The notes under the pieces: generated by a model
The model's database searches: none
The model's input: only the letters and a program-made list of their open reading frames with translations
What the model was told of the DNA's origin: nothing
Translations under genes and position numbers: made by a program
In this document: one piece after another, positions 1 to 64,000 of the stretch
How the letters are laid out: every line of letters starts with the position of its first letter
Position numbering within the stretch: position 1 is the first letter of the stretch
Assembly: GCA_963835065.1 (NCBI GenBank)
Contig: CAWIEK010000060.1
Span: forward strand, 96,001 to 160,000
Source of the DNA: an uncultured Chthonomonadaceae bacterium
GTDB taxonomy: Bacteria > Armatimonadota > Chthonomonadetes > Chthonomonadales > Chthonomonadaceae
Length of the DNA: 64,000 bases
Direction: 5' to 3'

Positions 1-757
1 GTCGCCTTCTCTCCCGATGGCAAGCGGATTGTCACAGGTGGTTACGACAAGACGGCGAAGGTGTGGGACGCGCAAAGCGGACAGCCACTGTTCACGCTCA
101 AAGGACATACAAACGATATTGATGCCGTACGCCTTCTCGCCCGATGGCAAGAGGATTGTCACAGGCAGTAGGGACAAAACAGTGAAGGTGTGGGATGCGC
201 AAACTGGGCAGGAAACACTCACGCTCAATGGGCATACAAACGATGTCCTTGCCGTTGCCTACTCACCAGATGGCAAGAGGATGGTCACAGGCAGCTGGGA
301 CGACACGGCGAAGGTGTGGGACGCCCAGAGTGGACAGGAGACACTTACGCTCAAAGGACATACTAGTTTTGTTACTGCCGTCGCCTTCTCTCCCGATGGC
401 AAGAGAATCGTGACGGGTAGTTGGGACAAAACAGTGAAGGTGTGGGATGCGCAAACTGGACAGGAAACACTTACACTCAAAGGACATACGAACACTATCG
501 CCGCTGTTGCCTTCTCGCCGGATGGCAAGAGGATTGTCACGAGTAGCGGAAATGTTTTTTCAGGTGGTTACGACAAAACGGCGAAGGTGTGGGACGCGCA
601 AAGCGGACAGCCACTGCTCACGCTCAAAGGACATACGAACTTTGTTACTGCCGTCGCCTTCTCTCCCGATGGCAAGAGAATCGTGACGGGTAGTAATGAC
701 CACACGGCGAAAGTGTGGATTTCCGATCCGAATGCAAAAAGTCTGCGTGAAAAATAG
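1..757 (+). CDS. WD40-repeat (beta-propeller) protein, C-terminal part; 5' end outside the window; +1 frameshift at ~129
   Basis: Six near-identical 42-aa repeats VAFSPDGKRIVTGSxDKTxKVWDAQxGQExLTLKGH start at 1, 127, 254, 380, 506 and 653. An extra A in 'gtacgccttc' at ~129 shifts the frame. Confidence 0.92.
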   Translation, partial: SPSLPMASGLSQVVTTRRRRCGTRKADSHCSRSKDIQTILMPYAFSPDGKRIVTGSRDKTVKVWDAQTGQETLTLNGHTNDVLAVAYSPDGKRMVTGSWDDTAKVWDAQSGQETLTLKGHTSFVTAVAFSPDGKRIVTGSWDKTVKVWDAQTGQETLTLKGHTNTIAAVAFSPDGKRIVTSSGNVFSGGYDKTAKVWDAQSGQPLLTLKGHTNFVTAVAFSPDGKRIVTGSNDHTAKVWISDPNAKSLREK

Positions 758-853
758 AATTCGACAGCAGGCAACAACTGTCACTAACAGTTTAGATTTT
801 GTGCGCAACATTCCATCACGCGCCCGCAGTTCCGCGCTTTTCAGGAGGGGCTT

Positions 854-2927
854 CATGCCTGCCAGCACAGCCTTTGACGCGCGTATCGCGCACGTTCTCT
901 TTCTCGACATCGTTGGTTACTCCCGCCAGACGACGACGGCTCAGTCGCGCCTGATAGAGAAACTGAACGCTGTCCTCAACACCGTTCCCACGCTTGTCGC
1001 TGCAAAGTCCGCCGAAGCCGTCCACATTATGCCCCTTGGCGACGGCATGCCGCTCGCGTTCTGGGAGGATGTCCTCGCGCCCGTTCGCGCCGCTGTCGAA
1101 ATCGCTCATGCCGCCAACCGGAACGCGCTGCCCCTTCGCATCGGCCTTCACAGCGGGCTTGTTTTGCCGCAGATAGACGCCGCAGGCCGCGATAACTTTA
1201 TCGGGGAAGGCATCAACACCGCGCAGCGCGTCATGGACTTCGGCGATGCCGGACACATCCTCCTCTCCGCCCAATACGCCGCGTGGCTTCAGCACTTCGA
1301 CGAATGGGCTGATTTAATCCACCCGCTCGGCGAAGGAACCGCCAAACACGACCAGATCATCTCCCTGTACAGCCTGTACGGGGAGGATTTCGGGCTTGCC
1401 ACTCCGCCCGCCAAACTCACCAGGCCCGCCACAAACCAGTCCACTCCCGCCGCGCAAATTGTCGCGCCCGGCAAGCGCATCGTACTGCTGTATCGTCCCA
1501 ATCTCCAGCCCGACGAGAACGTTCTGCACACGCTCGAAGCCCGCCTGCAAATGCTGGGGCACGAGGTCTTCATAGACCACCAACAAAAAATCAGCCCCGC
1601 GTGGGCCAGAGCCGTTGAGGAGCCAATTCGCCGCGCCGACGCCGTTGTCGCCATCGTTTCTCCGCTCTCCCTTCGCTCCGAAATGCTCGAATACGAGGTC
1701 GAAACCGCGCACGACCAGTTCCTCCACTCCGGCAAACCCATCCTCCTGCCCGTTCGTATCGGCCCGGAAGAGCCGCCGGAAGGAGCCATCGTTTCCATCC
1801 TCCAGCCGCTCCATTATTTCACCTGGAACAGCCCCGACGACGACGAGCGCCTGATTGCCGAACTTTTATCCGCCATTACCGAACCCCTCAAGCCTCGTTC
1901 CGAAGAGATACAGTTGGAACCCATTGGCGGCGCGGTTCCTCCCAACTCTCCGTTTTACGTGCGCCGGGAGTGCGATGCGGAGTTTTTCAAGGCGCTGGAC
2001 GCGCGCGAAAGTATCCTGTTGGTGAAAGGGGCGCGGCAGGTCGGCAAAACCTCCCTGCTGGCGCAGGGAATCATTCACGCGGAGGAAGCAGGCTATCGCG
2101 TTGCCATGACCGACTTCCAGAAGTTCAATACCGCCCAACTCGCGTCCGATGAAATCTTCTACAAACTGCTTGCCACCATCCTTATGCGGCAATTAAAGTT
2201 TGCCTACGATTTTGAAGGCGCCTGGAACGCGATTTTAGGGGGAAATATGTGCATGGAGGACTTCCTGCGTGACCTTCTGAATTCTGCCGGGGAACATCTG
2301 GTCTGGTTCATGGACGAAGTAGACAAAGTCTTTGCCGCGCCGTTTGCCACCGACTTCTTCGCCCTCGTTCGCTCGTGGCACAACTCCCGCTCCACCGAGC
2401 GCTCCGGTCCCTGGCGCAAGCTCACGGTCGTCATCGGCTACGCCACCGAAGCCCATCTCTTCATTCGAGACCTCAATCAATCCCCGTTCAACGTCGGGCG
2501 CAAACTTAATCTGGAGGACTTCAAGCTTCAGCAGACCGCGGACCTGAATGGACGGTATGGCGGGCCGTTGAAAAGCCACGCCGAAGCCGAAGCCCTCTAC
2601 GCCCTGATTGGCGGACAGCCCTTCCTCACCCGCGCTGCCCTCGACGCGCTGGCGTCCGGGCGCGAATCGCTGCCTTCCCTCCTCGCACACGCCGACGCGG
2701 ATGACGGACCGTTCAGCGACCACCTCAAGCGCCTGCTTATCTCCGTTTCCGTTCTGCCGGATGTGGCCGATTATGCGCGGGCTGTGCTTGCCGGTTCCGC
2801 CCTGCCGCATCAGGACGCCTATTACCGCCTGCTTTCCGCCGGAATCATCAAGCATCCCGGCGGCGGCAAGGTAGATTTCCGCTGCGAACTCTACCGCCGC
2901 TATCTTTCCCGCCTGTTGCCGGCATAG
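854..2927 (+). CDS. Class III nucleotide cyclase + TIR + AAA_35 (STAND-type) ATPase fusion
   Basis: Cyclase motifs VLFLDIVGYS, GDG, LRIGLHSG and GINTAQR. TIR-like FID...ADAVVAIVS...SEMLEYEV...LLPVR. AAA_35 motifs GGAVPPNSPFYVRR, Walker A GARQVGKTS, Walker B WFMDEVD and QSPFNVG. AGGAGG precedes ATG 854. Confidence 0.88.
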
Positions 2928-3017
2928 CGCTCTGTTCTCCTATAGTATAATATCCTACACATCGTGTCATTCGTCAGCAGTGACTGTGGCGGTCAACCTG
3001 CGCAGGAGAGGGCATCT

Positions 3018-3140
3018 ATGAACACAAACTTGGTTGTTGAGATAGTTGGCGGTGAACCGTATGTGTTCGCGCCGTTAGGACACTACATTGTTCGTGCCGT
3101 CGGGGTTTGTGGCGGGCGTCCGACAGTCATCATGGTATAA
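3018..3140 (+). pseudogene. Truncated DUF433-like (antitoxin) N-terminal fragment
   Basis: MNTNLVVEIVGGEPYVFAPLGHYIVRAVGVCGGRPTVIMV* has the DUF433-like 'I.R..GVCGGRPT' motif but stops before the usual TRI motif. AGGAG upstream. Confidence 0.5.
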
Positions 3141-3170
3141 TGAAAAGCCGACGCGAAAGGAACTGTAGCA

Positions 3171-3413
3171 ATGGAAGAAAGCGAACTCTCTCCTGACGCG
3201 CAACGCGAACAGGCTGCGTTGCAAGTGTCCATCGAACGTATGCGTATCGAACGCCTTGAACTCGCTGCCCAAAACCGCGACTTACAGGCTCTCATCGAAC
3301 GCGAAGAACGGTTTGCAGCGCATCTTCGGGAGGTTATTGCAGCGTCCTGCGCCGAGCGTCAAGCCATAGAAGCCGAAAAATCCCGTATTTTTAGCGCCGC
3401 AGGACGTTCCTAA
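3171..3413 (+). CDS. Small coiled-coil hypothetical protein
   Basis: 80-aa helical ORF with an AAGGA RBS and an extended -10 (TGgTATAAT, 3133-3141). Its stop overlaps the next ATG. Confidence 0.65.
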   Translation: MEESELSPDAQREQAALQVSIERMRIERLELAAQNRDLQALIEREERFAAHLREVIAASCAERQAIEAEKSRIFSAAGRS

Positions 3414-3532
3414 TGCGCCGTACTTTGCGCCAGTCTGTCCGTACTCGCTATGAATTTCGGTGTGGCTATTGCGGCATTAGTGAGACCAATATCGGGGCGG
3501 AAAGGGGTATGCGCAGTGCATGGCGGAAATGA
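3413..3532 (+). pseudogene. HNH endonuclease N-terminal remnant
   Basis: MRRTLRQSVRTRYEFRCGYCGISETNIGAE... carries the first CxxC of HNH nucleases. The DH...N...N core is missing. Confidence 0.6.
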
Positions 3533-3750
3533 TTGCGGCGCAACGCTTCAACGAGCGGGAAGGCACGGTGATAGCGCGTCTCGCCGGGGTGGTGACTATC
3601 GGGGAGTTGTGGCGGTTTATGGAGTTGGAGGGAACAACCGCGCGGCTGGATTCGCGCAGTTATCACATTGATCGCTTGCACAAGATCATGGGTATTTTGC
3701 TGCATTTGACCGGGATGTGCCCCTCAACGGACGGCGCGGCGCAACCCTGA
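3505..3750 (+). pseudogene. C-terminal remnant of a restriction-endonuclease-like (PD-(D/E)xK) hypothetical protein
   Basis: GYAQCMAEMIAAQRFNERE...GVVTIGELWRFMELEG...KIMGIL resembles the C-terminus of a family common in cyanobacteria (recalled). The N-terminus is absent. Confidence 0.5.
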
Positions 3751-3800
3751 AGATAATGGCGGTCGGTGGCATTGCGAGTAAGCAGAGTGGAGAAGCCAGA

Positions 3801-5530
3801 ATGAATTGGAACGAGGTGTTGACACCGGAGAAACTTCAACACTATGCGGGAAGCCGCTCGTATGCGGCAGGTGTCGAATACGCCCATGCCGGAGCCGTCA
3901 CCGGCCTGGTGGCGAGCGAACACGCGCTTACGGCGTTTGTACAGGGAACGGAAACCTATGAGGTCACACTGGAAGTTGACGCGGAAGGCGATTTGCTCGC
4001 GGATTGCTCCTGCCCCTACGGAGCTGAAGGCAATTTCTGCAAACATTGTGTCGCGGTCGGCATTGCCTGGCGGGAAGACGCCGTTTCTGCCGAAGGAACT
4101 TCTGTGCCGACCTGGACAGCGTTTCAGGAGTATCTGGAAAAACAGGAGAAAGCAACCCTCGTCGCTCTCTTACTCGAACAAGTCCGCAAAGACACCAACC
4201 TGCAAAATCATCTCCTGCTCAAAATCGCGCAGGCTGCGCCCGATGCCCCCGACATGAACGCCTTTCGTAAAACCATTCGGCGTACCTTTGCCGTTTCGGG
4301 TTTTCTCGAATACGGGGAGGTCTACGATTATGTCAGCGGCATTGAAACGGTTCTCCAATCGCTGCGGGCGTTGCTGAAAAGCGGCTTCGCACTGGAAACC
4401 CGGCAACTGACCGAATATGCCCTCGGAGAACTGTACGAACAAATCCCCAACGCCGACGACTCCAGTGGCTCTATCGGAGGTGTGTTATCGGAACTGCACG
4501 TCCTGCATCTTCAGGCCACGCTCCAGGCTCCGCCGCCACTGCAAGAGTTGGTGGAATGGCTGTTGAAAATCGAACTGGCAACAGAGTGGGACATCGAAGT
4601 CGGCTGGAAAGACTACCTGCCGGTTCTGGGCGAATGGGGGAAGCAACGCTTCTGCGCGGAAGTAAAAGCCCGATGGGAAGCGTTGCCCCACCTTGCCCCC
4701 GGTGACAAATCCGCCTACTCCGGCAGCCGTTATGCCCTCACGCGCTTGATGATCGCGTTTGCCGAAGAACAGGATGATTTACACGCTGTTATCGCCATCA
4801 AAAAGCGCAATCTGTCCTTGCCGTATCACTTTCTGGAAATCGCCCAACTCTATAACAAGGCTGGAGAACCCGACGCTGCCCTGGAGTGGGCGGAGAAAGG
4901 CCGCGCGGCGTTCCCGGACAATACCGACGAACGTTTGCTCGACTTTCTGATGGAAGAATATACGCGCCGGGAGCGCTATGGAGACGCCTATGCCATTCTC
5001 TGGCAGCGCTTTGTGGAACGCCCCATGCTTGTCGCCTACCAACTCCTCCGCGAGTATGCGCAGGTGCGTGGCGAATGGGACGCCTGGCGCGAGCGTTGCT
5101 GGCAGCATCTCCGCGCCGCGCGGGCGCAAAAACCGAAGCCGAAAACGGCGGGATCGCTATGGTTCCCACATGCCTATGACCATTCGGAAGAGGTGCGTAT
5201 TTTGCTATGGGAGGGACGAAACGATGAGGCCTGGCAGGAAGCGAGCGACGGCGACTGTTCCAGAGACCTGTGGCTGGCGCTGGCTTCCACACGCGAAGTA
5301 AGCCATCCAGAAGACGCGCTGCGCCTCTATCAAGAGGAGGCGAGAAGAGGATCGCGGCAGCCACCGGGGATTATAGCGAACCGTTACGCTTTCTGCTCAA
5401 AGCGCGCGAGATTCTGTTGCGAACCGGACGCGGCGACGAGTTCCGCAGCTATAGTCAGCGTCTGCGTACCGAACACAAACGCAAACGCAACTTTATCAAA
5501 TTGCTCGACGCCAACCATTTCCCGGCCTGA
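3801..5530 (+). CDS. SWIM zinc-finger protein with TPR-like C-terminus; frameshift at ~5345
   Basis: CSCP...FCKHCVA SWIM motif. The helical C-terminus continues in another frame (EKRIAAATGDY...HKRKRNFIKLLD*). Confidence 0.85.
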
Positions 5531-5603
5531 CGCGCCTGCCGCTTGCGACGAACCGGGGCGCAACGGGTACGGATAGAGCAACCTCGAAAATTCCTTACGC
5601 TTT

Positions 5604-6023
5604 TCAGTGCTTGAATTTGGAGGCTTCGGCGGCGACATGGGGCGGAAGCATTTCGGCGGAAAAGCGGACGAACTGCGTGGGCGGGTTTTTGCCCGGACGG
5701 TGTACGACGAGCAGACCCTTCTGAAGGTCCTCGCAGTAGATCACGTTTCCCATCGCGCCGTTCATGGTCATGCCGCCATGAATGAAGTTGTATTCCGCAA
5801 TCCGTATCAGGCGCAGGCCGTCCAGCCGCACCTTGTCGGTTTTGAAAATCTCGCCGCCAATATGTCCCAACAGTTTCAGCAGCAGGTCATCTTCCGCCGG
5901 TTCGCCAAGCGCGAAGAAGTCCGGGTCTTCGCCGAAGTTGTCGAAAAAGTATTCAAACACGTCGGCGAAGACTTTGGCGGTGGCGATTTTGTAGCGCAGG
6001 GTTTCGAGCAGGGTGATGTCCAT
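5604..6023 (-). CDS. Conserved hypothetical protein
   Basis: 139-aa ORF with genome-typical codon usage (YFFDNFGEDPDF...FIHG). Confidence 0.75.
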   Translation of the reverse strand: MDITLLETLRYKIATAKVFADVFEYFFDNFGEDPDFFALGEPAEDDLLLKLLGHIGGEIFKTDKVRLDGLRLIRIAEYNFIHGGMTMNGAMGNVIYCEDLQKGLLVVHRPGKNPPTQFVRFSAEMLPPHVAAEASKFKH

Positions 6024-6363
6024 CGGTTGGCTTCTTTCGTGTATTCATTTCACAGGGTAAGCGGGACGGCAGCGTCCTTTCTGCTTGGTATTTCGTGATT
6101 GCGCGGTGATATTCCTTTTTCCAAACTAACAGGGCGTAGATCGCAAAAAGGAGAGCCAAAGGCCGTCTTGATTCTATGTTCTCTTTCGTGCCACAATCTG
6201 CCGGGATTGGAGACGCAATGGCTCTGAAGAGGCAATGGCTCTGAAGCCGTAACGGATTTACAAGCCGGTATAACCTAATATCCGTCCGACAACTACCATA
6301 GATTGGGTTCCGACCTCCTTTTATCTCGCCGCTTAGTATTTTGTATTGGAGAGACACAGGCAC

Positions 6364-7332
6364 ATGCGTACCATCAACATCGGTTCACGGGCCAGTCAGC
6401 TTGCGCGGACACAGGCGCAGGGCATTGCGGAAATGCTGCGGCAGGCGCATCCCGGCCTGGACGCGCGGCTGCGCATTGTGTCCACGCATGGCGACCGGGA
6501 CCGAGTGACCAGCCTGCGCAGCCTGGGCGCGACGGGCGTGTTTACCAAAGAACTGGAAATCGAGCTATTTGAGGGTACGATTGACCTGGCGGTTCATTCG
6601 CTCAAGGACGTGCCCACCACCCTGCCGGACGGTTTGATATTAGGCGCGGTTCCGCCCCGCGAAGACCTGCGGGACGCGCTGTGCGGCGCGCGCTTGTCCG
6701 ACCTGAACCCCGGCGCGCGGGTTGGAACGGGTTCGCCGCGCCGACAGGCGCAATTACTGCACCTGCGCCCCGATCTGGAAATCGTTCCCCTGCGCGGTAA
6801 CGTTCCGACCCGCCTGCAGCGTCTAAAAGGCGCGGACAAAGTAGACGCCGTGCTGCTGGCGGCTGCCGGTCTGCACCGATTGGGCTACGCGCAGCATATC
6901 ACGGAACTGCTGCCGCTGGAACAGTTTCCCCCGTCACCCTCACAGGGCGCATTAGGACTGGAAATTCGGGAGGAAGACGCAGGGTTACGGGCACAGCTTG
7001 CCGCGCTGGATGACAAAAGCGCGAGTTTGGCGGTGCGGGCGGAACGCGCTCTGCTCAATGAACTGCACGGCGGATGCAGCGTACCCGTCGGCGCGTATGG
7101 GCTGGTTCAAAACGACGCTTTGTTTTTGCGGGCGCAGGTGACATCATTGGACGGGCGCGACGCGGTTATTCAGGAAATGACCTATCCCCTGAACGCGCCC
7201 GATTTCACGCCTGAAGCTGCAGGCCGCGAACTGGCAAACCGCCTGCGCGACGCGGGCGCAGGCGACATTTTAGCCCGCATCCGCATTGCCGACGATCCCG
7301 ACGTACGCAACGCGGAACAGGCGCTCACGTAA
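6364..7332 (+). CDS. hemC: Hydroxymethylbilane synthase (porphobilinogen deaminase)
   Basis: IGSRASQLARTQ, GVFTKELE, DLAVHSLKDVP, GTGSPRRQAQ, LRGNVPTRL and the cofactor Cys in GGCSVPVG. Confidence 0.97.
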   Translation: MRTINIGSRASQLARTQAQGIAEMLRQAHPGLDARLRIVSTHGDRDRVTSLRSLGATGVFTKELEIELFEGTIDLAVHSLKDVPTTLPDGLILGAVPPREDLRDALCGARLSDLNPGARVGTGSPRRQAQLLHLRPDLEIVPLRGNVPTRLQRLKGADKVDAVLLAAAGLHRLGYAQHITELLPLEQFPPSPSQGALGLEIREEDAGLRAQLAALDDKSASLAVRAERALLNELHGGCSVPVGAYGLVQNDALFLRAQVTSLDGRDAVIQEMTYPLNAPDFTPEAAGRELANRLRDAGAGDILARIRIADDPDVRNAEQALT

Positions 7333-7510
7333 GAAGCAGGAGATATTACCTGCGATTTTCCGATATTTTACTGCTGTACGCGCCTCGCCACGAACGTTTA
7401 TGTCTGTCTGAGCCGTCATAATAATGGCACAACTTTGTTGCCGGCAATCTTTTCCTGCCTCTCGCCTTTATCCCCTGTGCCGTCTCTTTCCTGGAAGAAG
7501 TGGAGAAACC

Positions 7511-8272
7511 ATGTTGAAATCTCGCGCGTTCACGCTGATTGAATTGCTCGTTGTCATCGCCATTATCGCCATCCTCGCCGCCATCCTGTTTCCCGTCTTC
7601 GCGCAAGCGCGGGAAAAGGCGCGGCAGACAAGCTGCCTGTCTAATCTCAAGCAGATCGGTACGGCTACATTAATGTATGTGCAGGATTACGACAAATCCT
7701 ATCCCAATGAAGGCGGTTACCAAACGCCGCTGTACTTTCAGCCCACCGCCGACAGTACGCCCCTGCGCGACATCCAACCCTACGCCAAAAATTACGATCT
7801 TTACAAATGCCCCAGTTCCTCCAACTTCATCAGTCTGACGCCCGCCACGCCCCATAAGGAATACCGGGCCGCCATCCTCCCCAGCGGCGTGATCTTCGGC
7901 GTACAGTGTAAATACCAGCAGTTCGGCGGGCGTTGCGGCATGAACATTTCGGGGATTGTCCAGCCCGCTTCTGTCGTCATGATGCGCGATCACCACGACA
8001 GCTTTGACGCCGACATTCTCCGCCCCATTTACAACAGCGCCGACCACTTCTACTATGCCGTTGCCGATTCGCGCCCGGCCTCTACGTGGGGTATTCACAC
8101 GGAGGGCAACGTCCTGCTTTATTCCGATGGTCACTCCAAGTGGAAGAAGACGATTGCGATTACGCCCCGCGATTTCGGCCTGGGCAGCAATGGTACGCAC
8201 AGTGCCGACCAGGGCAATTTGACCGGGAATGAAGCGGGCCTGCCCATTGATCCCACCCTGGTAAGCCAGTGA
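7511..8272 (+). CDS. Prepilin-type N-methylation / DUF1559 / H-X9-DG protein
   Basis: [45 protein letters not shown] at the N-terminus and [13 protein letters not shown] near the C-terminus. Confidence 0.95.
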
Positions 8273-8404
8273 TCTATACCGACTGCCAACCGGTTTAACG
8301 TTGGCATCACAGCGGCACGGGTGTGAAGGAGATATAGCATCACTATCACGTAAGCGCCAATCGGTTGAAGATTTGCAGGGCAGTCCTGGAAGGAAACGGA
8401 AGTT

Positions 8405-9082
8405 ATGAGGATCGCGCAAGGAATTTTGTTGTCGGCGGTATTGTCCGCCGCGTCAGTGGTCCTGTTGGGAAAAATTTCCGGCGGGCAGCAAACCGTGAAG
8501 GCGCAGGCGACCGGGGAAGGCAAAATCGGCAAACCCCTGTTTGTCACGGCTGCGACAAGTATGTGTGGGCCGATGGAGCAGGAGTATCCCTTCGACGCCC
8601 AAACCTATGGCAAGGTAAGTGGGTATAGTCCCGCAACTTCCGAAGCCGCGAAAATCGTTCTTTATACCCGCGCCCTTGATAAAAACTTCTTTCGCGTCGC
8701 TGCCGCGATAGACGCGCTTGTCGCCAAGAACAAAAGCCTCACGGAGTCACTGGTCATCGTGATGGATGAAAAGGGCGCGCAGCGGGGCGGTTACAGCGTG
8801 GAAGAAGTTCAGCAGCGCCGAAATGAGATACGCAGGCTTGCCGCGCAGAATCACATCACGCATCTTACCTTCTTCCTTTCCGCGCCCAAAGCCGAATCCA
8901 TAGCCCCACGCCTGGGACTGACCGACACCAATCTGCTCATTGCCGACCTTGTCCGCGCCGACGTTCCCGACAAACACGCGCTCGTGCAGTGGTTCACGCG
9001 CCTGGATACCACGCATTTGTCCGAGCAAGCCTTTCAGGAAACTCTCGCCTCCCTTCGGGAAAGAATGAAAAGCGATGGCTGA
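8405..9082 (+). CDS. Exported hypothetical protein
   Basis: N-terminal hydrophobic signal-like segment; 225-aa ORF. Confidence 0.7.
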   Translation: MRIAQGILLSAVLSAASVVLLGKISGGQQTVKAQATGEGKIGKPLFVTAATSMCGPMEQEYPFDAQTYGKVSGYSPATSEAAKIVLYTRALDKNFFRVAAAIDALVAKNKSLTESLVIVMDEKGAQRGGYSVEEVQQRRNEIRRLAAQNHITHLTFFLSAPKAESIAPRLGLTDTNLLIADLVRADVPDKHALVQWFTRLDTTHLSEQAFQETLASLRERMKSDG

Positions 9083-9305
9083 TATTGAAACAGAAGACGA
9101 ACTGCGACCTGAATACGAACTGACAAGTCTCCGCGTTTGCCGTGTGGGAGCGGCGCGAACGCATTTCAAAGGTGTGCTGGTATCCCTGGAACCGGACGTT
9201 GCGGCAGTATTCGCAGATGCCGCTTCCGTCAATGAAGCGCTTCGCTTCGTAATCAAGATGGCGAAAGAGAATCCGCTATCGCTACAAAGTCCCACCAATT
9301 CATAA
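9075..9305 (+). CDS. Small antitoxin-like protein (BrnA/CopG-like), orphan
   Basis: DELRPEY...VSLEPDVAAVF...SVNEALR is a pattern typical of BrnT-associated antitoxins. No intact toxin is adjacent. Confidence 0.6.
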   Translation: MADIETEDELRPEYELTSLRVCRVGAARTHFKGVLVSLEPDVAAVFADAASVNEALRFVIKMAKENPLSLQSPTNS

Positions 9306-9695
9306 GGAGGACAGAGACACTATGCGTGACGATGAATTTGCAATATGACTGGAACAAAACTATCGAACGAGAAACGGTAGTCGCCTCGGAGTTTATCCGC
9401 AAAGAGATGCCAGATCGCGCTGCAAGCGGGTTGAACAGCACGAGGGTGGTTTAGACAGGCACTTCGCTCAAGATAAGATGGCAAGTCTTTTGCAAATTCT
9501 CGCCTACTCCCGCTCAGAGGAGAGGAATGGCGTGTCACCTCAATATAGTATTACCTTTAACGGAGATCCCGTAAATGGAACCACTTCTTTACGGTATGCC
9601 GTTAATCTGTACTACTTGTTCTGTCTGGATTGCCCGCCAAAAGAAAGACTGTAAGCAGCCTCACGCCATTGGTGAAGTATCTGACGCTTGAATAC

Positions 9696-9729
9696 AATCG
9701 CCTTCCGGGCAATTTGCCGGAAGGCGGTT
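9696..9729 (-). terminator. Hairpin after the oxidoreductase operon
   Basis: AATCGCCTTCCGG...CCGGAAGGCGGTT inverted repeat about 30 bp after the aldo/keto reductase stop. Confidence 0.6.
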
Positions 9730-9760
9730 ATACTTCCATATTGCCGAAATGTAGTGGCAA

Positions 9761-10672
9761 TCAGGCGGGCGTTTCGCCAACCGCATCAAGGCGGCGCTTG
9801 GCTTCGGCGTAAACGTCCGTTGGCAGTGGCCCTTTGGCCGCAATGTCAATGTTTTCCTGCAGGTGTTCGGGGATGAGCGTGCCGACAATGGTAGTGTGAA
9901 TGTCGGGGTGCGACAGCAGGAAGCGCAGCAGGAACCCGCTCCGGCTTTCACCTTCATCGCGCAGTTCGTCCATTTTGGCGTCCTCGAATTTCTTCCAACG
10001 GTCATGATTGCCCAGCCCCACGCCGGGTTCGCCGCGCGCTACGCCGCCCCGGTCTATAATGCCCGCGCCCGCCTGCGCCGCCCGCGTAATCACCTTCTCA
10101 TGCTGACGCTCCAGAGCCGAATAGGGAATCTGAAACACGTCGAAAACGCCCTGCTTGATGTACGTGGCGATGTGCGGCAGGGTTGCGGAGCAGCCGATCC
10201 AGCGTACTTTGCCCTGTTGCTTCATTTCCTGCAAAACCGTCACGAGATCGCCCTGCTCCACCTGCTCTACGGACGGGTTGTGCAATTGCATCACGTCCAC
10301 ATAGTCCGTCTTCATCCGTTGCAGACTTTCGTGCAGGCCGCGAAACAGATTTTCGCGCGTCCAAATGTGGGGCGTTTCGTCCGTGTTCTCGTCCTTGCGA
10401 ACAACGGTGCAGCCGCATTTGGTGGCGATGTAAAATTCACTGCGGCGGTTGCTGATGTACTTGCCGATGAACTCCTCGCTGCGCCCGTAATCGTTGGCCG
10501 TATCTATGAAGTTGATGCCCGCGTCCAGCACGGCATTTAGAATCGTGTCGGCCTGCTCTTCCGTTACGGGTCGCCCGCCCCAGATGCGCGAGCCGCGCAC
10601 TTCCATCGCGCCATAGCCAAGCGCGGTTACTTCCAGCCCCGTGCGTCCCAATATCCGTTTTTCCAATGCCAT
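9761..10672 (-). CDS. Aldo/keto reductase
   Basis: LGRTGLEVTALGYG, GINFIDTANDYG, IATKCG, DVMQLH and GKVRWIG. Confidence 0.95.
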   Translation of the reverse strand: MALEKRILGRTGLEVTALGYGAMEVRGSRIWGGRPVTEEQADTILNAVLDAGINFIDTANDYGRSEEFIGKYISNRRSEFYIATKCGCTVVRKDENTDETPHIWTRENLFRGLHESLQRMKTDYVDVMQLHNPSVEQVEQGDLVTVLQEMKQQGKVRWIGCSATLPHIATYIKQGVFDVFQIPYSALERQHEKVITRAAQAGAGIIDRGGVARGEPGVGLGNHDRWKKFEDAKMDELRDEGESRSGFLLRFLLSHPDIHTTIVGTLIPEHLQENIDIAAKGPLPTDVYAEAKRRLDAVGETPA

Positions 10673-10755
10673 TGTTTTCACTCCTTGTCGTATGTTACTG
10701 CGCGCTTGTTGTGTTCTTGATCTTCTTCGGCAGGAATCGTTTCCGCGCCTCCGCA

Positions 10756-11631
10756 TCAGGATACTACAGACAAATCAGAAGGCGTCCAGAGCGCGCCGAT
10801 GTCCTCGCCGCGCGTGGTTCGCGCCTGCAAATCACGCAGAAACTCCACAAAACCTACCTTCGGCTCCCATCCGGTTTGCGTCTTTGCCTCGGACATGTCG
10901 TGCTGTTCCACGCTTTCGGGTAGGGAAATATCGTACTGCTTCAGCAACTGCGCCGCGCCGGGAACCTTCGCTTCGCACCAACCAGGGCCGTGTTTGCGGA
11001 AATCCGCGCGCACAGTTTCGGGCAGTCTATGACGTGTATGCACGATGGTACGGAATAAGCGGATACGTTTTTCAACGGCGGCCTGCAAAGCGGCGACAGT
11101 GGCGTCCGCTACGTCGCGCCGATCCACGCCGTTGCGCAGCAATTTCGCGCCGAACGCCAGATAGGATTTTGGCACGAAATCATGGTAGCGCAGCATGGCG
11201 ACGGAAGCCCCGGTTGATTCGTGGTACATGCGGCACAAATCTTCCCCGATTACTTTGGTGACGCCGTACACGCCGCCCCAGCCATACGCCATGGACGAGG
11301 CGTACACGACCGCCTGTATCTTCTGCTCCCGACACGCTTCCAGCACATTAAACGTGCCATCCACATTCACAGCAAAAATGGTGGCGTCGCTGACCGGCGG
11401 CTGATGGGCGCAGTGCCATGCCGCCAGATGGATCACGGCATCCATGCCCTGCGCCGCGTGGCGCGCGTCATCCGGTGTGCGCGTATCGCAGCGCATGAAT
11501 TCGCCCAAATCGGCATACTCTTTTGGCGGGGGCGTTACATCCGCCATGCGAATTTCCGCGCCCGTTGCCGCCAGCGCGCGGCAAGTAGCTTGCCCGGCAT
11601 TGCCCGCCGCTCCCGTTACCAATACTTTCAT
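10756..11631 (-). CDS. NAD-dependent epimerase/dehydratase (extended SDR)
   Basis: MKVLVTGAAGNAG, DAVIHLAA, NVDGTFNVLEA, YASS and YGVTK. Confidence 0.93.
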   Translation of the reverse strand: MKVLVTGAAGNAGQATCRALAATGAEIRMADVTPPPKEYADLGEFMRCDTRTPDDARHAAQGMDAVIHLAAWHCAHQPPVSDATIFAVNVDGTFNVLEACREQKIQAVVYASSMAYGWGGVYGVTKVIGEDLCRMYHESTGASVAMLRYHDFVPKSYLAFGAKLLRNGVDRRDVADATVAALQAAVEKRIRLFRTIVHTRHRLPETVRADFRKHGPGWCEAKVPGAAQLLKQYDISLPESVEQHDMSEAKTQTGWEPKVGFVEFLRDLQARTTRGEDIGALWTPSDLSVVS

Positions 11632-11703
11632 AGCATTTTCCTTTGCTCTCATGCAGAACGTTTCTACAGTCGTATCAACGCCCAACACCCAATACCTAAC
11701 ACC

Positions 11704-12537
11704 TCAACCTGCTTCTTCCGGGCTGTGTTCGCGCAGCCATGCGCGCAGGGGAACGTCTTCGTCGGTCGGTGAGTAGAAACCGTTGGCGTTGACGCCCCAG
11801 CCGAGCATCTGGCGGCGTATGGGGTCGCTCTGTTCCCACAGGCTTTGTACGGTCATGTCGTCTTTGGTGCGCAGCCAGCGATAGCCGTAGCCGTAAAACA
11901 GCACTTTTCGGGTTACATCCGACCAGTTGGGACTTGCCGAATGCCACAGGCGGCGGTCAAAGAACACGGCGGTTCCGGGTTCGGCGAGTACGGGAACCGC
12001 GCCGGACGGCTGCCCGATGCCGTCTGAAGAGCGCGTTTGCGTATCGTCCAGATGGCTGCCCGGCACAACCCAGAAGTTGCCGCGTCCGGGTTCGCTCGTA
12101 TCGGAAAGGAAAAACGCCACTTTCAAGGACAGGCGCGGGCGCGGATGGCTTTCGATTTCCACATTCACGCGCCCACTGTCCTGATGCCAGCCGAACGTTT
12201 TGTCGTCTCGTTCCTGGCCGGAAGGCGGCGTTACGATCAGATGCGCGTGGTACAGATAGATATTCCAGCCGAGCAGCCCCCACACTTTCGGCAGGGTTAC
12301 GGGGTAGTCCACCAGATCGGCAAACAGCGGATCGTCGGGAATGAAGTTCGGGTAAAACAGCGATTTGCGCGGGTCGTGCCCCTGCTCCAATTTTTGCGCG
12401 AAGATGCGGTCGGAAGCCGCCGTCAATGCGGTCACTTGCGACGCTGACAGCGCGTTTTCCACCATCAGCAGGCCCGTGTCGTTGAAAGCGTGGCGCTCCT
12501 CGGCGGTGAGGCGATGTTCCAGACAGTTTGGCTGCAA
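11704..12537 (-). CDS. Phytanoyl-CoA dioxygenase family Fe(II)/2-oxoglutarate oxygenase
   Basis: WHQD, VVPGSH, FFDRRLWH...PNWSDVTRK. AAGGAG RBS before the TTG start. Confidence 0.92.
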   Translation of the reverse strand: MQPNCLEHRLTAEERHAFNDTGLLMVENALSASQVTALTAASDRIFAQKLEQGHDPRKSLFYPNFIPDDPLFADLVDYPVTLPKVWGLLGWNIYLYHAHLIVTPPSGQERDDKTFGWHQDSGRVNVEIESHPRPRLSLKVAFFLSDTSEPGRGNFWVVPGSHLDDTQTRSSDGIGQPSGAVPVLAEPGTAVFFDRRLWHSASPNWSDVTRKVLFYGYGYRWLRTKDDMTVQSLWEQSDPIRRQMLGWGVNANGFYSPTDEDVPLRAWLREHSPEEAG

Positions 12538-12758
12538 GTCATTCTCCTTTTCATGGCAAGCCTGCGCCGGTTTGCCATCCTGTTTCTCAGGAGTTCACCT
12601 TTACACAGGAGTTTTCCTGCCGGAAGGCTGTATTGGCGCGCGATTTACTGTTAAGGCCGTCTCCTGAGCCGGGGATTTTCAATCCTCGGCAGAAAAGAGA
12701 GGTGTGGCGCAGTGAAATTTTTCGCCACATTTTTGCCCTGTGAACGTCAAAGTCAATT

Positions 12759-15089
12759 ATGTTACTCAGTAAACTGACACAATCTGCGCTTGGCATGATT
12801 GCGGCCCCTCTTACTTTATTAACGCTTGCGTGGACGCTGCCTGCCGATGCCGGGTCGGGCGCGTTGGCTGCGCCTGCCACCGGGCAGAAGATTTATCAGC
12901 AGCAATGCGCGTCGTGTCACGGCGCAAAGGGCGAGGGCGCGAAAGCGTACTCCAAGCCGCTGGCAGGCAGCCGCTCTCCCGGCGAATTGGCGCGATTTAT
13001 TGCGCAGAATATGCCGCCCGGCCCGCGGAAATGCGCCACGCCGGATGCGCAAAAAGTTGCTTCTTATATCTATGATGCGTTTTATTCGCCGCTTGCGCAG
13101 GCGCGGAACAAGCCTGCCCGCATTGCCCTGTCGCGCCTGACCGTGCCGCAGTTTCGCAACGCTGTTGCCGACCTGTTGAGCGACGGGCATCCGGTTGTGC
13201 CTGCGCAAGCCACTCGCGGCTTGCAGGGCGAGTATTTCAAGGCGCAGCGATTTGACAATGGCAATCGCCTGCTGCAGCGCGTTGACCCGGAAGTGAAATT
13301 TGATTTTGGCACGGACGGCCCGGTTCCCGATAAGTTCGACCCGCACCATTTTTCTATTCGCTGGCAGGGCAGCGTTCTGGCCCCGGATACCGGCGAGTAC
13401 GATTTTGTTGTCAGAACCGACCATGCGGTTCGGATTTGGGTGAATGACAATAGCAAACCTTTGATTGACGCCTGGGTGAAGTCGGGCAGCGACAACGAGT
13501 TTCACGGCTCGCTGACCCTGCTTGGCGGGCGCGCGTACCCCCTGCGCCTGGAATTTTCCAAGTCCACGCAGGGCGTAGATGATTCGGAGAAGAAGAAGGG
13601 CAAACCCGCGCCGCCCGCTTCGATTGAATTGCTGTGGAAACGGCCCAAACAGGCGATGGAAACCATTCCGCAGCGCTGTTTGTTTCCCGCTTCCGTTCCT
13701 GAAACGTTCGTTGTGGCGACGCGCTTTCCGCCCGATGACCGCAGCATCGGCTACGAGCGGGGCACATCCGTTTCCAAAGCCTGGGAGGAAGCGAGTACCG
13801 CAGCCGCGCTGGAAACGGCAGGTTACGTCACCGAACATTTGGACCGGCTTGCCGACGCCAAACCGGACGCGCCGGAGCGCAAAGCGAAATTGCAGGCGTT
13901 TTGCCGCCGGTTCGTGGAACGCGCCCTGCGCCGTCCTTTGACCGATGAGGTTGCGCAGTTTTACATTGACAAGCAGTTCCGTACCGCGCCCGATGTGGAA
14001 ACGGCGGTAAAGCGGGTTGTCGCGCTGACGCTGCTTTCGCCCCGGTTCCAATACCGGGAAAGCGAAACGCGGGCTGCGGATGCGTATGACACGGCTTCGC
14101 GCCTGTCGTTCGGATTGTGGGACAGCCTGCCCGACGCTGACCTGCTGAAAGCGGCCCGCGAGGGCGCGCTTACGACGCGAGAGCAGATCGCAAAACAGGC
14201 CGAGCGCATGGCTGCTGACCCGCGCGCCTGGAACAAACTGCGCGCCTTTCTGCTGTTCTGGCTCAAGGTGGATCAAAGCCCGGAGTTGGCGAAGAACCCG
14301 AAGAAGTACCCGGATTTCGACCCGTCCGTCGCTTCCGACCTGCGCGCCTCGCTGGAACTGTTTCTGGAAAATGTCGCGTGGGGCGAAAAGTCGGATTATC
14401 GGGAACTGATGACAACCCAAACCGTCTACCTGAACGGGCGACTGGCGAAACTGTACGGCGTCAATCTTCCCGCCGACGCGCCGTTTCAGCCCGTCGTTCT
14501 GGACGCGGCGGAGCGTTCCGGTGTGCTGACGCAGCCATATTTGCTGTCCACTTTCGCGTACCTGGACACCAGTTCGCCGATTCATCGGGGCGTTTTGCTG
14601 GCGCGTAATCTGCTGGGGCGCACTCTCAGCCCGCCGCCCGCCGCGTTCACGCCGCTTGCCGCCGACCTGCACCCGAACATGACGACCCGGCAGCGCGTCG
14701 AGATGCAAACCAAGCCCGCCGCCTGTGTGGGCTGTCACGGCCTGATCAATCCGCTCGGCTTCACGCTGGAAAAGTTCGACGCTATCGGCAGGCTGCGCAA
14801 TCAGGAAAACGGACAAGTGATTAATGCGGCAGGCAGTTACCGCGCCCGCAGCGGCAATTTGGTGACGTTCGCTTCCGCGCCGCAATTGGGCCGTTATCTG
14901 GCTGACAGCGAGGAAGCCCACGCCGCATTTGTGGAAAAACTGTTCCAGAATCTGATCAAGCAGCCGGTTCTGGCATACGGCCCGCAAACCCTGCCAAATT
15001 TAGAGCGCAACTTCGCCGCGAATCAGTATAATATCCGTAAGCTGATGGCGGATATTGTGGTGGCTTCGATTGCAGGCATCAGGCATTAG
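12759..15089 (+). CDS. Cytochrome c + PA14 + DUF1595/1592/1588/1585 (PSD) protein
   Basis: Signal peptide; CASCH and CVGCH haem motifs; PA14-like FSIRWQG...TDHAVRIWV; ASRLSFGLWDSLPD; SSPIHRG; NPLGFTLEKFDAIGR. Confidence 0.9.
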   Translation: MLLSKLTQSALGMIAAPLTLLTLAWTLPADAGSGALAAPATGQKIYQQQCASCHGAKGEGAKAYSKPLAGSRSPGELARFIAQNMPPGPRKCATPDAQKVASYIYDAFYSPLAQARNKPARIALSRLTVPQFRNAVADLLSDGHPVVPAQATRGLQGEYFKAQRFDNGNRLLQRVDPEVKFDFGTDGPVPDKFDPHHFSIRWQGSVLAPDTGEYDFVVRTDHAVRIWVNDNSKPLIDAWVKSGSDNEFHGSLTLLGGRAYPLRLEFSKSTQGVDDSEKKKGKPAPPASIELLWKRPKQAMETIPQRCLFPASVPETFVVATRFPPDDRSIGYERGTSVSKAWEEASTAAALETAGYVTEHLDRLADAKPDAPERKAKLQAFCRRFVERALRRPLTDEVAQFYIDKQFRTAPDVETAVKRVVALTLLSPRFQYRESETRAADAYDTASRLSFGLWDSLPDADLLKAAREGALTTREQIAKQAERMAADPRAWNKLRAFLLFWLKVDQSPELAKNPKKYPDFDPSVASDLRASLELFLENVAWGEKSDYRELMTTQTVYLNGRLAKLYGVNLPADAPFQPVVLDAAERSGVLTQPYLLSTFAYLDTSSPIHRGVLLARNLLGRTLSPPPAAFTPLAADLHPNMTTRQRVEMQTKPAACVGCHGLINPLGFTLEKFDAIGRLRNQENGQVINAAGSYRARSGNLVTFASAPQLGRYLADSEEAHAAFVEKLFQNLIKQPVLAYGPQTLPNLERNFAANQYNIRKLMADIVVASIAGIRH

Positions 15090-15158
15090 GCATCAGGCAT
15101 TAGATGCAAAGCCCTTCTGTCTCATAACTCATGCCTAATGCCTAATGCCTGATGCCTA
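15073..15158. repeat. Inverted heptamer tandem repeat (AGGCATY)n...(RATGCCT)n
   Basis: About four AGGCATC/T units at 15073-15103 and about four reverse-complement units at 15131-15158. Confidence 0.85.
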
Positions 15159-15181
15159 AATACTTGAACAAGGAAAACTAC

Positions 15182-16513
15182 GTGACTTATTCCAATAGCC
15201 GACGCGCGTTTTTGCGAGACTTGGGGTTGAGCGCCGCCGCGCTGCCGTTTCTGAGCAATCTGCCCTGCCTTGCCGCACCGGGCGGAGCGGGCAAAATTCG
15301 GCGCAAGCAGCGCATGGTGATTATGTTCAGCCCGGACGGCGTGGTTCCCAATACGTTTTGGCCGGACGAGGAAGGCGAGAACTTTACGCTCAAGGAGAGC
15401 CTGAAGCCGCTGGAGCCGTTCAAAAACAAAACGCTGATTTTGCGGGGCGTCAGTGACAAGATTCGCGGGGATGGCGACGGCCACATGCGCGGTATCGGCT
15501 GCCTGCTGACGGGCATCGAACTGTTTCCCGGCAATGTGCAGGGCGGCTCGGACACGCCCGCAGGCTGGTCGAGCGGCCTTTCGATAGATCAGGAAATCAA
15601 GAACTATTTGCAGGCGGACGCTGCGACGCGAACCCGTTTCGGCTCGCTGGAATTCGGCGTGATGGTTCCTGACCGCGCGGATACGTGGACGCGCCTGTCG
15701 TATGCCGGCCCGAACAAGCCGGTTGCGCCCATTGACGACCCGTACCAGATGTTCGGCAAATTGTACGGGCAGTTGAAAGACCAGGAAACGCTGAAAAGCG
15801 TCCTGGACGATTTGGGCGCGGATCTGGCGAAAGTGCGGGCGCGGGTGGGCGCGCAGGATAGGCAGATTCTGGACGAGCATACCACGCTTGTCCGCGAAAT
15901 GGAGCAGGAGATACGGACGGCTAAGTCGGGAAGCATCGGACACGCGGTTCCCATTTTGGAGCCGGGGGTTCGGCGCGACAACGACAGCATGCCGCAAATC
16001 AGTAAGCTGCAAATTGATTTGCTGGTCAACAACTTCGCGGCGGACTTTTCCCGCGTCGCCACGCTGCAATACACCAATTCGGTTGGGCAAGCGCGTATGC
16101 GCTGGCTGGGTATCAACGAGGGGCAGCACGACCTGTCGCATCAGCCCGACAGCGACACGAGCGCGCAGGAAAAACTCACCCGCGTCAACCAGTGGTATTG
16201 CAGCCAACTGGCGTACCTGGCGAAGCGCCTGGCGGAAACCCCGGAACCGGGCGGGGCCGGCAGCCTGCTGGATAACACGCTGCTCGTGTGGACAAACGAA
16301 CTGGGCAAGGGCAACTCGCACACGCTGGAAGACATTCCGTTCGTGCTGGTCGGAGGAGGCCTGGACTTCAAAATGGGCCGTTCCCTGAAATACGCGCATG
16401 TGCCGCACAACCGCCTGCTGCTGTCCCTGGCGCACGGCTTCGGGCATCGCATAGACCGCTTCGGCAACCCCGATTATTGCGCCGCCGGTCCCTTGCCCAA
16501 CATGACCGGGTAA
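15182..16513 (+). CDS. DUF1552 (HXXSHH-family) Tat-exported protein
   Basis: [19 protein letters not shown] twin-arginine signal; SIDQEI; SRVATLQ; HDLSH; GSLLDNT. Confidence 0.9.
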
Positions 16514-16939
16514 ACTCTGCAAACTCGACCTTCGGGAAGCTCATTTGATGCCAACGGAAAGCGGCAGGCAGAGAAAAGAGCAGGAAAAAGCAATATGTAG
16601 AGTCATCGTCGAAATCTTGGCAATACAGCGCTTCCAGCCCGATGTCTCGTTGTGTCAAGTTGTAGGAGAGAGGCGTCGTGACCTCATAAGCGTCAGGGCG
16701 AACGGGAGGGGTGTGGGGACATAGGACTCTTCACCTCCCTTCCTATGTGTATAACGTCTAAATAGCAGACGTTGTTCTACTATTTAGACGACTGTTTGGG
16801 GCAAAGGTTTCCTTTTTTCGCGTTGTATGGGACTTTTTCTATCTTTTTTTCTGCGGAAGTGTTTTTGTGGGATGGTTGCTGTTAGTATCGTGTGGGGAAC
16901 CGGGGCGGGGGCGCTTGCTTTGGGGCTATCCTCAATGGG

Positions 16940-16990
16940 CCGGGCATTGAAAATACCCGGCAGGAAAGTGCAAGCGTCCTGCGGACGCGA
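16940..16990. repeat. REP-like element (partial copy)
   Basis: Hairpins GCCGGG..TTGAAAA..CCCGGC and GCGTCC-TGC-GGACGC. Shares TTGAAAAYACCCGGCAGGAAAGTGCAAGCGTC with the element at 18628. Confidence 0.75.
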
Positions 16991-17033
16991 ATGCTGCGCT
17001 TATTGGCGGTGGCTCTTCGTATTCGTACATCTG

Positions 17034-17568
17034 TCACTTTTCATCGGGTTTGACTCTTCTGGCCTGTTCTTTTATCAACTGGCGGATCCATACCTTATCC
17101 ATTCCATTTCGGCTCTTGCTTAAATCTTCCAGGTAGATGCCGGCCTGACCGCTCCTGCTCAGGGACAACCGCTTGAGACAAGACAGATACGCCTCTTCAA
17201 ACACATCCAGGTAGGCCATATCTACATCTGTCCCGCACGACCTGCTCAAGCCATCGAAACATTTCGCCAGCACCAACAGATCGTCCGCATCTTCAAAAGG
17301 GGCCAGCGCATTGCTTAACTTTGTTTTCTCCTCTTGTGAGAACTCATGCGAGTTGTTTCTGGCATGCGCGCGGTCATGTTCGGCGGCAAGCGTTGTCACG
17401 GTTTCCACCGCCCGCAAGACGCGCTGAATACGCGCCGCTTTGCTGTTAACGAGCTTCCCCACGCCCGTAGGGTAGGAACGCTTCGTATGCCGGGCAGTTT
17501 GATTTGTTTGCGTCTGCGGCCTGTCCGAAGACCACAAACAAGGTAAACATGGCGATCCAAAACTTCAT
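17034..17568 (-). CDS. Hypothetical protein, probably exported and frameshifted near the N-terminus
   Basis: 167-aa ORF. A signal-peptide-like MKFWIAMFTLFVVFGQAA starts at 17568 in another frame. Confidence 0.5.
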
Positions 17569-17658
17569 AGTTGGTTCTCGTCATTCGTTGGATGGATGGC
17601 GTTTGCCGAGCGTCCAGCAGTCAGTTGAAAGTATCGTAACAGACAAGTCTTCACGAAT

Positions 17659-18144
17659 CTACCATGTGCCAAGCTGACCCGCTGATGTGTCCAGTTCTGC
17701 AATGTATACGGATATAGCGTCAATCGGCATATCGTAGACGGTATCAGGGTCTGGATCGTCTTCGGAAACATTAATCGCTACCCCAGCGATTCCCTGACAC
17801 ATGATAACGGCTTCCGGTTCATTGTAAAACAATGCGGGAGTATGTCTCATCGCATCCCGAACCACCATATTGACGTGTATGCTCCCGAATAACAGGCCGG
17901 CATATCCTTCCTTAGCAATGATTTTGAAGAGTTTGCCGTTGCGAACATCTACAGCCAGTTCGACTTCACCCCTGCCCAAAGTGTAACGCGCCTCAAAGGG
18001 AGATACCAACGCATAGCGTCCTTGCTGGTACAGGCCAAGGCCGGTAAGGTGTTGTTGTATCTCTGTAAGCCTGGTGCGCAGAGTAATGCCTCCAATCTCT
18101 TGATCAGGCAGTATAGGGGCATTTAGATTTGGAAATGCAGGCAC
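17659..18144 (-). CDS. Hypothetical protein (immunity-protein-like)
   Basis: AAAGGAG RBS before GTG; 161 aa; 'LNAPILPDQEIGGITL' start; lower GC than the flanks. Confidence 0.7.
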   Translation of the reverse strand: MPAFPNLNAPILPDQEIGGITLRTRLTEIQQHLTGLGLYQQGRYALVSPFEARYTLGRGEVELAVDVRNGKLFKIIAKEGYAGLLFGSIHVNMVVRDAMRHTPALFYNEPEAVIMCQGIAGVAINVSEDDPDPDTVYDMPIDAISVYIAELDTSAGQLGTW

Positions 18145-18246
18145 AGCCAGTTATCTCCTTTCATCTTACAGAAGAATTTCTTGCTGTTCATTTCGCTCTA
18201 ATACTGGGATGAATCCTTGTCCTGATAGGCAAAACTCGTCCGCGCT

Positions 18247-18561
18247 TTAGTAAACATCCAGGTGGTTTATAGCCAGAAGCTGCAATTGGTGTAGACTCAT
18301 GTTTTCATTTACTTCCACGCGGGCGGCTGCCAACGAGCGCTTCAAGGCCGCAGCGAACTCCGCAATACAGGGAGCGCCTGGCACAGCGATAATCCTTGTT
18401 TCCCGCTTTGTACCCGTCACCTGTAGCTGTACGCCGTTTCCTTCTGCATCAAAACAGCGGTAAACGTCTCGCTCCACATCCTGTTCTTCAAGACAGTCGT
18501 TAAGAGCAAATTCCGTTTCAAAGATGCAGACATCTACGCCATCAGAGACGTACAAAGGCAT
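18247..18561 (-). CDS. Small acidic hypothetical protein (immunity-protein-like)
   Basis: MPLYVSDGVDVCIFETE...LEEQDVERDVYRCFDAEG, 104 aa. Confidence 0.6.
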   Translation of the reverse strand: MPLYVSDGVDVCIFETEFALNDCLEEQDVERDVYRCFDAEGNGVQLQVTGTKRETRIIAVPGAPCIAEFAAALKRSLAAARVEVNENMSLHQLQLLAINHLDVY

Positions 18562-18620
18562 TTTCAACGCTTGCTGTGAAATGGGCGTATCCTGTGTTGC
18601 CGGGTACCGACCCGAGCGTT

Positions 18621-18737
18621 CCGAGTGTTGAAAACACCCGGCAGGAAAGTGCAAGCGTCTTTCAGACGCAACTTCCCGAAAGCCTGGGCGCGTCTGAAAG
18701 ACGCTTGCTTTGTCCAGACAGGGGTTTTCAACCCCTG
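18621..18737. repeat. REPIN-like element (two inverted REP units)
   Basis: Perfect 19-bp inverted repeat GCAAGCGTCTTTCAGACGC (18651-18669) / 18690-18708, with an outer pair GTTGAAAAC/GTTTTCAAC. Each arm is itself a small hairpin. Confidence 0.85.
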
Positions 18738-18825
18738 GCAAGCACACGGGCGTTATTTCGCAGCAAGCGCTTTCGACACCCGCCAACGCGGAAACAAGCC
18801 GTTGACGCATAACTGTTTGTGTTGC

Positions 18826-19902
18826 TTAACTGCTTGAGGTCGGAGCGACAGGCTGGGAACGGCGGTCTTTTTTGAGGCGGCGGGTCATGCACAGGCCGCC
18901 TGCGGTCATGCAGGCCAGCGTCAGCAGCGTACCGGCTTCGGGGATGGGCGCGGCAAACACTTCCACGCGGTTGTTGTTGAAATCCGACACGTAAAGGTTG
19001 CCCACGCTGTCTACCGCAATGGCATCCGGCCTGCTGAACTGTCCATCGCCCGTGCCGGTAGTTCCGAATTGCGTCAGCACAGCGCCTGTGCTGTCGAATT
19101 TGACGACATAGTTGGCGCTAAAATCCGTGGCGTAAACATCGCCATTGCTATCTACAGCGACGCCATGCGGACGAAAGCGCCTGCCATTGGGGCCAGTTGT
19201 GGTAAACGATTTCACGTAAGCGCCCGAACTGTCGAACTCCTCGATACGTAGGTTTTCCGAATCGGCGACGTAGATGTTGTTGTTGCGGTCAATGGCAATT
19301 CCGTAGGGAAAGTTCAACTGCCCCTGCCCGGTTCCCGGAGTGCCTATCTGTCCCGCCGGGGTAAACGTGTTGCCTGACACCGTGTACTTCAGGATGGTGT
19401 TGGCGTTGTTGTTCACAACATAAATGCTGCCGCTGCTGTCGAACGCCAGGCCGATGGGAAACGCGAGCATGCTGGTTCCATCACTGTTTCTGCCGAATTG
19501 AGTCTGGTAGACGCCATTGTTGCTGAACTTCTCTACGCGAGGGGCCGAGGTAAGAGTGTCCGAAACAAAAATGTTGTTGCTGCTGTCTATGGCAAGGCCC
19601 TGTGGGGTTGTAAACTGCCCATCGCCCTCGCCACTTGTGCCGAACGTGTTCAGAAACGCGCCCGTGTGGCTGAACTCCTGAACGCGATCATTGCCGCTGT
19701 CGGCCACAAAGACATTGCCGTTCAAGTCAATTTTGACATCGGCGGGATTGACGAATTGCCCATTTCCGGTTCCCTGTGAGCCGAAAGAAAAGGCGAAGGT
19801 ATATTGCGCGTGGGCGGGAGCGGCAGTCAGGCCGGCAAGCGCAAGTCCCGCCAGCATGGTCAGAAGAGTACGCGCTTTACGACAACAAGCGACAGTGTTC
19901 AA
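18826..19902 (-). CDS. NHL-repeat beta-propeller protein with PEP-CTERM-like sorting signal
   Basis: Signal peptide ...AAPAHA|Q; about six NHL repeats (GQFxxPxGxAxDxxxNxYVxD...RV); C-terminal IPEAGT, a hydrophobic helix and RRLKK. Confidence 0.9.
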   Translation of the reverse strand: MNTVACCRKARTLLTMLAGLALAGLTAAPAHAQYTFAFSFGSQGTGNGQFVNPADVKIDLNGNVFVADSGNDRVQEFSHTGAFLNTFGTSGEGDGQFTTPQGLAIDSSNNIFVSDTLTSAPRVEKFSNNGVYQTQFGRNSDGTSMLAFPIGLAFDSSGSIYVVNNNANTILKYTVSGNTFTPAGQIGTPGTGQGQLNFPYGIAIDRNNNIYVADSENLRIEEFDSSGAYVKSFTTTGPNGRRFRPHGVAVDSNGDVYATDFSANYVVKFDSTGAVLTQFGTTGTGDGQFSRPDAIAVDSVGNLYVSDFNNNRVEVFAAPIPEAGTLLTLACMTAGGLCMTRRLKKDRRSQPVAPTSSS

Positions 19903-20211
19903 AATCGTTTCCTTTATAGAGGTGTCGTTTGCGGCCAGACAGCGCCGAAAAGCAGAAAGGGCAGGGTGCAGGCACACAGCAATAGACGCTGCAGCCCCTC
20001 TATTAGTATAGCATAGCCGCCCTATAACATTACGGCCGGCGAAAATTTTTATCTGCAATTTTAATGAAAAATCTTCCGCGCTTTCCAAAAACCGGAGCCG
20101 CCTCTCTCTCAAATTTGACAAAAACTCCTGCAAGTTTATAAAGCAGGGCGTATGAAAAAGTAAAAACAGGTAATTAGAGCAAAACATGACGCTTACGCAA
20201 GCGAATACCTG

Positions 20212-20220
20212 TGGTATAAT
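20212..20220 (+). promoter_or_regulatory. Extended -10 sigma70-type promoter for wzc-wza module 1
   Basis: TGGTATAAT about 100 bp upstream of ATG 20323. Confidence 0.55.
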
Positions 20221-20322
20221 CGAATTACGGCTCGTTCGCGCCGCCAGACGGCGCAAGTATTTTGTTTTCCGCGCACTCTCCCGCTCACGTCAGCATAACC
20301 AAAACCAATCCTGATCACCACT

Positions 20323-22599
20323 ATGCAAGAAGAAAGTTCTAAAACATCCGACATTTCCCTGCGTGAATACCTTGACCTCCTGCAGCGCCGCAAAGGCATC
20401 CTGATCCAAACGTTTGTTTCGGTATTCGTGGTGGGCGTTGTTATCACCTTTATGACCAAGCCCCTGTACCGCACCAATGCGCGCGTACTGGTGGAAGGCA
20501 AGTCGTACTACGTGCAGCAGTTCGACCCTTCCAACCCGATGGGCAACCTGTTCAGCGCGGATGCCGGGCATGAAGTGGACACGCAGCTGGAAGTGATTCA
20601 GGGCGAAAAGGTGGTTGCCGATACCTACAAGGCGGCAGGCGTTCCCGTCGGCACGGTGAAATTGCAGGCCAAGCAATCCGGCACGACGGATGTCATTGAT
20701 GTCACGACGGAATCCCGCTCCCCGCTTTACGCGCAGTTGTTTGCCAACAAACTGCCCACCGTGTATCTCGATTATGTCACGGGCAACCGCCGAACCGAGA
20801 TTTCCAAAGCGCTGGATTTCGCCTCGAACCGGCTGGCGCAGGAAAATAAGGCGCTGACGCGGGCGGAAACCGATTTGCAGCATTTCCGCGAACGGTCGCA
20901 CGTTTCCGAAGTGACCGTCGAGCGCGAGAACCGCATTAAAACCAAGGTGGCGGCGGAAGACGACGCGCAAAAATCTGCCGCGCATGTCGCGGCTCTGGAA
21001 GCGCGGCTGACGATTTTACAGCGAACCGCCAAAACATTGCCCGATTTTGTGGATAATCCGACTGCGACAACCAACGCGCAAATCCAAAGTTTGAAGGATC
21101 AGATCGCCGGCCTGCAAACGCAGCGACAGGCGCTGCTGGTTCAATCTAAGCCTGCCAATGTCAAAGTGCAGGAAGTGGACGCGCAACTGGCGCACTTGCA
21201 GGAGCGCCTGGCTGCCGCGCCGGACATGACCACAACGGTACAACGCATCCCCAACCCCGCTATTCTTGCGAATGTGGAAAAAATCGCCGCCACGCAGACC
21301 GAGTTGGACGAGGAAAAGGCGCATCTGGCGAACGTTCGCCAGAACGCCAATCTGGATGCCAGCGGCCTGGATAAGTACGGCAATCTGGAACGGCAGCAGG
21401 TGCGAATGCAGCGCGAAATCGAGCGGCACCAAGCCGCTGTCAACACGCTCACCAAAAGCGTGGACGACCTGAGCCTGCGCAAAAGCGCCACGCATGATCC
21501 CGTCCTGCTGATTTCTCCCGCGCCCCTGGGCCAGCAAATCGCGCCCAAGCCGATGAACAACCTGCTGGCGGCGACCCTCATCGGCCTGATTTTGGGACTA
21601 TGTTTCGCGCTCCTGCAGGAGTTTTTGGACGACCGCATCAATACGCCCGAAGAAGCCAAGCGCATCTTTGGCGCGTCCGCACTGGGCTATATTCCCCTGG
21701 TGGAAGACGCGGACGCGCGGCTTTTGGCGCGAACCCGTAACGGCAATCTGCTGGAAACGTATCGCGTCCTGCGTTCCAACGTGATGTTTTCGGCTGTGGA
21801 CGCGCCGATTCGCTCCATTATGATTACCAGTACGATGCCGGGCGAAGGCAAGTCCATGACCGCCTTTAATCTGGCGGTGGCGATGGCGCTGGATGGACGG
21901 CGCGTGATTTTGGTGGATGCCGACCTGCGGCGACCTACCGCGCACAAACTGGTGGGCGTGGAGCGGCGTCCCGGCCTGACGAATGTGCTGGTAGGCGAGT
22001 TGGCGCTGGATGAAGCCCTGCAGGATACGGGCGTCCGTAACCTGCGCGTCCTGACGGCAGGGCCGCTGCCGCCCAATCCCGCCGAAATTTTGAACTCGCA
22101 GGCGATGCGGCAGGTGCATGCCACCCTGCGCGACCGCGCCGACGTGATCATTTATGATACGCCGCCGTGCCTGGCGACGGCGGACGCGCAGGTGGTTTCC
22201 GCCGATGTGGACGGCGTGTTGTACGTGGCGCAGTTCGGCGAAACCAAGAAATCGGCGATGCGCCGGTCGGCGGAACTGCTGCACCAGGCGCATGCCCGTA
22301 TCCTGGGCGTAGTTTTCAACAAAATTGACATCAGCGGCAAGCGCGACGACTACTATTATGGCTACTACCGCTACTACAACTACTACCAGCAGGAGGGCGA
22401 GGGCGAGGAGGGTGGCAGCCGCCGCCGGCTTTCCACGTCCGAGTTCGACCTGATGCAGCAGCGCCGGGAAGCGATGGAAACTTCCGAACACGCCAGCGCG
22501 GTTGCCCAGGACAGCCAGAACGGCACGGCAATGGCCGCGATACGCAGCGAAACCCTGCCTGCGCTGCCGGAAATGGGAAAAGAGGAGAAGGACGCATGA
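20323..22599 (+). CDS. wzc: Polysaccharide co-polymerase / BY tyrosine kinase (Wzc family), copy 1
   Basis: Two TM helices around a coiled-coil; ITSTMPGEGKS; VDADLRRP; IIYDTPP; Tyr cluster YYYGYYRYYNYY. Confidence 0.95.
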   Translation: MQEESSKTSDISLREYLDLLQRRKGILIQTFVSVFVVGVVITFMTKPLYRTNARVLVEGKSYYVQQFDPSNPMGNLFSADAGHEVDTQLEVIQGEKVVADTYKAAGVPVGTVKLQAKQSGTTDVIDVTTESRSPLYAQLFANKLPTVYLDYVTGNRRTEISKALDFASNRLAQENKALTRAETDLQHFRERSHVSEVTVERENRIKTKVAAEDDAQKSAAHVAALEARLTILQRTAKTLPDFVDNPTATTNAQIQSLKDQIAGLQTQRQALLVQSKPANVKVQEVDAQLAHLQERLAAAPDMTTTVQRIPNPAILANVEKIAATQTELDEEKAHLANVRQNANLDASGLDKYGNLERQQVRMQREIERHQAAVNTLTKSVDDLSLRKSATHDPVLLISPAPLGQQIAPKPMNNLLAATLIGLILGLCFALLQEFLDDRINTPEEAKRIFGASALGYIPLVEDADARLLARTRNGNLLETYRVLRSNVMFSAVDAPIRSIMITSTMPGEGKSMTAFNLAVAMALDGRRVILVDADLRRPTAHKLVGVERRPGLTNVLVGELALDEALQDTGVRNLRVLTAGPLPPNPAEILNSQAMRQVHATLRDRADVIIYDTPPCLATADAQVVSADVDGVLYVAQFGETKKSAMRRSAELLHQAHARILGVVFNKIDISGKRDDYYYGYYRYYNYYQQEGEGEEGGSRRRLSTSEFDLMQQRREAMETSEHASAVAQDSQNGTAMAAIRSETLPALPEMGKEEKDA

Positions 22600-23855
22600 G
22601 ATTGAGAGCGCGTTTCGCCGCTTCCGGCTGCATCCTCGCGCTGGGATTGTGCGCAGGGGTTTTGCCGGGAAAGAATGTAAGCGCGCAGGGAGCGGTTCCC
22701 CCCGCCAAAGCGCAGCCTGCCCCTGCCGCTGCCGGGGCGCAAGCGCCCGCTGCGGCCCCTGCCGCCGACCGCGCCGCCCAGGAGTTTACGCTGGGGGCGG
22801 ACGACGTAATTGAAGTGACCGTCCGCGACCATGTGGAATTGGACCATACGCTGACGATCCTGCCGGACGGCAAAATCGCTTATCCCACCGTGGGCGAAAT
22901 GCAGGCGGCGGGTAAAACCCCTCGCGCCCTTGCCGCCGAAATCCAGGCCGAACTGGAAATCACGCTGAACAACATCCATGTGACCGTGACCGTGAAGGAG
23001 GTCCATTCCCGGCGCGTACGCATCGTGGGCGCGGTCAGAGCGCCCGGCGGCTTTGATTTGAAGCGCGACTGGCGCGTGTTCGACCTCATTGCGGCGGCGG
23101 GTGGCTTGAGCGCCAAACCGGAGCAGGTCACGGCCCGTATCATTCGCGGCGGCGCGCTGGTTCCGGTGAACGTGCCCGAAGCGATGCATGCGCCACAGGG
23201 CAGCGCAAATCTTTTGCTGGAGCGCGATGACCTGATGCTGCTGGATGAGCAGCCTGTGGTGAAACGGCAGGCGCAGGTCGTCGGCCAGGTTGCCAGGCCC
23301 AGCCTGTACGATCTCGAACCCGATGCCACGCTGCTGCAGGTGCTGGCGCAGGCGGGCAATCCCACGGACAAAGCCGCGCTATCGCGCGCTTACGTGCTGC
23401 GCGACGGAACGCAAATTCCCGTCAACTTGTACACCTTCCTGGCGGAAGGCAAGCCGGACGACAGCGTGACCAAGTTCCGCATGCAGGCGGGCGATGTGGT
23501 TTTCATTCCCGCCCAGGAAGCGCGCTTCAGCGTTCAGGGGCAAGTAGGCAAGCCGGCATTTTACCCGTATCCCGAAAAAGGCAAAGTGACGGTATTGGAT
23601 GCTTTGAATGAGGCCGGCGGCGCGGCCAACGGCGACCTGAGCAAAGCGGCCATTATTCGCATGACGGACGGCAAGTACGCGGCGACGCCCATTAACATTG
23701 ACCAGATGCTCAAAAAAGGCGATTTGACGAAGAACACGGTTCTCCAGCCCGGCGATATGCTGTACGTGCCCGCGCGCTCGTCGCGCCGGGGTGTCGGGTT
23801 CCAGGACGTGCTGGCTCCCCTCTCGCTTTTGGGATTGCTGGGCATCCGCTTGTAA
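22596..23855 (+). CDS. wza: Polysaccharide export protein (Wza/OPX, Poly_export + SLBB repeats), copy 1
   Basis: LGADDVIEVTV...ILPDGKIAYP..GE..AAGKT, three SLBB repeats and a C-terminal amphipathic helix. Confidence 0.92.
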   Translation: MRLRARFAASGCILALGLCAGVLPGKNVSAQGAVPPAKAQPAPAAAGAQAPAAAPAADRAAQEFTLGADDVIEVTVRDHVELDHTLTILPDGKIAYPTVGEMQAAGKTPRALAAEIQAELEITLNNIHVTVTVKEVHSRRVRIVGAVRAPGGFDLKRDWRVFDLIAAAGGLSAKPEQVTARIIRGGALVPVNVPEAMHAPQGSANLLLERDDLMLLDEQPVVKRQAQVVGQVARPSLYDLEPDATLLQVLAQAGNPTDKAALSRAYVLRDGTQIPVNLYTFLAEGKPDDSVTKFRMQAGDVVFIPAQEARFSVQGQVGKPAFYPYPEKGKVTVLDALNEAGGAANGDLSKAAIIRMTDGKYAATPINIDQMLKKGDLTKNTVLQPGDMLYVPARSSRRGVGFQDVLAPLSLLGLLGIRL

Positions 23856-23974
23856 CCGCAAGCAAGCACTCCTGCCGGGCGTGACACGGAAATTTCAGGT
23901 TCCCGGCAGCCGCCAACAAAGATTTATTCCTTTCTCAACAAAAACTTTTCAAAAACATGCAAGAAACACGCACT

Positions 23975-23991
23975 TTGGCATGAATCTTGCA
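23975..23991 (+). promoter_or_regulatory. Sigma54 (-24/-12) promoter
   Basis: TTGGCATGAATCTTGCA has exact GG-N10-GC spacing and lies about 330 bp before ATG 24325. Confidence 0.8.
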
Positions 23992-24220
23992 ACATACCCC
24001 TATGTGCGCGCCAATACTTCGGCTTTTCATCGGCATGGCTGTTGATTTGCCTGGATACGGCTGTTTCGCATAGATATGATTTTCTTGGATTTTTCTAACG
24101 ACGGTTTTCTCCCGCAGGCGCTGTTACCGGCGCTTGTCGGATTTACCCTATAGGTTTTCGGAGCCGACCGGAAGCCGATGCTGTGCTGTTTGCGGCATTT
24201 TCTTCGGCGACTTTCACTTT

Positions 24221-24298
24221 GTCGGCAGATGTGTAAGGCACTGTCGGCGCGTTCCGATGGCAGCGGTTTGGCCGGATGTGTAAGGCACCGGCGAAACC
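24221..24298 (+). ncRNA. Candidate cis-regulatory tandem-hairpin RNA, copy 1
   Basis: GTCGGCAG-ATGTGTAAGGCA-CTGTCGGC (24221-24248) and GGTTTGGCCGG-ATGTGTAAGGCA-CCGGCGAAACC (24265-24298). Confidence 0.7.
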
Positions 24299-24324
24299 CT
24301 ACAGGGAACAGAAAGGGCTTTAAC

Positions 24325-26061
24325 ATGCCAAAATCAAACTCCTGGTGGGAGCAGGCGGTGCAAAACCGACTGGTAGCCGCAGTGCTGGCTATGGTCGTAG
24401 TGATGCCGCTTGTCGCCTTGCCTGCCGAAATGCGCCGCTCCGGCTCGGCGGCTCTGGTCTTCGAGGGTTTTGCCATCCTGCTGATGGCGACCCTGCTGTG
24501 GCGTTCCCAGTGGAACCTGGACAAGGAGCGCGTAACCGCGTTTCTGAAAACCGGCGTCAACCTCCCGGTGATGGCGCTGCTGTGCCTTGCGATTGTGTCG
24601 TGCATCCGTTCTCCGCATAAAATCTACAGCGCGCAGGAAACCCTGCGTTTGGGCGCGGGCGTCCTGCTGTACCTGGTGATTTCGTATCAGTTCCGGCGCT
24701 CCGAATACCTTGCCAAACTGATAGACGTGTTGGTGTTTGTGGCGCTGGCGGCCTCGCTGCTGGGATTTGCGCAGTTCGCGAGCAATTCAACCATTTATGC
24801 GACCGGCATGTTCAACGACCACCAATTGTTCGGCTCGTTTCTGATGCTGCTGCTGCCGATGGTGGCGATCACGGCGATCACGGAAACCAAGACCAATCGG
24901 CAGCTTGCCGCGCAGGTGGCGACGATTTTGACGGCGGCCTGCCTGCTGCTGACGCACACGCGCAGCGCATGGATCGGCGGCGCGGCGGGATTGGTCGCGC
25001 TGGGCTTGCTGGCCGCCTACTCTCTTTCGCGACAAGCGCGCATTGGGCCGCGCAAGCATGCGTGGGTCATGCCCGTGATGCTGCTGTTTGTGGCGGGCGG
25101 GTTCTTCCTGATGGTATCGCCGGATACGGGTTCCATCATGGAGCGCGCGGGCACATTGACGCAGGTCGGCAAGGAAGCCGGCTGGCAGTACCGCCAGAAC
25201 AAGGCGCGCGGCTCCCTGGATATGGTGCGGGCGCGTCCGCTGACGGGCTGGGGCATCGGTTTGTACCCCTACTATCAGCGCCAGTTTACCGGTTCGGGCA
25301 CGGCGCTGTCCGGCGCAATGATGAAGCCCTTCCTGAATGAAGAGGCGCACAATCTGTATCTGCAAACGGCTGCCGAATTGGGTATTCCCGGACTGGTGTT
25401 GCTGGTCAGCATCATAATCATGTTTTTAGGGATGGGCATGGCGCGGTTGCGCAGCATGGAAGTCGGCTTGCGGCGCAATCTGCTGTTGGGTTCCATGGCT
25501 TCGCTGGTGGCCTTTGCGATAGACGCGGCGGGCAGCCCGGCATGGCAGTTGGGACAGAACTCGATGTTTCTGTGGCTGGTTCTCGGCATCGGCGTATCGT
25601 GCCTGCGTCCCAAGCCAAAAGCCAGCGAGGATACGGTTCAGCATTTCGTGCCGCAACTGGTATCGCGTCCCATGATCGCCCTGGCTTCTGTGGGATTGCT
25701 GGCCGTCATGCTGCCGACCCTTGTCGTAGCAAGCATAGGCGAGTACAAGCAGTTGGAATATGTGACCATCGTGCCAAGCCAGGCGAACCTGCGCGGCGGT
25801 TTCCAGAACCAGGCGTTTCGGCTCATCGCGACGTTCGGAAACCCCAGTCGTCCTCAAGACGGCTCGGTTGACCAGGACGTGACTTCCATGTCTACGTTTG
25901 TGAAGATGAACGGCGCGGGCGTCATCATCAACAACAACGTCTATAAGTCCGCCTTCCGCGAACGCGACCTGCCGACGGTGACGGGCACGTACACGGAAAG
26001 CAACTCCTTCCAGAATAATCAAAGCGGATCGGACACGGCGCAGTTGCGGGTCACGCCGTAA
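24325..26061 (+). CDS. O-antigen ligase/Wzy_C-family membrane protein with C-terminal Ig-like domain, copy 1
   Basis: Many TM helices; LLLTHTRSAWIG; RPLTGWGIG; AHNLYLQTAAELGIPG; beta-rich tail after 25732. Confidence 0.88.
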   Translation: MPKSNSWWEQAVQNRLVAAVLAMVVVMPLVALPAEMRRSGSAALVFEGFAILLMATLLWRSQWNLDKERVTAFLKTGVNLPVMALLCLAIVSCIRSPHKIYSAQETLRLGAGVLLYLVISYQFRRSEYLAKLIDVLVFVALAASLLGFAQFASNSTIYATGMFNDHQLFGSFLMLLLPMVAITAITETKTNRQLAAQVATILTAACLLLTHTRSAWIGGAAGLVALGLLAAYSLSRQARIGPRKHAWVMPVMLLFVAGGFFLMVSPDTGSIMERAGTLTQVGKEAGWQYRQNKARGSLDMVRARPLTGWGIGLYPYYQRQFTGSGTALSGAMMKPFLNEEAHNLYLQTAAELGIPGLVLLVSIIIMFLGMGMARLRSMEVGLRRNLLLGSMASLVAFAIDAAGSPAWQLGQNSMFLWLVLGIGVSCLRPKPKASEDTVQHFVPQLVSRPMIALASVGLLAVMLPTLVVASIGEYKQLEYVTIVPSQANLRGGFQNQAFRLIATFGNPSRPQDGSVDQDVTSMSTFVKMNGAGVIINNNVYKSAFRERDLPTVTGTYTESNSFQNNQSGSDTAQLRVTP

Positions 26062-26083
26062 GCCGAGTGGCTTGAGATCGGTT

Positions 26084-26119
26084 TTTGCGCCGACAGTTTT
26101 CCGCGTCTGTCGGCGCAAA
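26084..26119. terminator. Strong 13-bp hairpin after ligase 1
   Basis: TTTGCGCCGACAG-N10-CTGTCGGCGCAAA. Confidence 0.65.
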
Positions 26120-26166
26120 CCTCATGTGTGAATTTGACAAAGCATGGCGTTGAACGTAAAAAACAT

Positions 26167-26196
26167 TTGACAGAGCTGCTCCAAATTATGTATACT
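26167..26196 (+). promoter_or_regulatory. Sigma70-type promoter for the glycosyltransferase cluster
   Basis: TTGACA-N18-TATACT. Confidence 0.6.
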
Positions 26197-26386
26197 GGTA
26201 CAGATAAATACTTATCTACGGATTAGTTTGCTTCGCAATTGTTGAGCCTCAAACGTAAACTGTGGCGCTTTCATGCGGCTTACCGCCCTTTTCCTTTGCT
26301 GCCGTTCTCGCTTCTCCCATTTGAAATTTGCTTTGTGAAGTTTGCTTTGCAAAGTTTTCTTTAACGCAGATTTTACGCGAGTAAAG

Positions 26387-27562
26387 ATGATGAAAATTGC
26401 CATTGTACACGACTTTCTAATGCAGATGGGTGGGGCGGAAAAGGTCGTCGAGGTTCTCCACGACATGTACCCGGACGCGCCTGTCTACACGTCGGCGTAT
26501 GACGCGAAGGCAATGCCATCCGCCTACCGGCAATGGGATATTCGCACCAGTTTTCTGCAAAACCTGCTGATGAAGCGGCACACGCACCGCATGGCGCTGC
26601 TGCTGTATCCCATCGCTTTTGAAGGCTTCGATTTATCCCCCTATGATGTGGTAATCAGTTCCTCGTCGGCGTTTGCCAAGGGCGTCATCACGCAGCCGCA
26701 CACGCAGCATATCTGCTACACGCACACGCCCATGCGCTATGCGTGGACGACGCGCTCCTATATGCAGAATGAGCGGATGTCGCGGATGCTGCGCGGGATG
26801 CTGCAGCCGGGTACGCACTATCTGCGGATGTGGGACTCGCTGGCGACGAACCGCGTGGATCAACTGGTCGCCAATTCGAGCGCGGTGGCGCGGCGCATCA
26901 AAAAGTTTTATCGCCGGGACAGCGTGACCATTCATCCGCCCGTAAACACGCAGCGTTTTCAGTTGTCGGAAGACCGGGGAAACTATTATATTATAGTGTC
27001 GCGCTTTGTTCCCTACAAGCGCCTGGATCTGGCGGTGGAAGCGTTTACGCGCATGGGCAGGCCGCTCAAGGTGGTTGGCACGGGCCGTCAGTTGAAGAGT
27101 TTGCAGGAGCGGGCGGGCAGCAATGTGGAATTTTTGGGGCATGTCAGCGATGCGGATTTGCCGATGCTGATGGCGCAGGCGCGGGGCTTTATCATGCCGG
27201 GCGAAGAGGATTTCGGCATCGCGCCTGTGGAAGCCAATGCCTGCGGCGTTCCCGTGATCGCGTATGCGGCAGGCGGGGCGCTGGACTCGCAGCGGGATGG
27301 CGTAACGGGCTTTTTGTTCCCGGAGCAGACGGTAGACTCGCTGTGCGAAGCGGTGGAAAAGGCGGAGCGAACGCGCTTCGATCCGATTGCGATCCGCAAC
27401 CACGCGCGCCGTTTTGATACAAGCGTGTTCCGCCGCGAAATCGCCTGCCTGGTGAATAAATCCCTGCATGGGGCAGGAAACGGTTCTTTGGAGTCCTCTC
27501 CCTCCGACGGGGCGTTGCCGTCCGATGTGGAGCATGACCGGGCGGTAGCGATGATTGGTTGA
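26387..27562 (+). CDS. Glycosyltransferase family 4 (WbaZ-like mannosyltransferase)
   Basis: KIAIVHDFL..GGAEKV, HICYTHTPMRYAW and EEDFGIAPVEANACG. Confidence 0.93.
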   Translation: MMKIAIVHDFLMQMGGAEKVVEVLHDMYPDAPVYTSAYDAKAMPSAYRQWDIRTSFLQNLLMKRHTHRMALLLYPIAFEGFDLSPYDVVISSSSAFAKGVITQPHTQHICYTHTPMRYAWTTRSYMQNERMSRMLRGMLQPGTHYLRMWDSLATNRVDQLVANSSAVARRIKKFYRRDSVTIHPPVNTQRFQLSEDRGNYYIIVSRFVPYKRLDLAVEAFTRMGRPLKVVGTGRQLKSLQERAGSNVEFLGHVSDADLPMLMAQARGFIMPGEEDFGIAPVEANACGVPVIAYAAGGALDSQRDGVTGFLFPEQTVDSLCEAVEKAERTRFDPIAIRNHARRFDTSVFRREIACLVNKSLHGAGNGSLESSPSDGALPSDVEHDRAVAMIG

Positions 27563-27637
27563 AGTGTAGTTGATAGTTCAAGCATCGGCGCGTCTTTGCG
27601 TTTGTGCGGCAGATTTGTGTAGAATTATACGGGAAGC

Positions 27638-28528
27638 GTGAGCAAGGTTATTTTGGAACCGGTATTACAGGCGGATAATTTGCGGGCGGAACCATTGGTA
27701 GAGGCGGAAAAACCGTTTTTGCTGATTACGCCGAGCAAGGGTTGGGCGGCGCTGAACCTGCGCGAATTGTGGCAGTTCCGCGATCTGCTGACGACGCTGG
27801 CGGCACGGGACGTAAAACTGCGCTACCGGCAAACGGCGTTGGGCGCGGTATGGGTCATTTTGCAGCCTCTGATGGCGGCGGGCATCTTCTCGGTGGTCTT
27901 CGGCAAAGTCGCCAAACTCCCCAGTGACGGCCTGCACTATTTCCTGTTCGCGTATGCGGGTCTGCTCGGCTGGAACGTGTTCAGCAGCACGTTAGGCAAG
28001 GTGAGCGGCTGTCTGGTCGGCAACGCGCATCTGGTGTCGAAAGTGTTCTTCCCGCGCCTGGTGCTGCCGCTTGCGACCGTGTTTTCGACGCTGGTGGACT
28101 TCGGGGTGGCGCTGGCGATGCTGGTTGTGCTGATGGTAATCTACCATGTGGTTCCGACGTTGGGATTGCTGCTGCTTCCCCTGTGGGTGCTGCTGACGCT
28201 GCTGCTGGCGATGGGCATCGGCCTGTGCGCTTCGGCCCTGATGGTGACGTACCGGGATGTGGGGTACGTGCTGCCGGTTGTGACGCAGTTTCTGCTGTAC
28301 GGCAGTCCCGTCGCGTATGCGCTGTCGGCGGTTCCGAAGGATTGGAAGATGGTTTACCTGCTGAATCCCCTGTCCGTGCTGCTGGAAGGCTTTCGCTGGT
28401 CGCTGCTCGGACGCGGAACCGTGAGCGCGCAGGGCGTGGCGTATGCGGCAGCGGTGTCCATCCTGGCGTTCCTGGGCGGCGCGTTCGCGTTCAAGCGCAT
28501 GGAGCGGAAATTCGCCGACGTCATTTAG
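27638..28528 (+). CDS. wzm: ABC-2 polysaccharide exporter permease
   Basis: RDVKLRYRQTALGAVWVILQPL, LVSKVFFPR, YRDV, LNPL and ERKFADVI. Confidence 0.95.
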   Translation: MSKVILEPVLQADNLRAEPLVEAEKPFLLITPSKGWAALNLRELWQFRDLLTTLAARDVKLRYRQTALGAVWVILQPLMAAGIFSVVFGKVAKLPSDGLHYFLFAYAGLLGWNVFSSTLGKVSGCLVGNAHLVSKVFFPRLVLPLATVFSTLVDFGVALAMLVVLMVIYHVVPTLGLLLLPLWVLLTLLLAMGIGLCASALMVTYRDVGYVLPVVTQFLLYGSPVAYALSAVPKDWKMVYLLNPLSVLLEGFRWSLLGRGTVSAQGVAYAAAVSILAFLGGAFAFKRMERKFADVI

Positions 28529-28534
28529 GCAACA

Positions 28535-29737
28535 GTGGGACAATCAATCGTGCAAACCACGCAGCCCGATGCTCAACCCGTTCCAACCAACCAGGTTTAC
28601 CGCCTGCTGAATGTGTGCCGGGGGATTGCGGCACTGAGCGTGGTTGTGTTCCATACGATCGTGATACTGGTCAATCGCTTTCCTGACCTGCGCCATTTTC
28701 CGCTTTATGTGATCGGCGCGTTCGGTTTTCTTGGCGTACAGATGTTTTTTGTGGTCAGCGGCTATTGTATTGCTGCGGCTGCCGCCACAACGCTGACGCG
28801 GGGTGATAGCACAGGCAACTTTCTTTTGGCGCGGGCGCGGCGTATCTTTCCGGCGTACTGGTGTTCGCTGGCGTTTTACATACCCGCCGCCCTGCTCATG
28901 GCGTTTATGGTGGCGCATGGCCGTGTCCATTCCAGCGGCATGGCGGACGTGGATATTGTCCATCAGCGCATCGGGTTCTACCTGGCGCATCTGGCCCTGC
29001 TGCAAGAGGGGCTGCGTTACCCGGCCCTGAGCGTGGTATACTGGACTCTGTGTTATGAAGCCGCCTTTTACGTATTGGTGGCCGTGTGCCTAGCGATTGC
29101 GCAGCGTTTTGGAAGGGTTCGCGTCCTTCTCTCCTGTGCCCATGTGCTGACGGTTGTGACGCTGCTGCTGCCGTGGATCGCGCCCCGCTGGTGGGCTTAT
29201 CCATTGGATATGTGGGCGCAGTTCGGGTTGGGAATTCTGGTTTATGATTTGCTTGCCAACCCGCAGCAGAACGCGCCGAAAGCATGGGCTGTGGTAATTG
29301 CGGCGCAGATTGCCGGGCTGATCGGGGCGCATCGTATCGCGGGGATTATCGCGCCGCAGTCCAACGAATTGACGTATGCGGTCAGCCTGGGCATCGCCGC
29401 CCTGCTGTGGTTCCTGCATCGCTACGACGCCTGCCTGAGCGCGACAAAGCCCGCGCGCCTGCTGGCGGCAACGGGCCTATTTTCGTACAGCCTGTACCTG
29501 ATCCATTTTCTGTTTCTCGGCTTTATCAGTCAGGGGATCGCGCTGCTACATCTTCCGGTCGGACTGCATCTGCTCTGGTTTGCGGGCGCGATTGGATTGG
29601 CGATAGCGTCCGGGCGCATGTTCTATAAGTTCTGCGAACAGCCGTTTACGCAGCGTAAGCGCGCGCTTCCGGGCGTGGAGACTGCCGAAGCGCTGGCATT
29701 GCAAAGAGCCAGAGCAGACGGATACGTTCGTTTGTGA
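28535..29737 (+). CDS. Acyltransferase family 3 (OafA-like)
   Basis: RGIAALSVVVFH, GVQMFFVVSGY, RRIFPAYW, WTLCYEAAFY and SYSLYLIH. Confidence 0.93.
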   Translation: MGQSIVQTTQPDAQPVPTNQVYRLLNVCRGIAALSVVVFHTIVILVNRFPDLRHFPLYVIGAFGFLGVQMFFVVSGYCIAAAAATTLTRGDSTGNFLLARARRIFPAYWCSLAFYIPAALLMAFMVAHGRVHSSGMADVDIVHQRIGFYLAHLALLQEGLRYPALSVVYWTLCYEAAFYVLVAVCLAIAQRFGRVRVLLSCAHVLTVVTLLLPWIAPRWWAYPLDMWAQFGLGILVYDLLANPQQNAPKAWAVVIAAQIAGLIGAHRIAGIIAPQSNELTYAVSLGIAALLWFLHRYDACLSATKPARLLAATGLFSYSLYLIHFLFLGFISQGIALLHLPVGLHLLWFAGAIGLAIASGRMFYKFCEQPFTQRKRALPGVETAEALALQRARADGYVRL

Positions 29738-29775
29738 AGCGCCAAAAGGTTTTCGACTGCTTGTAAGGATGTTCT

Positions 29776-31032
29776 ATGTCCTCCAATGATATTGCCGTAT
29801 CGGTGCGCGGCCTGAATAAAGCTTATACTATTGCTCATAACGCGGAGAAACATTCGACGGCGGCGGAAGCCCTGATGCACCGCCTGAAAAACCCGTTCCA
29901 GCGCCAGGAGAAAGAAACGTTCTGGGCGCTTAAGGATGTAGAATTCGACATCAAGAAGGGTGACGTGGTGGGCATCATCGGGCGCAACGGCGCGGGCAAA
30001 TCCACGTTGCTCAAAATCCTCAGCCGCATTACGGAACCGACAACGGGAAGCGTTGCCTTGTACGGGCGCGTGGGCAGCCTGCTGGAAGTGGGTACGGGGT
30101 TCCACCCGGAACTGACAGGCCGCGAAAACATTTTCCTGAACGGCGCAATTTTGGGCATGGCGAAAAGCGAGATCGCGCGCCAGTTCGACGCCATTGTAGA
30201 TTTTTCCGGTACAGAGCAGTTTATTGATACACCGGTAAAACGTTATTCCAGTGGCATGTATGTTCGTTTGGCCTTCGCGGTTGCCGCGCACTTGAACCCT
30301 GAAATTTTAATTGTGGATGAAGTCCTGGCTGTTGGAGACGTGGAGTTCCAAAAAAAGTGTTTGGGTAAAATGAAGGATGTCGCGCACAGCGGGCGCACAG
30401 TGCTCTTTGTTAGTCACAACATGACTGCCGTACAACAACTTTGTCAGCGAGCTGTTCTCCTTCAGGAAGGCAAGATAGTATCAGATGGCTCAATATCACA
30501 AGTGGTTGATTGCTATTTGAACAATGGCAGACAAAGTAATTCTGAGGTCGTATATAGTGATCTTAGTTTAGCCCCGGGCGATTTTAGAGCAAAATTCGCC
30601 AGTATTCGTATTCTGGACCGAGATAAGGTAGCCGATCACGTTGACATTGAACATCCTTTGCTGGTTGAGATCAACTATCGTGTTCTTGTGCCTGACGTGG
30701 TTCTCAACTTGTCTATAGCTTTGTATGATAAGAATGAGGTGTATGTGTTGGCATCCGCTTCTATATCAGATGCGGAATGGTATCAAAGGCCTCATCCTGT
30801 GGGTAATTTTCAGAGTTGTTGCATTATTCCAGGATGCTTCTTAAACGAAGGTAGCTATAGTATCAGCGCTCTATTGGTGGAGAATGGAAACCATATTATA
30901 GCTTCTGCAGAACGTGCTGTTACAGTTGAAATGGTAGATTTTGGAGCAAGCCGTCAAGGGTATCATGGAACATGGAATGGAGTAGTAAGGCCCCATCTTA
31001 TGTGGCATACGAATGTCGCCGACCATTGCTAA
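29776..31032 (+). CDS. wzt: ABC polysaccharide exporter ATPase with C-terminal Wzt_C carbohydrate-binding domain
   Basis: GRNGAGKST, YSSGMYVRLAF, IVDEVLAVGD and VSH, followed by a beta-rich C-terminal domain. Confidence 0.95.
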   Translation: MSSNDIAVSVRGLNKAYTIAHNAEKHSTAAEALMHRLKNPFQRQEKETFWALKDVEFDIKKGDVVGIIGRNGAGKSTLLKILSRITEPTTGSVALYGRVGSLLEVGTGFHPELTGRENIFLNGAILGMAKSEIARQFDAIVDFSGTEQFIDTPVKRYSSGMYVRLAFAVAAHLNPEILIVDEVLAVGDVEFQKKCLGKMKDVAHSGRTVLFVSHNMTAVQQLCQRAVLLQEGKIVSDGSISQVVDCYLNNGRQSNSEVVYSDLSLAPGDFRAKFASIRILDRDKVADHVDIEHPLLVEINYRVLVPDVVLNLSIALYDKNEVYVLASASISDAEWYQRPHPVGNFQSCCIIPGCFLNEGSYSISALLVENGNHIIASAERAVTVEMVDFGASRQGYHGTWNGVVRPHLMWHTNVADHC

Positions 31033-31038
31033 AACTTT

Positions 31039-32287
31039 ATGACGAAAATGTTTCGTATTAAAAATCCCTTGGCTTACCTAAAACATGTATGCTTCTCAAT
31101 ACTTCGGCGCAGTGTGGCTAAAGTAGAACACTTTCTAGTGATGCTGAACAACTACCAACATCACGACTTAAATCAGGGGAATCTGATAATTCTTGATGAT
31201 TATTTTCCTAAATGTACTGACGGCGTTCAGAGTTGCTGAATTCAACGCCTATCTTGAAATCTTTCCGAGTACACAGGTTTACTCTACTTCATCGGTTGGA
31301 AGTATACCGTTCAAACAAGCCTTGAAAGAGTATGCAAGTTGCTATCCACAATTTAAGAAGCAAGTTGCCAAATTTCATCCTCTGCGTCAACTACATGGCT
31401 CGTTGATTTATATAGTTTTTCTTCATAACGCCTATAATTTTATAAGCGTCATTGAGCGGGATAGTATTCCCTTTATATTCGAGCTATATCCGGGTGGAAC
31501 TTTTCAGTTGGAAGACCCCGCGTCAGATGCAAAATTGCGACGTGTATGTTCTTCGCCTTTATTCCGTAAAGTTATTGTCACGCAGAAGGTCACATACGAT
31601 TATTTGCTTGCCAAGCAGTTTTGCAGTGTTACTCAAATTGAGTACGTATTCGGAGTGGCTCTGCTTTCAGAACAGTTAAATAGTCAGAGAGTGGTTAAAA
31701 AACGCTATCCACAAGATAAGGCCACCTTTGATATTTGCTTCGTCGCCAATAAGTATACGGAGCGTGGAACCGATAAAGGCTACGATATCTTTGTTGAAGC
31801 AGCTAAAAAACTCTGTTTCTTAAGCGGTGCTACCTGCTTCCATGTTGTCGGCACATTTTCTGAGGCGGACATAGACATAAGTGATCTGAAAGGCAGAATT
31901 AAATTTTACGGCAGTCAGAATACCGACTTCTTCCCAGAATTTTATTCGCGCATGGATATTATTCTTTCTCCGAATCTACCCTTTGTTCTTGCTCAAGGAG
32001 CTTTTGATGGCTTCCCGACTGGAGCCTGCGTAGAAGCGGGTTTGTGTGGTGTTGCTGTCTTCTGCACAGATGTTTTGAACCTGAATACAACATTTGTACC
32101 GGACAGGGATATAAAATTTGTCAGTCACAATGCTATATCTATATTTGAAGATATACGATTTTATTTGCACAATGTAGAGTTGTTATATAATTTATCGGAA
32201 GCAGGACGCATTAAATTCGCAGAACTATTTAACGCAGATGCACAGCTCAAACCACGAGTGCGTATTTTGCAACAGTACCTGAGTTGA
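31039..32287 (+). CDS. Glycosyltransferase (GT-B); frameshift at ~31210
   Basis: LIILDDYFP in one frame joins AFRVAEFNAY...DKGYDIF...FDGFPTG in the next. Confidence 0.8.
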
Positions 32288-32339
32288 TAGGCATTCATCC
32301 GAAATTTGTTATTTAACAACATTTTAGAGGTAGACTATT

Positions 32340-33254
32340 ATGCGACTGAATTCTATCAATGCACAAGATGCCTTACAATTGTTAAAACCTCAAATCGGTA
32401 ATTATAATTGGATGTGGAATATTTTACGATTGTACGCGCGTAAACAAAATAATTTTCCGTGTAAATTTTACGAGCGCTTAAAGCGATTGGGCAATCCTAA
32501 CAAACCTTACTTTATAGGGGAGACCGGAAGTGGAATTCGCTTTCTAGGAGATTACCGTGATTTTCCTTCTGTGTCTCATGCTATATGGCCTGACTGGAAC
32601 AATAACCTGTCACGTTTCATGCAAGAACACATCAACCCTGACAAGGGGGTTTATTTAGATTTAGGAACTAACCTTGGCGTCGTTGCAGCAACAATGGCTC
32701 GATACCTTGAGGGTAAGCAGCAAGTGGTTTCGTTCGAACCAGTTCTTGAAACTGCTCTACGCGCAGCTTCTACCTTCGCGCTGAACAAACTGACTAACAT
32801 CAGTTTATATCAAATAGCAATCGGAGATAAGCAGGAAGAGATCACATTCTTTGCTGCTCCCGGCAACTCCGCTATTGCAACAGCCAACCAACACAATCAT
32901 ACTTTTCTCAGTAAATGGCAGGAAACAAAAGTGCCATGCTCCACCCTTGATTGGTTGGTTCAGGAAGGTAAAATTAGTTCTGTAGGATTTGTCAAAATAG
33001 ATGTTGAAGGCTATGAGCCAAAAGTAGTGCGTGGAGCACAGCAAATGCTCGCGCGGGACAAGCCATCCATCATATACGAATACACGCCTGGTGTTTCGGA
33101 GGAATTTGGCTGGACAGCAACAACGGTCGCAGATATGATTCGTGGTTCCGCTAATTACCACTTTCAGGTACTGCGTGATGACAACACGTTGAATGCATTC
33201 CCACCATTGGAGCCAGAGACATCACAGGTAAACATCTACTGTGAGGCGCGGTGA
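32340..33254 (+). CDS. FkbM-family methyltransferase
   Basis: LDLGTNLG, SFEP and VKIDVEGYE. Confidence 0.92.
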   Translation: MRLNSINAQDALQLLKPQIGNYNWMWNILRLYARKQNNFPCKFYERLKRLGNPNKPYFIGETGSGIRFLGDYRDFPSVSHAIWPDWNNNLSRFMQEHINPDKGVYLDLGTNLGVVAATMARYLEGKQQVVSFEPVLETALRAASTFALNKLTNISLYQIAIGDKQEEITFFAAPGNSAIATANQHNHTFLSKWQETKVPCSTLDWLVQEGKISSVGFVKIDVEGYEPKVVRGAQQMLARDKPSIIYEYTPGVSEEFGWTATTVADMIRGSANYHFQVLRDDNTLNAFPPLEPETSQVNIYCEAR

Positions 33255-33284
33255 CTGGAGAATAAACCTCCAATAGCGAGATTT

Positions 33285-33383
33285 ATTGGCGTGGGAGCTG
33301 TTGTTGTACGTGATATTCCTGCCGGGGTAGTTGCTTATAGCGTACCAGCAGGAATAATGAGGAAAAGTAACCTGGATGGCTAG
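33285..33383 (+). pseudogene. C-terminal remnant of a hexapeptide-repeat sugar N/O-acetyltransferase (PglD/NeuD-like)
   Basis: IGVGAVVVRDIPAGVVAYSVPAGIMRK...*, with no start codon or N-terminus. Confidence 0.7.
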
Positions 33384-34716
33384 TATCAAAGATAACATCA
33401 ATGCCTTAGCCTTCTTCGGCGGCGTACCTGCCTTTAAGGTTCCGCTTCACGTTGGACGTCCAAACATTGGAGATCGGAACGTATTACTGACGCGCATCAA
33501 TGATATGCTGGATCGCCGGTGGTTGTCCAACGATGGTCCGTTGGTTCAGGAGTTCGAGCAACGCATTGCCGAAATGATGGGTGTACAGCATTGCATCGCT
33601 ATGTGTAATGCGACAATCGCGCTGGAGATAGCGATTCGCGCAGCGGGGCTGACTGGCGAAGTTATTGTGCCGTCGTTTACTTTTGTCGCCACGGCACATG
33701 CCCTGCAATGGCAGGAAGTCACACCCGTTTTCTGCGATATTGATCCCCACACGCATGGCATTGACCCATTGTTGGTGGAGCGGATGATCACACCGCGTAC
33801 AACGGGCATTATTGGCGTTCATGTATGGGGAAACCCGTGCAATGTGGAGGCGCTGACGGATATTGCAGATCGCCATAACCTGACACTGATGTTCGATGCG
33901 GCCCATGCGTTCGGTTGCTCGTACAAAGGTCAAATGATTGGCAACTTTGGGGATGCAGAAGTATTTAGCTTCCACGCTACTAAGTTTCTCAATACCTTTG
34001 AGGGCGGCGCGGTGGTCACAAACAACGACGATCTGGCAGCCAAAATCCGCCTGATGAAAAACTTCGGGTTTGCAGGCTACGACAATGTGATTTACATCGG
34101 CACAAACGGTAAAATGTCGGAAGTGTCTGCCGCTATGGGATTAACTGGCCTGGATAGTCTCGACGAGTTTGTTGCTACCAATCGGCGCAACTATCATCGC
34201 TATCGCAAGGGTTTATGGGGACTGCCGGGCGTTCGTTTTTATACCTATGACGAGGCAGATAAGTCAAACTTCCAGTACGTTGTTCTGGAAATACAGGAAG
34301 CGCTGGCAGGAATTAGCCGCGACACTCTCGTGCGTCTTCTGCATGCGGAAAATATATTGGCGAGGCGGTATTTCTATCCCGGCTGCCACGAAATGGAACC
34401 CTACCGATCTTACTTCCCTCATGCAGGACTGCTTCTTTCTGAAACCAATCGGCTTTCACAGCAGGTGATGATTTTGCCGACAGGGACAGCCGTCAATGAG
34501 GAAGATATTGACTGTGTGTGTCATCTGATCCGTTTTGTCGTGGAAAATGCAAAGGATGTAAATTGCCTGTTGGTCTCTCATGAAAAAAGGGAACGGCGCT
34601 TTGATCAGAACCGAGAACATTATCAAATCCGTTGCTCCGACGCTAAATCCTGCTCCCAAAGTCAGCGTCAGCATGATTACTTACAATCATGGCGAGTTCA
34701 TTGCTCAGGCGATTGA
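33376..34716 (+). CDS. DegT/DnrJ/EryC1/StrS aminotransferase, DesI/VioA-like (dTDP-4-keto-6-deoxyglucose 4-aminotransferase)
   Basis: LAFFGG..F..PLHVGRPN, WLSNDGPLVQEFE, FDAAHAFG, SFHATK (PLP Lys) and GTNGKMSE. The 3' end overlaps the next gene and may be mis-framed. Confidence 0.92.
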   Translation: MASIKDNINALAFFGGVPAFKVPLHVGRPNIGDRNVLLTRINDMLDRRWLSNDGPLVQEFEQRIAEMMGVQHCIAMCNATIALEIAIRAAGLTGEVIVPSFTFVATAHALQWQEVTPVFCDIDPHTHGIDPLLVERMITPRTTGIIGVHVWGNPCNVEALTDIADRHNLTLMFDAAHAFGCSYKGQMIGNFGDAEVFSFHATKFLNTFEGGAVVTNNDDLAAKIRLMKNFGFAGYDNVIYIGTNGKMSEVSAAMGLTGLDSLDEFVATNRRNYHRYRKGLWGLPGVRFYTYDEADKSNFQYVVLEIQEALAGISRDTLVRLLHAENILARRYFYPGCHEMEPYRSYFPHAGLLLSETNRLSQQVMILPTGTAVNEEDIDCVCHLIRFVVENAKDVNCLLVSHEKRERRFDQNREHYQIRCSDAKSCSQSQRQHDYLQSWRVHCSGD

Positions 34717-35608
34717 AAGCGTTTTGATGCAGCAGACCACTTTTCCTTATGAACTGGTCATTGGTGAAGATTGTTCCACCGACAACACGCGGGAAATTGC
34801 GCGCGCTTATCAAGAACGTTATCCTGCTGTTATTCGCCTAATTATACGAGAGGCTAACGTTGGTATCAAAGCAAATGTCAGGGAAACTATTGGGGCTTGT
34901 CGAGGCGAATATATTGCCCTGTTAGATGGAGACAATTACTGGACTTCGCCGGACAAACTGCAAAAACAGGTAGATATTTTAACAGCGCATCCAGAATGGT
35001 CCTGCTGTTCTCATGATGCCATGCAATTGCATGACAACGAACAAACGCTTCAAAATTACTGTTCACCCGATACGCCCTCGTTGCTGCCGCTGGAGATGAT
35101 ACTGACTTATGACTGCTTGCCCGCTTGTTCGCTTTTATTCAGGCGCAATTATCTTAACTTGCCTGAATGGTTCGATACAATTCTTACAGGCGATTGGGCT
35201 TTAATCGTATTGAGCGCACAACATGGACCGATTTCTTATATTCCTGAAGTATTAGGAGTATACCGTTTGCACAACAGTGGCATTTGGTCTTCCCTGGACA
35301 CTATTAAGCGAACAACCTGTGTAATTCAAGCGCGTGAGTGTTTTGGTCAACATCTTGGCACACGATATACAGATATAGCAAAAAAGTTCAATTCTATAGA
35401 CTACTGTAACCTAAGTGAAGCCTACAAAAAAAATGGTGATGAATTTAATGCGAGAATTTGCTTGATTAAGGGAATTAAAGGTTTGTTATTATCTGGAATG
35501 CTGAATTTTAGCTTCAAGATGATGATTCGGCTGTGGCTCCCAGACTTATACAAGCGGCGCAGACTGTTAAAGGCAAGCCTAGCCAGGATGTTAAAGTTGT
35601 CAAAGTGA
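34580..35608 (+). CDS. Glycosyltransferase family 2
   Basis: VSVSMITYNH, GEDCSTD and YIALLDGDNYW...KLQKQ. Confidence 0.92.
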   Translation: MKKGNGALIRTENIIKSVAPTLNPAPKVSVSMITYNHGEFIAQAIESVLMQQTTFPYELVIGEDCSTDNTREIARAYQERYPAVIRLIIREANVGIKANVRETIGACRGEYIALLDGDNYWTSPDKLQKQVDILTAHPEWSCCSHDAMQLHDNEQTLQNYCSPDTPSLLPLEMILTYDCLPACSLLFRRNYLNLPEWFDTILTGDWALIVLSAQHGPISYIPEVLGVYRLHNSGIWSSLDTIKRTTCVIQARECFGQHLGTRYTDIAKKFNSIDYCNLSEAYKKNGDEFNARICLIKGIKGLLLSGMLNFSFKMMIRLWLPDLYKRRRLLKASLARMLKLSK

Positions 35609-35609
35609 G

Positions 35610-36632
35610 ATGTTTAATTTGATGTCTATAAAAATTTCAATAATAGTGTGTACGTATAATCGCTCTACAAGTCTTCATCAGACGCTTGTAGCCATTGCAA
35701 GCCTTCTGGTTCCACCTGACATTCATTGTGAACTCTTAGTGGTTGATAACGGTTCCACGGATGATACTCCTGCCGTATTGTCCTCAGCGCGAGAGGAGCT
35801 TTGCAATATGCGGCTGCTCGCCCTTTACGAGCCACAACAGGGGAAGAGCCGCGCGCTAAATCGGGCGCTCGCTGTGGCGCAGGGTGACATATTACTATTT
35901 ACGGATGACGACGTAATATTGCCCGAAAATTGGATCGCCGACATGTGCGAACCGATCCGACAGGGAATCGCGGATGCCGTTGCGGGCGGACTTAAACTTG
36001 GGCCACAGATTGCTGCCACCGGAATCGGAAGGCCGCAAAGGTCCTGGCTGGCAACAACCGAGTATTGCCAACGGCCTCACGACCCGCCCTTAATCGGCGC
36101 GAACATGGCGATTGCGCGGCGCGTATTCGCCACAGTGCCCTGGTTCGATCCCGAAGTCGGGCCGGGCGCGACGGGTCATGCCGAAGACACGCTGTTCTGG
36201 CTTCAGGCGCGCGCCGCAGGATTTCGCATTGTTGCCCGGTATGACGTGGTGGCCGAACACAACCCCGATCCGTCGCGTACTTCCCGGCAAGCAATGGCGC
36301 AGCTTGCAGAAAAGCGGGGCGAATTCGCAGCCTACGTGGATTACCATTGGAATTGCATTGCGCGCCGACATCCCTACCTTGCACTTGGTCAAGCCACAGC
36401 CAGGCTCTGGATTGCGAGGCTGCAACGTCTGCCGCAGTGGGCTTTCGCGCAAACACTGCCGGAATGGGAAATGGCGCTGCTGGAGCAGTACCATACTCGT
36501 CGCCATCTGCTGATTGAACGCCGCCGACCCGCGAACTATGCCCCCAATGGGCTTATCAAGAAATCGGGCGTACTGCCGTGCCAGCAACACATCGCTTGTA
36601 CTCACGAGACACTAATTAGCGCACTGGAATAA
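35610..36632 (+). CDS. Glycosyltransferase family 2
   Basis: ISIIVCTYNR, VVDNGSTD, FTDDD, GANM and AED. Confidence 0.92.
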   Translation: MFNLMSIKISIIVCTYNRSTSLHQTLVAIASLLVPPDIHCELLVVDNGSTDDTPAVLSSAREELCNMRLLALYEPQQGKSRALNRALAVAQGDILLFTDDDVILPENWIADMCEPIRQGIADAVAGGLKLGPQIAATGIGRPQRSWLATTEYCQRPHDPPLIGANMAIARRVFATVPWFDPEVGPGATGHAEDTLFWLQARAAGFRIVARYDVVAEHNPDPSRTSRQAMAQLAEKRGEFAAYVDYHWNCIARRHPYLALGQATARLWIARLQRLPQWAFAQTLPEWEMALLEQYHTRRHLLIERRRPANYAPNGLIKKSGVLPCQQHIACTHETLISALE

Positions 36633-36639
36633 TCCCACG

Positions 36640-37347
36640 ATGAGCTTGAAGGAAATGTATGCCGGGTTTCGCCATCGGCTTCGCTTTTATCGGCATCACT
36701 TCCCCCACGAGTTGATGTGGGGGCGCGTATACTTCTCACAATACGGGCAAAACGCCTTTCTGCTGGAATACTTTCAGGGAAAGCAGGACGGTTTTTATGT
36801 TGACATGGGCGTATCACCCCATCATGTATTCCAATACCTATTCTCTGATGGTTAGGCTGGCGTGAAATCACCATTGAACCGAACCCGGAGAAACTGACGC
36901 TCTTTCAAAAATTTCGCCCGTCCGACCAGATGCTCTCGCTGGCGATTTCGATACCGAAGGAACGCCACCTTCGCCATTGAAGAAGGGCTTTCGGGCATTG
37001 TCAATGACCACTACTTTCACCAGAGCCGTCTCAAAAACATGCGGCAGATAACCGTCAAAACCAGGCCGCTCCAGGCCGTGCTTGCGGAACACATCACCCC
37101 GCAAGGAAAGTTCATTGATGTTCTTTCCGTAGATTGTGAGGGGCATGACGAAGTGGTACTCGCTTCCAAATGATTGGGAACTGTACCGTCCTTTGCTGGT
37201 TCTCTGTGAGGCTGGATGCCGCCGGAGCGCGACGCCTGGAACAATTCCTTACATTCCAGTGGTATCGCAAATCGCTGCCTGCGGACCGACTTTGATTTTT
37301 GAGGATACGCGCAGCCGTCCGATAGGCCACGTCCGTATCACGAATAG
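36640..37347 (+). pseudogene. FkbM/Methyltransf_21 methyltransferase with multiple frameshifts
   Basis: Fragments FSQYGQ..GFYVDMG, ITIEPN, IDVLSVDCEGHDE and NDWELYRP lie in different frames. Confidence 0.75.
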
Positions 37348-37364
37348 GCGCGTAAGGAACCATA

Positions 37365-38543
37365 ATGCGCGTTTATTGATCAGTCCTCTACATGGCCTTG
37401 ATCCGCCCTGCGGTGACATTACCTACACGGAAACTCTTGTGGCTCATCCACCTGAAGGTGTGGTGTACGAAACTTACGCCGATGCCCTCCGCAGAGGAAC
37501 CTTGATTGAACATGGACGGCGGGAGAGGTTATCGAAAGAAACCCTACTGACCGCTTGCAGCAAGGCCATAAACCTGCTTCGCAAATCGAAGCAATTGTTT
37601 TGGGAGCCGTTTCGTTTCTTTTCCGTTGTGCCGGGGGAGTACGATCTTATCCATCTGCATGTCTTCAACGCTCGGTTTTTCTGGCTTCCCCTGCCCGCTC
37701 ACATCATAGAGCAGTGGAGCGGCGACAAAAGATTTATACCTTAACAATCGGCAATATACGCCAGTCCGGGTCTGTCGGCTACAAATTCATAGACAGGGTC
37801 TGGGACAGGCGTTGCGGGTGCAACTGCAATTGGTCGGTACATGCACAGGCACGTCGGGTTCTTGTCTACACGGAGTATTTGCACAACTCCTCTGAAACAA
37901 GCAGCCCTGTGTGGAAGCGGATCGCGTGTCGGTCATGCCTTCTTGAGCATTGCGCCATCCTTTGAACTTACCCGTCGCGTTCCCCGGCGAATAGGTTTCG
38001 TCGCCAGGAATTTCGATGAGAAAGGCGGCCCCGTCGTTCTGGATGCTTTTAAGCAGGTACGGCAGCAATATCCCGACACGGAGTTATCGATAATAAGGTC
38101 AAAGCCGCAACTCGCTAAGGACAAAGCGGCGCGAATGGGCATTACCTGGCTGGACTGCGTACCGAAAAACAACTTTTTCCGGATGATTACGCAACTAAAT
38201 ATATATTTTTTGGCGTATCGCCACCGCCGCGCGACTGCTTTTCTTACGTGTGCTTGAAGCGATGTCCTGCGGCGTTGCGATCGCGACCAGCGACTATGTT
38301 TCCATGCCGGAAGCGGTGAATTACGGCAAGGCCGGGTTGATTTCTCCTGTCGGCGATGCCGATAAATTGGCCGAGAACATTTTGACGCTTATGAATTCCG
38401 AAACCAACTGGGCATTTCGGCAGGCCGCCCGCCAACGTTTTGAAAAAGAGTATTTCTCCTGGCATGCCGTCGCGCAGAAGATATTGGAAAAGTACCAAAG
38501 CGAGGACAGACTCCGCTACCACAAAGCCATACAAACCCGATGA
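37365..38543 (+). pseudogene. Glycosyltransferase family 4 with multiple frameshifts
   Basis: Fragments GDITYTETL, GFVARNFDEKGG and LEAMSCG..IATSDYVSMPE lie in successive frames. Confidence 0.75.
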
Positions 38544-39742
38544 AATTAGTCTATCTTCCCATCTTCGATGCCCGTGATGTCCGTAACTGGTCTGGAATTC
38601 TACTCCACTCTGGCAGGCGCTGGAAACGCAGGGAATAGAAGGAATCAGATCATTGACAATCTCCATCATGGTCCGTCTCTGCGCCGAAAGATGCGTGAGC
38701 TCTGCGGGCACTATGTAGAAAAGCGTGACATTTTGCATTTTTTGGGACATTAATACCGCTAGGGGGATACGCTGCCGATGTTGCCACGCAGGTACAGAAC
38801 CTGCAGGCAGATGTTGTTTTGAGCGCCAATCCCATTCCCCTGGCGTTTCTGAATTGTCCTCAGCCAAAGGTAATGTGGACGGATGCTTCGTTTGCCGCTT
38901 TGAGTAGCGACTATCAAGAATTCAGACCCGATCGCTATGTTCGGCGGCGGTGGCGAGTGCCACGAAAATTGATTATGCGGTCGCCCAAAACTGTGATTTG
39001 CTCCTGTTCGCGTCGGGTCGGGGCCGAGCTGGGCGATTCTGAAACCGATGCGGATCCGGGTAAAGTAGCTGTGATTCCGTATGGGGCCAATTTCGAGGTC
39101 GCCACATCGAATAGCTGACATACGTCGGATCGTTGCCGATAAGCCCCACAAGAGATGGAACTGCTCTTCGTGGGGGTGGCCTGGCAGCGTAAAGGAGTGG
39201 CGAAGGCCATCAAGGTTGTGGAGGGATTACTTGTTCGCGGCGTTGATGCCTATCTCGCCATCGCTGGCTGCTCTCCACCGACTGGCGAGAATATGCCGCC
39301 CTTCGTTGATTTGCGGGGATTTATCAGTAAAACTACCGAGGATGGACGCAAACAAATCAATGACCTGTACCGCAGCAGCCACTTTCTCATTGTGCCGACC
39401 ATTGCCGATGCCTTCGGGCTGGTGTTTGCGGAAGCCTCCGCGTTTGGCGTACCGAGTTTATCTCACTCCATCGGCGGCGTGACCACGGTTGTTCGTAATG
39501 ATGTCAACGGCTGCCTGTTCACTCTGGAACAGCCTATTTCCGATTGGGTAGATTGGGCAGCAAGCGTGTTGCAAACGCCGGGGCGTTACTGCCAACTGGC
39601 AAAATCTTCATTTCGTGAGTATGAGGATCGGCTGAACTGGAAGGTTGCAGGCAAAGCGGCAGCTGCCAGGATTAGACAGTGTGCTTCGCTCAACGACAAT
39701 GACAATACATTTGCCAGGTTGCCGGGAACAGTCGTACTATGA
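38540..39742 (+). pseudogene. Glycosyltransferase family 4 with multiple frameshifts
   Basis: MKLVYL..DARDVRNWSG, VMWTDASF, VIPYGANFE and LLFVGVAWQRKG...DAFGLVFAEASAFG. Confidence 0.8.
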
Positions 39743-40874
39743 ACATCGCCCTTTTTGCCAGTGCGTTTTATCCGCACTTCGGCGGCGTTGAGGAACTGGT
39801 TCGGCAGCTTGCCCATCAATACCGCCGCGTCGGTCATACCGTCATCATTGTCACCAATCGCTGGCCCCGCAATCTGCCCGCGTTTGAAGAACACGAAGGG
39901 TTGCCTATTTACCGGCTCGCTTTTCGCGTTCCCGAAGGCAGCCTCAAAGCGCGCGTCAATTACGCGCTCACGCATGCCGGAGTAGTGAAGGAGATGCGCG
40001 ACATTTTGCGTAGCCGACAAATACAGATGCTACATGTCCAGTGCATCAGTTCCAACGGGTATTATGCCTTGCTTGCCAAACGCGCGCTTTGCCTGCCACT
40101 CGTCGTCACCGCGCAGGGAGAATTGACTATGGACGCCGGGCAGATATACCAGCGCTCCCCATTTCAAAATCAGGTTTTGCGCGACCTGCTGCGCGAAGCC
40201 GATTTCATCACCGGCTGTTCTCGCAAAACCCTGAGCGACGTGGAAGCGCATGCGGGTATTCTGTCGGCGAACGTGGCAGAGCGATCTTCAATGGAGCGCT
40301 TCTTGACGATTTTACACAGGCCGGAGTTTACGCGCACCCCCGGCCTTACATTCTGGGCATTGGCCGCATCGTGCCGCAAAAAGGCTTTGACATTCTAATT
40401 AAGGCATACGCGCAGGCAAACATTCCCTCGCATGATCTCATCATTGCAGGGGATGGCCCGGAGCGCGCAAGCCTGGAGCAGCTTGCCACCGCCTCCGGCA
40501 AAGCGGACAGTATCCATTTTGTTGGGCGCGCTGACCGGCCACAAACGGTCGCGCTATTCAAGGGCGCTTCGTTTGTGGCCCTGCCCTCCCGCGCCGATGA
40601 AGGCTTACCCGTTGTCAGCGTCGAAGCGATGGCGGCAGGCAAAGCGATTGTCGGGACGCGCGTAGGCGGCGTTCCCGAGTCTATCGTTGACAATGAAACC
40701 GGGCTGATCGTGCCGCGTGAAGATGTGAATGCGCTCGCGCAGGCATTAACGCGAGTCGCCACCGATGTTGCGTTGCGCGAACAATTAGGCAGGGCAGGAA
40801 GTCAACGCGCCTCTTTATTTGCCTGGCCTGTCATTGCCGATCAGTACCTTTCGATTTACCGTTCACTTGGCTGA
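39739..40874 (+). CDS. Glycosyltransferase family 4; frameshift at ~40258
   Basis: FYPHFGGVE in the first frame; GRIVPQKG...EGLPVVSVEAMAAG in the second. Confidence 0.85.
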
Positions 40875-40981
40875 GATGCCGGTAATCTCCTGCCATTTCT
40901 TTCCATTCGCTGTAGCCACTCAGGAACATGAACCTCCTCATATTCTTAGGCGTGGCATAACGAAAGTACCAGAGCATTGGG

Positions 40982-41902
40982 ATGACTTTCTTATCATCGC
41001 TATCTCGTCTGTTTGTCTCACTTCCGCCAAGCCGAAGTAAAGCAAGATTGGGACGAATAATCACCAGGCTGCTGCTGCATGGTAAAATGAACTCGGTTGT
41101 TGAAGTTCACATGCGCGATGGCAGCAGAATGCTTCTGGATGCGCGCAGTCGGTCAAGTCCGGCGCATTTTGGAACGGGGAACGGGATCGTGACGATATAG
41201 ACTTCTTCAAAGTGTGTCTTCAATTAGGCAACACTATGTTTGATGTAGGAGCCAACGTCGGTTTGATTTCCATACCGTTGGCGCGTTTTCTGCGCGATAA
41301 TGGCGGCGGAACCATTCTCGCCTTCAACCGTGAAAGCAAACTTCGACCGTTTAGTAACTACCATCCGCCTCAATGAGTATACTAACATCACTGCCTTCAA
41401 TATCGCGCTTGGAGATGAAGACGGCGAGATTGAGATGGCTATGGAAACGCGAGACCGGTGGCAGGGCGGAGCCGGTACAGGCAATGCAGGGATACGGCAG
41501 GGGCCGGAGGATGCCTCGCGATTTAGTTTTTCAAAAGCGCGCATACAGCGCTTAGACACGTTTGTCCGGGAAAACAACATTAACAACGTGGACTTTATCA
41601 AGGTTGACATCGAAGGCGCGGAATTGATGTTCCTGCGCGGCGGCGCAGACTTTCTCTGCAAATGCCGCCCCATCATCTACGGAGAATTCAACTACCCCGC
41701 CATGCTTCAATTCAATCACACAATTCTCGACGTGGTTGACCTTGTACGCCCCTGGAACTATAAAATTTTTGCTTTTGCGGATCGCCTTCTTCCCGTCGAG
41801 GTGCTTCAACCCAAAGTGGGTATTGGAAACGTGTTTTTAGCGCCCGAAGAAAAAACAGACAAACTGCTTAGATTGGTTGAAGCCGCCCGACTGCAAAAAT
41901 AG
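40982..41902 (+). CDS. FkbM-family methyltransferase, frameshifted
   Basis: Fragments MLLDARS and FDVGANVG, then FIKVDIEGAE...RPIIYGE. Confidence 0.8.
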
Positions 41903-42062
41903 AGATTCGATAACAAACCCGATAGAAGGCCAATGCAAGATTCGGTATGCTTTTCGCTTTGTCATACACCGACGCCGTAATCGTTTGCTCACAACAACTT
42001 TTAGAACCAGATGGAGAACGAACTTGACAGGCAGGGCGCACACACAAATTTCATCCGACGCG

Positions 42063-43412
42063 ATGCCGTTCTCCAACGGAGTCATACCTCGTTTACCCTA
42101 TGTGCTGGCGTTGCTTTCTTTCATTCTTGCTGCGCTGTATGCGTTTGTCGCGCGACCGGGAACGCCTTATGATGAACCCGCCCACTTCGGCAACCTGTGT
42201 TTCTATGCCAACTTTAAGCACCTGCCTGTACTTGGTGAGCCAGGATCAACTTATGAGAGTTATCAAAGCCCACTCTACTACGCAGTCTATAGTATAATCT
42301 ACCTTGTGGCGCGTCCTCTGGGAGAAAACTTTGCGTTTTATGCGCTGCGAGTTACAAGCGCATTGCTCATGGTTCCTGTTGTATTGCTGACCTATCTCAT
42401 CCTGCGCAGGGTGTTTCCCAGGCATATCCTTGTTGCTCAGACCGTCAGCCTGTTTGCAGCTCTTAATGCCAGTTTGTGCGCAATCGCCGGCAGCATCCAA
42501 AATGATATGCTGGCAATCGCCCTGACGCTGCTCATCAGCTATTTGAGCATACTTTGGCTGACAGACAGCCAATTGAACTTTACGCGCACCGTTGCGCTTG
42601 CGACACTGGTTTCGCTCGCTGTGCTGACCAAACTTAATACAACGTTCCTGGTAATCTCCCTTCCTTTATTCATGTGGGTAGTGCACCGCCAACGCGCGTA
42701 TCGCCACATAGCCCTCTTTGGGCTTGTCGTCGCCCTCCTGACAGGGTGGCTGTTTGTGCGTAACGTGAGGCTATATGGCGACATCACAGCCGCACGGGGA
42801 GAAAAGCGCTATCTTTCCATGCACTACCCTGCCGTCGTCAATGACCTGACAAAAATCAGCCTGTCTCATCCGAGAGGCTTTGCCATGATACTGCGTTCTA
42901 CTCTGACTTATTTGTGGCTGCCCGTGGAATACTATCGCAACGCGATTCATGCCTCCCTGCTTGCGCGCGGCATTGTTGCCGTTTTTACTCTTACGGGTTT
43001 AGCAGGCGCTCTAATGGCATGGCGACAATGCAAGCAACTTGTAATACAGCAAGATGCGAATGTCAAGCAGGCAGTCCTCTATCTGGCATTGCAGTATGCC
43101 GTGCGCCTGCTCGTTTATCTCTATGGCTCCATCACGGCCTGGATGGTTCCGGCGCGTATAACCCTCACAATGAGCATCGTTCCAATGCTGGTGATTGCCG
43201 GCGGTGGGTTGCTGGCGGCGCGGCAGGCCGGGAATGGCGGCGTTAAAGTTTACCAGATCGCTCTGTGGATAGCGCTTGGCGTTATAAATGCTTCCATGCT
43301 TTGGTCCACATACCGTCTGCCGGAGATGCCGTTCTATATCAAGTTTGCAGTACGAAATGCAAAGGTACATCCACCCCGCCTATTCAAGCCGGATCGCGCC
43401 CTGTTCGCCTGA
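42063..43412 (+). CDS. GT-C membrane glycosyltransferase (ArnT/PMT_2/DUF2142-like)
   Basis: PYDEPAH, YQSPLYY, IQND, LTK and RNVRLYGD; many TM helices. Confidence 0.8.
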   Translation: MPFSNGVIPRLPYVLALLSFILAALYAFVARPGTPYDEPAHFGNLCFYANFKHLPVLGEPGSTYESYQSPLYYAVYSIIYLVARPLGENFAFYALRVTSALLMVPVVLLTYLILRRVFPRHILVAQTVSLFAALNASLCAIAGSIQNDMLAIALTLLISYLSILWLTDSQLNFTRTVALATLVSLAVLTKLNTTFLVISLPLFMWVVHRQRAYRHIALFGLVVALLTGWLFVRNVRLYGDITAARGEKRYLSMHYPAVVNDLTKISLSHPRGFAMILRSTLTYLWLPVEYYRNAIHASLLARGIVAVFTLTGLAGALMAWRQCKQLVIQQDANVKQAVLYLALQYAVRLLVYLYGSITAWMVPARITLTMSIVPMLVIAGGGLLAARQAGNGGVKVYQIALWIALGVINASMLWSTYRLPEMPFYIKFAVRNAKVHPPRLFKPDRALFA

Positions 43413-43505
43413 TTCATAATCCATATGGCTGCTCAATCTTATACTGATTCATTATGCCTATTCAAGAGTAACCATACATTTTGGACGTATGCTACCTTAT
43501 ATGGC

Positions 43506-43656
43506 CCTGGAACTATAGAAATTTCGCTTTGCGGATCGTCTTCTGCCCATTGAGGTGCTTCAACCCAAAGTGGGTATTGGAAACGTGTTCTTAGTACCCG
43601 AAGAGAAAACGGACAAGCTGCTCACTCTGGTAGAAACCGCTCACTTACAAAAGTAG
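43506..43656 (+). pseudogene. Diverged duplicate of the 3' end of the FkbM gene at 41750-41902
   Basis: Shares CCCTGGAACTATA...GAGGTGCTTCAACCCAAAGTGGGTATTGGAAACGTGTT...CAAAARTAG. Confidence 0.85.
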
Positions 43657-43755
43657 CGGTTGAGCAATTCGCCATTGCTTGTGGTGACTGGTGAAGAGGA
43701 AACCGCTATCAGGTATTTAAACCGTTTTACCTTTTCTTTGTGAAAGGCGCTCACG

Positions 43756-44834
43756 ATGCAGGTTGGCTTCGTTATGGAGCAGATCTAGGACACGTCACTC
43801 ACTCGCAAAACCTCAAGCAGGCGGTCGCGCGATTACCAGACATATCTCCTACTTACCTTGATGTACCATTCTCCGGCGACCTGGGGATATTGGCAAAGCT
43901 GCCTGTAATCTGCTCTAAGTGGTCTTTGCGCGCTTCACTTGCCGCCTATCTCAAGCTGCGCCCACACTATAAAAGGCTAGATGCCGTACTTTTTCACACG
44001 CACATGACGTCGCTGTTTTCTACCCGCCTCATGCAGCATCTGCCCGCCGTGATTTCGTTGGACTCGCCACCGTTCAACCGGCATGAGTCCTATTATCCAA
44101 TTCTGGAAACCGAGCGGAGCATCGCTTACAAAAACCGTACGTACCGCCGTGTTTTCTCGGCATCAACGCATGTAGTGGCGTGGTCGCAGTGGGTAAAGAA
44201 CGATCTTGTCGCCTACTATGACGTTCCTTCAGAAAAGATTACTGTGATTCCGCCAGGAATTGATATGGCAGACTGGATGGCGCCGATACGCCCATCACCC
44301 TGGAACCGCTGCCTTCATCTGCTGTTCGTTGGTGGAGATTTCGAGCGTAAGGGAGGCAGCGCGCTGCTCGAAGCCATGTGCTTGTTGCCTGCTTGTTTAA
44401 ACGTGCATCTGCATATCGTTACCAAAGCTGATCTTCCGAAAGCTGCTCATTCAGTAGACAATATCACTATTTACACAGGTGTCGCTCCGAACTCGCGGCA
44501 ATCGCGCGCCTTGTTTCAGCAGGCAGATATATTCGTTCTTCCGACCCGAAGCGATTGCCTGCCACTCGCGGTTTTAGAAGCTTTGGCAGCCGGCTTGCCT
44601 GTGATTACAACGAATATCGGCGCGTTGACCGAAGCCATAGAGGATGGCGTCAATGGCCTGGTCATTCCTGCTAACGACGCGCCTGCTCTCGCGGATGCGA
44701 TTGCTTCCCTGGCTTCAAACCCGGCGCAGTTGCAGGCGCAAAGCTGTGCCGCCCGCGAAACCGCGGTTTCTAAATTTGACGCCACAGCCAATTACGGCAA
44801 GCTGCTTGAGGTGCTTCAAAGCATTCGCAAGTAG
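43756..44834 (+). CDS. Glycosyltransferase family 4; probable frameshift at ~43785
   Basis: MQVGFVMEQ then LGHVTH; LLFVGGDFERKGG; DCLPLAVLEALAAG. Confidence 0.88.
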
Positions 44835-44854
44835 CCGGTTGAATGTTATAACAC

Positions 44855-46017
44855 ATGCACTCTTTAATTTTCGTCTCCCTGGAAAATTGGGATGACATCT
44901 GGCGGCGAAACCAATTTTTGTGCGCCGCCTACGCCCGCCGCTTTCCGCACAGCAAAATTTTGTTTGTCGGCTTGCCGCGTGATATATCGCACCATATTCG
45001 GCGAGGAACACTGTCCCGATTGCGCGAGGAAGCGACATGGACGGTTGCCGACCTGCCCAACATCACTGTCACGCGCCCGCTCAAACTATTTCCCAACACG
45101 CTTGAAAGGGGACGCAGGCTCAATGAGCAGATTGCCCGCGCGCACATTCGGCGCGCGGTTCGCCGGTTGGGATTGAACAGCCCGGTCTTGTGGCTCAACC
45201 CGCATGATGCCGTTCACACGGTCGGGCGTATGAACGAGCGCGCCGTAATTTACGACATCACCGACGATTGGACGACGTTCACGCAATCTGAATCCCTGAC
45301 CCGGCGCATCGTCGCCCAAGATGCCGCTCTGTGTCGACGCGCCGATGCCGTAATCGTGTGTTCGCAGCGCCTCTATGATTTGAAACGTCCGTTGACGGAA
45401 AACTTGCATTTGATACCCAATGGAGTTGACGCCGAGCATTATCGCGCCGTGCTGGATGGAATTGGTTCCCTGCCCCGGAAACCATCGGCTGGAAAAAACC
45501 CGTATTGGGCTATACGGGCAGCATTCACGCGGATCGGGTAGACGTAGACTTGGTGGAAAGTCTCGCCCTTGCGCTTCCGCAGGCAACTATCGCGCTTGTC
45601 GGTCCCAACATGCTCACAGCATCGGTCACAGCCCGTCTGCAAACGCTGCCGAACGTCGTGTTCACCGGTAGCATTCCGTATGCCCGCCTGCCACAAATCA
45701 TGCGCGCTTTTGACGTATGTATCGTTCCACATCGCGTGACAGCGTTTACGGAAAGTCTGAACCCTATCAAATTATGGGAGTATCTGGCGGCGGGCAAGCC
45801 CATTGTTTCTACCGATGTGGCCGGTTTTCGAGACTATCCTGAACATGTCGCCATCGCGCAGGATACGGAAATGTTCGCTCAGGGGGTTAAAGTCGCCTTG
45901 TGCGAAGCCCCTGCCAAAGCGATAACGCGTCGGTTTGAGGCCTGTTCCCACTCTTGGGATTCGCGCTTGGATTGCATTCTGGAGGTTCTTATGCAGATTG
46001 ATGCAAGGATGTGCTGA
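44855..46017 (+). CDS. Glycosyltransferase (TuaH-like GT-B); frameshift at ~45475
   Basis: WDDIWRRNQ, IYDITDDW and IPNGVD, then GYTGSI...NPIKLWEYLAAGKP. Confidence 0.87.
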
Positions 46018-46070
46018 ATGCTTTTTCCGTTCCTGCTTTTTAGGCAGTGACGTTTTAGCGCCAAGATAAC

Positions 46071-47312
46071 ATGTCTGCCGAGATGATTATGCCTCTGTTA
46101 GAAAGTCAAAACCAACCCCTAAAGCCTGCAGCGCCTCCACGACTTCTTCAGTTGGACACGTTGCGAGGCGTGGCTATTCTGCTCGTGCTTGGAAACCATG
46201 CACCTGTACCCCCACAGGCGGCTGGCTGTTTTGAACCGTTTGCTGCGGCCTGGCAGCGTTTTGGGTGGGTCGGGGTAGATTTATTTTTCGTGTTGAGCGG
46301 TTTTTTAATTGGCGGTCTGCTATTTAAAGAACTGCAAACGCGCGCTCATTTGGATTTACGTCGCTTTCTAATTCGACGTTGCTTCAAAATTTGGCCCTCC
46401 TATTACCTTTGTGTCTGTGCCGGGTTGCTGTTAACGCTGGTACGTACACATGGTAAAATGGGTACATCTTTGTTGATTATGTGGCCTAATTTCGTTCACA
46501 TCCAAAACTATTGTATGGGCGAACGTCCGATTTTGCACACTTGGAGTTTAGCGGTCGAAGAACATTTCTATTTGGCTCTGCCTTTCTGTTTGTGGCTGCT
46601 GACGCGCAAACATTTAAAGGACAAGATGCGCCTTTCTGCATTGCCGCTCCTTGCAGGGAGCGTCATGTTGTTCAGCCTTACCTTTCGCTGCCTTGTAAAC
46701 AGTCGCCATCCGTTTAACCCGTATACGCATATTTTTTACACGCACATACGTATTGATTCTTTGATGTTTGGCGTTCTGCTCGCCTATTGGCATCATTTTG
46801 ATCCGGGAAAGTTAGAGAAAGTGGCTCGTCAGCGCCTGCTTTTACTAGCAATAAGTCTGATGTTAATCAGTCCGGCATTATTTTTCGATAGGAATGTAAC
46901 TCCTTTTATATGGACAGTTGGATATACATTGATTTACCTCGGCTTTGGCGGTATTTTACTTGTAATGATTTATACGCCTTTGGGAGAGGGATGGTCAGGA
47001 CGGTGTTTGAGCGGCAAATCAGCGCGCCTTCTTGCCTGGATAGGAGTATCGAGTTATACTATCTATCTCTGGCATGGCTTGTTCGCGCTTCGCCCTATAG
47101 AAAGTTTAGATAATCTCTGGCTGATTCATTTGCCCTGGCTTCGATGGAGTTTGGGAACTGGCTTGTATTTAGCTTTAGCAATAGGAGTTGGTACTTTAGC
47201 AGGCATTCTGGTGGACAAGCGGGTGCTTCGATTGCGTGACAGGCTGTTTCCAGCGCGCGCAAACGCGTTAACCTTACATCCGCAATTATTGGAAGCAGAT
47301 CGACGCATTTAG
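46071..47312 (+). CDS. Acyltransferase family 3 (OafA-like)
   Basis: LDTLRGVAILLV, GVDLFFVLSGFLI, HTWSLAVEEHFY and SYTIYLWH. Confidence 0.95.
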   Translation: MSAEMIMPLLESQNQPLKPAAPPRLLQLDTLRGVAILLVLGNHAPVPPQAAGCFEPFAAAWQRFGWVGVDLFFVLSGFLIGGLLFKELQTRAHLDLRRFLIRRCFKIWPSYYLCVCAGLLLTLVRTHGKMGTSLLIMWPNFVHIQNYCMGERPILHTWSLAVEEHFYLALPFCLWLLTRKHLKDKMRLSALPLLAGSVMLFSLTFRCLVNSRHPFNPYTHIFYTHIRIDSLMFGVLLAYWHHFDPGKLEKVARQRLLLLAISLMLISPALFFDRNVTPFIWTVGYTLIYLGFGGILLVMIYTPLGEGWSGRCLSGKSARLLAWIGVSSYTIYLWHGLFALRPIESLDNLWLIHLPWLRWSLGTGLYLALAIGVGTLAGILVDKRVLRLRDRLFPARANALTLHPQLLEADRRI

Positions 47313-47358
47313 CCCACGTAAAACAATCTCTTTACAAGCAAGGGCATCTCGGTTACAG

Positions 47359-48396
47359 ATGTCCTCGCGGATTCAGGCATATACTGCAACTTTCCCTATG
47401 TTATCTTCAACCCTGAGTATAACTATCGTGACCGGCAGCAGCAAAGACATGCTGCGCGCCTGTCTGATCTCCTTGCTTGTGGGTAATGTGGAAGTGCCTG
47501 CCGAAGTTATTGTTGTAGATAATGCAACGACAAACGGCTGTGTGGAAATGATACGGGCTGAGTTCCCGCAAATCACCCTAATCGTCAACGCGCATCGTGA
47601 CGGATTTGCTGCCAACCAGAACCGCGCCCTTCGCGCCAGTTATGGCGATTATATTTTGCTCTTAAATGATGATACAATTGTCCGTCCTGGTACGCTCCAA
47701 ACATTGTGTGACTTCCTGAATCACCATCCCAAAATTGGAGCCGTCGGTTGTCGGCTTGAAAACCCGGATGGCAGTCTGCAAAAAAGCTGCTACAAGTTTC
47801 CTTCTCCTGCTCGCTCGATTGCCGAAAATTTGCTTCTGGTTGCCGCTTTTCCCAACAATTCCTGGTGGGGGGATTATCGCGCCTGGCCGCACGACCAGAC
47901 ACGGGAGGTTGATTTTGTTATCGGGGCCGCCATGCTGGTGCGGCGTGAAATGATTGCTGCCGTTGGCTTATTGGATGAAGGTTTTTTTGTTTACTTCGAG
48001 GAAGTGGACTGGTGCCGGCGCATGAAACAAAATGGCTGGCAGGTCGCCTTTACACCCGATACAACGATTGTTCACTACGGCGGGCAAAGCAGCCTCGATT
48101 TTAAAAACCGGCAATTTGTTGAGTTCACGCGCAATCAAATGAGGTATATTATTAAACATCATGGCATTATGGGTGGAAGTATTCATCGCCTTGCCATGCT
48201 TGTTGGCGCTGTGCTGCGCATTATACTATGGGGTGTAGCAGCATTTACGCGCCCTGCGAAACGCGCGACGGTGAAACTCTGGTGGCGCATTCTGCGCTGG
48301 CATCTGGGGTTCGGCCCCCACCAGGGTATTCGTGAACTGGCAGCCATTCAAAATACCAATCCCGCTCCTGTCCTTAATCCGTCCGCGTTGAATTAG
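47359..48396 (+). CDS. Glycosyltransferase family 2 (rhamnosyltransferase-like)
   Basis: VVDNA, LLLNDD, GAAMLVR and LDEGFFVYFEEVDWC. Confidence 0.92.
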   Translation: MSSRIQAYTATFPMLSSTLSITIVTGSSKDMLRACLISLLVGNVEVPAEVIVVDNATTNGCVEMIRAEFPQITLIVNAHRDGFAANQNRALRASYGDYILLLNDDTIVRPGTLQTLCDFLNHHPKIGAVGCRLENPDGSLQKSCYKFPSPARSIAENLLLVAAFPNNSWWGDYRAWPHDQTREVDFVIGAAMLVRREMIAAVGLLDEGFFVYFEEVDWCRRMKQNGWQVAFTPDTTIVHYGGQSSLDFKNRQFVEFTRNQMRYIIKHHGIMGGSIHRLAMLVGAVLRIILWGVAAFTRPAKRATVKLWWRILRWHLGFGPHQGIRELAAIQNTNPAPVLNPSALN

Positions 48397-48404
48397 AACA
48401 ACTT

Positions 48405-49763
48405 ATGCACCCTACGCTCGACAAGAAGATTGCTTCCGCGCAGCCATTGTCGCTGATGCACCCGCAAACGGCCACTGTGCTTATGCTGATTACCGTCAGC
48501 GCGGTTTCCAGCGCATTCTGGTATTCGCCCAACCTGGCTCTGGCGCTTGTATTCGTAGCGTTATGCGTTCTGGTGGCGCACAAACATCGTTCCTGGTTTG
48601 TCCTCGCTGCCTACGCTTGCTTTCCCTTTCAGAGTTCCCTTACAGGGGAAAATGTAGCGGGTAACTTCAGCGTTTCCGATGCCCTCTTGATCATCGCCTT
48701 CTTGTCACTGCCCCTTTTGCTGCTACACAAACGGCGCCTGGTCGTTGGCCCGGCAGGTATTGGCCTGCTCTTGTTTCTTGGCCTTGCCTCCATTTCTTCT
48801 GCGCTCCATTGGGAAGGAATGACCACTGCCGTATCGCTGGCGCGCATGTGGGTTGCTACTCTCCTGCCGGTTCTGCTGTTCGCCAATGGGGATAGCCGCC
48901 TGTCTCTTGCGCACCGTTGCTTCGCTCTTTTCCTGATAGGCATTAATGTCCTGAGCATCGGCAGCATACTTGCGTTCTTTCAGGGAGGGATCAATGCCAG
49001 CATGTATGCAATGGGCAACCACAAAAATCTCCTCGGGCCAATGTACGGCTGTGGTATCGTCACTGCGCTCACCTACTTGTTTACAGGGCAGGCGCGGGGC
49101 AGGCGGCGCGTATGGCTGGCGCTCACTATTGTTGGCGCAAGTATCGGCTGCCTGTTGTCTCTGTCGCGGGGTGGATGGGTCGCAACAGCCGTCGCTTTTG
49201 CGCTGCTGCTCCTCATGCTGCGGCAGTTGAAGGTCTTAGTCATCAGCCTTTTGGTAATGGTTCCCGTGCTGTTCGTCGTTTGGCACATGCTGCCCGAAAA
49301 AGCGACTGATTATGCCTCCGATGTATCCGCCAATGCGCACACTACTCAGACTCGATTAGTAACTATCAACCAGGTCATGGATGCCTACTATGAAAGTCCT
49401 TTGATTGGAGTGGGCGTTGGACTGCGTAAGAAGCTGGAGCCGCATAACGTTCTGGTGTTGACGCTTGGGGAAGAAGGCATTTTGGGCGTGTGTTGTTTTA
49501 TCGGCATGTTCGCCGGAGGCTTTTACACCTTTGCGGTTGCGTGGCGATGTTCGCGGGATGAGCCGGAAGCGCAACAAATCGTAATCATTGGCGTATGCCT
49601 GCTGTGTCTTTCCCTTGTTGCAGGCATGATGGACGTGTATTGGCGGCGGGGAGTTGGTTTTCTTGGGTGGGCGTCCGTGGGGATGGCTGTCAATCTTATT
49701 GATCCCAAACGACGGCGCGCAAGTATTCCGCGCGCTTCCCTTCCTCAAAACGGAGCCGCATGA
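48405..49763 (+). CDS. O-antigen ligase / Wzy polymerase family protein
   Basis: Multi-TM; HKN, LSLSRGGW, SPLIGVG and PHNVL..LGEEGILG. Confidence 0.85.
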   Translation: MHPTLDKKIASAQPLSLMHPQTATVLMLITVSAVSSAFWYSPNLALALVFVALCVLVAHKHRSWFVLAAYACFPFQSSLTGENVAGNFSVSDALLIIAFLSLPLLLLHKRRLVVGPAGIGLLLFLGLASISSALHWEGMTTAVSLARMWVATLLPVLLFANGDSRLSLAHRCFALFLIGINVLSIGSILAFFQGGINASMYAMGNHKNLLGPMYGCGIVTALTYLFTGQARGRRRVWLALTIVGASIGCLLSLSRGGWVATAVAFALLLLMLRQLKVLVISLLVMVPVLFVVWHMLPEKATDYASDVSANAHTTQTRLVTINQVMDAYYESPLIGVGVGLRKKLEPHNVLVLTLGEEGILGVCCFIGMFAGGFYTFAVAWRCSRDEPEAQQIVIIGVCLLCLSLVAGMMDVYWRRGVGFLGWASVGMAVNLIDPKRRRASIPRASLPQNGAA

Positions 49764-50966
49764 TGTCCGTTCCGAACCCTGGCAGCCTCCGAACGGATTC
49801 AACTCCGCACATTCTCGTAGATGCCCGCTTTCGGGCACAGCAGCGTGGCGGAGACCGCTGCCGTTTCGAGCTTGCCGCGCATCTGGCGGAACAAGCGCAG
49901 GCGCGCTACACCTTTCTTGCATACGAGCAAACCCGCGAAACGCTGACGGGCCGATTGGCCGGCGACGCGCGCATTGTCGCCAGCCCTTACCTGCCCAATC
50001 AGCATCCGCAATTTGATTGGTTTGAAAACCTCGGCTTGCCCCGCCTGGCGCATCGCGTCCATGCCGATATATATCATGGCACGTTTCAGGTGTTGCCCCT
50101 CCTGCCCGGCGCGTGCCCGGCTGTGGTCACACTGCATGATATGGCCCTATGGGCGATGCCGGAGGGTTATGGAAAACGGTTTGGACCTTATATGCGCTAT
50201 CTTGTTACGGGCAGCCTGAAATCGAGCGTCTCACATTATAACGGTGACTGACGCCACGCGGCGCGAACTGCTGCATTACCTGCCGGATGTGAAAGCGCCC
50301 ATCAGCGTTATCTGGAACGGCGTGGGCGCTGAGTTCCTGCGCGCGGCGCGCTTATCGGAGGAAGTCACGCAGGAAACCTGCCGCAGGCTCAACATTCCCA
50401 TGCCCTACATCCTGTTCGTGGGCAATCTGGAACCCAAGAAAAATCTCGTCCGGCTGGTAGAAGCGTTTCGACGCATGCATGCCGCTTCCAATCTGCCGCA
50501 TACCCTTGTGATCGTAGGCAAGAAGCTGGAGGAGGGACCAGAGAGTGGCCTCACCGATGCTGACATTCGCGGCCCAATTCACTTTACGGGATACGTGGAG
50601 GATGCCGACCTGCCAAACCTGTATCGGGGCGCGGAACTCGTTGCGGTGCCTTCTTTATACGAAGGCTTCGGCATGCAAATACTGGAAGGCATGGCGGCAG
50701 GCGTACCCGTGCTGACTTCCTCCGTTTCCTGCCTGCCGGAAGTGGCTGGCGGCGCGGCGTGGCTGGTCAACCCGCTTGATGTGGAAGACATGGCAACGGG
50801 ATTGTATCGCGCTTTGACGGATCAGGATTGGCGACGCCAGGCAATCCAAGCCGGCAGCGCCCGCGCGCAGGAACTTTCGTGGGATGCCAACGCCCGCAAA
50901 ACGGCTGCGGTCTATCAGGAAGTTTATGAGCGTTGCTGCCGCAAAAATACAGCGGCGAACACATAA
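49760..50966 (+). CDS. Glycosyltransferase family 4; frameshift at ~50230
   Basis: VVTLHD, then FVGNLEPKKN and PSLYEGFG...EGMAAG. Confidence 0.87.
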
Positions 50967-51004
50967 AACCTCGTCTGTAAAGTAACAAGGGGCCATTGGC
51001 GACC

Positions 51005-52174
51005 ATGCGCGTTTTGCTGATCTCTCATACCTGCCAGTCGCCTACGGAGGGGCAGCCGAAAGCGGAATGGCTGGCGCGCATGCCGGATGTTGAATTGCGC
51101 GTCCTGATTCCTGACCGCTGGAAACACTACGGACGCTGGCGGCAGGCAAGCGTTGCCAAAGATTCCTGCGCGACGTACCATGTCGGGCGGGTTGCCTGTC
51201 CCTGGATCGGGCGGGCGCAATTTTACCTGCATTGGTATCCCGAACTGGCGCGGCTTTTGCGCGAGTTTCAGCCGGATATGATTGATTTGTGGGAAGAACC
51301 CTGGGGACTGGTCAGCGCGCATACGTGCCGCCTGCGCAGCAGACTCTTGCCAAACGCCAAAATCGTTTCGGAAACCGAGCAGAACATTCACAAGAACCTG
51401 CCCGCGCCCTTTGAAGCGTTCCGCGCGTATACGCTGCGCCATGCGGATTTTGTCGTGGGACGCAATGCGGAAGCGCTCGATGTGGTACGCCGCAAGGGGT
51501 ATCGAGGCGCGGCGCAGGTGGTTCCTAATGCCGTAGACACGGGCTTGTTTCGGCCTTTGGACAAATCAGCCTGTCGGCAGTCGCTGGAATTGTCCGGGTT
51601 TGTGGCCGGGTATGTGGGACGCCTGGTGGAAGAAAAAGGCTTGCGGGACATGATAGACGCTTTGGCCTTTTGCCCGGAACATATTCACCTGCTGTTTGTG
51701 GGCGAAGGCCCGTATCAATCCGTTTTGGAACAGCGCGCGAGAGAAATTGGTAAAACCGCGCAAGCGCGTTTCCTGCCCAAGCGCCCACTGGAAGAACTGC
51801 CCGTCGTGATGAACGCCCTGGACGCGCTGGTTCTCGTTTCGCGCACCACGCCGCGCTGGAAAGAACAGTTCGGGCGCGTGTTAATCGAAGCGCATGCCTG
51901 CCGAACGCCCGTGATCGGTTCCACATCCGGCGCGATCCCCGAAGTGGTTGGCAAGGGAGGACTGATCGTGCCTGAACACAATCCCCGCGCCCTCGCCGAA
52001 GCGCTGCTGAAATTGGACAGCGATCCCGATTTGCGCCTTCAATTGGGAGAAGCGGGACGCTGCCAGGTGGAACAGCAGTATACCTGGCAGCAGGTCGCGC
52101 AGCGGATGCATGCTATTTATCAACGTGTGTCAGCCCCTTTGCCGACGCGCCCGCCGGGAGAACTGATCTCGTGA
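51005..52174 (+). CDS. Glycosyltransferase family 4
   Basis: WEEPW, GYVGRLVEEKG and WKEQFGRVLIEA. Confidence 0.93.
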   Translation: MRVLLISHTCQSPTEGQPKAEWLARMPDVELRVLIPDRWKHYGRWRQASVAKDSCATYHVGRVACPWIGRAQFYLHWYPELARLLREFQPDMIDLWEEPWGLVSAHTCRLRSRLLPNAKIVSETEQNIHKNLPAPFEAFRAYTLRHADFVVGRNAEALDVVRRKGYRGAAQVVPNAVDTGLFRPLDKSACRQSLELSGFVAGYVGRLVEEKGLRDMIDALAFCPEHIHLLFVGEGPYQSVLEQRAREIGKTAQARFLPKRPLEELPVVMNALDALVLVSRTTPRWKEQFGRVLIEAHACRTPVIGSTSGAIPEVVGKGGLIVPEHNPRALAEALLKLDSDPDLRLQLGEAGRCQVEQQYTWQQVAQRMHAIYQRVSAPLPTRPPGELIS

Positions 52175-53479
52175 ACGCCTCGCCCTTGCCTGCTTCCACT
52201 GCGGCGGCTCCCAAAAACAACATCAAAACCATTCTGTTCTTCGACCATACCGCCAGTTTGGGCGGGGGCGAAGTCGCCCTGCTCAATCTGGTGCAGGGGC
52301 TGGATCGGACTCGCTATCGCCCGCTCGTGATTTTGGGTTCTGAAGGAAGGCTGCAAGCCAAACTGACGGAAGCGGGCGTGGAAACTCAGATTTTGCCGAT
52401 TTCCGCCGAAGTGGTGGAAACGCGCAAGGACACGCTGGGGGCGGGCAGCCTGCTGCGCCTGCGGGCTATAACACAGTCCGCCACGTATGCCGCGAAACTG
52501 GCGCGGCTTATTCGGCGCGAAAACGCCGCGCTGGTACACACCAATTCCCTCAAAGCCGACATTATCGGGGGCATGGCGGCACGAATGGCGCGCGTTCCCG
52601 TAATATGGCATGTGCGCGACCGCATCGAAACAGATTACCTGCCCCGCCCCGTCGTGATGCTGTTTCGCAGATTGTGCCGATTCGTGCCGAACTATATCAT
52701 CGCCAATTCCACCGCCACGCTCCAAACGCTGCATTTGCCGTCCAACCGTTCCGCTTCGACTGTGTACAGCGGCGTGGCTGCCGAGCGCGGGCGCGTGGTG
52801 CATGACGGCGTGGCTCCCGAAGCCTTTTCCCACGAAGCGGCAGCGACTTCCGACAGCCCGGTTATCGGCTTGATCGGGCGTATCAGTCCGTGGAAAGGGC
52901 AGCATATCTTTGTGGAAATGGCCGCGCAGGTGCATGCCCGCTTTCCCAATGCCCGCTTCCAGGTTTGCGGTTCGCCCCTGTTCGGCGAGGAAGCGTATGA
53001 AGCCCAGGTGCGCGCGCAGGTGCGGCAATTGGGACTGGAAACCTGCGTGGAGTTTTTGGGCTTCCGCTCGGATGTGTACCAGCGTGATTCAGAACATGGA
53101 TATTGTCGTGCATGCGTCCACAACGGGGGAACCGTTCGGGCAGGTGATTGTGGAAGGCATGGCGGCGGGAAAGCCCGTCGTGGCGACCCGGGGCGGCGGC
53201 GTCCCGGAAATCGTGGAAGACGGCGTGACCGGGCGACTGGTTCCCATGAACGACGTTCCCCAAATGGCCGCCGCCGTTCTTGATTTGCTTTCCAATCCGC
53301 AGGCTGCGCGAGCAATGGGGCAGGCCGGCTACCGGCGCGTTCAGGAGCAGTTCACCATCGAACACAGCATCCGGCGCGTGGAAAGCATTTATGACAGCAT
53401 CCTGGGAAGGGATCGGGGTCAGGGTTCAGGGGTCAGGATTAGTTGCGCCTCCTTCCGCATCTTCCTTACAAGGGCGTGA
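52171..53479 (+). CDS. Glycosyltransferase family 4; frameshift at ~53080
   Basis: GGGEVAL, HTNSLKA and GRISPWKGQ, then EPFGQVIVEGMAAG. Confidence 0.87.
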
Positions 53480-53526
53480 TGAAGAAGACGTTTTTCCTGA
53501 TCCCTGACCCCTGAATCCTGACCCCT
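53409..53526. repeat. Inverted heptamer tandem repeat (GGGTCAG)n...(CTGACCC)n
   Basis: About four units on each arm; overlaps the GT 3' end. Confidence 0.8.
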
Positions 53527-53539
53527 TCTTGAAAAGACT

Positions 53540-54448
53540 ATGCCGCAAATAACCGTTGGTTTCAAAACCGATGTCGGGCGCGTTCGCACTCAAAATCAAG
53601 ACAGTCTCGCGGTTGTGTCCGCTGAAGAATTGGGCGGGCGGGCGCAGGGGTTGTTTATCGTTGCCGATGGCGTCGGCGGCAATCGCAAGGGTGGCGAGGT
53701 AGCCAGCCGCATTGCCGTAGACACCATCACAGATGCTGTGCGCTCGTCCCTGACAGCCGCCGATACGCTCCCCGTCGCCGAACTGGAAGCGCTTCTTCAT
53801 GCAAGCCTGAAAGCCGCTAATGCTGCCGTATGGCAGCAGGCGCACCGCGTGTACGAACAGCATGGCATGGGAACGACGTGCGTACTGGCGCTGCTGCGGG
53901 ATGCGGATTTGATTGTCGGCAATGTCGGCGACAGCCGCTGCTACCTGCTGCGCAAGGGACGGCTGGATCAATTAACGCACGACCACGCCTTTTTAGACTT
54001 GGGGCGGGGTTCGCGCCGTTCCGAAGGCGAAGCCGGAAATCATATGCAGTTTCGTCACATCATGACGCGCGCTATCGGGTATGCCAGCGTTGTGGAGCCG
54101 GAAGTGGAACCGTTTTGCCTGCGGGAAGGGGATGCTATCCTGCTGTGCAGCGATGGCTTGACGCGGATGCTTGACCATGCCGAAATTACAAACCTGATGA
54201 CAGCCGGCGCCATGCCGCAGGAAATCTGCAAGCGCCTGGTGGCGGCGGCCAACGCCAAAGGCGGCGACGACAATATTACCGCCATTGTAATCCATTATGG
54301 AGCCGTTACTCCACCCGCGCCCACTCCGGTCAGCCCCGGCAGCGCCACACCCCAAAGTGAAAGCAACGCCGACAACAGCGTTTCTGCGGAAACGCCGACA
54401 CGTTCGTGGCGGCGGAAACTGCATCGCCTGCTGAAACGCCAACACTAA
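53540..54448 (+). CDS. PP2C/Stp1-type Ser/Thr protein phosphatase
   Basis: TDVGRVR..NQD, VADGVGG, MGTT, NVGDSRCY, LLCSDGL and GGDDNIT. Confidence 0.95.
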   Translation: MPQITVGFKTDVGRVRTQNQDSLAVVSAEELGGRAQGLFIVADGVGGNRKGGEVASRIAVDTITDAVRSSLTAADTLPVAELEALLHASLKAANAAVWQQAHRVYEQHGMGTTCVLALLRDADLIVGNVGDSRCYLLRKGRLDQLTHDHAFLDLGRGSRRSEGEAGNHMQFRHIMTRAIGYASVVEPEVEPFCLREGDAILLCSDGLTRMLDHAEITNLMTAGAMPQEICKRLVAAANAKGGDDNITAIVIHYGAVTPPAPTPVSPGSATPQSESNADNSVSAETPTRSWRRKLHRLLKRQH

Positions 54449-54548
54449 AACCTTAAAACGTCTCTCCTACCGGTATAACTGCCAGCATAATTTAGCCACG
54501 CATATTTTTTTATGAAAAAGTTGGCGAATAGCGTGATTTTGCGGGCAC

Positions 54549-54565
54549 TTGGCACAAATTATGCA
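54549..54565 (+). promoter_or_regulatory. Sigma54 (-24/-12) promoter of the PEP-CTERM gene
   Basis: TTGGCACAAATTATGCA, GG-N10-GC, about 95 bp before ATG 54660. Confidence 0.75.
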
Positions 54566-54659
54566 ATACTTAAGTATGTCAGGCAAACCAAGTGTTTCGT
54601 TCAGCATTTTGTTCCAAGCCCGCGCGCTTTTCTCTCGCTACCTTAAAGGAGACCTTTTT

Positions 54660-55550
54660 ATGATCCGTCACGTTCGACATTTGTTCACCGGCCTTGCTTT
54701 AGCTGCCGGGCTTTCTTGTTCCGTATTCGCGTCCGCACAAACCATTTATGTCGCGGGCGGCCCCATCAGCGCAGCCGCAACGCCAGGCGTTCTCGGAACC
54801 ATCAATCCCATTACAGGCGTATTCTCCCTGATTGGCACCACCAGCACCGAGCTGACCGGCATTGCCTTCTCCCCTATCACCGGCGTTCTGTACGGGGTGA
54901 GCGCGGATGCAACCACGCTTTACACAGTGAACGCCGCGACAGGCGCGCTGACTACTGTTGGCGCGACAGGGTTGGGAACGGGCACCTTCGATATCGCCGA
55001 TGGGCTTGCTTTCCGTTCCGATGGCACACTGTTCCTGGCGGACGCTACCGGCGCGGGGGGATCGGCGAGCAACCTGTATACGGTGAGTACAACGACGGGC
55101 GCGGCCTCTGTCGTTGGCGCTATCGGCAACCAGTCTTCGGCCACCATCGGCTTCGACGGCAGCGGCAACCTGTTTGAGATCAACAACCAGGTTACGCCTA
55201 ATACCCTTGTGTCCCTGAACCAGTCCACCGGCGCGGGAACCACTGTCGGCAGCGTTCCCTTCCGGGACATCAGCGGCCTGGCCTTCTCGAACGGAATCCT
55301 TTTTGGTTTCACCGACACCAACCAATCCGGCGCGAACACTACAAACTCGGTTGTCGCAGTGAACACAACGACAGCCGGGGCCACGTTCATCAGTTCGTAT
55401 AATCTGGGCAACGGCAACGTTATCACTGCGGCCACGCCGTTTCAGGGCGCGGCGGTTCCCGAACCCTCCACGCTTGCCCTGCTGATGGGCATGGGCGTGA
55501 CCGGCACGGGCGTGTTCCTGCGCCGCAAGCGCGCCACTGCGTCCGCGTAA
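54660..55550 (+). CDS. PEP-CTERM sorting-domain protein (Thr/Gly-rich beta-propeller-like repeats)
   Basis: AAAGGAG RBS; signal peptide ...VFASA|Q; repeats LYTVNxxTGAxTxVG; VPEPSTLALL-TM-RRKR. Confidence 0.95.
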   Translation: MIRHVRHLFTGLALAAGLSCSVFASAQTIYVAGGPISAAATPGVLGTINPITGVFSLIGTTSTELTGIAFSPITGVLYGVSADATTLYTVNAATGALTTVGATGLGTGTFDIADGLAFRSDGTLFLADATGAGGSASNLYTVSTTTGAASVVGAIGNQSSATIGFDGSGNLFEINNQVTPNTLVSLNQSTGAGTTVGSVPFRDISGLAFSNGILFGFTDTNQSGANTTNSVVAVNTTTAGATFISSYNLGNGNVITAATPFQGAAVPEPSTLALLMGMGVTGTGVFLRRKRATASA

Positions 55551-55591
55551 GCGGTAACGCGATGTCTCGCGCGGCGTTACGCCACTTCGAC

Positions 55592-55633
55592 AGTCACAGG
55601 CCGATAGCACCTCGCGGCCTGTGACTATTTCTT
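55592..55633 (+). terminator. Intrinsic terminator after the PEP-CTERM gene
   Basis: 12-bp stem AGTCACAGGCCG/CGGCCTGTGACT followed by ATTTCTT. Confidence 0.7.
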
Positions 55634-55669
55634 GCCGCGCCGTAATCTATCCATAAACTGATAAGTATC

Positions 55670-56566
55670 ATGGCTGTTGCTGAGAAGGAAACTGCAAATA
55701 CGTCGGCGCGGCCCGGCAATTGGCGCGCTGCGCAGGCATGGCGCGGCGATCCTTCCTGCTGGCTGCTGGCAGGCGCGCTGATTGCGCTGTACGCGCCCGT
55801 ATTTGTGGAAACGGCGCATATCTGGCTCGTAGACGCCTACTCCGCGCACGGCTTTTTGATCCCCTTCCTAACCGGCTTGCTCATCTGGTGGCGCAGGCAG
55901 GAACTTGCCGATGCGCCGCGAAGTTGCAATCGTTGGGGGTTCGCGCTGCTGGCAGGCGGGTTGCTGCTGGAAACGGCAGCCTGGTACGCCCGTATTCGCG
56001 TGTTCGCCATGCTGTCGCTGGTTCCCGTTCTGCTGGGCGCGTCGCTGCTGTTGGGCGGTTCGCGCATCACGCGCATACTGCTGTTTCCCCTGCTGTTTTT
56101 GGGGTTTGCGGCTCCCCTGCCTACCTGGCTGGTGCAGCCGGTCAGTTTTCCCATTCAAAACATCTCCTGCCGCGCCGCAAGCTGGAGTGTGCAGCAGACG
56201 GGCGTTCCCATCTCGCAGGAGGGGTTCACCATCGGCCTGTCCAATGGAAGTTCGCTGGAAGTGGCCGAGGAGTGCAGCGGCTTCAAGAAAACGCTGACGA
56301 TAACCGTGTTCGCCTGCTTTTACGCTTCGCTGTTTGCCATTCCGCTGTGGAAGCAGGGCGCGCTCGTGCTGCTGGCGATGCCGCTTGCGATTGTGGCAAA
56401 TATCGCGCGGGTGTCGGGCTTGATTTTAACCGCGAACGCCTGGGGCATACGCGGCGTTCACTGGCTGCATGATATTGCCGATCCCTTTGTGGTCGTGCTG
56501 TGTTTCGGATTGCTGCTGTGGGCCGGGAGAGTGCTGGGATGCCGAAAATTGCGTTACTCCGTATAG
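55670..56566 (+). CDS. Exosortase (EpsH family)
   Basis: AHGFLIP; catalytic Cys in VAEECSG, Arg in ANIARV and His in LHD; multi-TM. Confidence 0.95.
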   Translation: MAVAEKETANTSARPGNWRAAQAWRGDPSCWLLAGALIALYAPVFVETAHIWLVDAYSAHGFLIPFLTGLLIWWRRQELADAPRSCNRWGFALLAGGLLLETAAWYARIRVFAMLSLVPVLLGASLLLGGSRITRILLFPLLFLGFAAPLPTWLVQPVSFPIQNISCRAASWSVQQTGVPISQEGFTIGLSNGSSLEVAEECSGFKKTLTITVFACFYASLFAIPLWKQGALVLLAMPLAIVANIARVSGLILTANAWGIRGVHWLHDIADPFVVVLCFGLLLWAGRVLGCRKLRYSV

Positions 56567-57201
56567 CCATTTCCGGCCTGCTGCTGCTGGCCTGCCTGGT
56601 CAATCACGCGACTTCCCGGCTGCCCATCCCTCAATTGCGCCTGGTTCCGATTGACCGCCTGCCGCGCCAGATAGGCAATTGGACGTGTACGCAGGACTTG
56701 CCGATTGAGGCCAAAGTGCGCGCGGTGCTGCCGGACGCCGCCTTTTTGTCCCGCGCGTACCGCGACCCGCAGGGACGAACGGCGCAATTGTTTCTGGAAA
56801 CTTCGCAGGACGCGCAGATGTTTCATTCGCCGACGCAGTGCATGCCCGCGCAAAACTGGAACATTCTGGACACGCGCCGGGTAGACATACAGCCTGCCGC
56901 TTTGGGCGAAAGCGGACAAAAGATCGCTTCTGCCCAAAACGAACCGAGCGCCGGGGCAACCGAAATGGATATGCAGAGCGCGGGGCAAAATATGCTTTTG
57001 CTCTACTGGTACACCAGTGAGCGCCAACTGGACAAGTGGCAGGCGTTAAAAACAAAATTGCTGTCCGGGCGCCCTCCCACCCGTCTGTTTGTCCGCATTC
57101 TGGTTCCCGCGTCCGCAGACTTCGGGCCATCCGCGCAAACCGCGCGAGATTTCGCCCAGGCGCTGCTGCCGACTATCACCGAACTGGCAAATGCAGGGTG
57201 A
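56539..57201 (+). CDS. epsI: Exosortase-associated EpsI-family protein
   Basis: LPRQIGNW, RAYRDP, HSPTQCMPAQNW and LYWY; overlaps the exosortase stop. Confidence 0.88.
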   Translation: MPKIALLRIAISGLLLLACLVNHATSRLPIPQLRLVPIDRLPRQIGNWTCTQDLPIEAKVRAVLPDAAFLSRAYRDPQGRTAQLFLETSQDAQMFHSPTQCMPAQNWNILDTRRVDIQPAALGESGQKIASAQNEPSAGATEMDMQSAGQNMLLLYWYTSERQLDKWQALKTKLLSGRPPTRLFVRILVPASADFGPSAQTARDFAQALLPTITELANAG

Positions 57202-57408
57202 GGTTAAAAGTAAACATGACAGGATTACCGGAAATCAGGGAAAACCGGTAGTTCTGGCGTGGGCAAACAGGAAAATCCCGACGGGAATCCCTACCGATTT
57301 TAAGCAGATTGTGATATTATGTAACTGTTGTCAGTCGGCGGCTTACGCGCCAGGCTGCCGGCTTTGAGAATGGCGCTTACGCAGCCTTGCGAAAGATAAA
57401 ACCGAAGT

Positions 57409-58479
57409 ATGGAATCGTCTGAAATCCCCGCTTCCTCGCCGTCCAAACCGGGCGCGCTTCCCCCAATGGGCGGATGGCTTGCGCCGGTTGATGAGGGAGA
57501 CTATTACGAAGAGGAAATCGTTGTTGCGCCCCCCGCGTCCCCCAAAGCCAGGCGAAAACTGGCGCTGATGCTGATTGTGACCCTGCTTGCGGGGGCGGCG
57601 ATTGGCGCGCTGGTGACGCGGCAAAGATACAAGGGCAAGCAGGTGGTTGCGTCCGTCAACGGCGTGGTCATTGCGGAGCCGTACTTCTTCCATCGCATGG
57701 AAATGGAAATCGGCAACGGCACCCTGCGCAAAATCGTCGCGGATGAATTGCAGCTTCAGTATGCGCGTAAACTGGGCGTGTACCCCTCCGACCAAGAGGT
57801 GCTTGCCCGCTACAAGCAGATGAGCGAGCAGCCGAATTTCGGGCAGTACCTTGCGTCCACGCACCAGGTTCCTGATGATATTTTGCACACGATTCGGGTC
57901 ACGCTTGCCGCCGATGGCCTCGTCACCAAAGGCGCGGCGGTCAGCGATGAGGAAGTTCGGGCGTACTACAATCGCGAGTCCGACAAAAACAATCCGCAGG
58001 CGCGTTACTACACGCCCAAAACAGTGATCATTGCAGTCATCAAAACACGTTCGCAGGCGCAGATAAATCTGGCGGCGGCGGAACTGGCGAAGAATGTGGA
58101 GTTTGCCAAAGTCGCCGCCAAATACAGCGAGGATGGCAGCCGGCAGTCGGGCGGAACGCTTCCTCCCGTTCCCTATGGCCGCACTCCCGCCACGCGGGTT
58201 ACGGGCGCGCAGGACGCGGTTTTCGGACTGCAAATCGGCGAACAATTGGGGCCGAAGCAAATAGCCGGTTACTGGTGGATCATTCGCTGCCTGGACAAAA
58301 AGCCCGAAGTTCTCCGGCCTTTTGAGGAAGTCAAGGACGAGTGCCGCCACAACCTCTTGATTGCCAAAGGGCTGCCCGCCAACGGCGATAAAGTGCGCGA
58401 CGGCTATCGCCAGTTCACGCAGGACGCCACCATCCGCGCCTTCTGGCCGGAATACAAACACGTCATCGGGGCGAAGTAG
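57409..58479 (+). CDS. Parvulin-type peptidyl-prolyl isomerase / SurA-PrsA-like foldase (EpsD-like)
   Basis: TM anchor, VASVNGVVI, FAKVAAKYSEDGSRQSGG and PFEEVK. Confidence 0.85.
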   Translation: MESSEIPASSPSKPGALPPMGGWLAPVDEGDYYEEEIVVAPPASPKARRKLALMLIVTLLAGAAIGALVTRQRYKGKQVVASVNGVVIAEPYFFHRMEMEIGNGTLRKIVADELQLQYARKLGVYPSDQEVLARYKQMSEQPNFGQYLASTHQVPDDILHTIRVTLAADGLVTKGAAVSDEEVRAYYNRESDKNNPQARYYTPKTVIIAVIKTRSQAQINLAAAELAKNVEFAKVAAKYSEDGSRQSGGTLPPVPYGRTPATRVTGAQDAVFGLQIGEQLGPKQIAGYWWIIRCLDKKPEVLRPFEEVKDECRHNLLIAKGLPANGDKVRDGYRQFTQDATIRAFWPEYKHVIGAK

Positions 58480-58485
58480 TTTGTC

Positions 58486-58570
58486 GGTGTTCAGGTGTTC
58501 GGTATTCAGGTATTCAGGACAAATGCAAGTCTTTCCAGAACACCCGAATACCTGAACACCTGAACACCGT
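58486..58570. repeat. Inverted octamer tandem repeat (GGTRTTCA)n...(TGAAYACC)n
   Basis: About four units on each arm, in the intergenic gap. Confidence 0.85.
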
Positions 58571-58594
58571 TCCCTACAAGGTTTAAGCAACATA

Positions 58595-60829
58595 ATGTCG
58601 GAAGACTTTTCCACGCAATCTTCAGAAATATCGCTGCGCGATTACGCGGATTTGCTGCGGCGGCGCAAGTACATCGTTCTGCAAACGTTTGTGCTGGTCA
58701 TCATGGTGGGAACCATTGTGACGTACCTGACCAAGCCCACGTACCGCACCATCGCGCGCATTCTGGTGGAAGGCCGCGAGTTCACCCTCGCGCAGTACAA
58801 CACCTCAGATCCCCTGAGTACCCTCTTCATGCCGGATGCGGGGCACGATATTTCCACGCAGATCGAAGTGCTGCAAAGCGCGCGGGTGATGAGCGATGCG
58901 TTTCAATCCGCCGGGGTGTCGCCTGCCGATGTGCATGTGGACATCAAGCAAGTCGGCAATACGGACGTGATCGAGATCGTCACCGAGTCCAACAAGGCCG
59001 AGTACGCCGAGCGCATGGCCCGCGTCCTGCCCACCGTGTATAAAAACTACATGGCGGGCAATCGCAAAACCGAAGTGGTCACGGCTCTTTCCTCGTCGCG
59101 GGACCGATTAAACGAAGAAAAGCAGAAACTGAGCCAGGCGGAATACGCCATACAAAAGTTCAAGCAGAAAACCCATCTGCCGGACGTAGCCCTGGATAAA
59201 ACGTCGCGTATCGGCGAAGCGAACTCGACGGAAAGCGAAGCCAAGCGCGCGCAGGCAGACGTTGCTTCAGCCGCCGCCCGTTTGAATACCCTGCAGGCTG
59301 ACCGCAAGCGCCAGCCGGACTTTATAGACACGCCGACGACGGTTTCCAACAACGCCGCCCTGCAAACCGCCAAAGACCAGCTTTCTCAATTGCGTAATGA
59401 GCGCGTTCGCCTGCTTGCCGGTTACAAGCCGGGAACCTTTGAAATCAATCAGGTAGACACGCAGATCGCGCAGGCCGAGCAGCGTCTCAATGATACGCCG
59501 CCAACCGTCACCAGCGTTTCCCACGCGCCCAACCCGATTTTGAGCAGCTACGACCAGAAGGTTTCCGAAGCGCAGGCGACCCTCAACGCGGCGCAGGCGC
59601 AATTGGACAAAGCGCAGAGCCATGCGACCGAAGCCACCGCCAAGCTTGGCAAGTTCAGTACGCTGGATCGGCAGCAGGCGGAATTGCAGCGCAATCTGGA
59701 AGAGCATCAGGCCAATGTCAAGACCCTGACGACAACCGTGCAGATGCTGGATTTGCGCGACAAAGCCACGCACGATCCGCTCATGACCATCACGCCCGCC
59801 GGTCCCGCGTTTCAAGTCGCGCCCCGCCCGGTTATCAACATGATCTATTCCGCTGTCGTGGGATTGATTCTGGCGTTGGGACTGGCGCTGCTGCAGGAAT
59901 TCATGGATGACCGCGTGAATTCGCCCGACGATGCGCGGCGGATGCTGGATACGCCGGTTCTGGGCTATGTGCCGTTAATTGAAAAAGAGGAAGGGCGGCT
60001 GCTCAGTCAAACGCGCAGTAACGGCGCGATTCTGGAAAGCTACCGCGTGGTGCGCTCCAACGTGCAGTTCGCCACGCTTGGCTCGCAGGTCTGTTCGCTC
60101 CTTGTCACCAGCACGGTTCCCGGCGAAGGCAAGTCCGTGACGGCCACCAACCTGGCGATTGCGATGGCATTGGACGGCAAAAAGGTGATTCTTGTGGACG
60201 CCGATCTGCGCCGCTCTACCGTGCATCAAAAGTTCGACATTCCGCAATCCCCCGGCCTGACCAATGTGCTTATCGGGCGCACGTCCCTGGAAGCCGCCCT
60301 GCGCGATACGGAATTTCCCGGCCTGCGGCTACTGACTGCCGGCCCACAGCCGCCCAACCCGGCGGAACTGCTCAACTCGGAGCCGATGCAGCGTCTGCAC
60401 GAGCGGCTTAAAGAATACGCCGACGTGGTGATTTACGACAGCCCGCCGTGTCTGGCGACTGCCGATGCGCAGGTCTTGTCGGCTTCGGTAGACGGCGTGA
60501 TGTACGTGATCCAACTGGGCGAAACCAAAAAATCCGGCGTCCGCCACGCGATGGAACTGCTGAACCAGGCACACGCCAATGTGCTGGGCGTGATCTTCAA
60601 CAAGGTTCGCGCTAATGGCAAGCAATCCGGCTACTATGATTACTACGGCTATTACGGGTATTATGGAAGCGTGTATGGCGAGGACGGTTCGCGCAAGCGC
60701 GTGAGTTCCGAATTTGAAGCCCTGCTTGCCGACAGCGACGAAGAACCCCGCGAACCGGCAGCAGCCATTTTGCCCCCGGCGGAAACGCGCCCGACCCAGA
60801 GCCGAAGCGGAAAGCGAAAGGAAGACTGA
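58595..60829 (+). CDS. wzc: Wzc-family co-polymerase / BY kinase, copy 2
   Basis: Paralogue of 20323: VTSTVPGEGKS, VDADLRR, IYDSPP and YYDYYGYYGYY. Confidence 0.95.
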   Translation: MSEDFSTQSSEISLRDYADLLRRRKYIVLQTFVLVIMVGTIVTYLTKPTYRTIARILVEGREFTLAQYNTSDPLSTLFMPDAGHDISTQIEVLQSARVMSDAFQSAGVSPADVHVDIKQVGNTDVIEIVTESNKAEYAERMARVLPTVYKNYMAGNRKTEVVTALSSSRDRLNEEKQKLSQAEYAIQKFKQKTHLPDVALDKTSRIGEANSTESEAKRAQADVASAAARLNTLQADRKRQPDFIDTPTTVSNNAALQTAKDQLSQLRNERVRLLAGYKPGTFEINQVDTQIAQAEQRLNDTPPTVTSVSHAPNPILSSYDQKVSEAQATLNAAQAQLDKAQSHATEATAKLGKFSTLDRQQAELQRNLEEHQANVKTLTTTVQMLDLRDKATHDPLMTITPAGPAFQVAPRPVINMIYSAVVGLILALGLALLQEFMDDRVNSPDDARRMLDTPVLGYVPLIEKEEGRLLSQTRSNGAILESYRVVRSNVQFATLGSQVCSLLVTSTVPGEGKSVTATNLAIAMALDGKKVILVDADLRRSTVHQKFDIPQSPGLTNVLIGRTSLEAALRDTEFPGLRLLTAGPQPPNPAELLNSEPMQRLHERLKEYADVVIYDSPPCLATADAQVLSASVDGVMYVIQLGETKKSGVRHAMELLNQAHANVLGVIFNKVRANGKQSGYYDYYGYYGYYGSVYGEDGSRKRVSSEFEALLADSDEEPREPAAAILPPAETRPTQSRSGKRKED

Positions 60830-60830
60830 C

Positions 60831-62213
60831 ATGCCTGCTTGCCATCGCGCAGGGACGCTTGCCCTGCTTGTAACCGGTCTCTCGCTTTCGCTGCTGCCGC
60901 GCCCGTCGGTTGCGCAGACAGCCCCTACGCAAAAAACAGAACCAAAAACCGCGCAGGCGGACGCGCCCAAACAAACCCAGGCCGGAACGCCGCAAACAGC
61001 GTCAAAGGCGACGGACAAACAAACTCCATCTGCCAACAATGCGAATAATACAGGCGCGAAGGATGCGGGAGCAACTGTAAAAGATACAGCAACCGCCGCG
61101 AAGAACAACAGCGCCACGCCTACCGACCCTGCGGAATACGTTTTGGGAGCGGACGACGTAATTGAATTGAACGTCAGCCACCATCCCGACTTGAACCGGC
61201 AAATGACCATTCTGCCGGACGGCAAAATCACCCTGCCCGATCAGGGCGATTTTCAGGCGTCCGGCAAAACGCGGCGCGAACTGGCGGCGGAAATTCAAAC
61301 CGCCTACGAGAAAACGCTTAATAACGCCAGCGTGACCATTATCGTGCGGGAAGTGCGCTCGCGCAAAGTGGGCGTGACCGGGGCCGTGCATGCGTCCGGC
61401 AATTTTGACCTGAAACAAAACTGGCGCTTGATGGACTTGATCGCGTCTGCGGGCGGATTGACCGCCAAGCCCAACCGCATCAAAGGCCGCCTGCTGCGCA
61501 ATTTGAAGACTATAACGCTCGATGTGGAGCGGGCTAACGCCAAGCCGGACGATGACAGCGCGAATGTGGTATTGCAGGCGGGCGATATTGTGCTGCTCGA
61601 CGACCTGCCGCCCCTGCGCGATGAAGTGTCCGTTTTGGGGCAAATCGCGCATATCGGCACGTTTCCCCTGGACGACCAGACCACGCTGATTACCTTGATT
61701 ACGCAGGCGGGCGGACCGACGGAACGCGCCGCGCTGACCAAAGCCTATGTGCGCCGGGGCAACGCGCAAATTCCGCTCAACCTGCGTCCCTCCTTAGCGC
61801 TGAATCAACAGGACGAAACCATCACCAATTTCAAGCTGAAAGCCGGCGACGTACTGGTGATTCCCGAAATCGAAAAGCGCTACGCTGTAATGGGCCAGGT
61901 CGCGCATCCAAGCTATTATCCCATTCCCGAAAAGGGTCCGGTGAACGTTTTTGAAGCGTTCAACTTCGCGGGCGGGCAGTTGCCGTCCGGCGACCTGTCC
62001 AAAGCGGGCATCATCCGCATGGTGGACGGCAAGCCGACCGTAATCCCGGTCAACATGAACAACATCCTGAAAAAGCCGGAAACGGCCATGAATTTGACCT
62101 TGCAGCCCGAAGACGTCTTAGTGGTTCCACTGCGCGGTCAGCGCGGATTAACGATTCAGGACGCGCTTTCGCCGCTCTCAATTTTAAGTCTATTCGGCCT
62201 TCGATTTTTCTAA
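60831..62213 (+). CDS. wza: Wza/OPX export protein with SLBB repeats, copy 2
   Basis: YVLGADDVIEL..ILPDGKI, three SLBB repeats, a low-complexity N-terminal linker and C-terminal QDALSPLSILSLFGLRFF. Confidence 0.92.
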   Translation: MPACHRAGTLALLVTGLSLSLLPRPSVAQTAPTQKTEPKTAQADAPKQTQAGTPQTASKATDKQTPSANNANNTGAKDAGATVKDTATAAKNNSATPTDPAEYVLGADDVIELNVSHHPDLNRQMTILPDGKITLPDQGDFQASGKTRRELAAEIQTAYEKTLNNASVTIIVREVRSRKVGVTGAVHASGNFDLKQNWRLMDLIASAGGLTAKPNRIKGRLLRNLKTITLDVERANAKPDDDSANVVLQAGDIVLLDDLPPLRDEVSVLGQIAHIGTFPLDDQTTLITLITQAGGPTERAALTKAYVRRGNAQIPLNLRPSLALNQQDETITNFKLKAGDVLVIPEIEKRYAVMGQVAHPSYYPIPEKGPVNVFEAFNFAGGQLPSGDLSKAGIIRMVDGKPTVIPVNMNNILKKPETAMNLTLQPEDVLVVPLRGQRGLTIQDALSPLSILSLFGLRFF

Positions 62214-62333
62214 AATTTTAAGGGACGCAGGTATCGGACTTATCCCTTACCACTTATCCCTTATCCCTCTTCGGGATTGTCTCCGGCGCAACACCCCGAA
62301 GGATGTAACAAGCCGGAACACTGTTCTGTGTAG

Positions 62334-62407
62334 GTTGGCGGATGCGCGAGGCACCGCTGACATCGTTCCTATTTGCAGGAAGATTCGGATGCGCGAGGCA
62401 CCGGATC
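62334..62407 (+). ncRNA. Candidate cis-regulatory tandem-hairpin RNA, copy 2
   Basis: GTTGGCGG-ATGCGCGAGGCA-CCGCTGAC (62334-62361) and GATTCGG-ATGCGCGAGGCA-CCGGATC (62382-62407). Confidence 0.7.
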
Positions 62408-62431
62408 GGACGCAACGGAAAGGACACGGTT

Positions 62432-64000
62432 ATGACCACGAAATCCTGGTGGGCACAGACGGTACACAACAAACTCATTGCTTTAATTCTGGCAATGGTC
62501 GTTCTTGTGCCGTTGGTTGCCACTCCTGCCGGCAATGCCACGCGCGGCCTGGCCGCTCTCACCTTCGAGGGCCTGGGCGTCGCGCTGCTGGCAACGCTGC
62601 TGTGGCGCACCGATTGGAATATCAATCGCGCCAAAATCAAAGAGTTTTTCACAACGGGCGCAAACCTGCCCATTGTGCTGTTCCTGGGACTGGCAATCGC
62701 GTCATGCGTGATGTCCACCCACAAACAGTACAGCGAACAGGAACTGCTGCGCGTTGGAACCGGCATCCTGCTGTATTTCGCCGTCGCGTATGAGTTTCGC
62801 CGCTCGGAACAGCTTGCCCGCCTGGTAGACGCGCTGGTGGCTGTTACCATCGTCGTGTCGGTGATTGGCTTCGCGCAGTACGCAAGCAGCCATTCGTTTC
62901 ACAACATGGGCGTGTTCGGCGACCATCAGTTGTTCGGCTCGTTTCTGATGATTTTGCTGCCCATCGTGGGCATCATGGCGGTGAGCGAAAAGAATCCCAA
63001 CCGCCAGCTTGTGGCGCAGATCGCGACGGTTATGGCCGCGACCTGCCTGCTGCTGTCGCAGGCGCGCAGCGCGTGGATCGGCGCGGCGGCGGGCATGCTG
63101 CTGCTTGGCATTGTCGCCAGCGTCATGGCATGGAAAGATAAAAGTTCGCGGCACAACAGGCATCTGGTGGTTCTGCCTGCCCTGCTGCTCGTGATCGCGG
63201 TCGGCTTTTTCCTGCTGATCTTCCCGCAAACCAGCGCCCTTGTCGGACGCGCTACTACGCTGCAAAGCGCCAGCGCGGTGGATACGTGGAAAATCCGCCA
63301 GCATACGTGGGCCGGCGTGGATAAAATGATTCGGGAACGCCCGCTTACGGGCTTCGGGCTGGGCCTGTATCCCTACTACCAGAAAGAATATACCCACGAT
63401 GGCATGCCCCTAGCGCGCATGGGCGGCGCTCCTTCGCTTGGCGAACAGGCGCATAACACCTATCTGCAAACCGCCGCCGAATTGGGTCTGCCCGGCCTGC
63501 TGCTGATGGTGGCGACGCTGGCAGTGTTTTTAGTCACGGGCTTTCGGCGGATCGGGCAATTGGAGCCGGGTACGCGCCGCAGCCTGCTGATGGGGTCGCT
63601 GGCCGCTGTAGTGGCGTTTGCCGTAGATGCGTTTGCCAGTCCCTCGTGGCAATGCGGGCAGATATCCATGTTCTTCTGGCTGACGATGGGCATTGGCGTT
63701 GCCAGTATGCGCCCGCAGGCCCGTCCGCGCAAGGAACTGACAGCGGGAGTCAACATCGCCGCCCTCAAAACGCGCTCCGTGCAGTCGGAACCTGAAGCCG
63801 CGCCTCCCGTGTGGCTGCCGCGCTTCGCCCGCCCCGCCGGCGTACTGGCCGCGCTGACGCTGATTTTGCTGCTGCCGACGTTTGCGTTCGCGGTCGGCGA
63901 TCTGTACGCCACGCCCGTCAGCATCGAGATACTGCCTGCCAACAGCTCGATTCGCGGCGGCGGTACGCAGATTTTCACGGTCTTCGTCACCTACAGCGAC
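62432..64000 (+). CDS. O-antigen ligase/Wzy_C-family protein with C-terminal Ig-like domain, copy 2 (runs off the window)
   Basis: Absent from the ORF track because there is no stop codon. MTTKSWWAQTVHNKL... aligns with ligase 1; DHQLFGSFLM; RSAWIG; AHNTYLQTAAELG; AAAGGA RBS. Confidence 0.9.
   Translation, partial: MTTKSWWAQTVHNKLIALILAMVVLVPLVATPAGNATRGLAALTFEGLGVALLATLLWRTDWNINRAKIKEFFTTGANLPIVLFLGLAIASCVMSTHKQYSEQELLRVGTGILLYFAVAYEFRRSEQLARLVDALVAVTIVVSVIGFAQYASSHSFHNMGVFGDHQLFGSFLMILLPIVGIMAVSEKNPNRQLVAQIATVMAATCLLLSQARSAWIGAAAGMLLLGIVASVMAWKDKSSRHNRHLVVLPALLLVIAVGFFLLIFPQTSALVGRATTLQSASAVDTWKIRQHTWAGVDKMIRERPLTGFGLGLYPYYQKEYTHDGMPLARMGGAPSLGEQAHNTYLQTAAELGLPGLLLMVATLAVFLVTGFRRIGQLEPGTRRSLLMGSLAAVVAFAVDAFASPSWQCGQISMFFWLTMGIGVASMRPQARPRKELTAGVNIAALKTRSVQSEPEAAPPVWLPRFARPAGVLAALTLILLLPTFAFAVGDLYATPVSIEILPANSSIRGGGTQIFTVFVTYSD

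Follow-up and report, generated by a model that had tools for sequence, protein, structure and literature searches.

Two Wzy_C-family ligases of an Armatimonadota bacterium end in a signal-peptide-like helix, a near-invariant tyrosine and an Ig-like domain that in relatives form a separate gene

Two Wzy_C genes are present in the window, i.e. the whole stretch of 64,000 nucleotides that was analysed, each of them the third gene of a wzc-wza-ligase run (Table 1). The two products are 43% identical. Paralogue 1 is likely to start at an ATG located behind a ribosome-binding site and stops at 26061; paralogue 2 is followed, beyond the window, by a PEP-CTERM gene and then by wzx. A homologue search matched 132 proteins, of which about 106 among the best 120 of the 132 are close, and the named loci belong to Chthonomonadaceae, Abditibacteriaceae and Capsulimonadaceae; L018 lies in a complete Abditibacteriota genome. 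Across the phylum the ligase profile matches 113 of 401 genomes at 1e-20, distant TPR-type ligases included. In the flanks examined, wzc, wza or cpsB was found at 11 of 17 tailed main-clade loci and at 7 of 12 distant loci, but at none of the 12 Capsulimonadaceae-type loci and none of the 6 tailless main-clade loci.

Table 1. Positions of the two Wzy_C genes, their predicted parts and their neighbours in the window.
Feature	Positions	Strand	Remarks
wzc and wza (OPX), directly upstream of paralogue 1	20323..23855	+	
Paralogue 1: Wzy_C ligase/OTase with signal peptide, Tyr and Big_2-like partner	24325..26061	+	578 aa
12-helix WaaL-fold core, paralogue 1 residues 1-429	24325..25611	+	PF04932 E 1.3e-17
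Arg213	24961..24963	+	invariant in A1; 131/133 tailed main-clade rows
Arg290, aligned to WaaL Arg265 (HMMER alignment)	25192..25194	+	133/133
His342, aligned to WaaL His313 (HMMER alignment), proposed acceptor-activating residue	25348..25350	+	invariant in all seven groups
Helix 13, signal-peptide-like segment R448-A469, paralogue 1	25666..25731	+	predicted signal peptidase I site after A469
Tyr474, candidate glycan acceptor or docking residue, paralogue 1	25744..25746	+	
Big_2-like Ig domain, residues 475-578, exchangeable passenger, paralogue 1	25747..26058	+	
GT4, Wzm, acyltransferase and Wzt downstream of paralogue 1 (ABC-type glycan supply)	26342..31032	+	
PEP-CTERM gene, exosortase, EpsI, PPIase, wzc and wza upstream of paralogue 2	54549..62213	+	
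Paralogue 2 (P0043)	62432..64000	+	604 aa; ends 246 bases past window end (C60:160246)
Helix 13 (R467-A487) through Tyr492, paralogue 2	63830..63907	+	putative site between A487 and V488, at 63893

The membrane core of both proteins is that of the WaaL fold. PF04932 is matched at 64 and 73 bits by the two paralogues (cut-off 31.7), and an AlphaFold2 model of paralogue 1 built from 63 sequences has a mean pLDDT of 84.7 and 13 membrane helices. Structure alignment of the core with WaaL (7tpg) by VIA-align gave a Z score of 24.1 and an rmsd of 5.0 over 363 residues, covering model residues 9-431. In the available text of a study of this enzyme class, R191 and R265 of WaaL are diphosphate binders and H313 is the proposed acceptor activator, while polymerases of clan GT-C1 mostly have Asp or Glu at the acceptor-activating position, GT127 being the exception (PMC10920833). 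Arg213, which lies outside the alignment to 7tpg, is likely to be the equivalent of WaaL Arg191.

Because the histidine at the catalytic position is retained in every subgroup, both paralogues are assigned by their sequences to the ligase/OTase type. A role as Wzy polymerase is ruled out by the presence of His, not Asp/Glu, in all groups, with GT127 as a caveat. The genomic context (wzc, wza and a partner gene) argues against lipid A-core as the acceptor, i.e. against WaaL in the strict sense. Neither paralogue passes any NCBIfam cut-off; TIGR00947 (IctB family) reaches 82 and 87 bits against a cut-off of 366, and neither the RfaL model nor the TPR families match either protein.

Behind the core, both proteins continue into a tail. 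A preliminary description of the window had pointed to a basic residue, a hydrophobic run, LPT, a small-x-Ala site and a beta domain in each, and all of these are found where it had placed them; in paralogue 1, R448 (25666) is followed by the hydrophobic run, P464-T465 and A469 (25729-25731). Counts of Lys and Arg alternate along the chain as expected for N-in topology, with family means of 5.6 before helix 13 and 0.0 before helix 12. Since this alternation puts the N-terminus in the cytoplasm, the tail and the long catalytic loop are predicted to be periplasmic.

Helix 13 has the make-up of a signal peptide, with a basic n-region, a hydrophobic h-region, a helix breaker and small residues at -3 and -1. 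These features are conserved: among approximately 100 close homologues the Arg is kept in 96/104, the Pro in 90/103, and Ala or Ser at -1 in 93/104, and 117 of 132 main-clade tails have small-x-[AS] at the end of the helix. The stricter motif [AVS]xA is present in 105/133 main-clade tails, versus 5/27 in group B and 5/11 TPR ligases. Conservation in more than 130 proteins rules out a chance or read-through artefact.

A signal-peptide matrix was derived from 48 PEP-CTERM proteins of the same genome. It gave medians of 4.1 for helix 13, 15.9 for true signal peptides, 3.5 for helix 3 and 4.6 for the N-termini of the free copies described below, and it failed to tell helix 13 apart from helices 1 and 3. 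Because those free N-terminal copies score no higher than helix 13, the matrix is too narrow to discriminate and thus to decide on cleavage; position -2 is mostly hydrophobic in helix 13, versus Q, H or R in the training set. Cleavage of the tail by signal peptidase is predicted as likely from the motif; for the fused form a cut is putative and, on balance, somewhat more probable than its absence. The idea that the released N-terminus acts as an exosortase nucleophile was dropped, as the +1 residue varies.

The most conserved residue of the tail is Tyr474, with an entropy of 0.08 bits compared to 2.9-3.5 for its neighbours; its counterpart in paralogue 2 is Tyr492, at 63905. The preliminary description had overlooked it. 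Dereplicated tails of at least 60 residues were counted with an anchor that does not itself involve the Tyr (19 shorter or truncated rows and 1 duplicate excluded). A Tyr is found at positions +6 to +15 from the helix-13 Pro in 127 of 132 main-clade tails, whereas the next ten residues have one in 5/132. The spacing is nearly fixed, at Pro+10 to +12 in 123/132. Among the five misses one is mis-anchored, and P0060 and P0062 have a Tyr farther on, ahead of the first Ig domain.

The Tyr is kept in 83 of 86 Ig tails and in 44 of 46 non-Ig tails. In addition, it occupies position 5 of the tail profile, and the best generic Ig-repeat matches mostly start at positions 7-9. Thus, the Tyr belongs with the helix and not with the Ig fold. 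AlphaFold2 assigns the Tyr block a pLDDT of 74 in paralogue 1 and 58 in P0098, so that its placement is not confident. The kinase domain of Wzc is cytoplasmic, and the Tyr, predicted to be periplasmic, is excluded on topology as its target. That the Tyr acts together with the enzyme seems very probable; whether it is itself a glycosylated residue, for which it is the candidate site, appears evenly balanced.

What follows the Tyr is exchangeable. In the main clade 86 tails are Ig-like and 46 are of other types, which include Cys-rich sequences, short tails with a second hydrophobic segment or low complexity, Poly_export fusions and tandem Ig domains. The emphasis originally put on the Ig domain is not supported, as 46/132 tails lack one, and neither is that on Ser, Thr and Asn, whose combined fraction is a moderate 0.27-0.28. 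The proposed resemblance to Big_2 was borne out where the domain is present: the tail aligns structurally with a LigA Big_2 domain (Z 12.4, rmsd 1.3 Å, 85 residues), and the family profile matches LigA (8gyr) by sequence at E 6e-6. Pfam Big_2 (PF02368) itself matches 1 of 30 tails (E 0.00046), paralogue 1 being unmatched, and an Atlas search gave leads to Big_2 only, all below 0.9. The tail profile matches 3931 representative proteins; tandem repeats make up nearly all of the best 150, and Pfam assigns some of these to Big_2.

In several relatives the ligase is tailless, ending right after helix 12, and a free gene that starts with a helix-13-like sequence lies directly behind it (L102, L127, L130, L179, L190, L191 and L194); another is found behind a short-tailed relative (L221). 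Many other tailless ligases examined have no such gene adjoining. The free gene of L102 encodes a protein of 91 amino acids (profile E 1.1e-6), is located 247 bases past the ligase stop, and has an 11/12 match to a sigma-70 promoter and a 16-pair terminator; at L191 two free genes in tandem precede wzc. In 14 stand-alone Ig proteins, including that of L179, the Ala at -1 is invariant and is followed 5-7 residues on by an invariant Tyr and then by the Ig domain. Short free peptides also have the Tyr after an Ala-ending signal sequence (8/8, several of these being query sequences or their close kin). NCBI lists P0285 and P0288, two of the free proteins, under Capsulimonas corticalis. Free and fused tails match each other by hhalign with a probability of 96.9 and an E value of 2e-10.

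A survey of 59 genomes of the order with both profiles found strong free genes (E <1e-29) in 6 of 8 genomes with tailless ligases, in 0 of 15 with fused ones and in 0 of 36 without the ligase; the 8 tailless genomes are not independent, as all share one ligase clade. Three weak matches were the fused tails themselves, the match in G109 was partial, and two tailless genomes that are >90% complete (G231, G334) had no match to a free partner. Across 401 genomes, profile A3 matched mainly fused tails, and the one free gene among its matches was already known; profile searches of the source genome found no free partner gene. Free genes occur in 2-3 copies in G145, G329, L190 and L191, and can lie apart from the ligase (unlinked in G036, on other contigs in G145 and G329). 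Multiple copies are what one might expect of substrates.

In a tree of 55 cores the 11 split forms need four changes, counted without direction, and the hypothesis that they are monophyletic is rejected (quick search, p-AU 2e-13). L102 clusters with fused proteins whose tails resemble its own free gene, and L190 and L191 likewise cluster with L119 and L120. As judged from these comparisons, the tail is the fused form of a gene that is separate in relatives with tailless ligases, and the fused and split states have interchanged at least 4 times. We consider it highly probable that ligase and partner form a functional pair. The suggestion, made from the window alone, that the enzyme carries its own secreted acceptor or scaffold as a fusion gains strong comparative support from the free genes for signal peptide, Tyr and Ig domain beside tailless ligases. 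No Pfam or NCBIfam model matches the signal-peptide-plus-Tyr partner, pilin models included, and EppA (NF046088) is unrelated.

The leading reading, to which we give slightly less than even confidence, is that the protein is a dedicated oligosaccharyltransferase fused to its own Tyr acceptor. It is favoured by the invariant hydroxyl residue in a hypervariable linker, by the exchange of passengers and by the multi-copy free genes. The signal peptide of the partner would form helix 13 and hold the Tyr near the periplasmic active site, where His342 might activate the hydroxyl of the Tyr as the presumed acceptor. The donor would be an Und-PP-linked glycan of the adjoining pathway (Wzm/Wzt for paralogue 1, Wzx for paralogue 2), which the enzyme would move from the lipid onto the Tyr. 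Signal peptidase would then be likely to free the glycosylated partner, in the fused form as well if this is cut, and the product might prime or anchor the polysaccharide handled by Wzc and Wza. In its widest form, which is put forward tentatively, the proposal is that Armatimonadota have an undescribed class of Tyr-linking oligosaccharyltransferase with a dedicated non-pilin acceptor, consisting of a signal peptide, a few residues and the Tyr, encoded either by a separate gene or as the enzyme's tail; the fused enzyme would glycosylate its own tail, and signal peptidase would free this tail as primer or anchor for Wzc/Wza polysaccharide, the passenger being carried along.

The neighbouring PEP-CTERM genes suggest a different role. 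A small PEP-CTERM gene directly follows the free Ig gene in 9/9 cases examined; these PEP-CTERM genes are mutually homologous, and TIGR02595 was above cut-off in 8/8 of those scanned. Paralogue 2 and its orthologue L008 also directly precede a PEP-CTERM gene, of another type. The partner might accordingly be a subunit and not a substrate: helix 13 and the Tyr would dock on the enzyme, whose acceptor site they would complete or open, the Ig domain would recruit the true acceptors, e.g. the adjoining PEP-CTERM protein, and cleavage may not occur. This is the main alternative, somewhat less probable than the acceptor reading, and is favoured by the PEP-CTERM pairing, the conserved helix and the 1:1 fusion; a fusion provides exactly one acceptor per enzyme, a ratio more suitable for a subunit than for a substrate used in bulk, and this counts against an acceptor.

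The signal sequence is unusually conserved. In the free family its conservation is 0.76, versus 0.44 for the mature part with the Ig domain (in the partner PEP-CTERM genes the signal sequence is 44% conserved and the remainder 29%), and in the model of P0098 helix 13 is placed at a pLDDT of 71-83. Such conservation agrees equally with a docking helix and with a disposable one, and the signal sequence probably also docks on the enzyme, whether it is cut later or not. Sister group B retains helix 13 and a beta-rich, Ig-looking domain without AxA or Tyr, and the TPR ligases have the same layout. Q167 and L337 of the core are present in all groups with the Tyr and missing from group B, a pattern that rests on 1-2 losses; it is what would be expected of a Tyr-binding pocket, and such a pocket fits an acceptor Tyr and a docking Tyr alike.

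Against a subunit stands the free swapping of the passenger for sequences unrelated to it, the smallest being a short peptide that has a single hydrophobic segment. Furthermore, most fused loci lack a PEP-CTERM neighbour: among 99 loci whose downstream DNA was long enough, it is clear only for paralogue 2 and L008. The short free peptides are followed by wzc or a cpsB-like gene, not by a PEP-CTERM gene, and the profile of the PEP-CTERM genes that accompany the free Ig genes fails to match the one behind paralogue 2. An acceptor-recognition module for the glycosylation of PEP-CTERM proteins, as first suggested for this tail, therefore agrees with the local evidence (9/9 free Ig genes and paralogue 2) but not with the family as a whole.

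It appears unlikely that helix 13 is an ordinary uncleaved anchor of an accessory periplasmic domain, as in the TPR-bearing ligases, with a merely structural Tyr. Wzy_C proteins commonly have a 13th helix and a periplasmic domain behind it, so that a tail of this kind is not as abnormal for WaaL/Wzy/PglL-type enzymes as had been supposed, and the signal-peptide score of helix 13 is not distinctive; however, the same helix sequence also begins stand-alone genes of secreted type, and the Tyr is retained without the Ig fold and lies outside the generic repeat. Least probable of all is that the Tyr peptide regulates the enzyme as a plug, or controls product length as a switch, by filling the acceptor site until it is cut off by signal peptidase, for which the Ala at -1, the almost fixed distance between Tyr and helix and the precedent of LtaS, as far as the available text of its description goes (PMC12260438), might be cited, but all catalytic residues are in the core, so that cleavage removes none, and free genes that are expressed separately, occur in several copies and carry large variable passengers do not sit easily with such a role.

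If the partner is indeed an acceptor and the Tyr is glycosylated, this would offer a testable answer to how a polysaccharide of the Wzc/Wza type leaves its lipid carrier and becomes anchored, and would represent an undescribed mode of anchoring surface sugars on protein; the very short Tyr sequon might also be of use in glycoengineering. If the partner is an adaptor, it might be a route to the glycosylation of PEP-CTERM proteins. A phylum-wide enzyme-partner pair centred on one Tyr, and repeatedly found as one gene or two, gives an orphan ligase family a precise candidate acceptor residue. Among Wzy_C proteins, a 13th helix that leads into a periplasmic domain is nothing new. The interconverting signal-peptide-plus-Tyr partner, fused or free, has no Pfam or NCBIfam model and does not appear in the literature searched, which lay mostly outside subscription journals.

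Among known systems, the WaaL O-antigen ligase (GT121, 7TPG) shares the 12-helix fold, PF04932 and the match of Arg290/His342 to Arg265/His313, but is 15-18% identical, and the paralogues add helix 13 and the tail and adjoin wzc and wza. The PEP-CTERM/exosortase-associated ligase TIGR03097 is likewise a Wzy_C enzyme of an exosortase/EPS region; its model scores far below cut-off here, with neither paralogue matched at E 0.1 and relatives at 32-36 bits against 188. Big_2 repeats (LigA/LigB, PF02368) share fold and profile with the tail, which here is usually a single copy, is preceded by the Tyr, and stays below Pfam detection in 29/30. LtaS of Staphylococcus aureus is, according to the available text, also a polytopic surface-polymer enzyme that is cut by signal peptidase at an internal site, which tunes lipoteichoic acid length; its fold is unrelated and it is the catalytic domain that is released (PMC12260438).

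WsfB of Paenibacillus alvei and the WsaB/WsaA pair, S-layer O-OTases, can be compared by description. In the available text, WsfB is a Wzy_C enzyme and the predicted OTase of a Tyr-glycosylated S-layer protein, and the C-terminal accessory domain is fused in WsfB and split in WsaA/WsaB; the accessory part is TPR, the acceptor is a large S-layer protein, and that text describes no built-in Tyr or signal-like site (PMC2943079). PglL and PglS differ in their PglL_A and Wzy_C_2 domains, which are absent from both paralogues and from 45 family members scanned at E 0.1, and the TfpM model, with its cut-off of 600, gives one tailless member 13.8 bits. In its proposed way of working the protein resembles the pairs TfpO/PilA, TfpM/pilin and PglS/ComP. 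According to the available parts of their descriptions, the Wzy_C enzyme of each pair has an essential His and is genetically linked to a single cognate protein, which is small and exported (PMC9829042, PMC12645811). Such dedicated O-OTases adjoin their acceptor gene (PMC12645811, available text), and the available part of a published review has them modify pilin-like proteins on Ser or Thr. In contrast, the partner described here is non-pilin, has a Sec-type signal and is often fused to the enzyme, and its candidate residue is a Tyr near the mature N-terminus.

Group B (L199, L214, L216-L220, L222, L224-L226, L228-L235, L237-L241 and L250) is a sister clade of the main tailed clade within the same ligase family. 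Here, helix 13, the signal-peptide-like helix that follows the 12-helix core, is continued by a charged helix and then by a beta-rich, putatively Ig-like domain that differs from the tail domain of the main clade. Group B tails contain neither AxA, the predicted signal peptidase site, nor Tyr, the near-invariant tyrosine just past it; the group looks like an uncleaved version of the helix-13 ligase architecture. The ligase gene is usually adjoined by a GT4 gene. In group C (L193, L197, L206, L208 and P0107) the C-terminus consists of helix 13 and a conserved seven-residue motif, LP-x-P-H/N-L, with a predicted periplasmic location.

The tailless Wzy_C protein of the window also has a His-Asn motif; it is not matched by the core profile of the ligase family and is placed outside that family. 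The apparent split of the GT4 genes is possibly due to frameshifts or assembly indels. In both OPX proteins the N-terminus has an Ala-Gln-type signal site in place of a lipobox, and the C-terminal segment is hydrophobic. Among metagenome-assembled relatives, the orthologues in L002, L022, L028 and L293 carry frameshifts or internal stops within or upstream of the tail, which are probably assembly errors.

Genes and arrays in the window and in related loci.
Feature	Location
GT4 glycosyltransferases, apparently split into N- and C-terminal ORFs	window 44855-46017; window 49760-50966
Third Wzy_C protein, tailless, amid glycosyltransferases	window 48405-49763
OPX (Wza) proteins	window 22596-23855; window 60714-62213
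Tandem pairs of free signal-Tyr-Ig gene and small PEP-CTERM gene	L277:8908-12758; L279:8726-11126
L035 ligase, 1138 aa	L035:7977-11393

The PEP-CTERM partners in the two tandem arrays form one family, scoring above cut-off only for the generic TIGR02595 model.

Passengers are the exchangeable domains after Tyr. Those of P0066, P0074, P0076 and P0085 include a Poly_export (Wza-type) domain, which suggests contact with the export machinery. Small Cys-rich domains (9-12 Cys) are the passengers of P0047, P0049, P0051, P0057, P0059, P0070 and P0106, and no relevant Pfam match was found in the three of these that were scanned. The L035 ligase has Phe at the position of Tyr and a passenger of ~690 aa with CarboxypepD_reg/SdrD_B-like matches. 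His-Gly and Gln-Cys motifs are also present and suggest a possible caspase/legumain-type peptidase.
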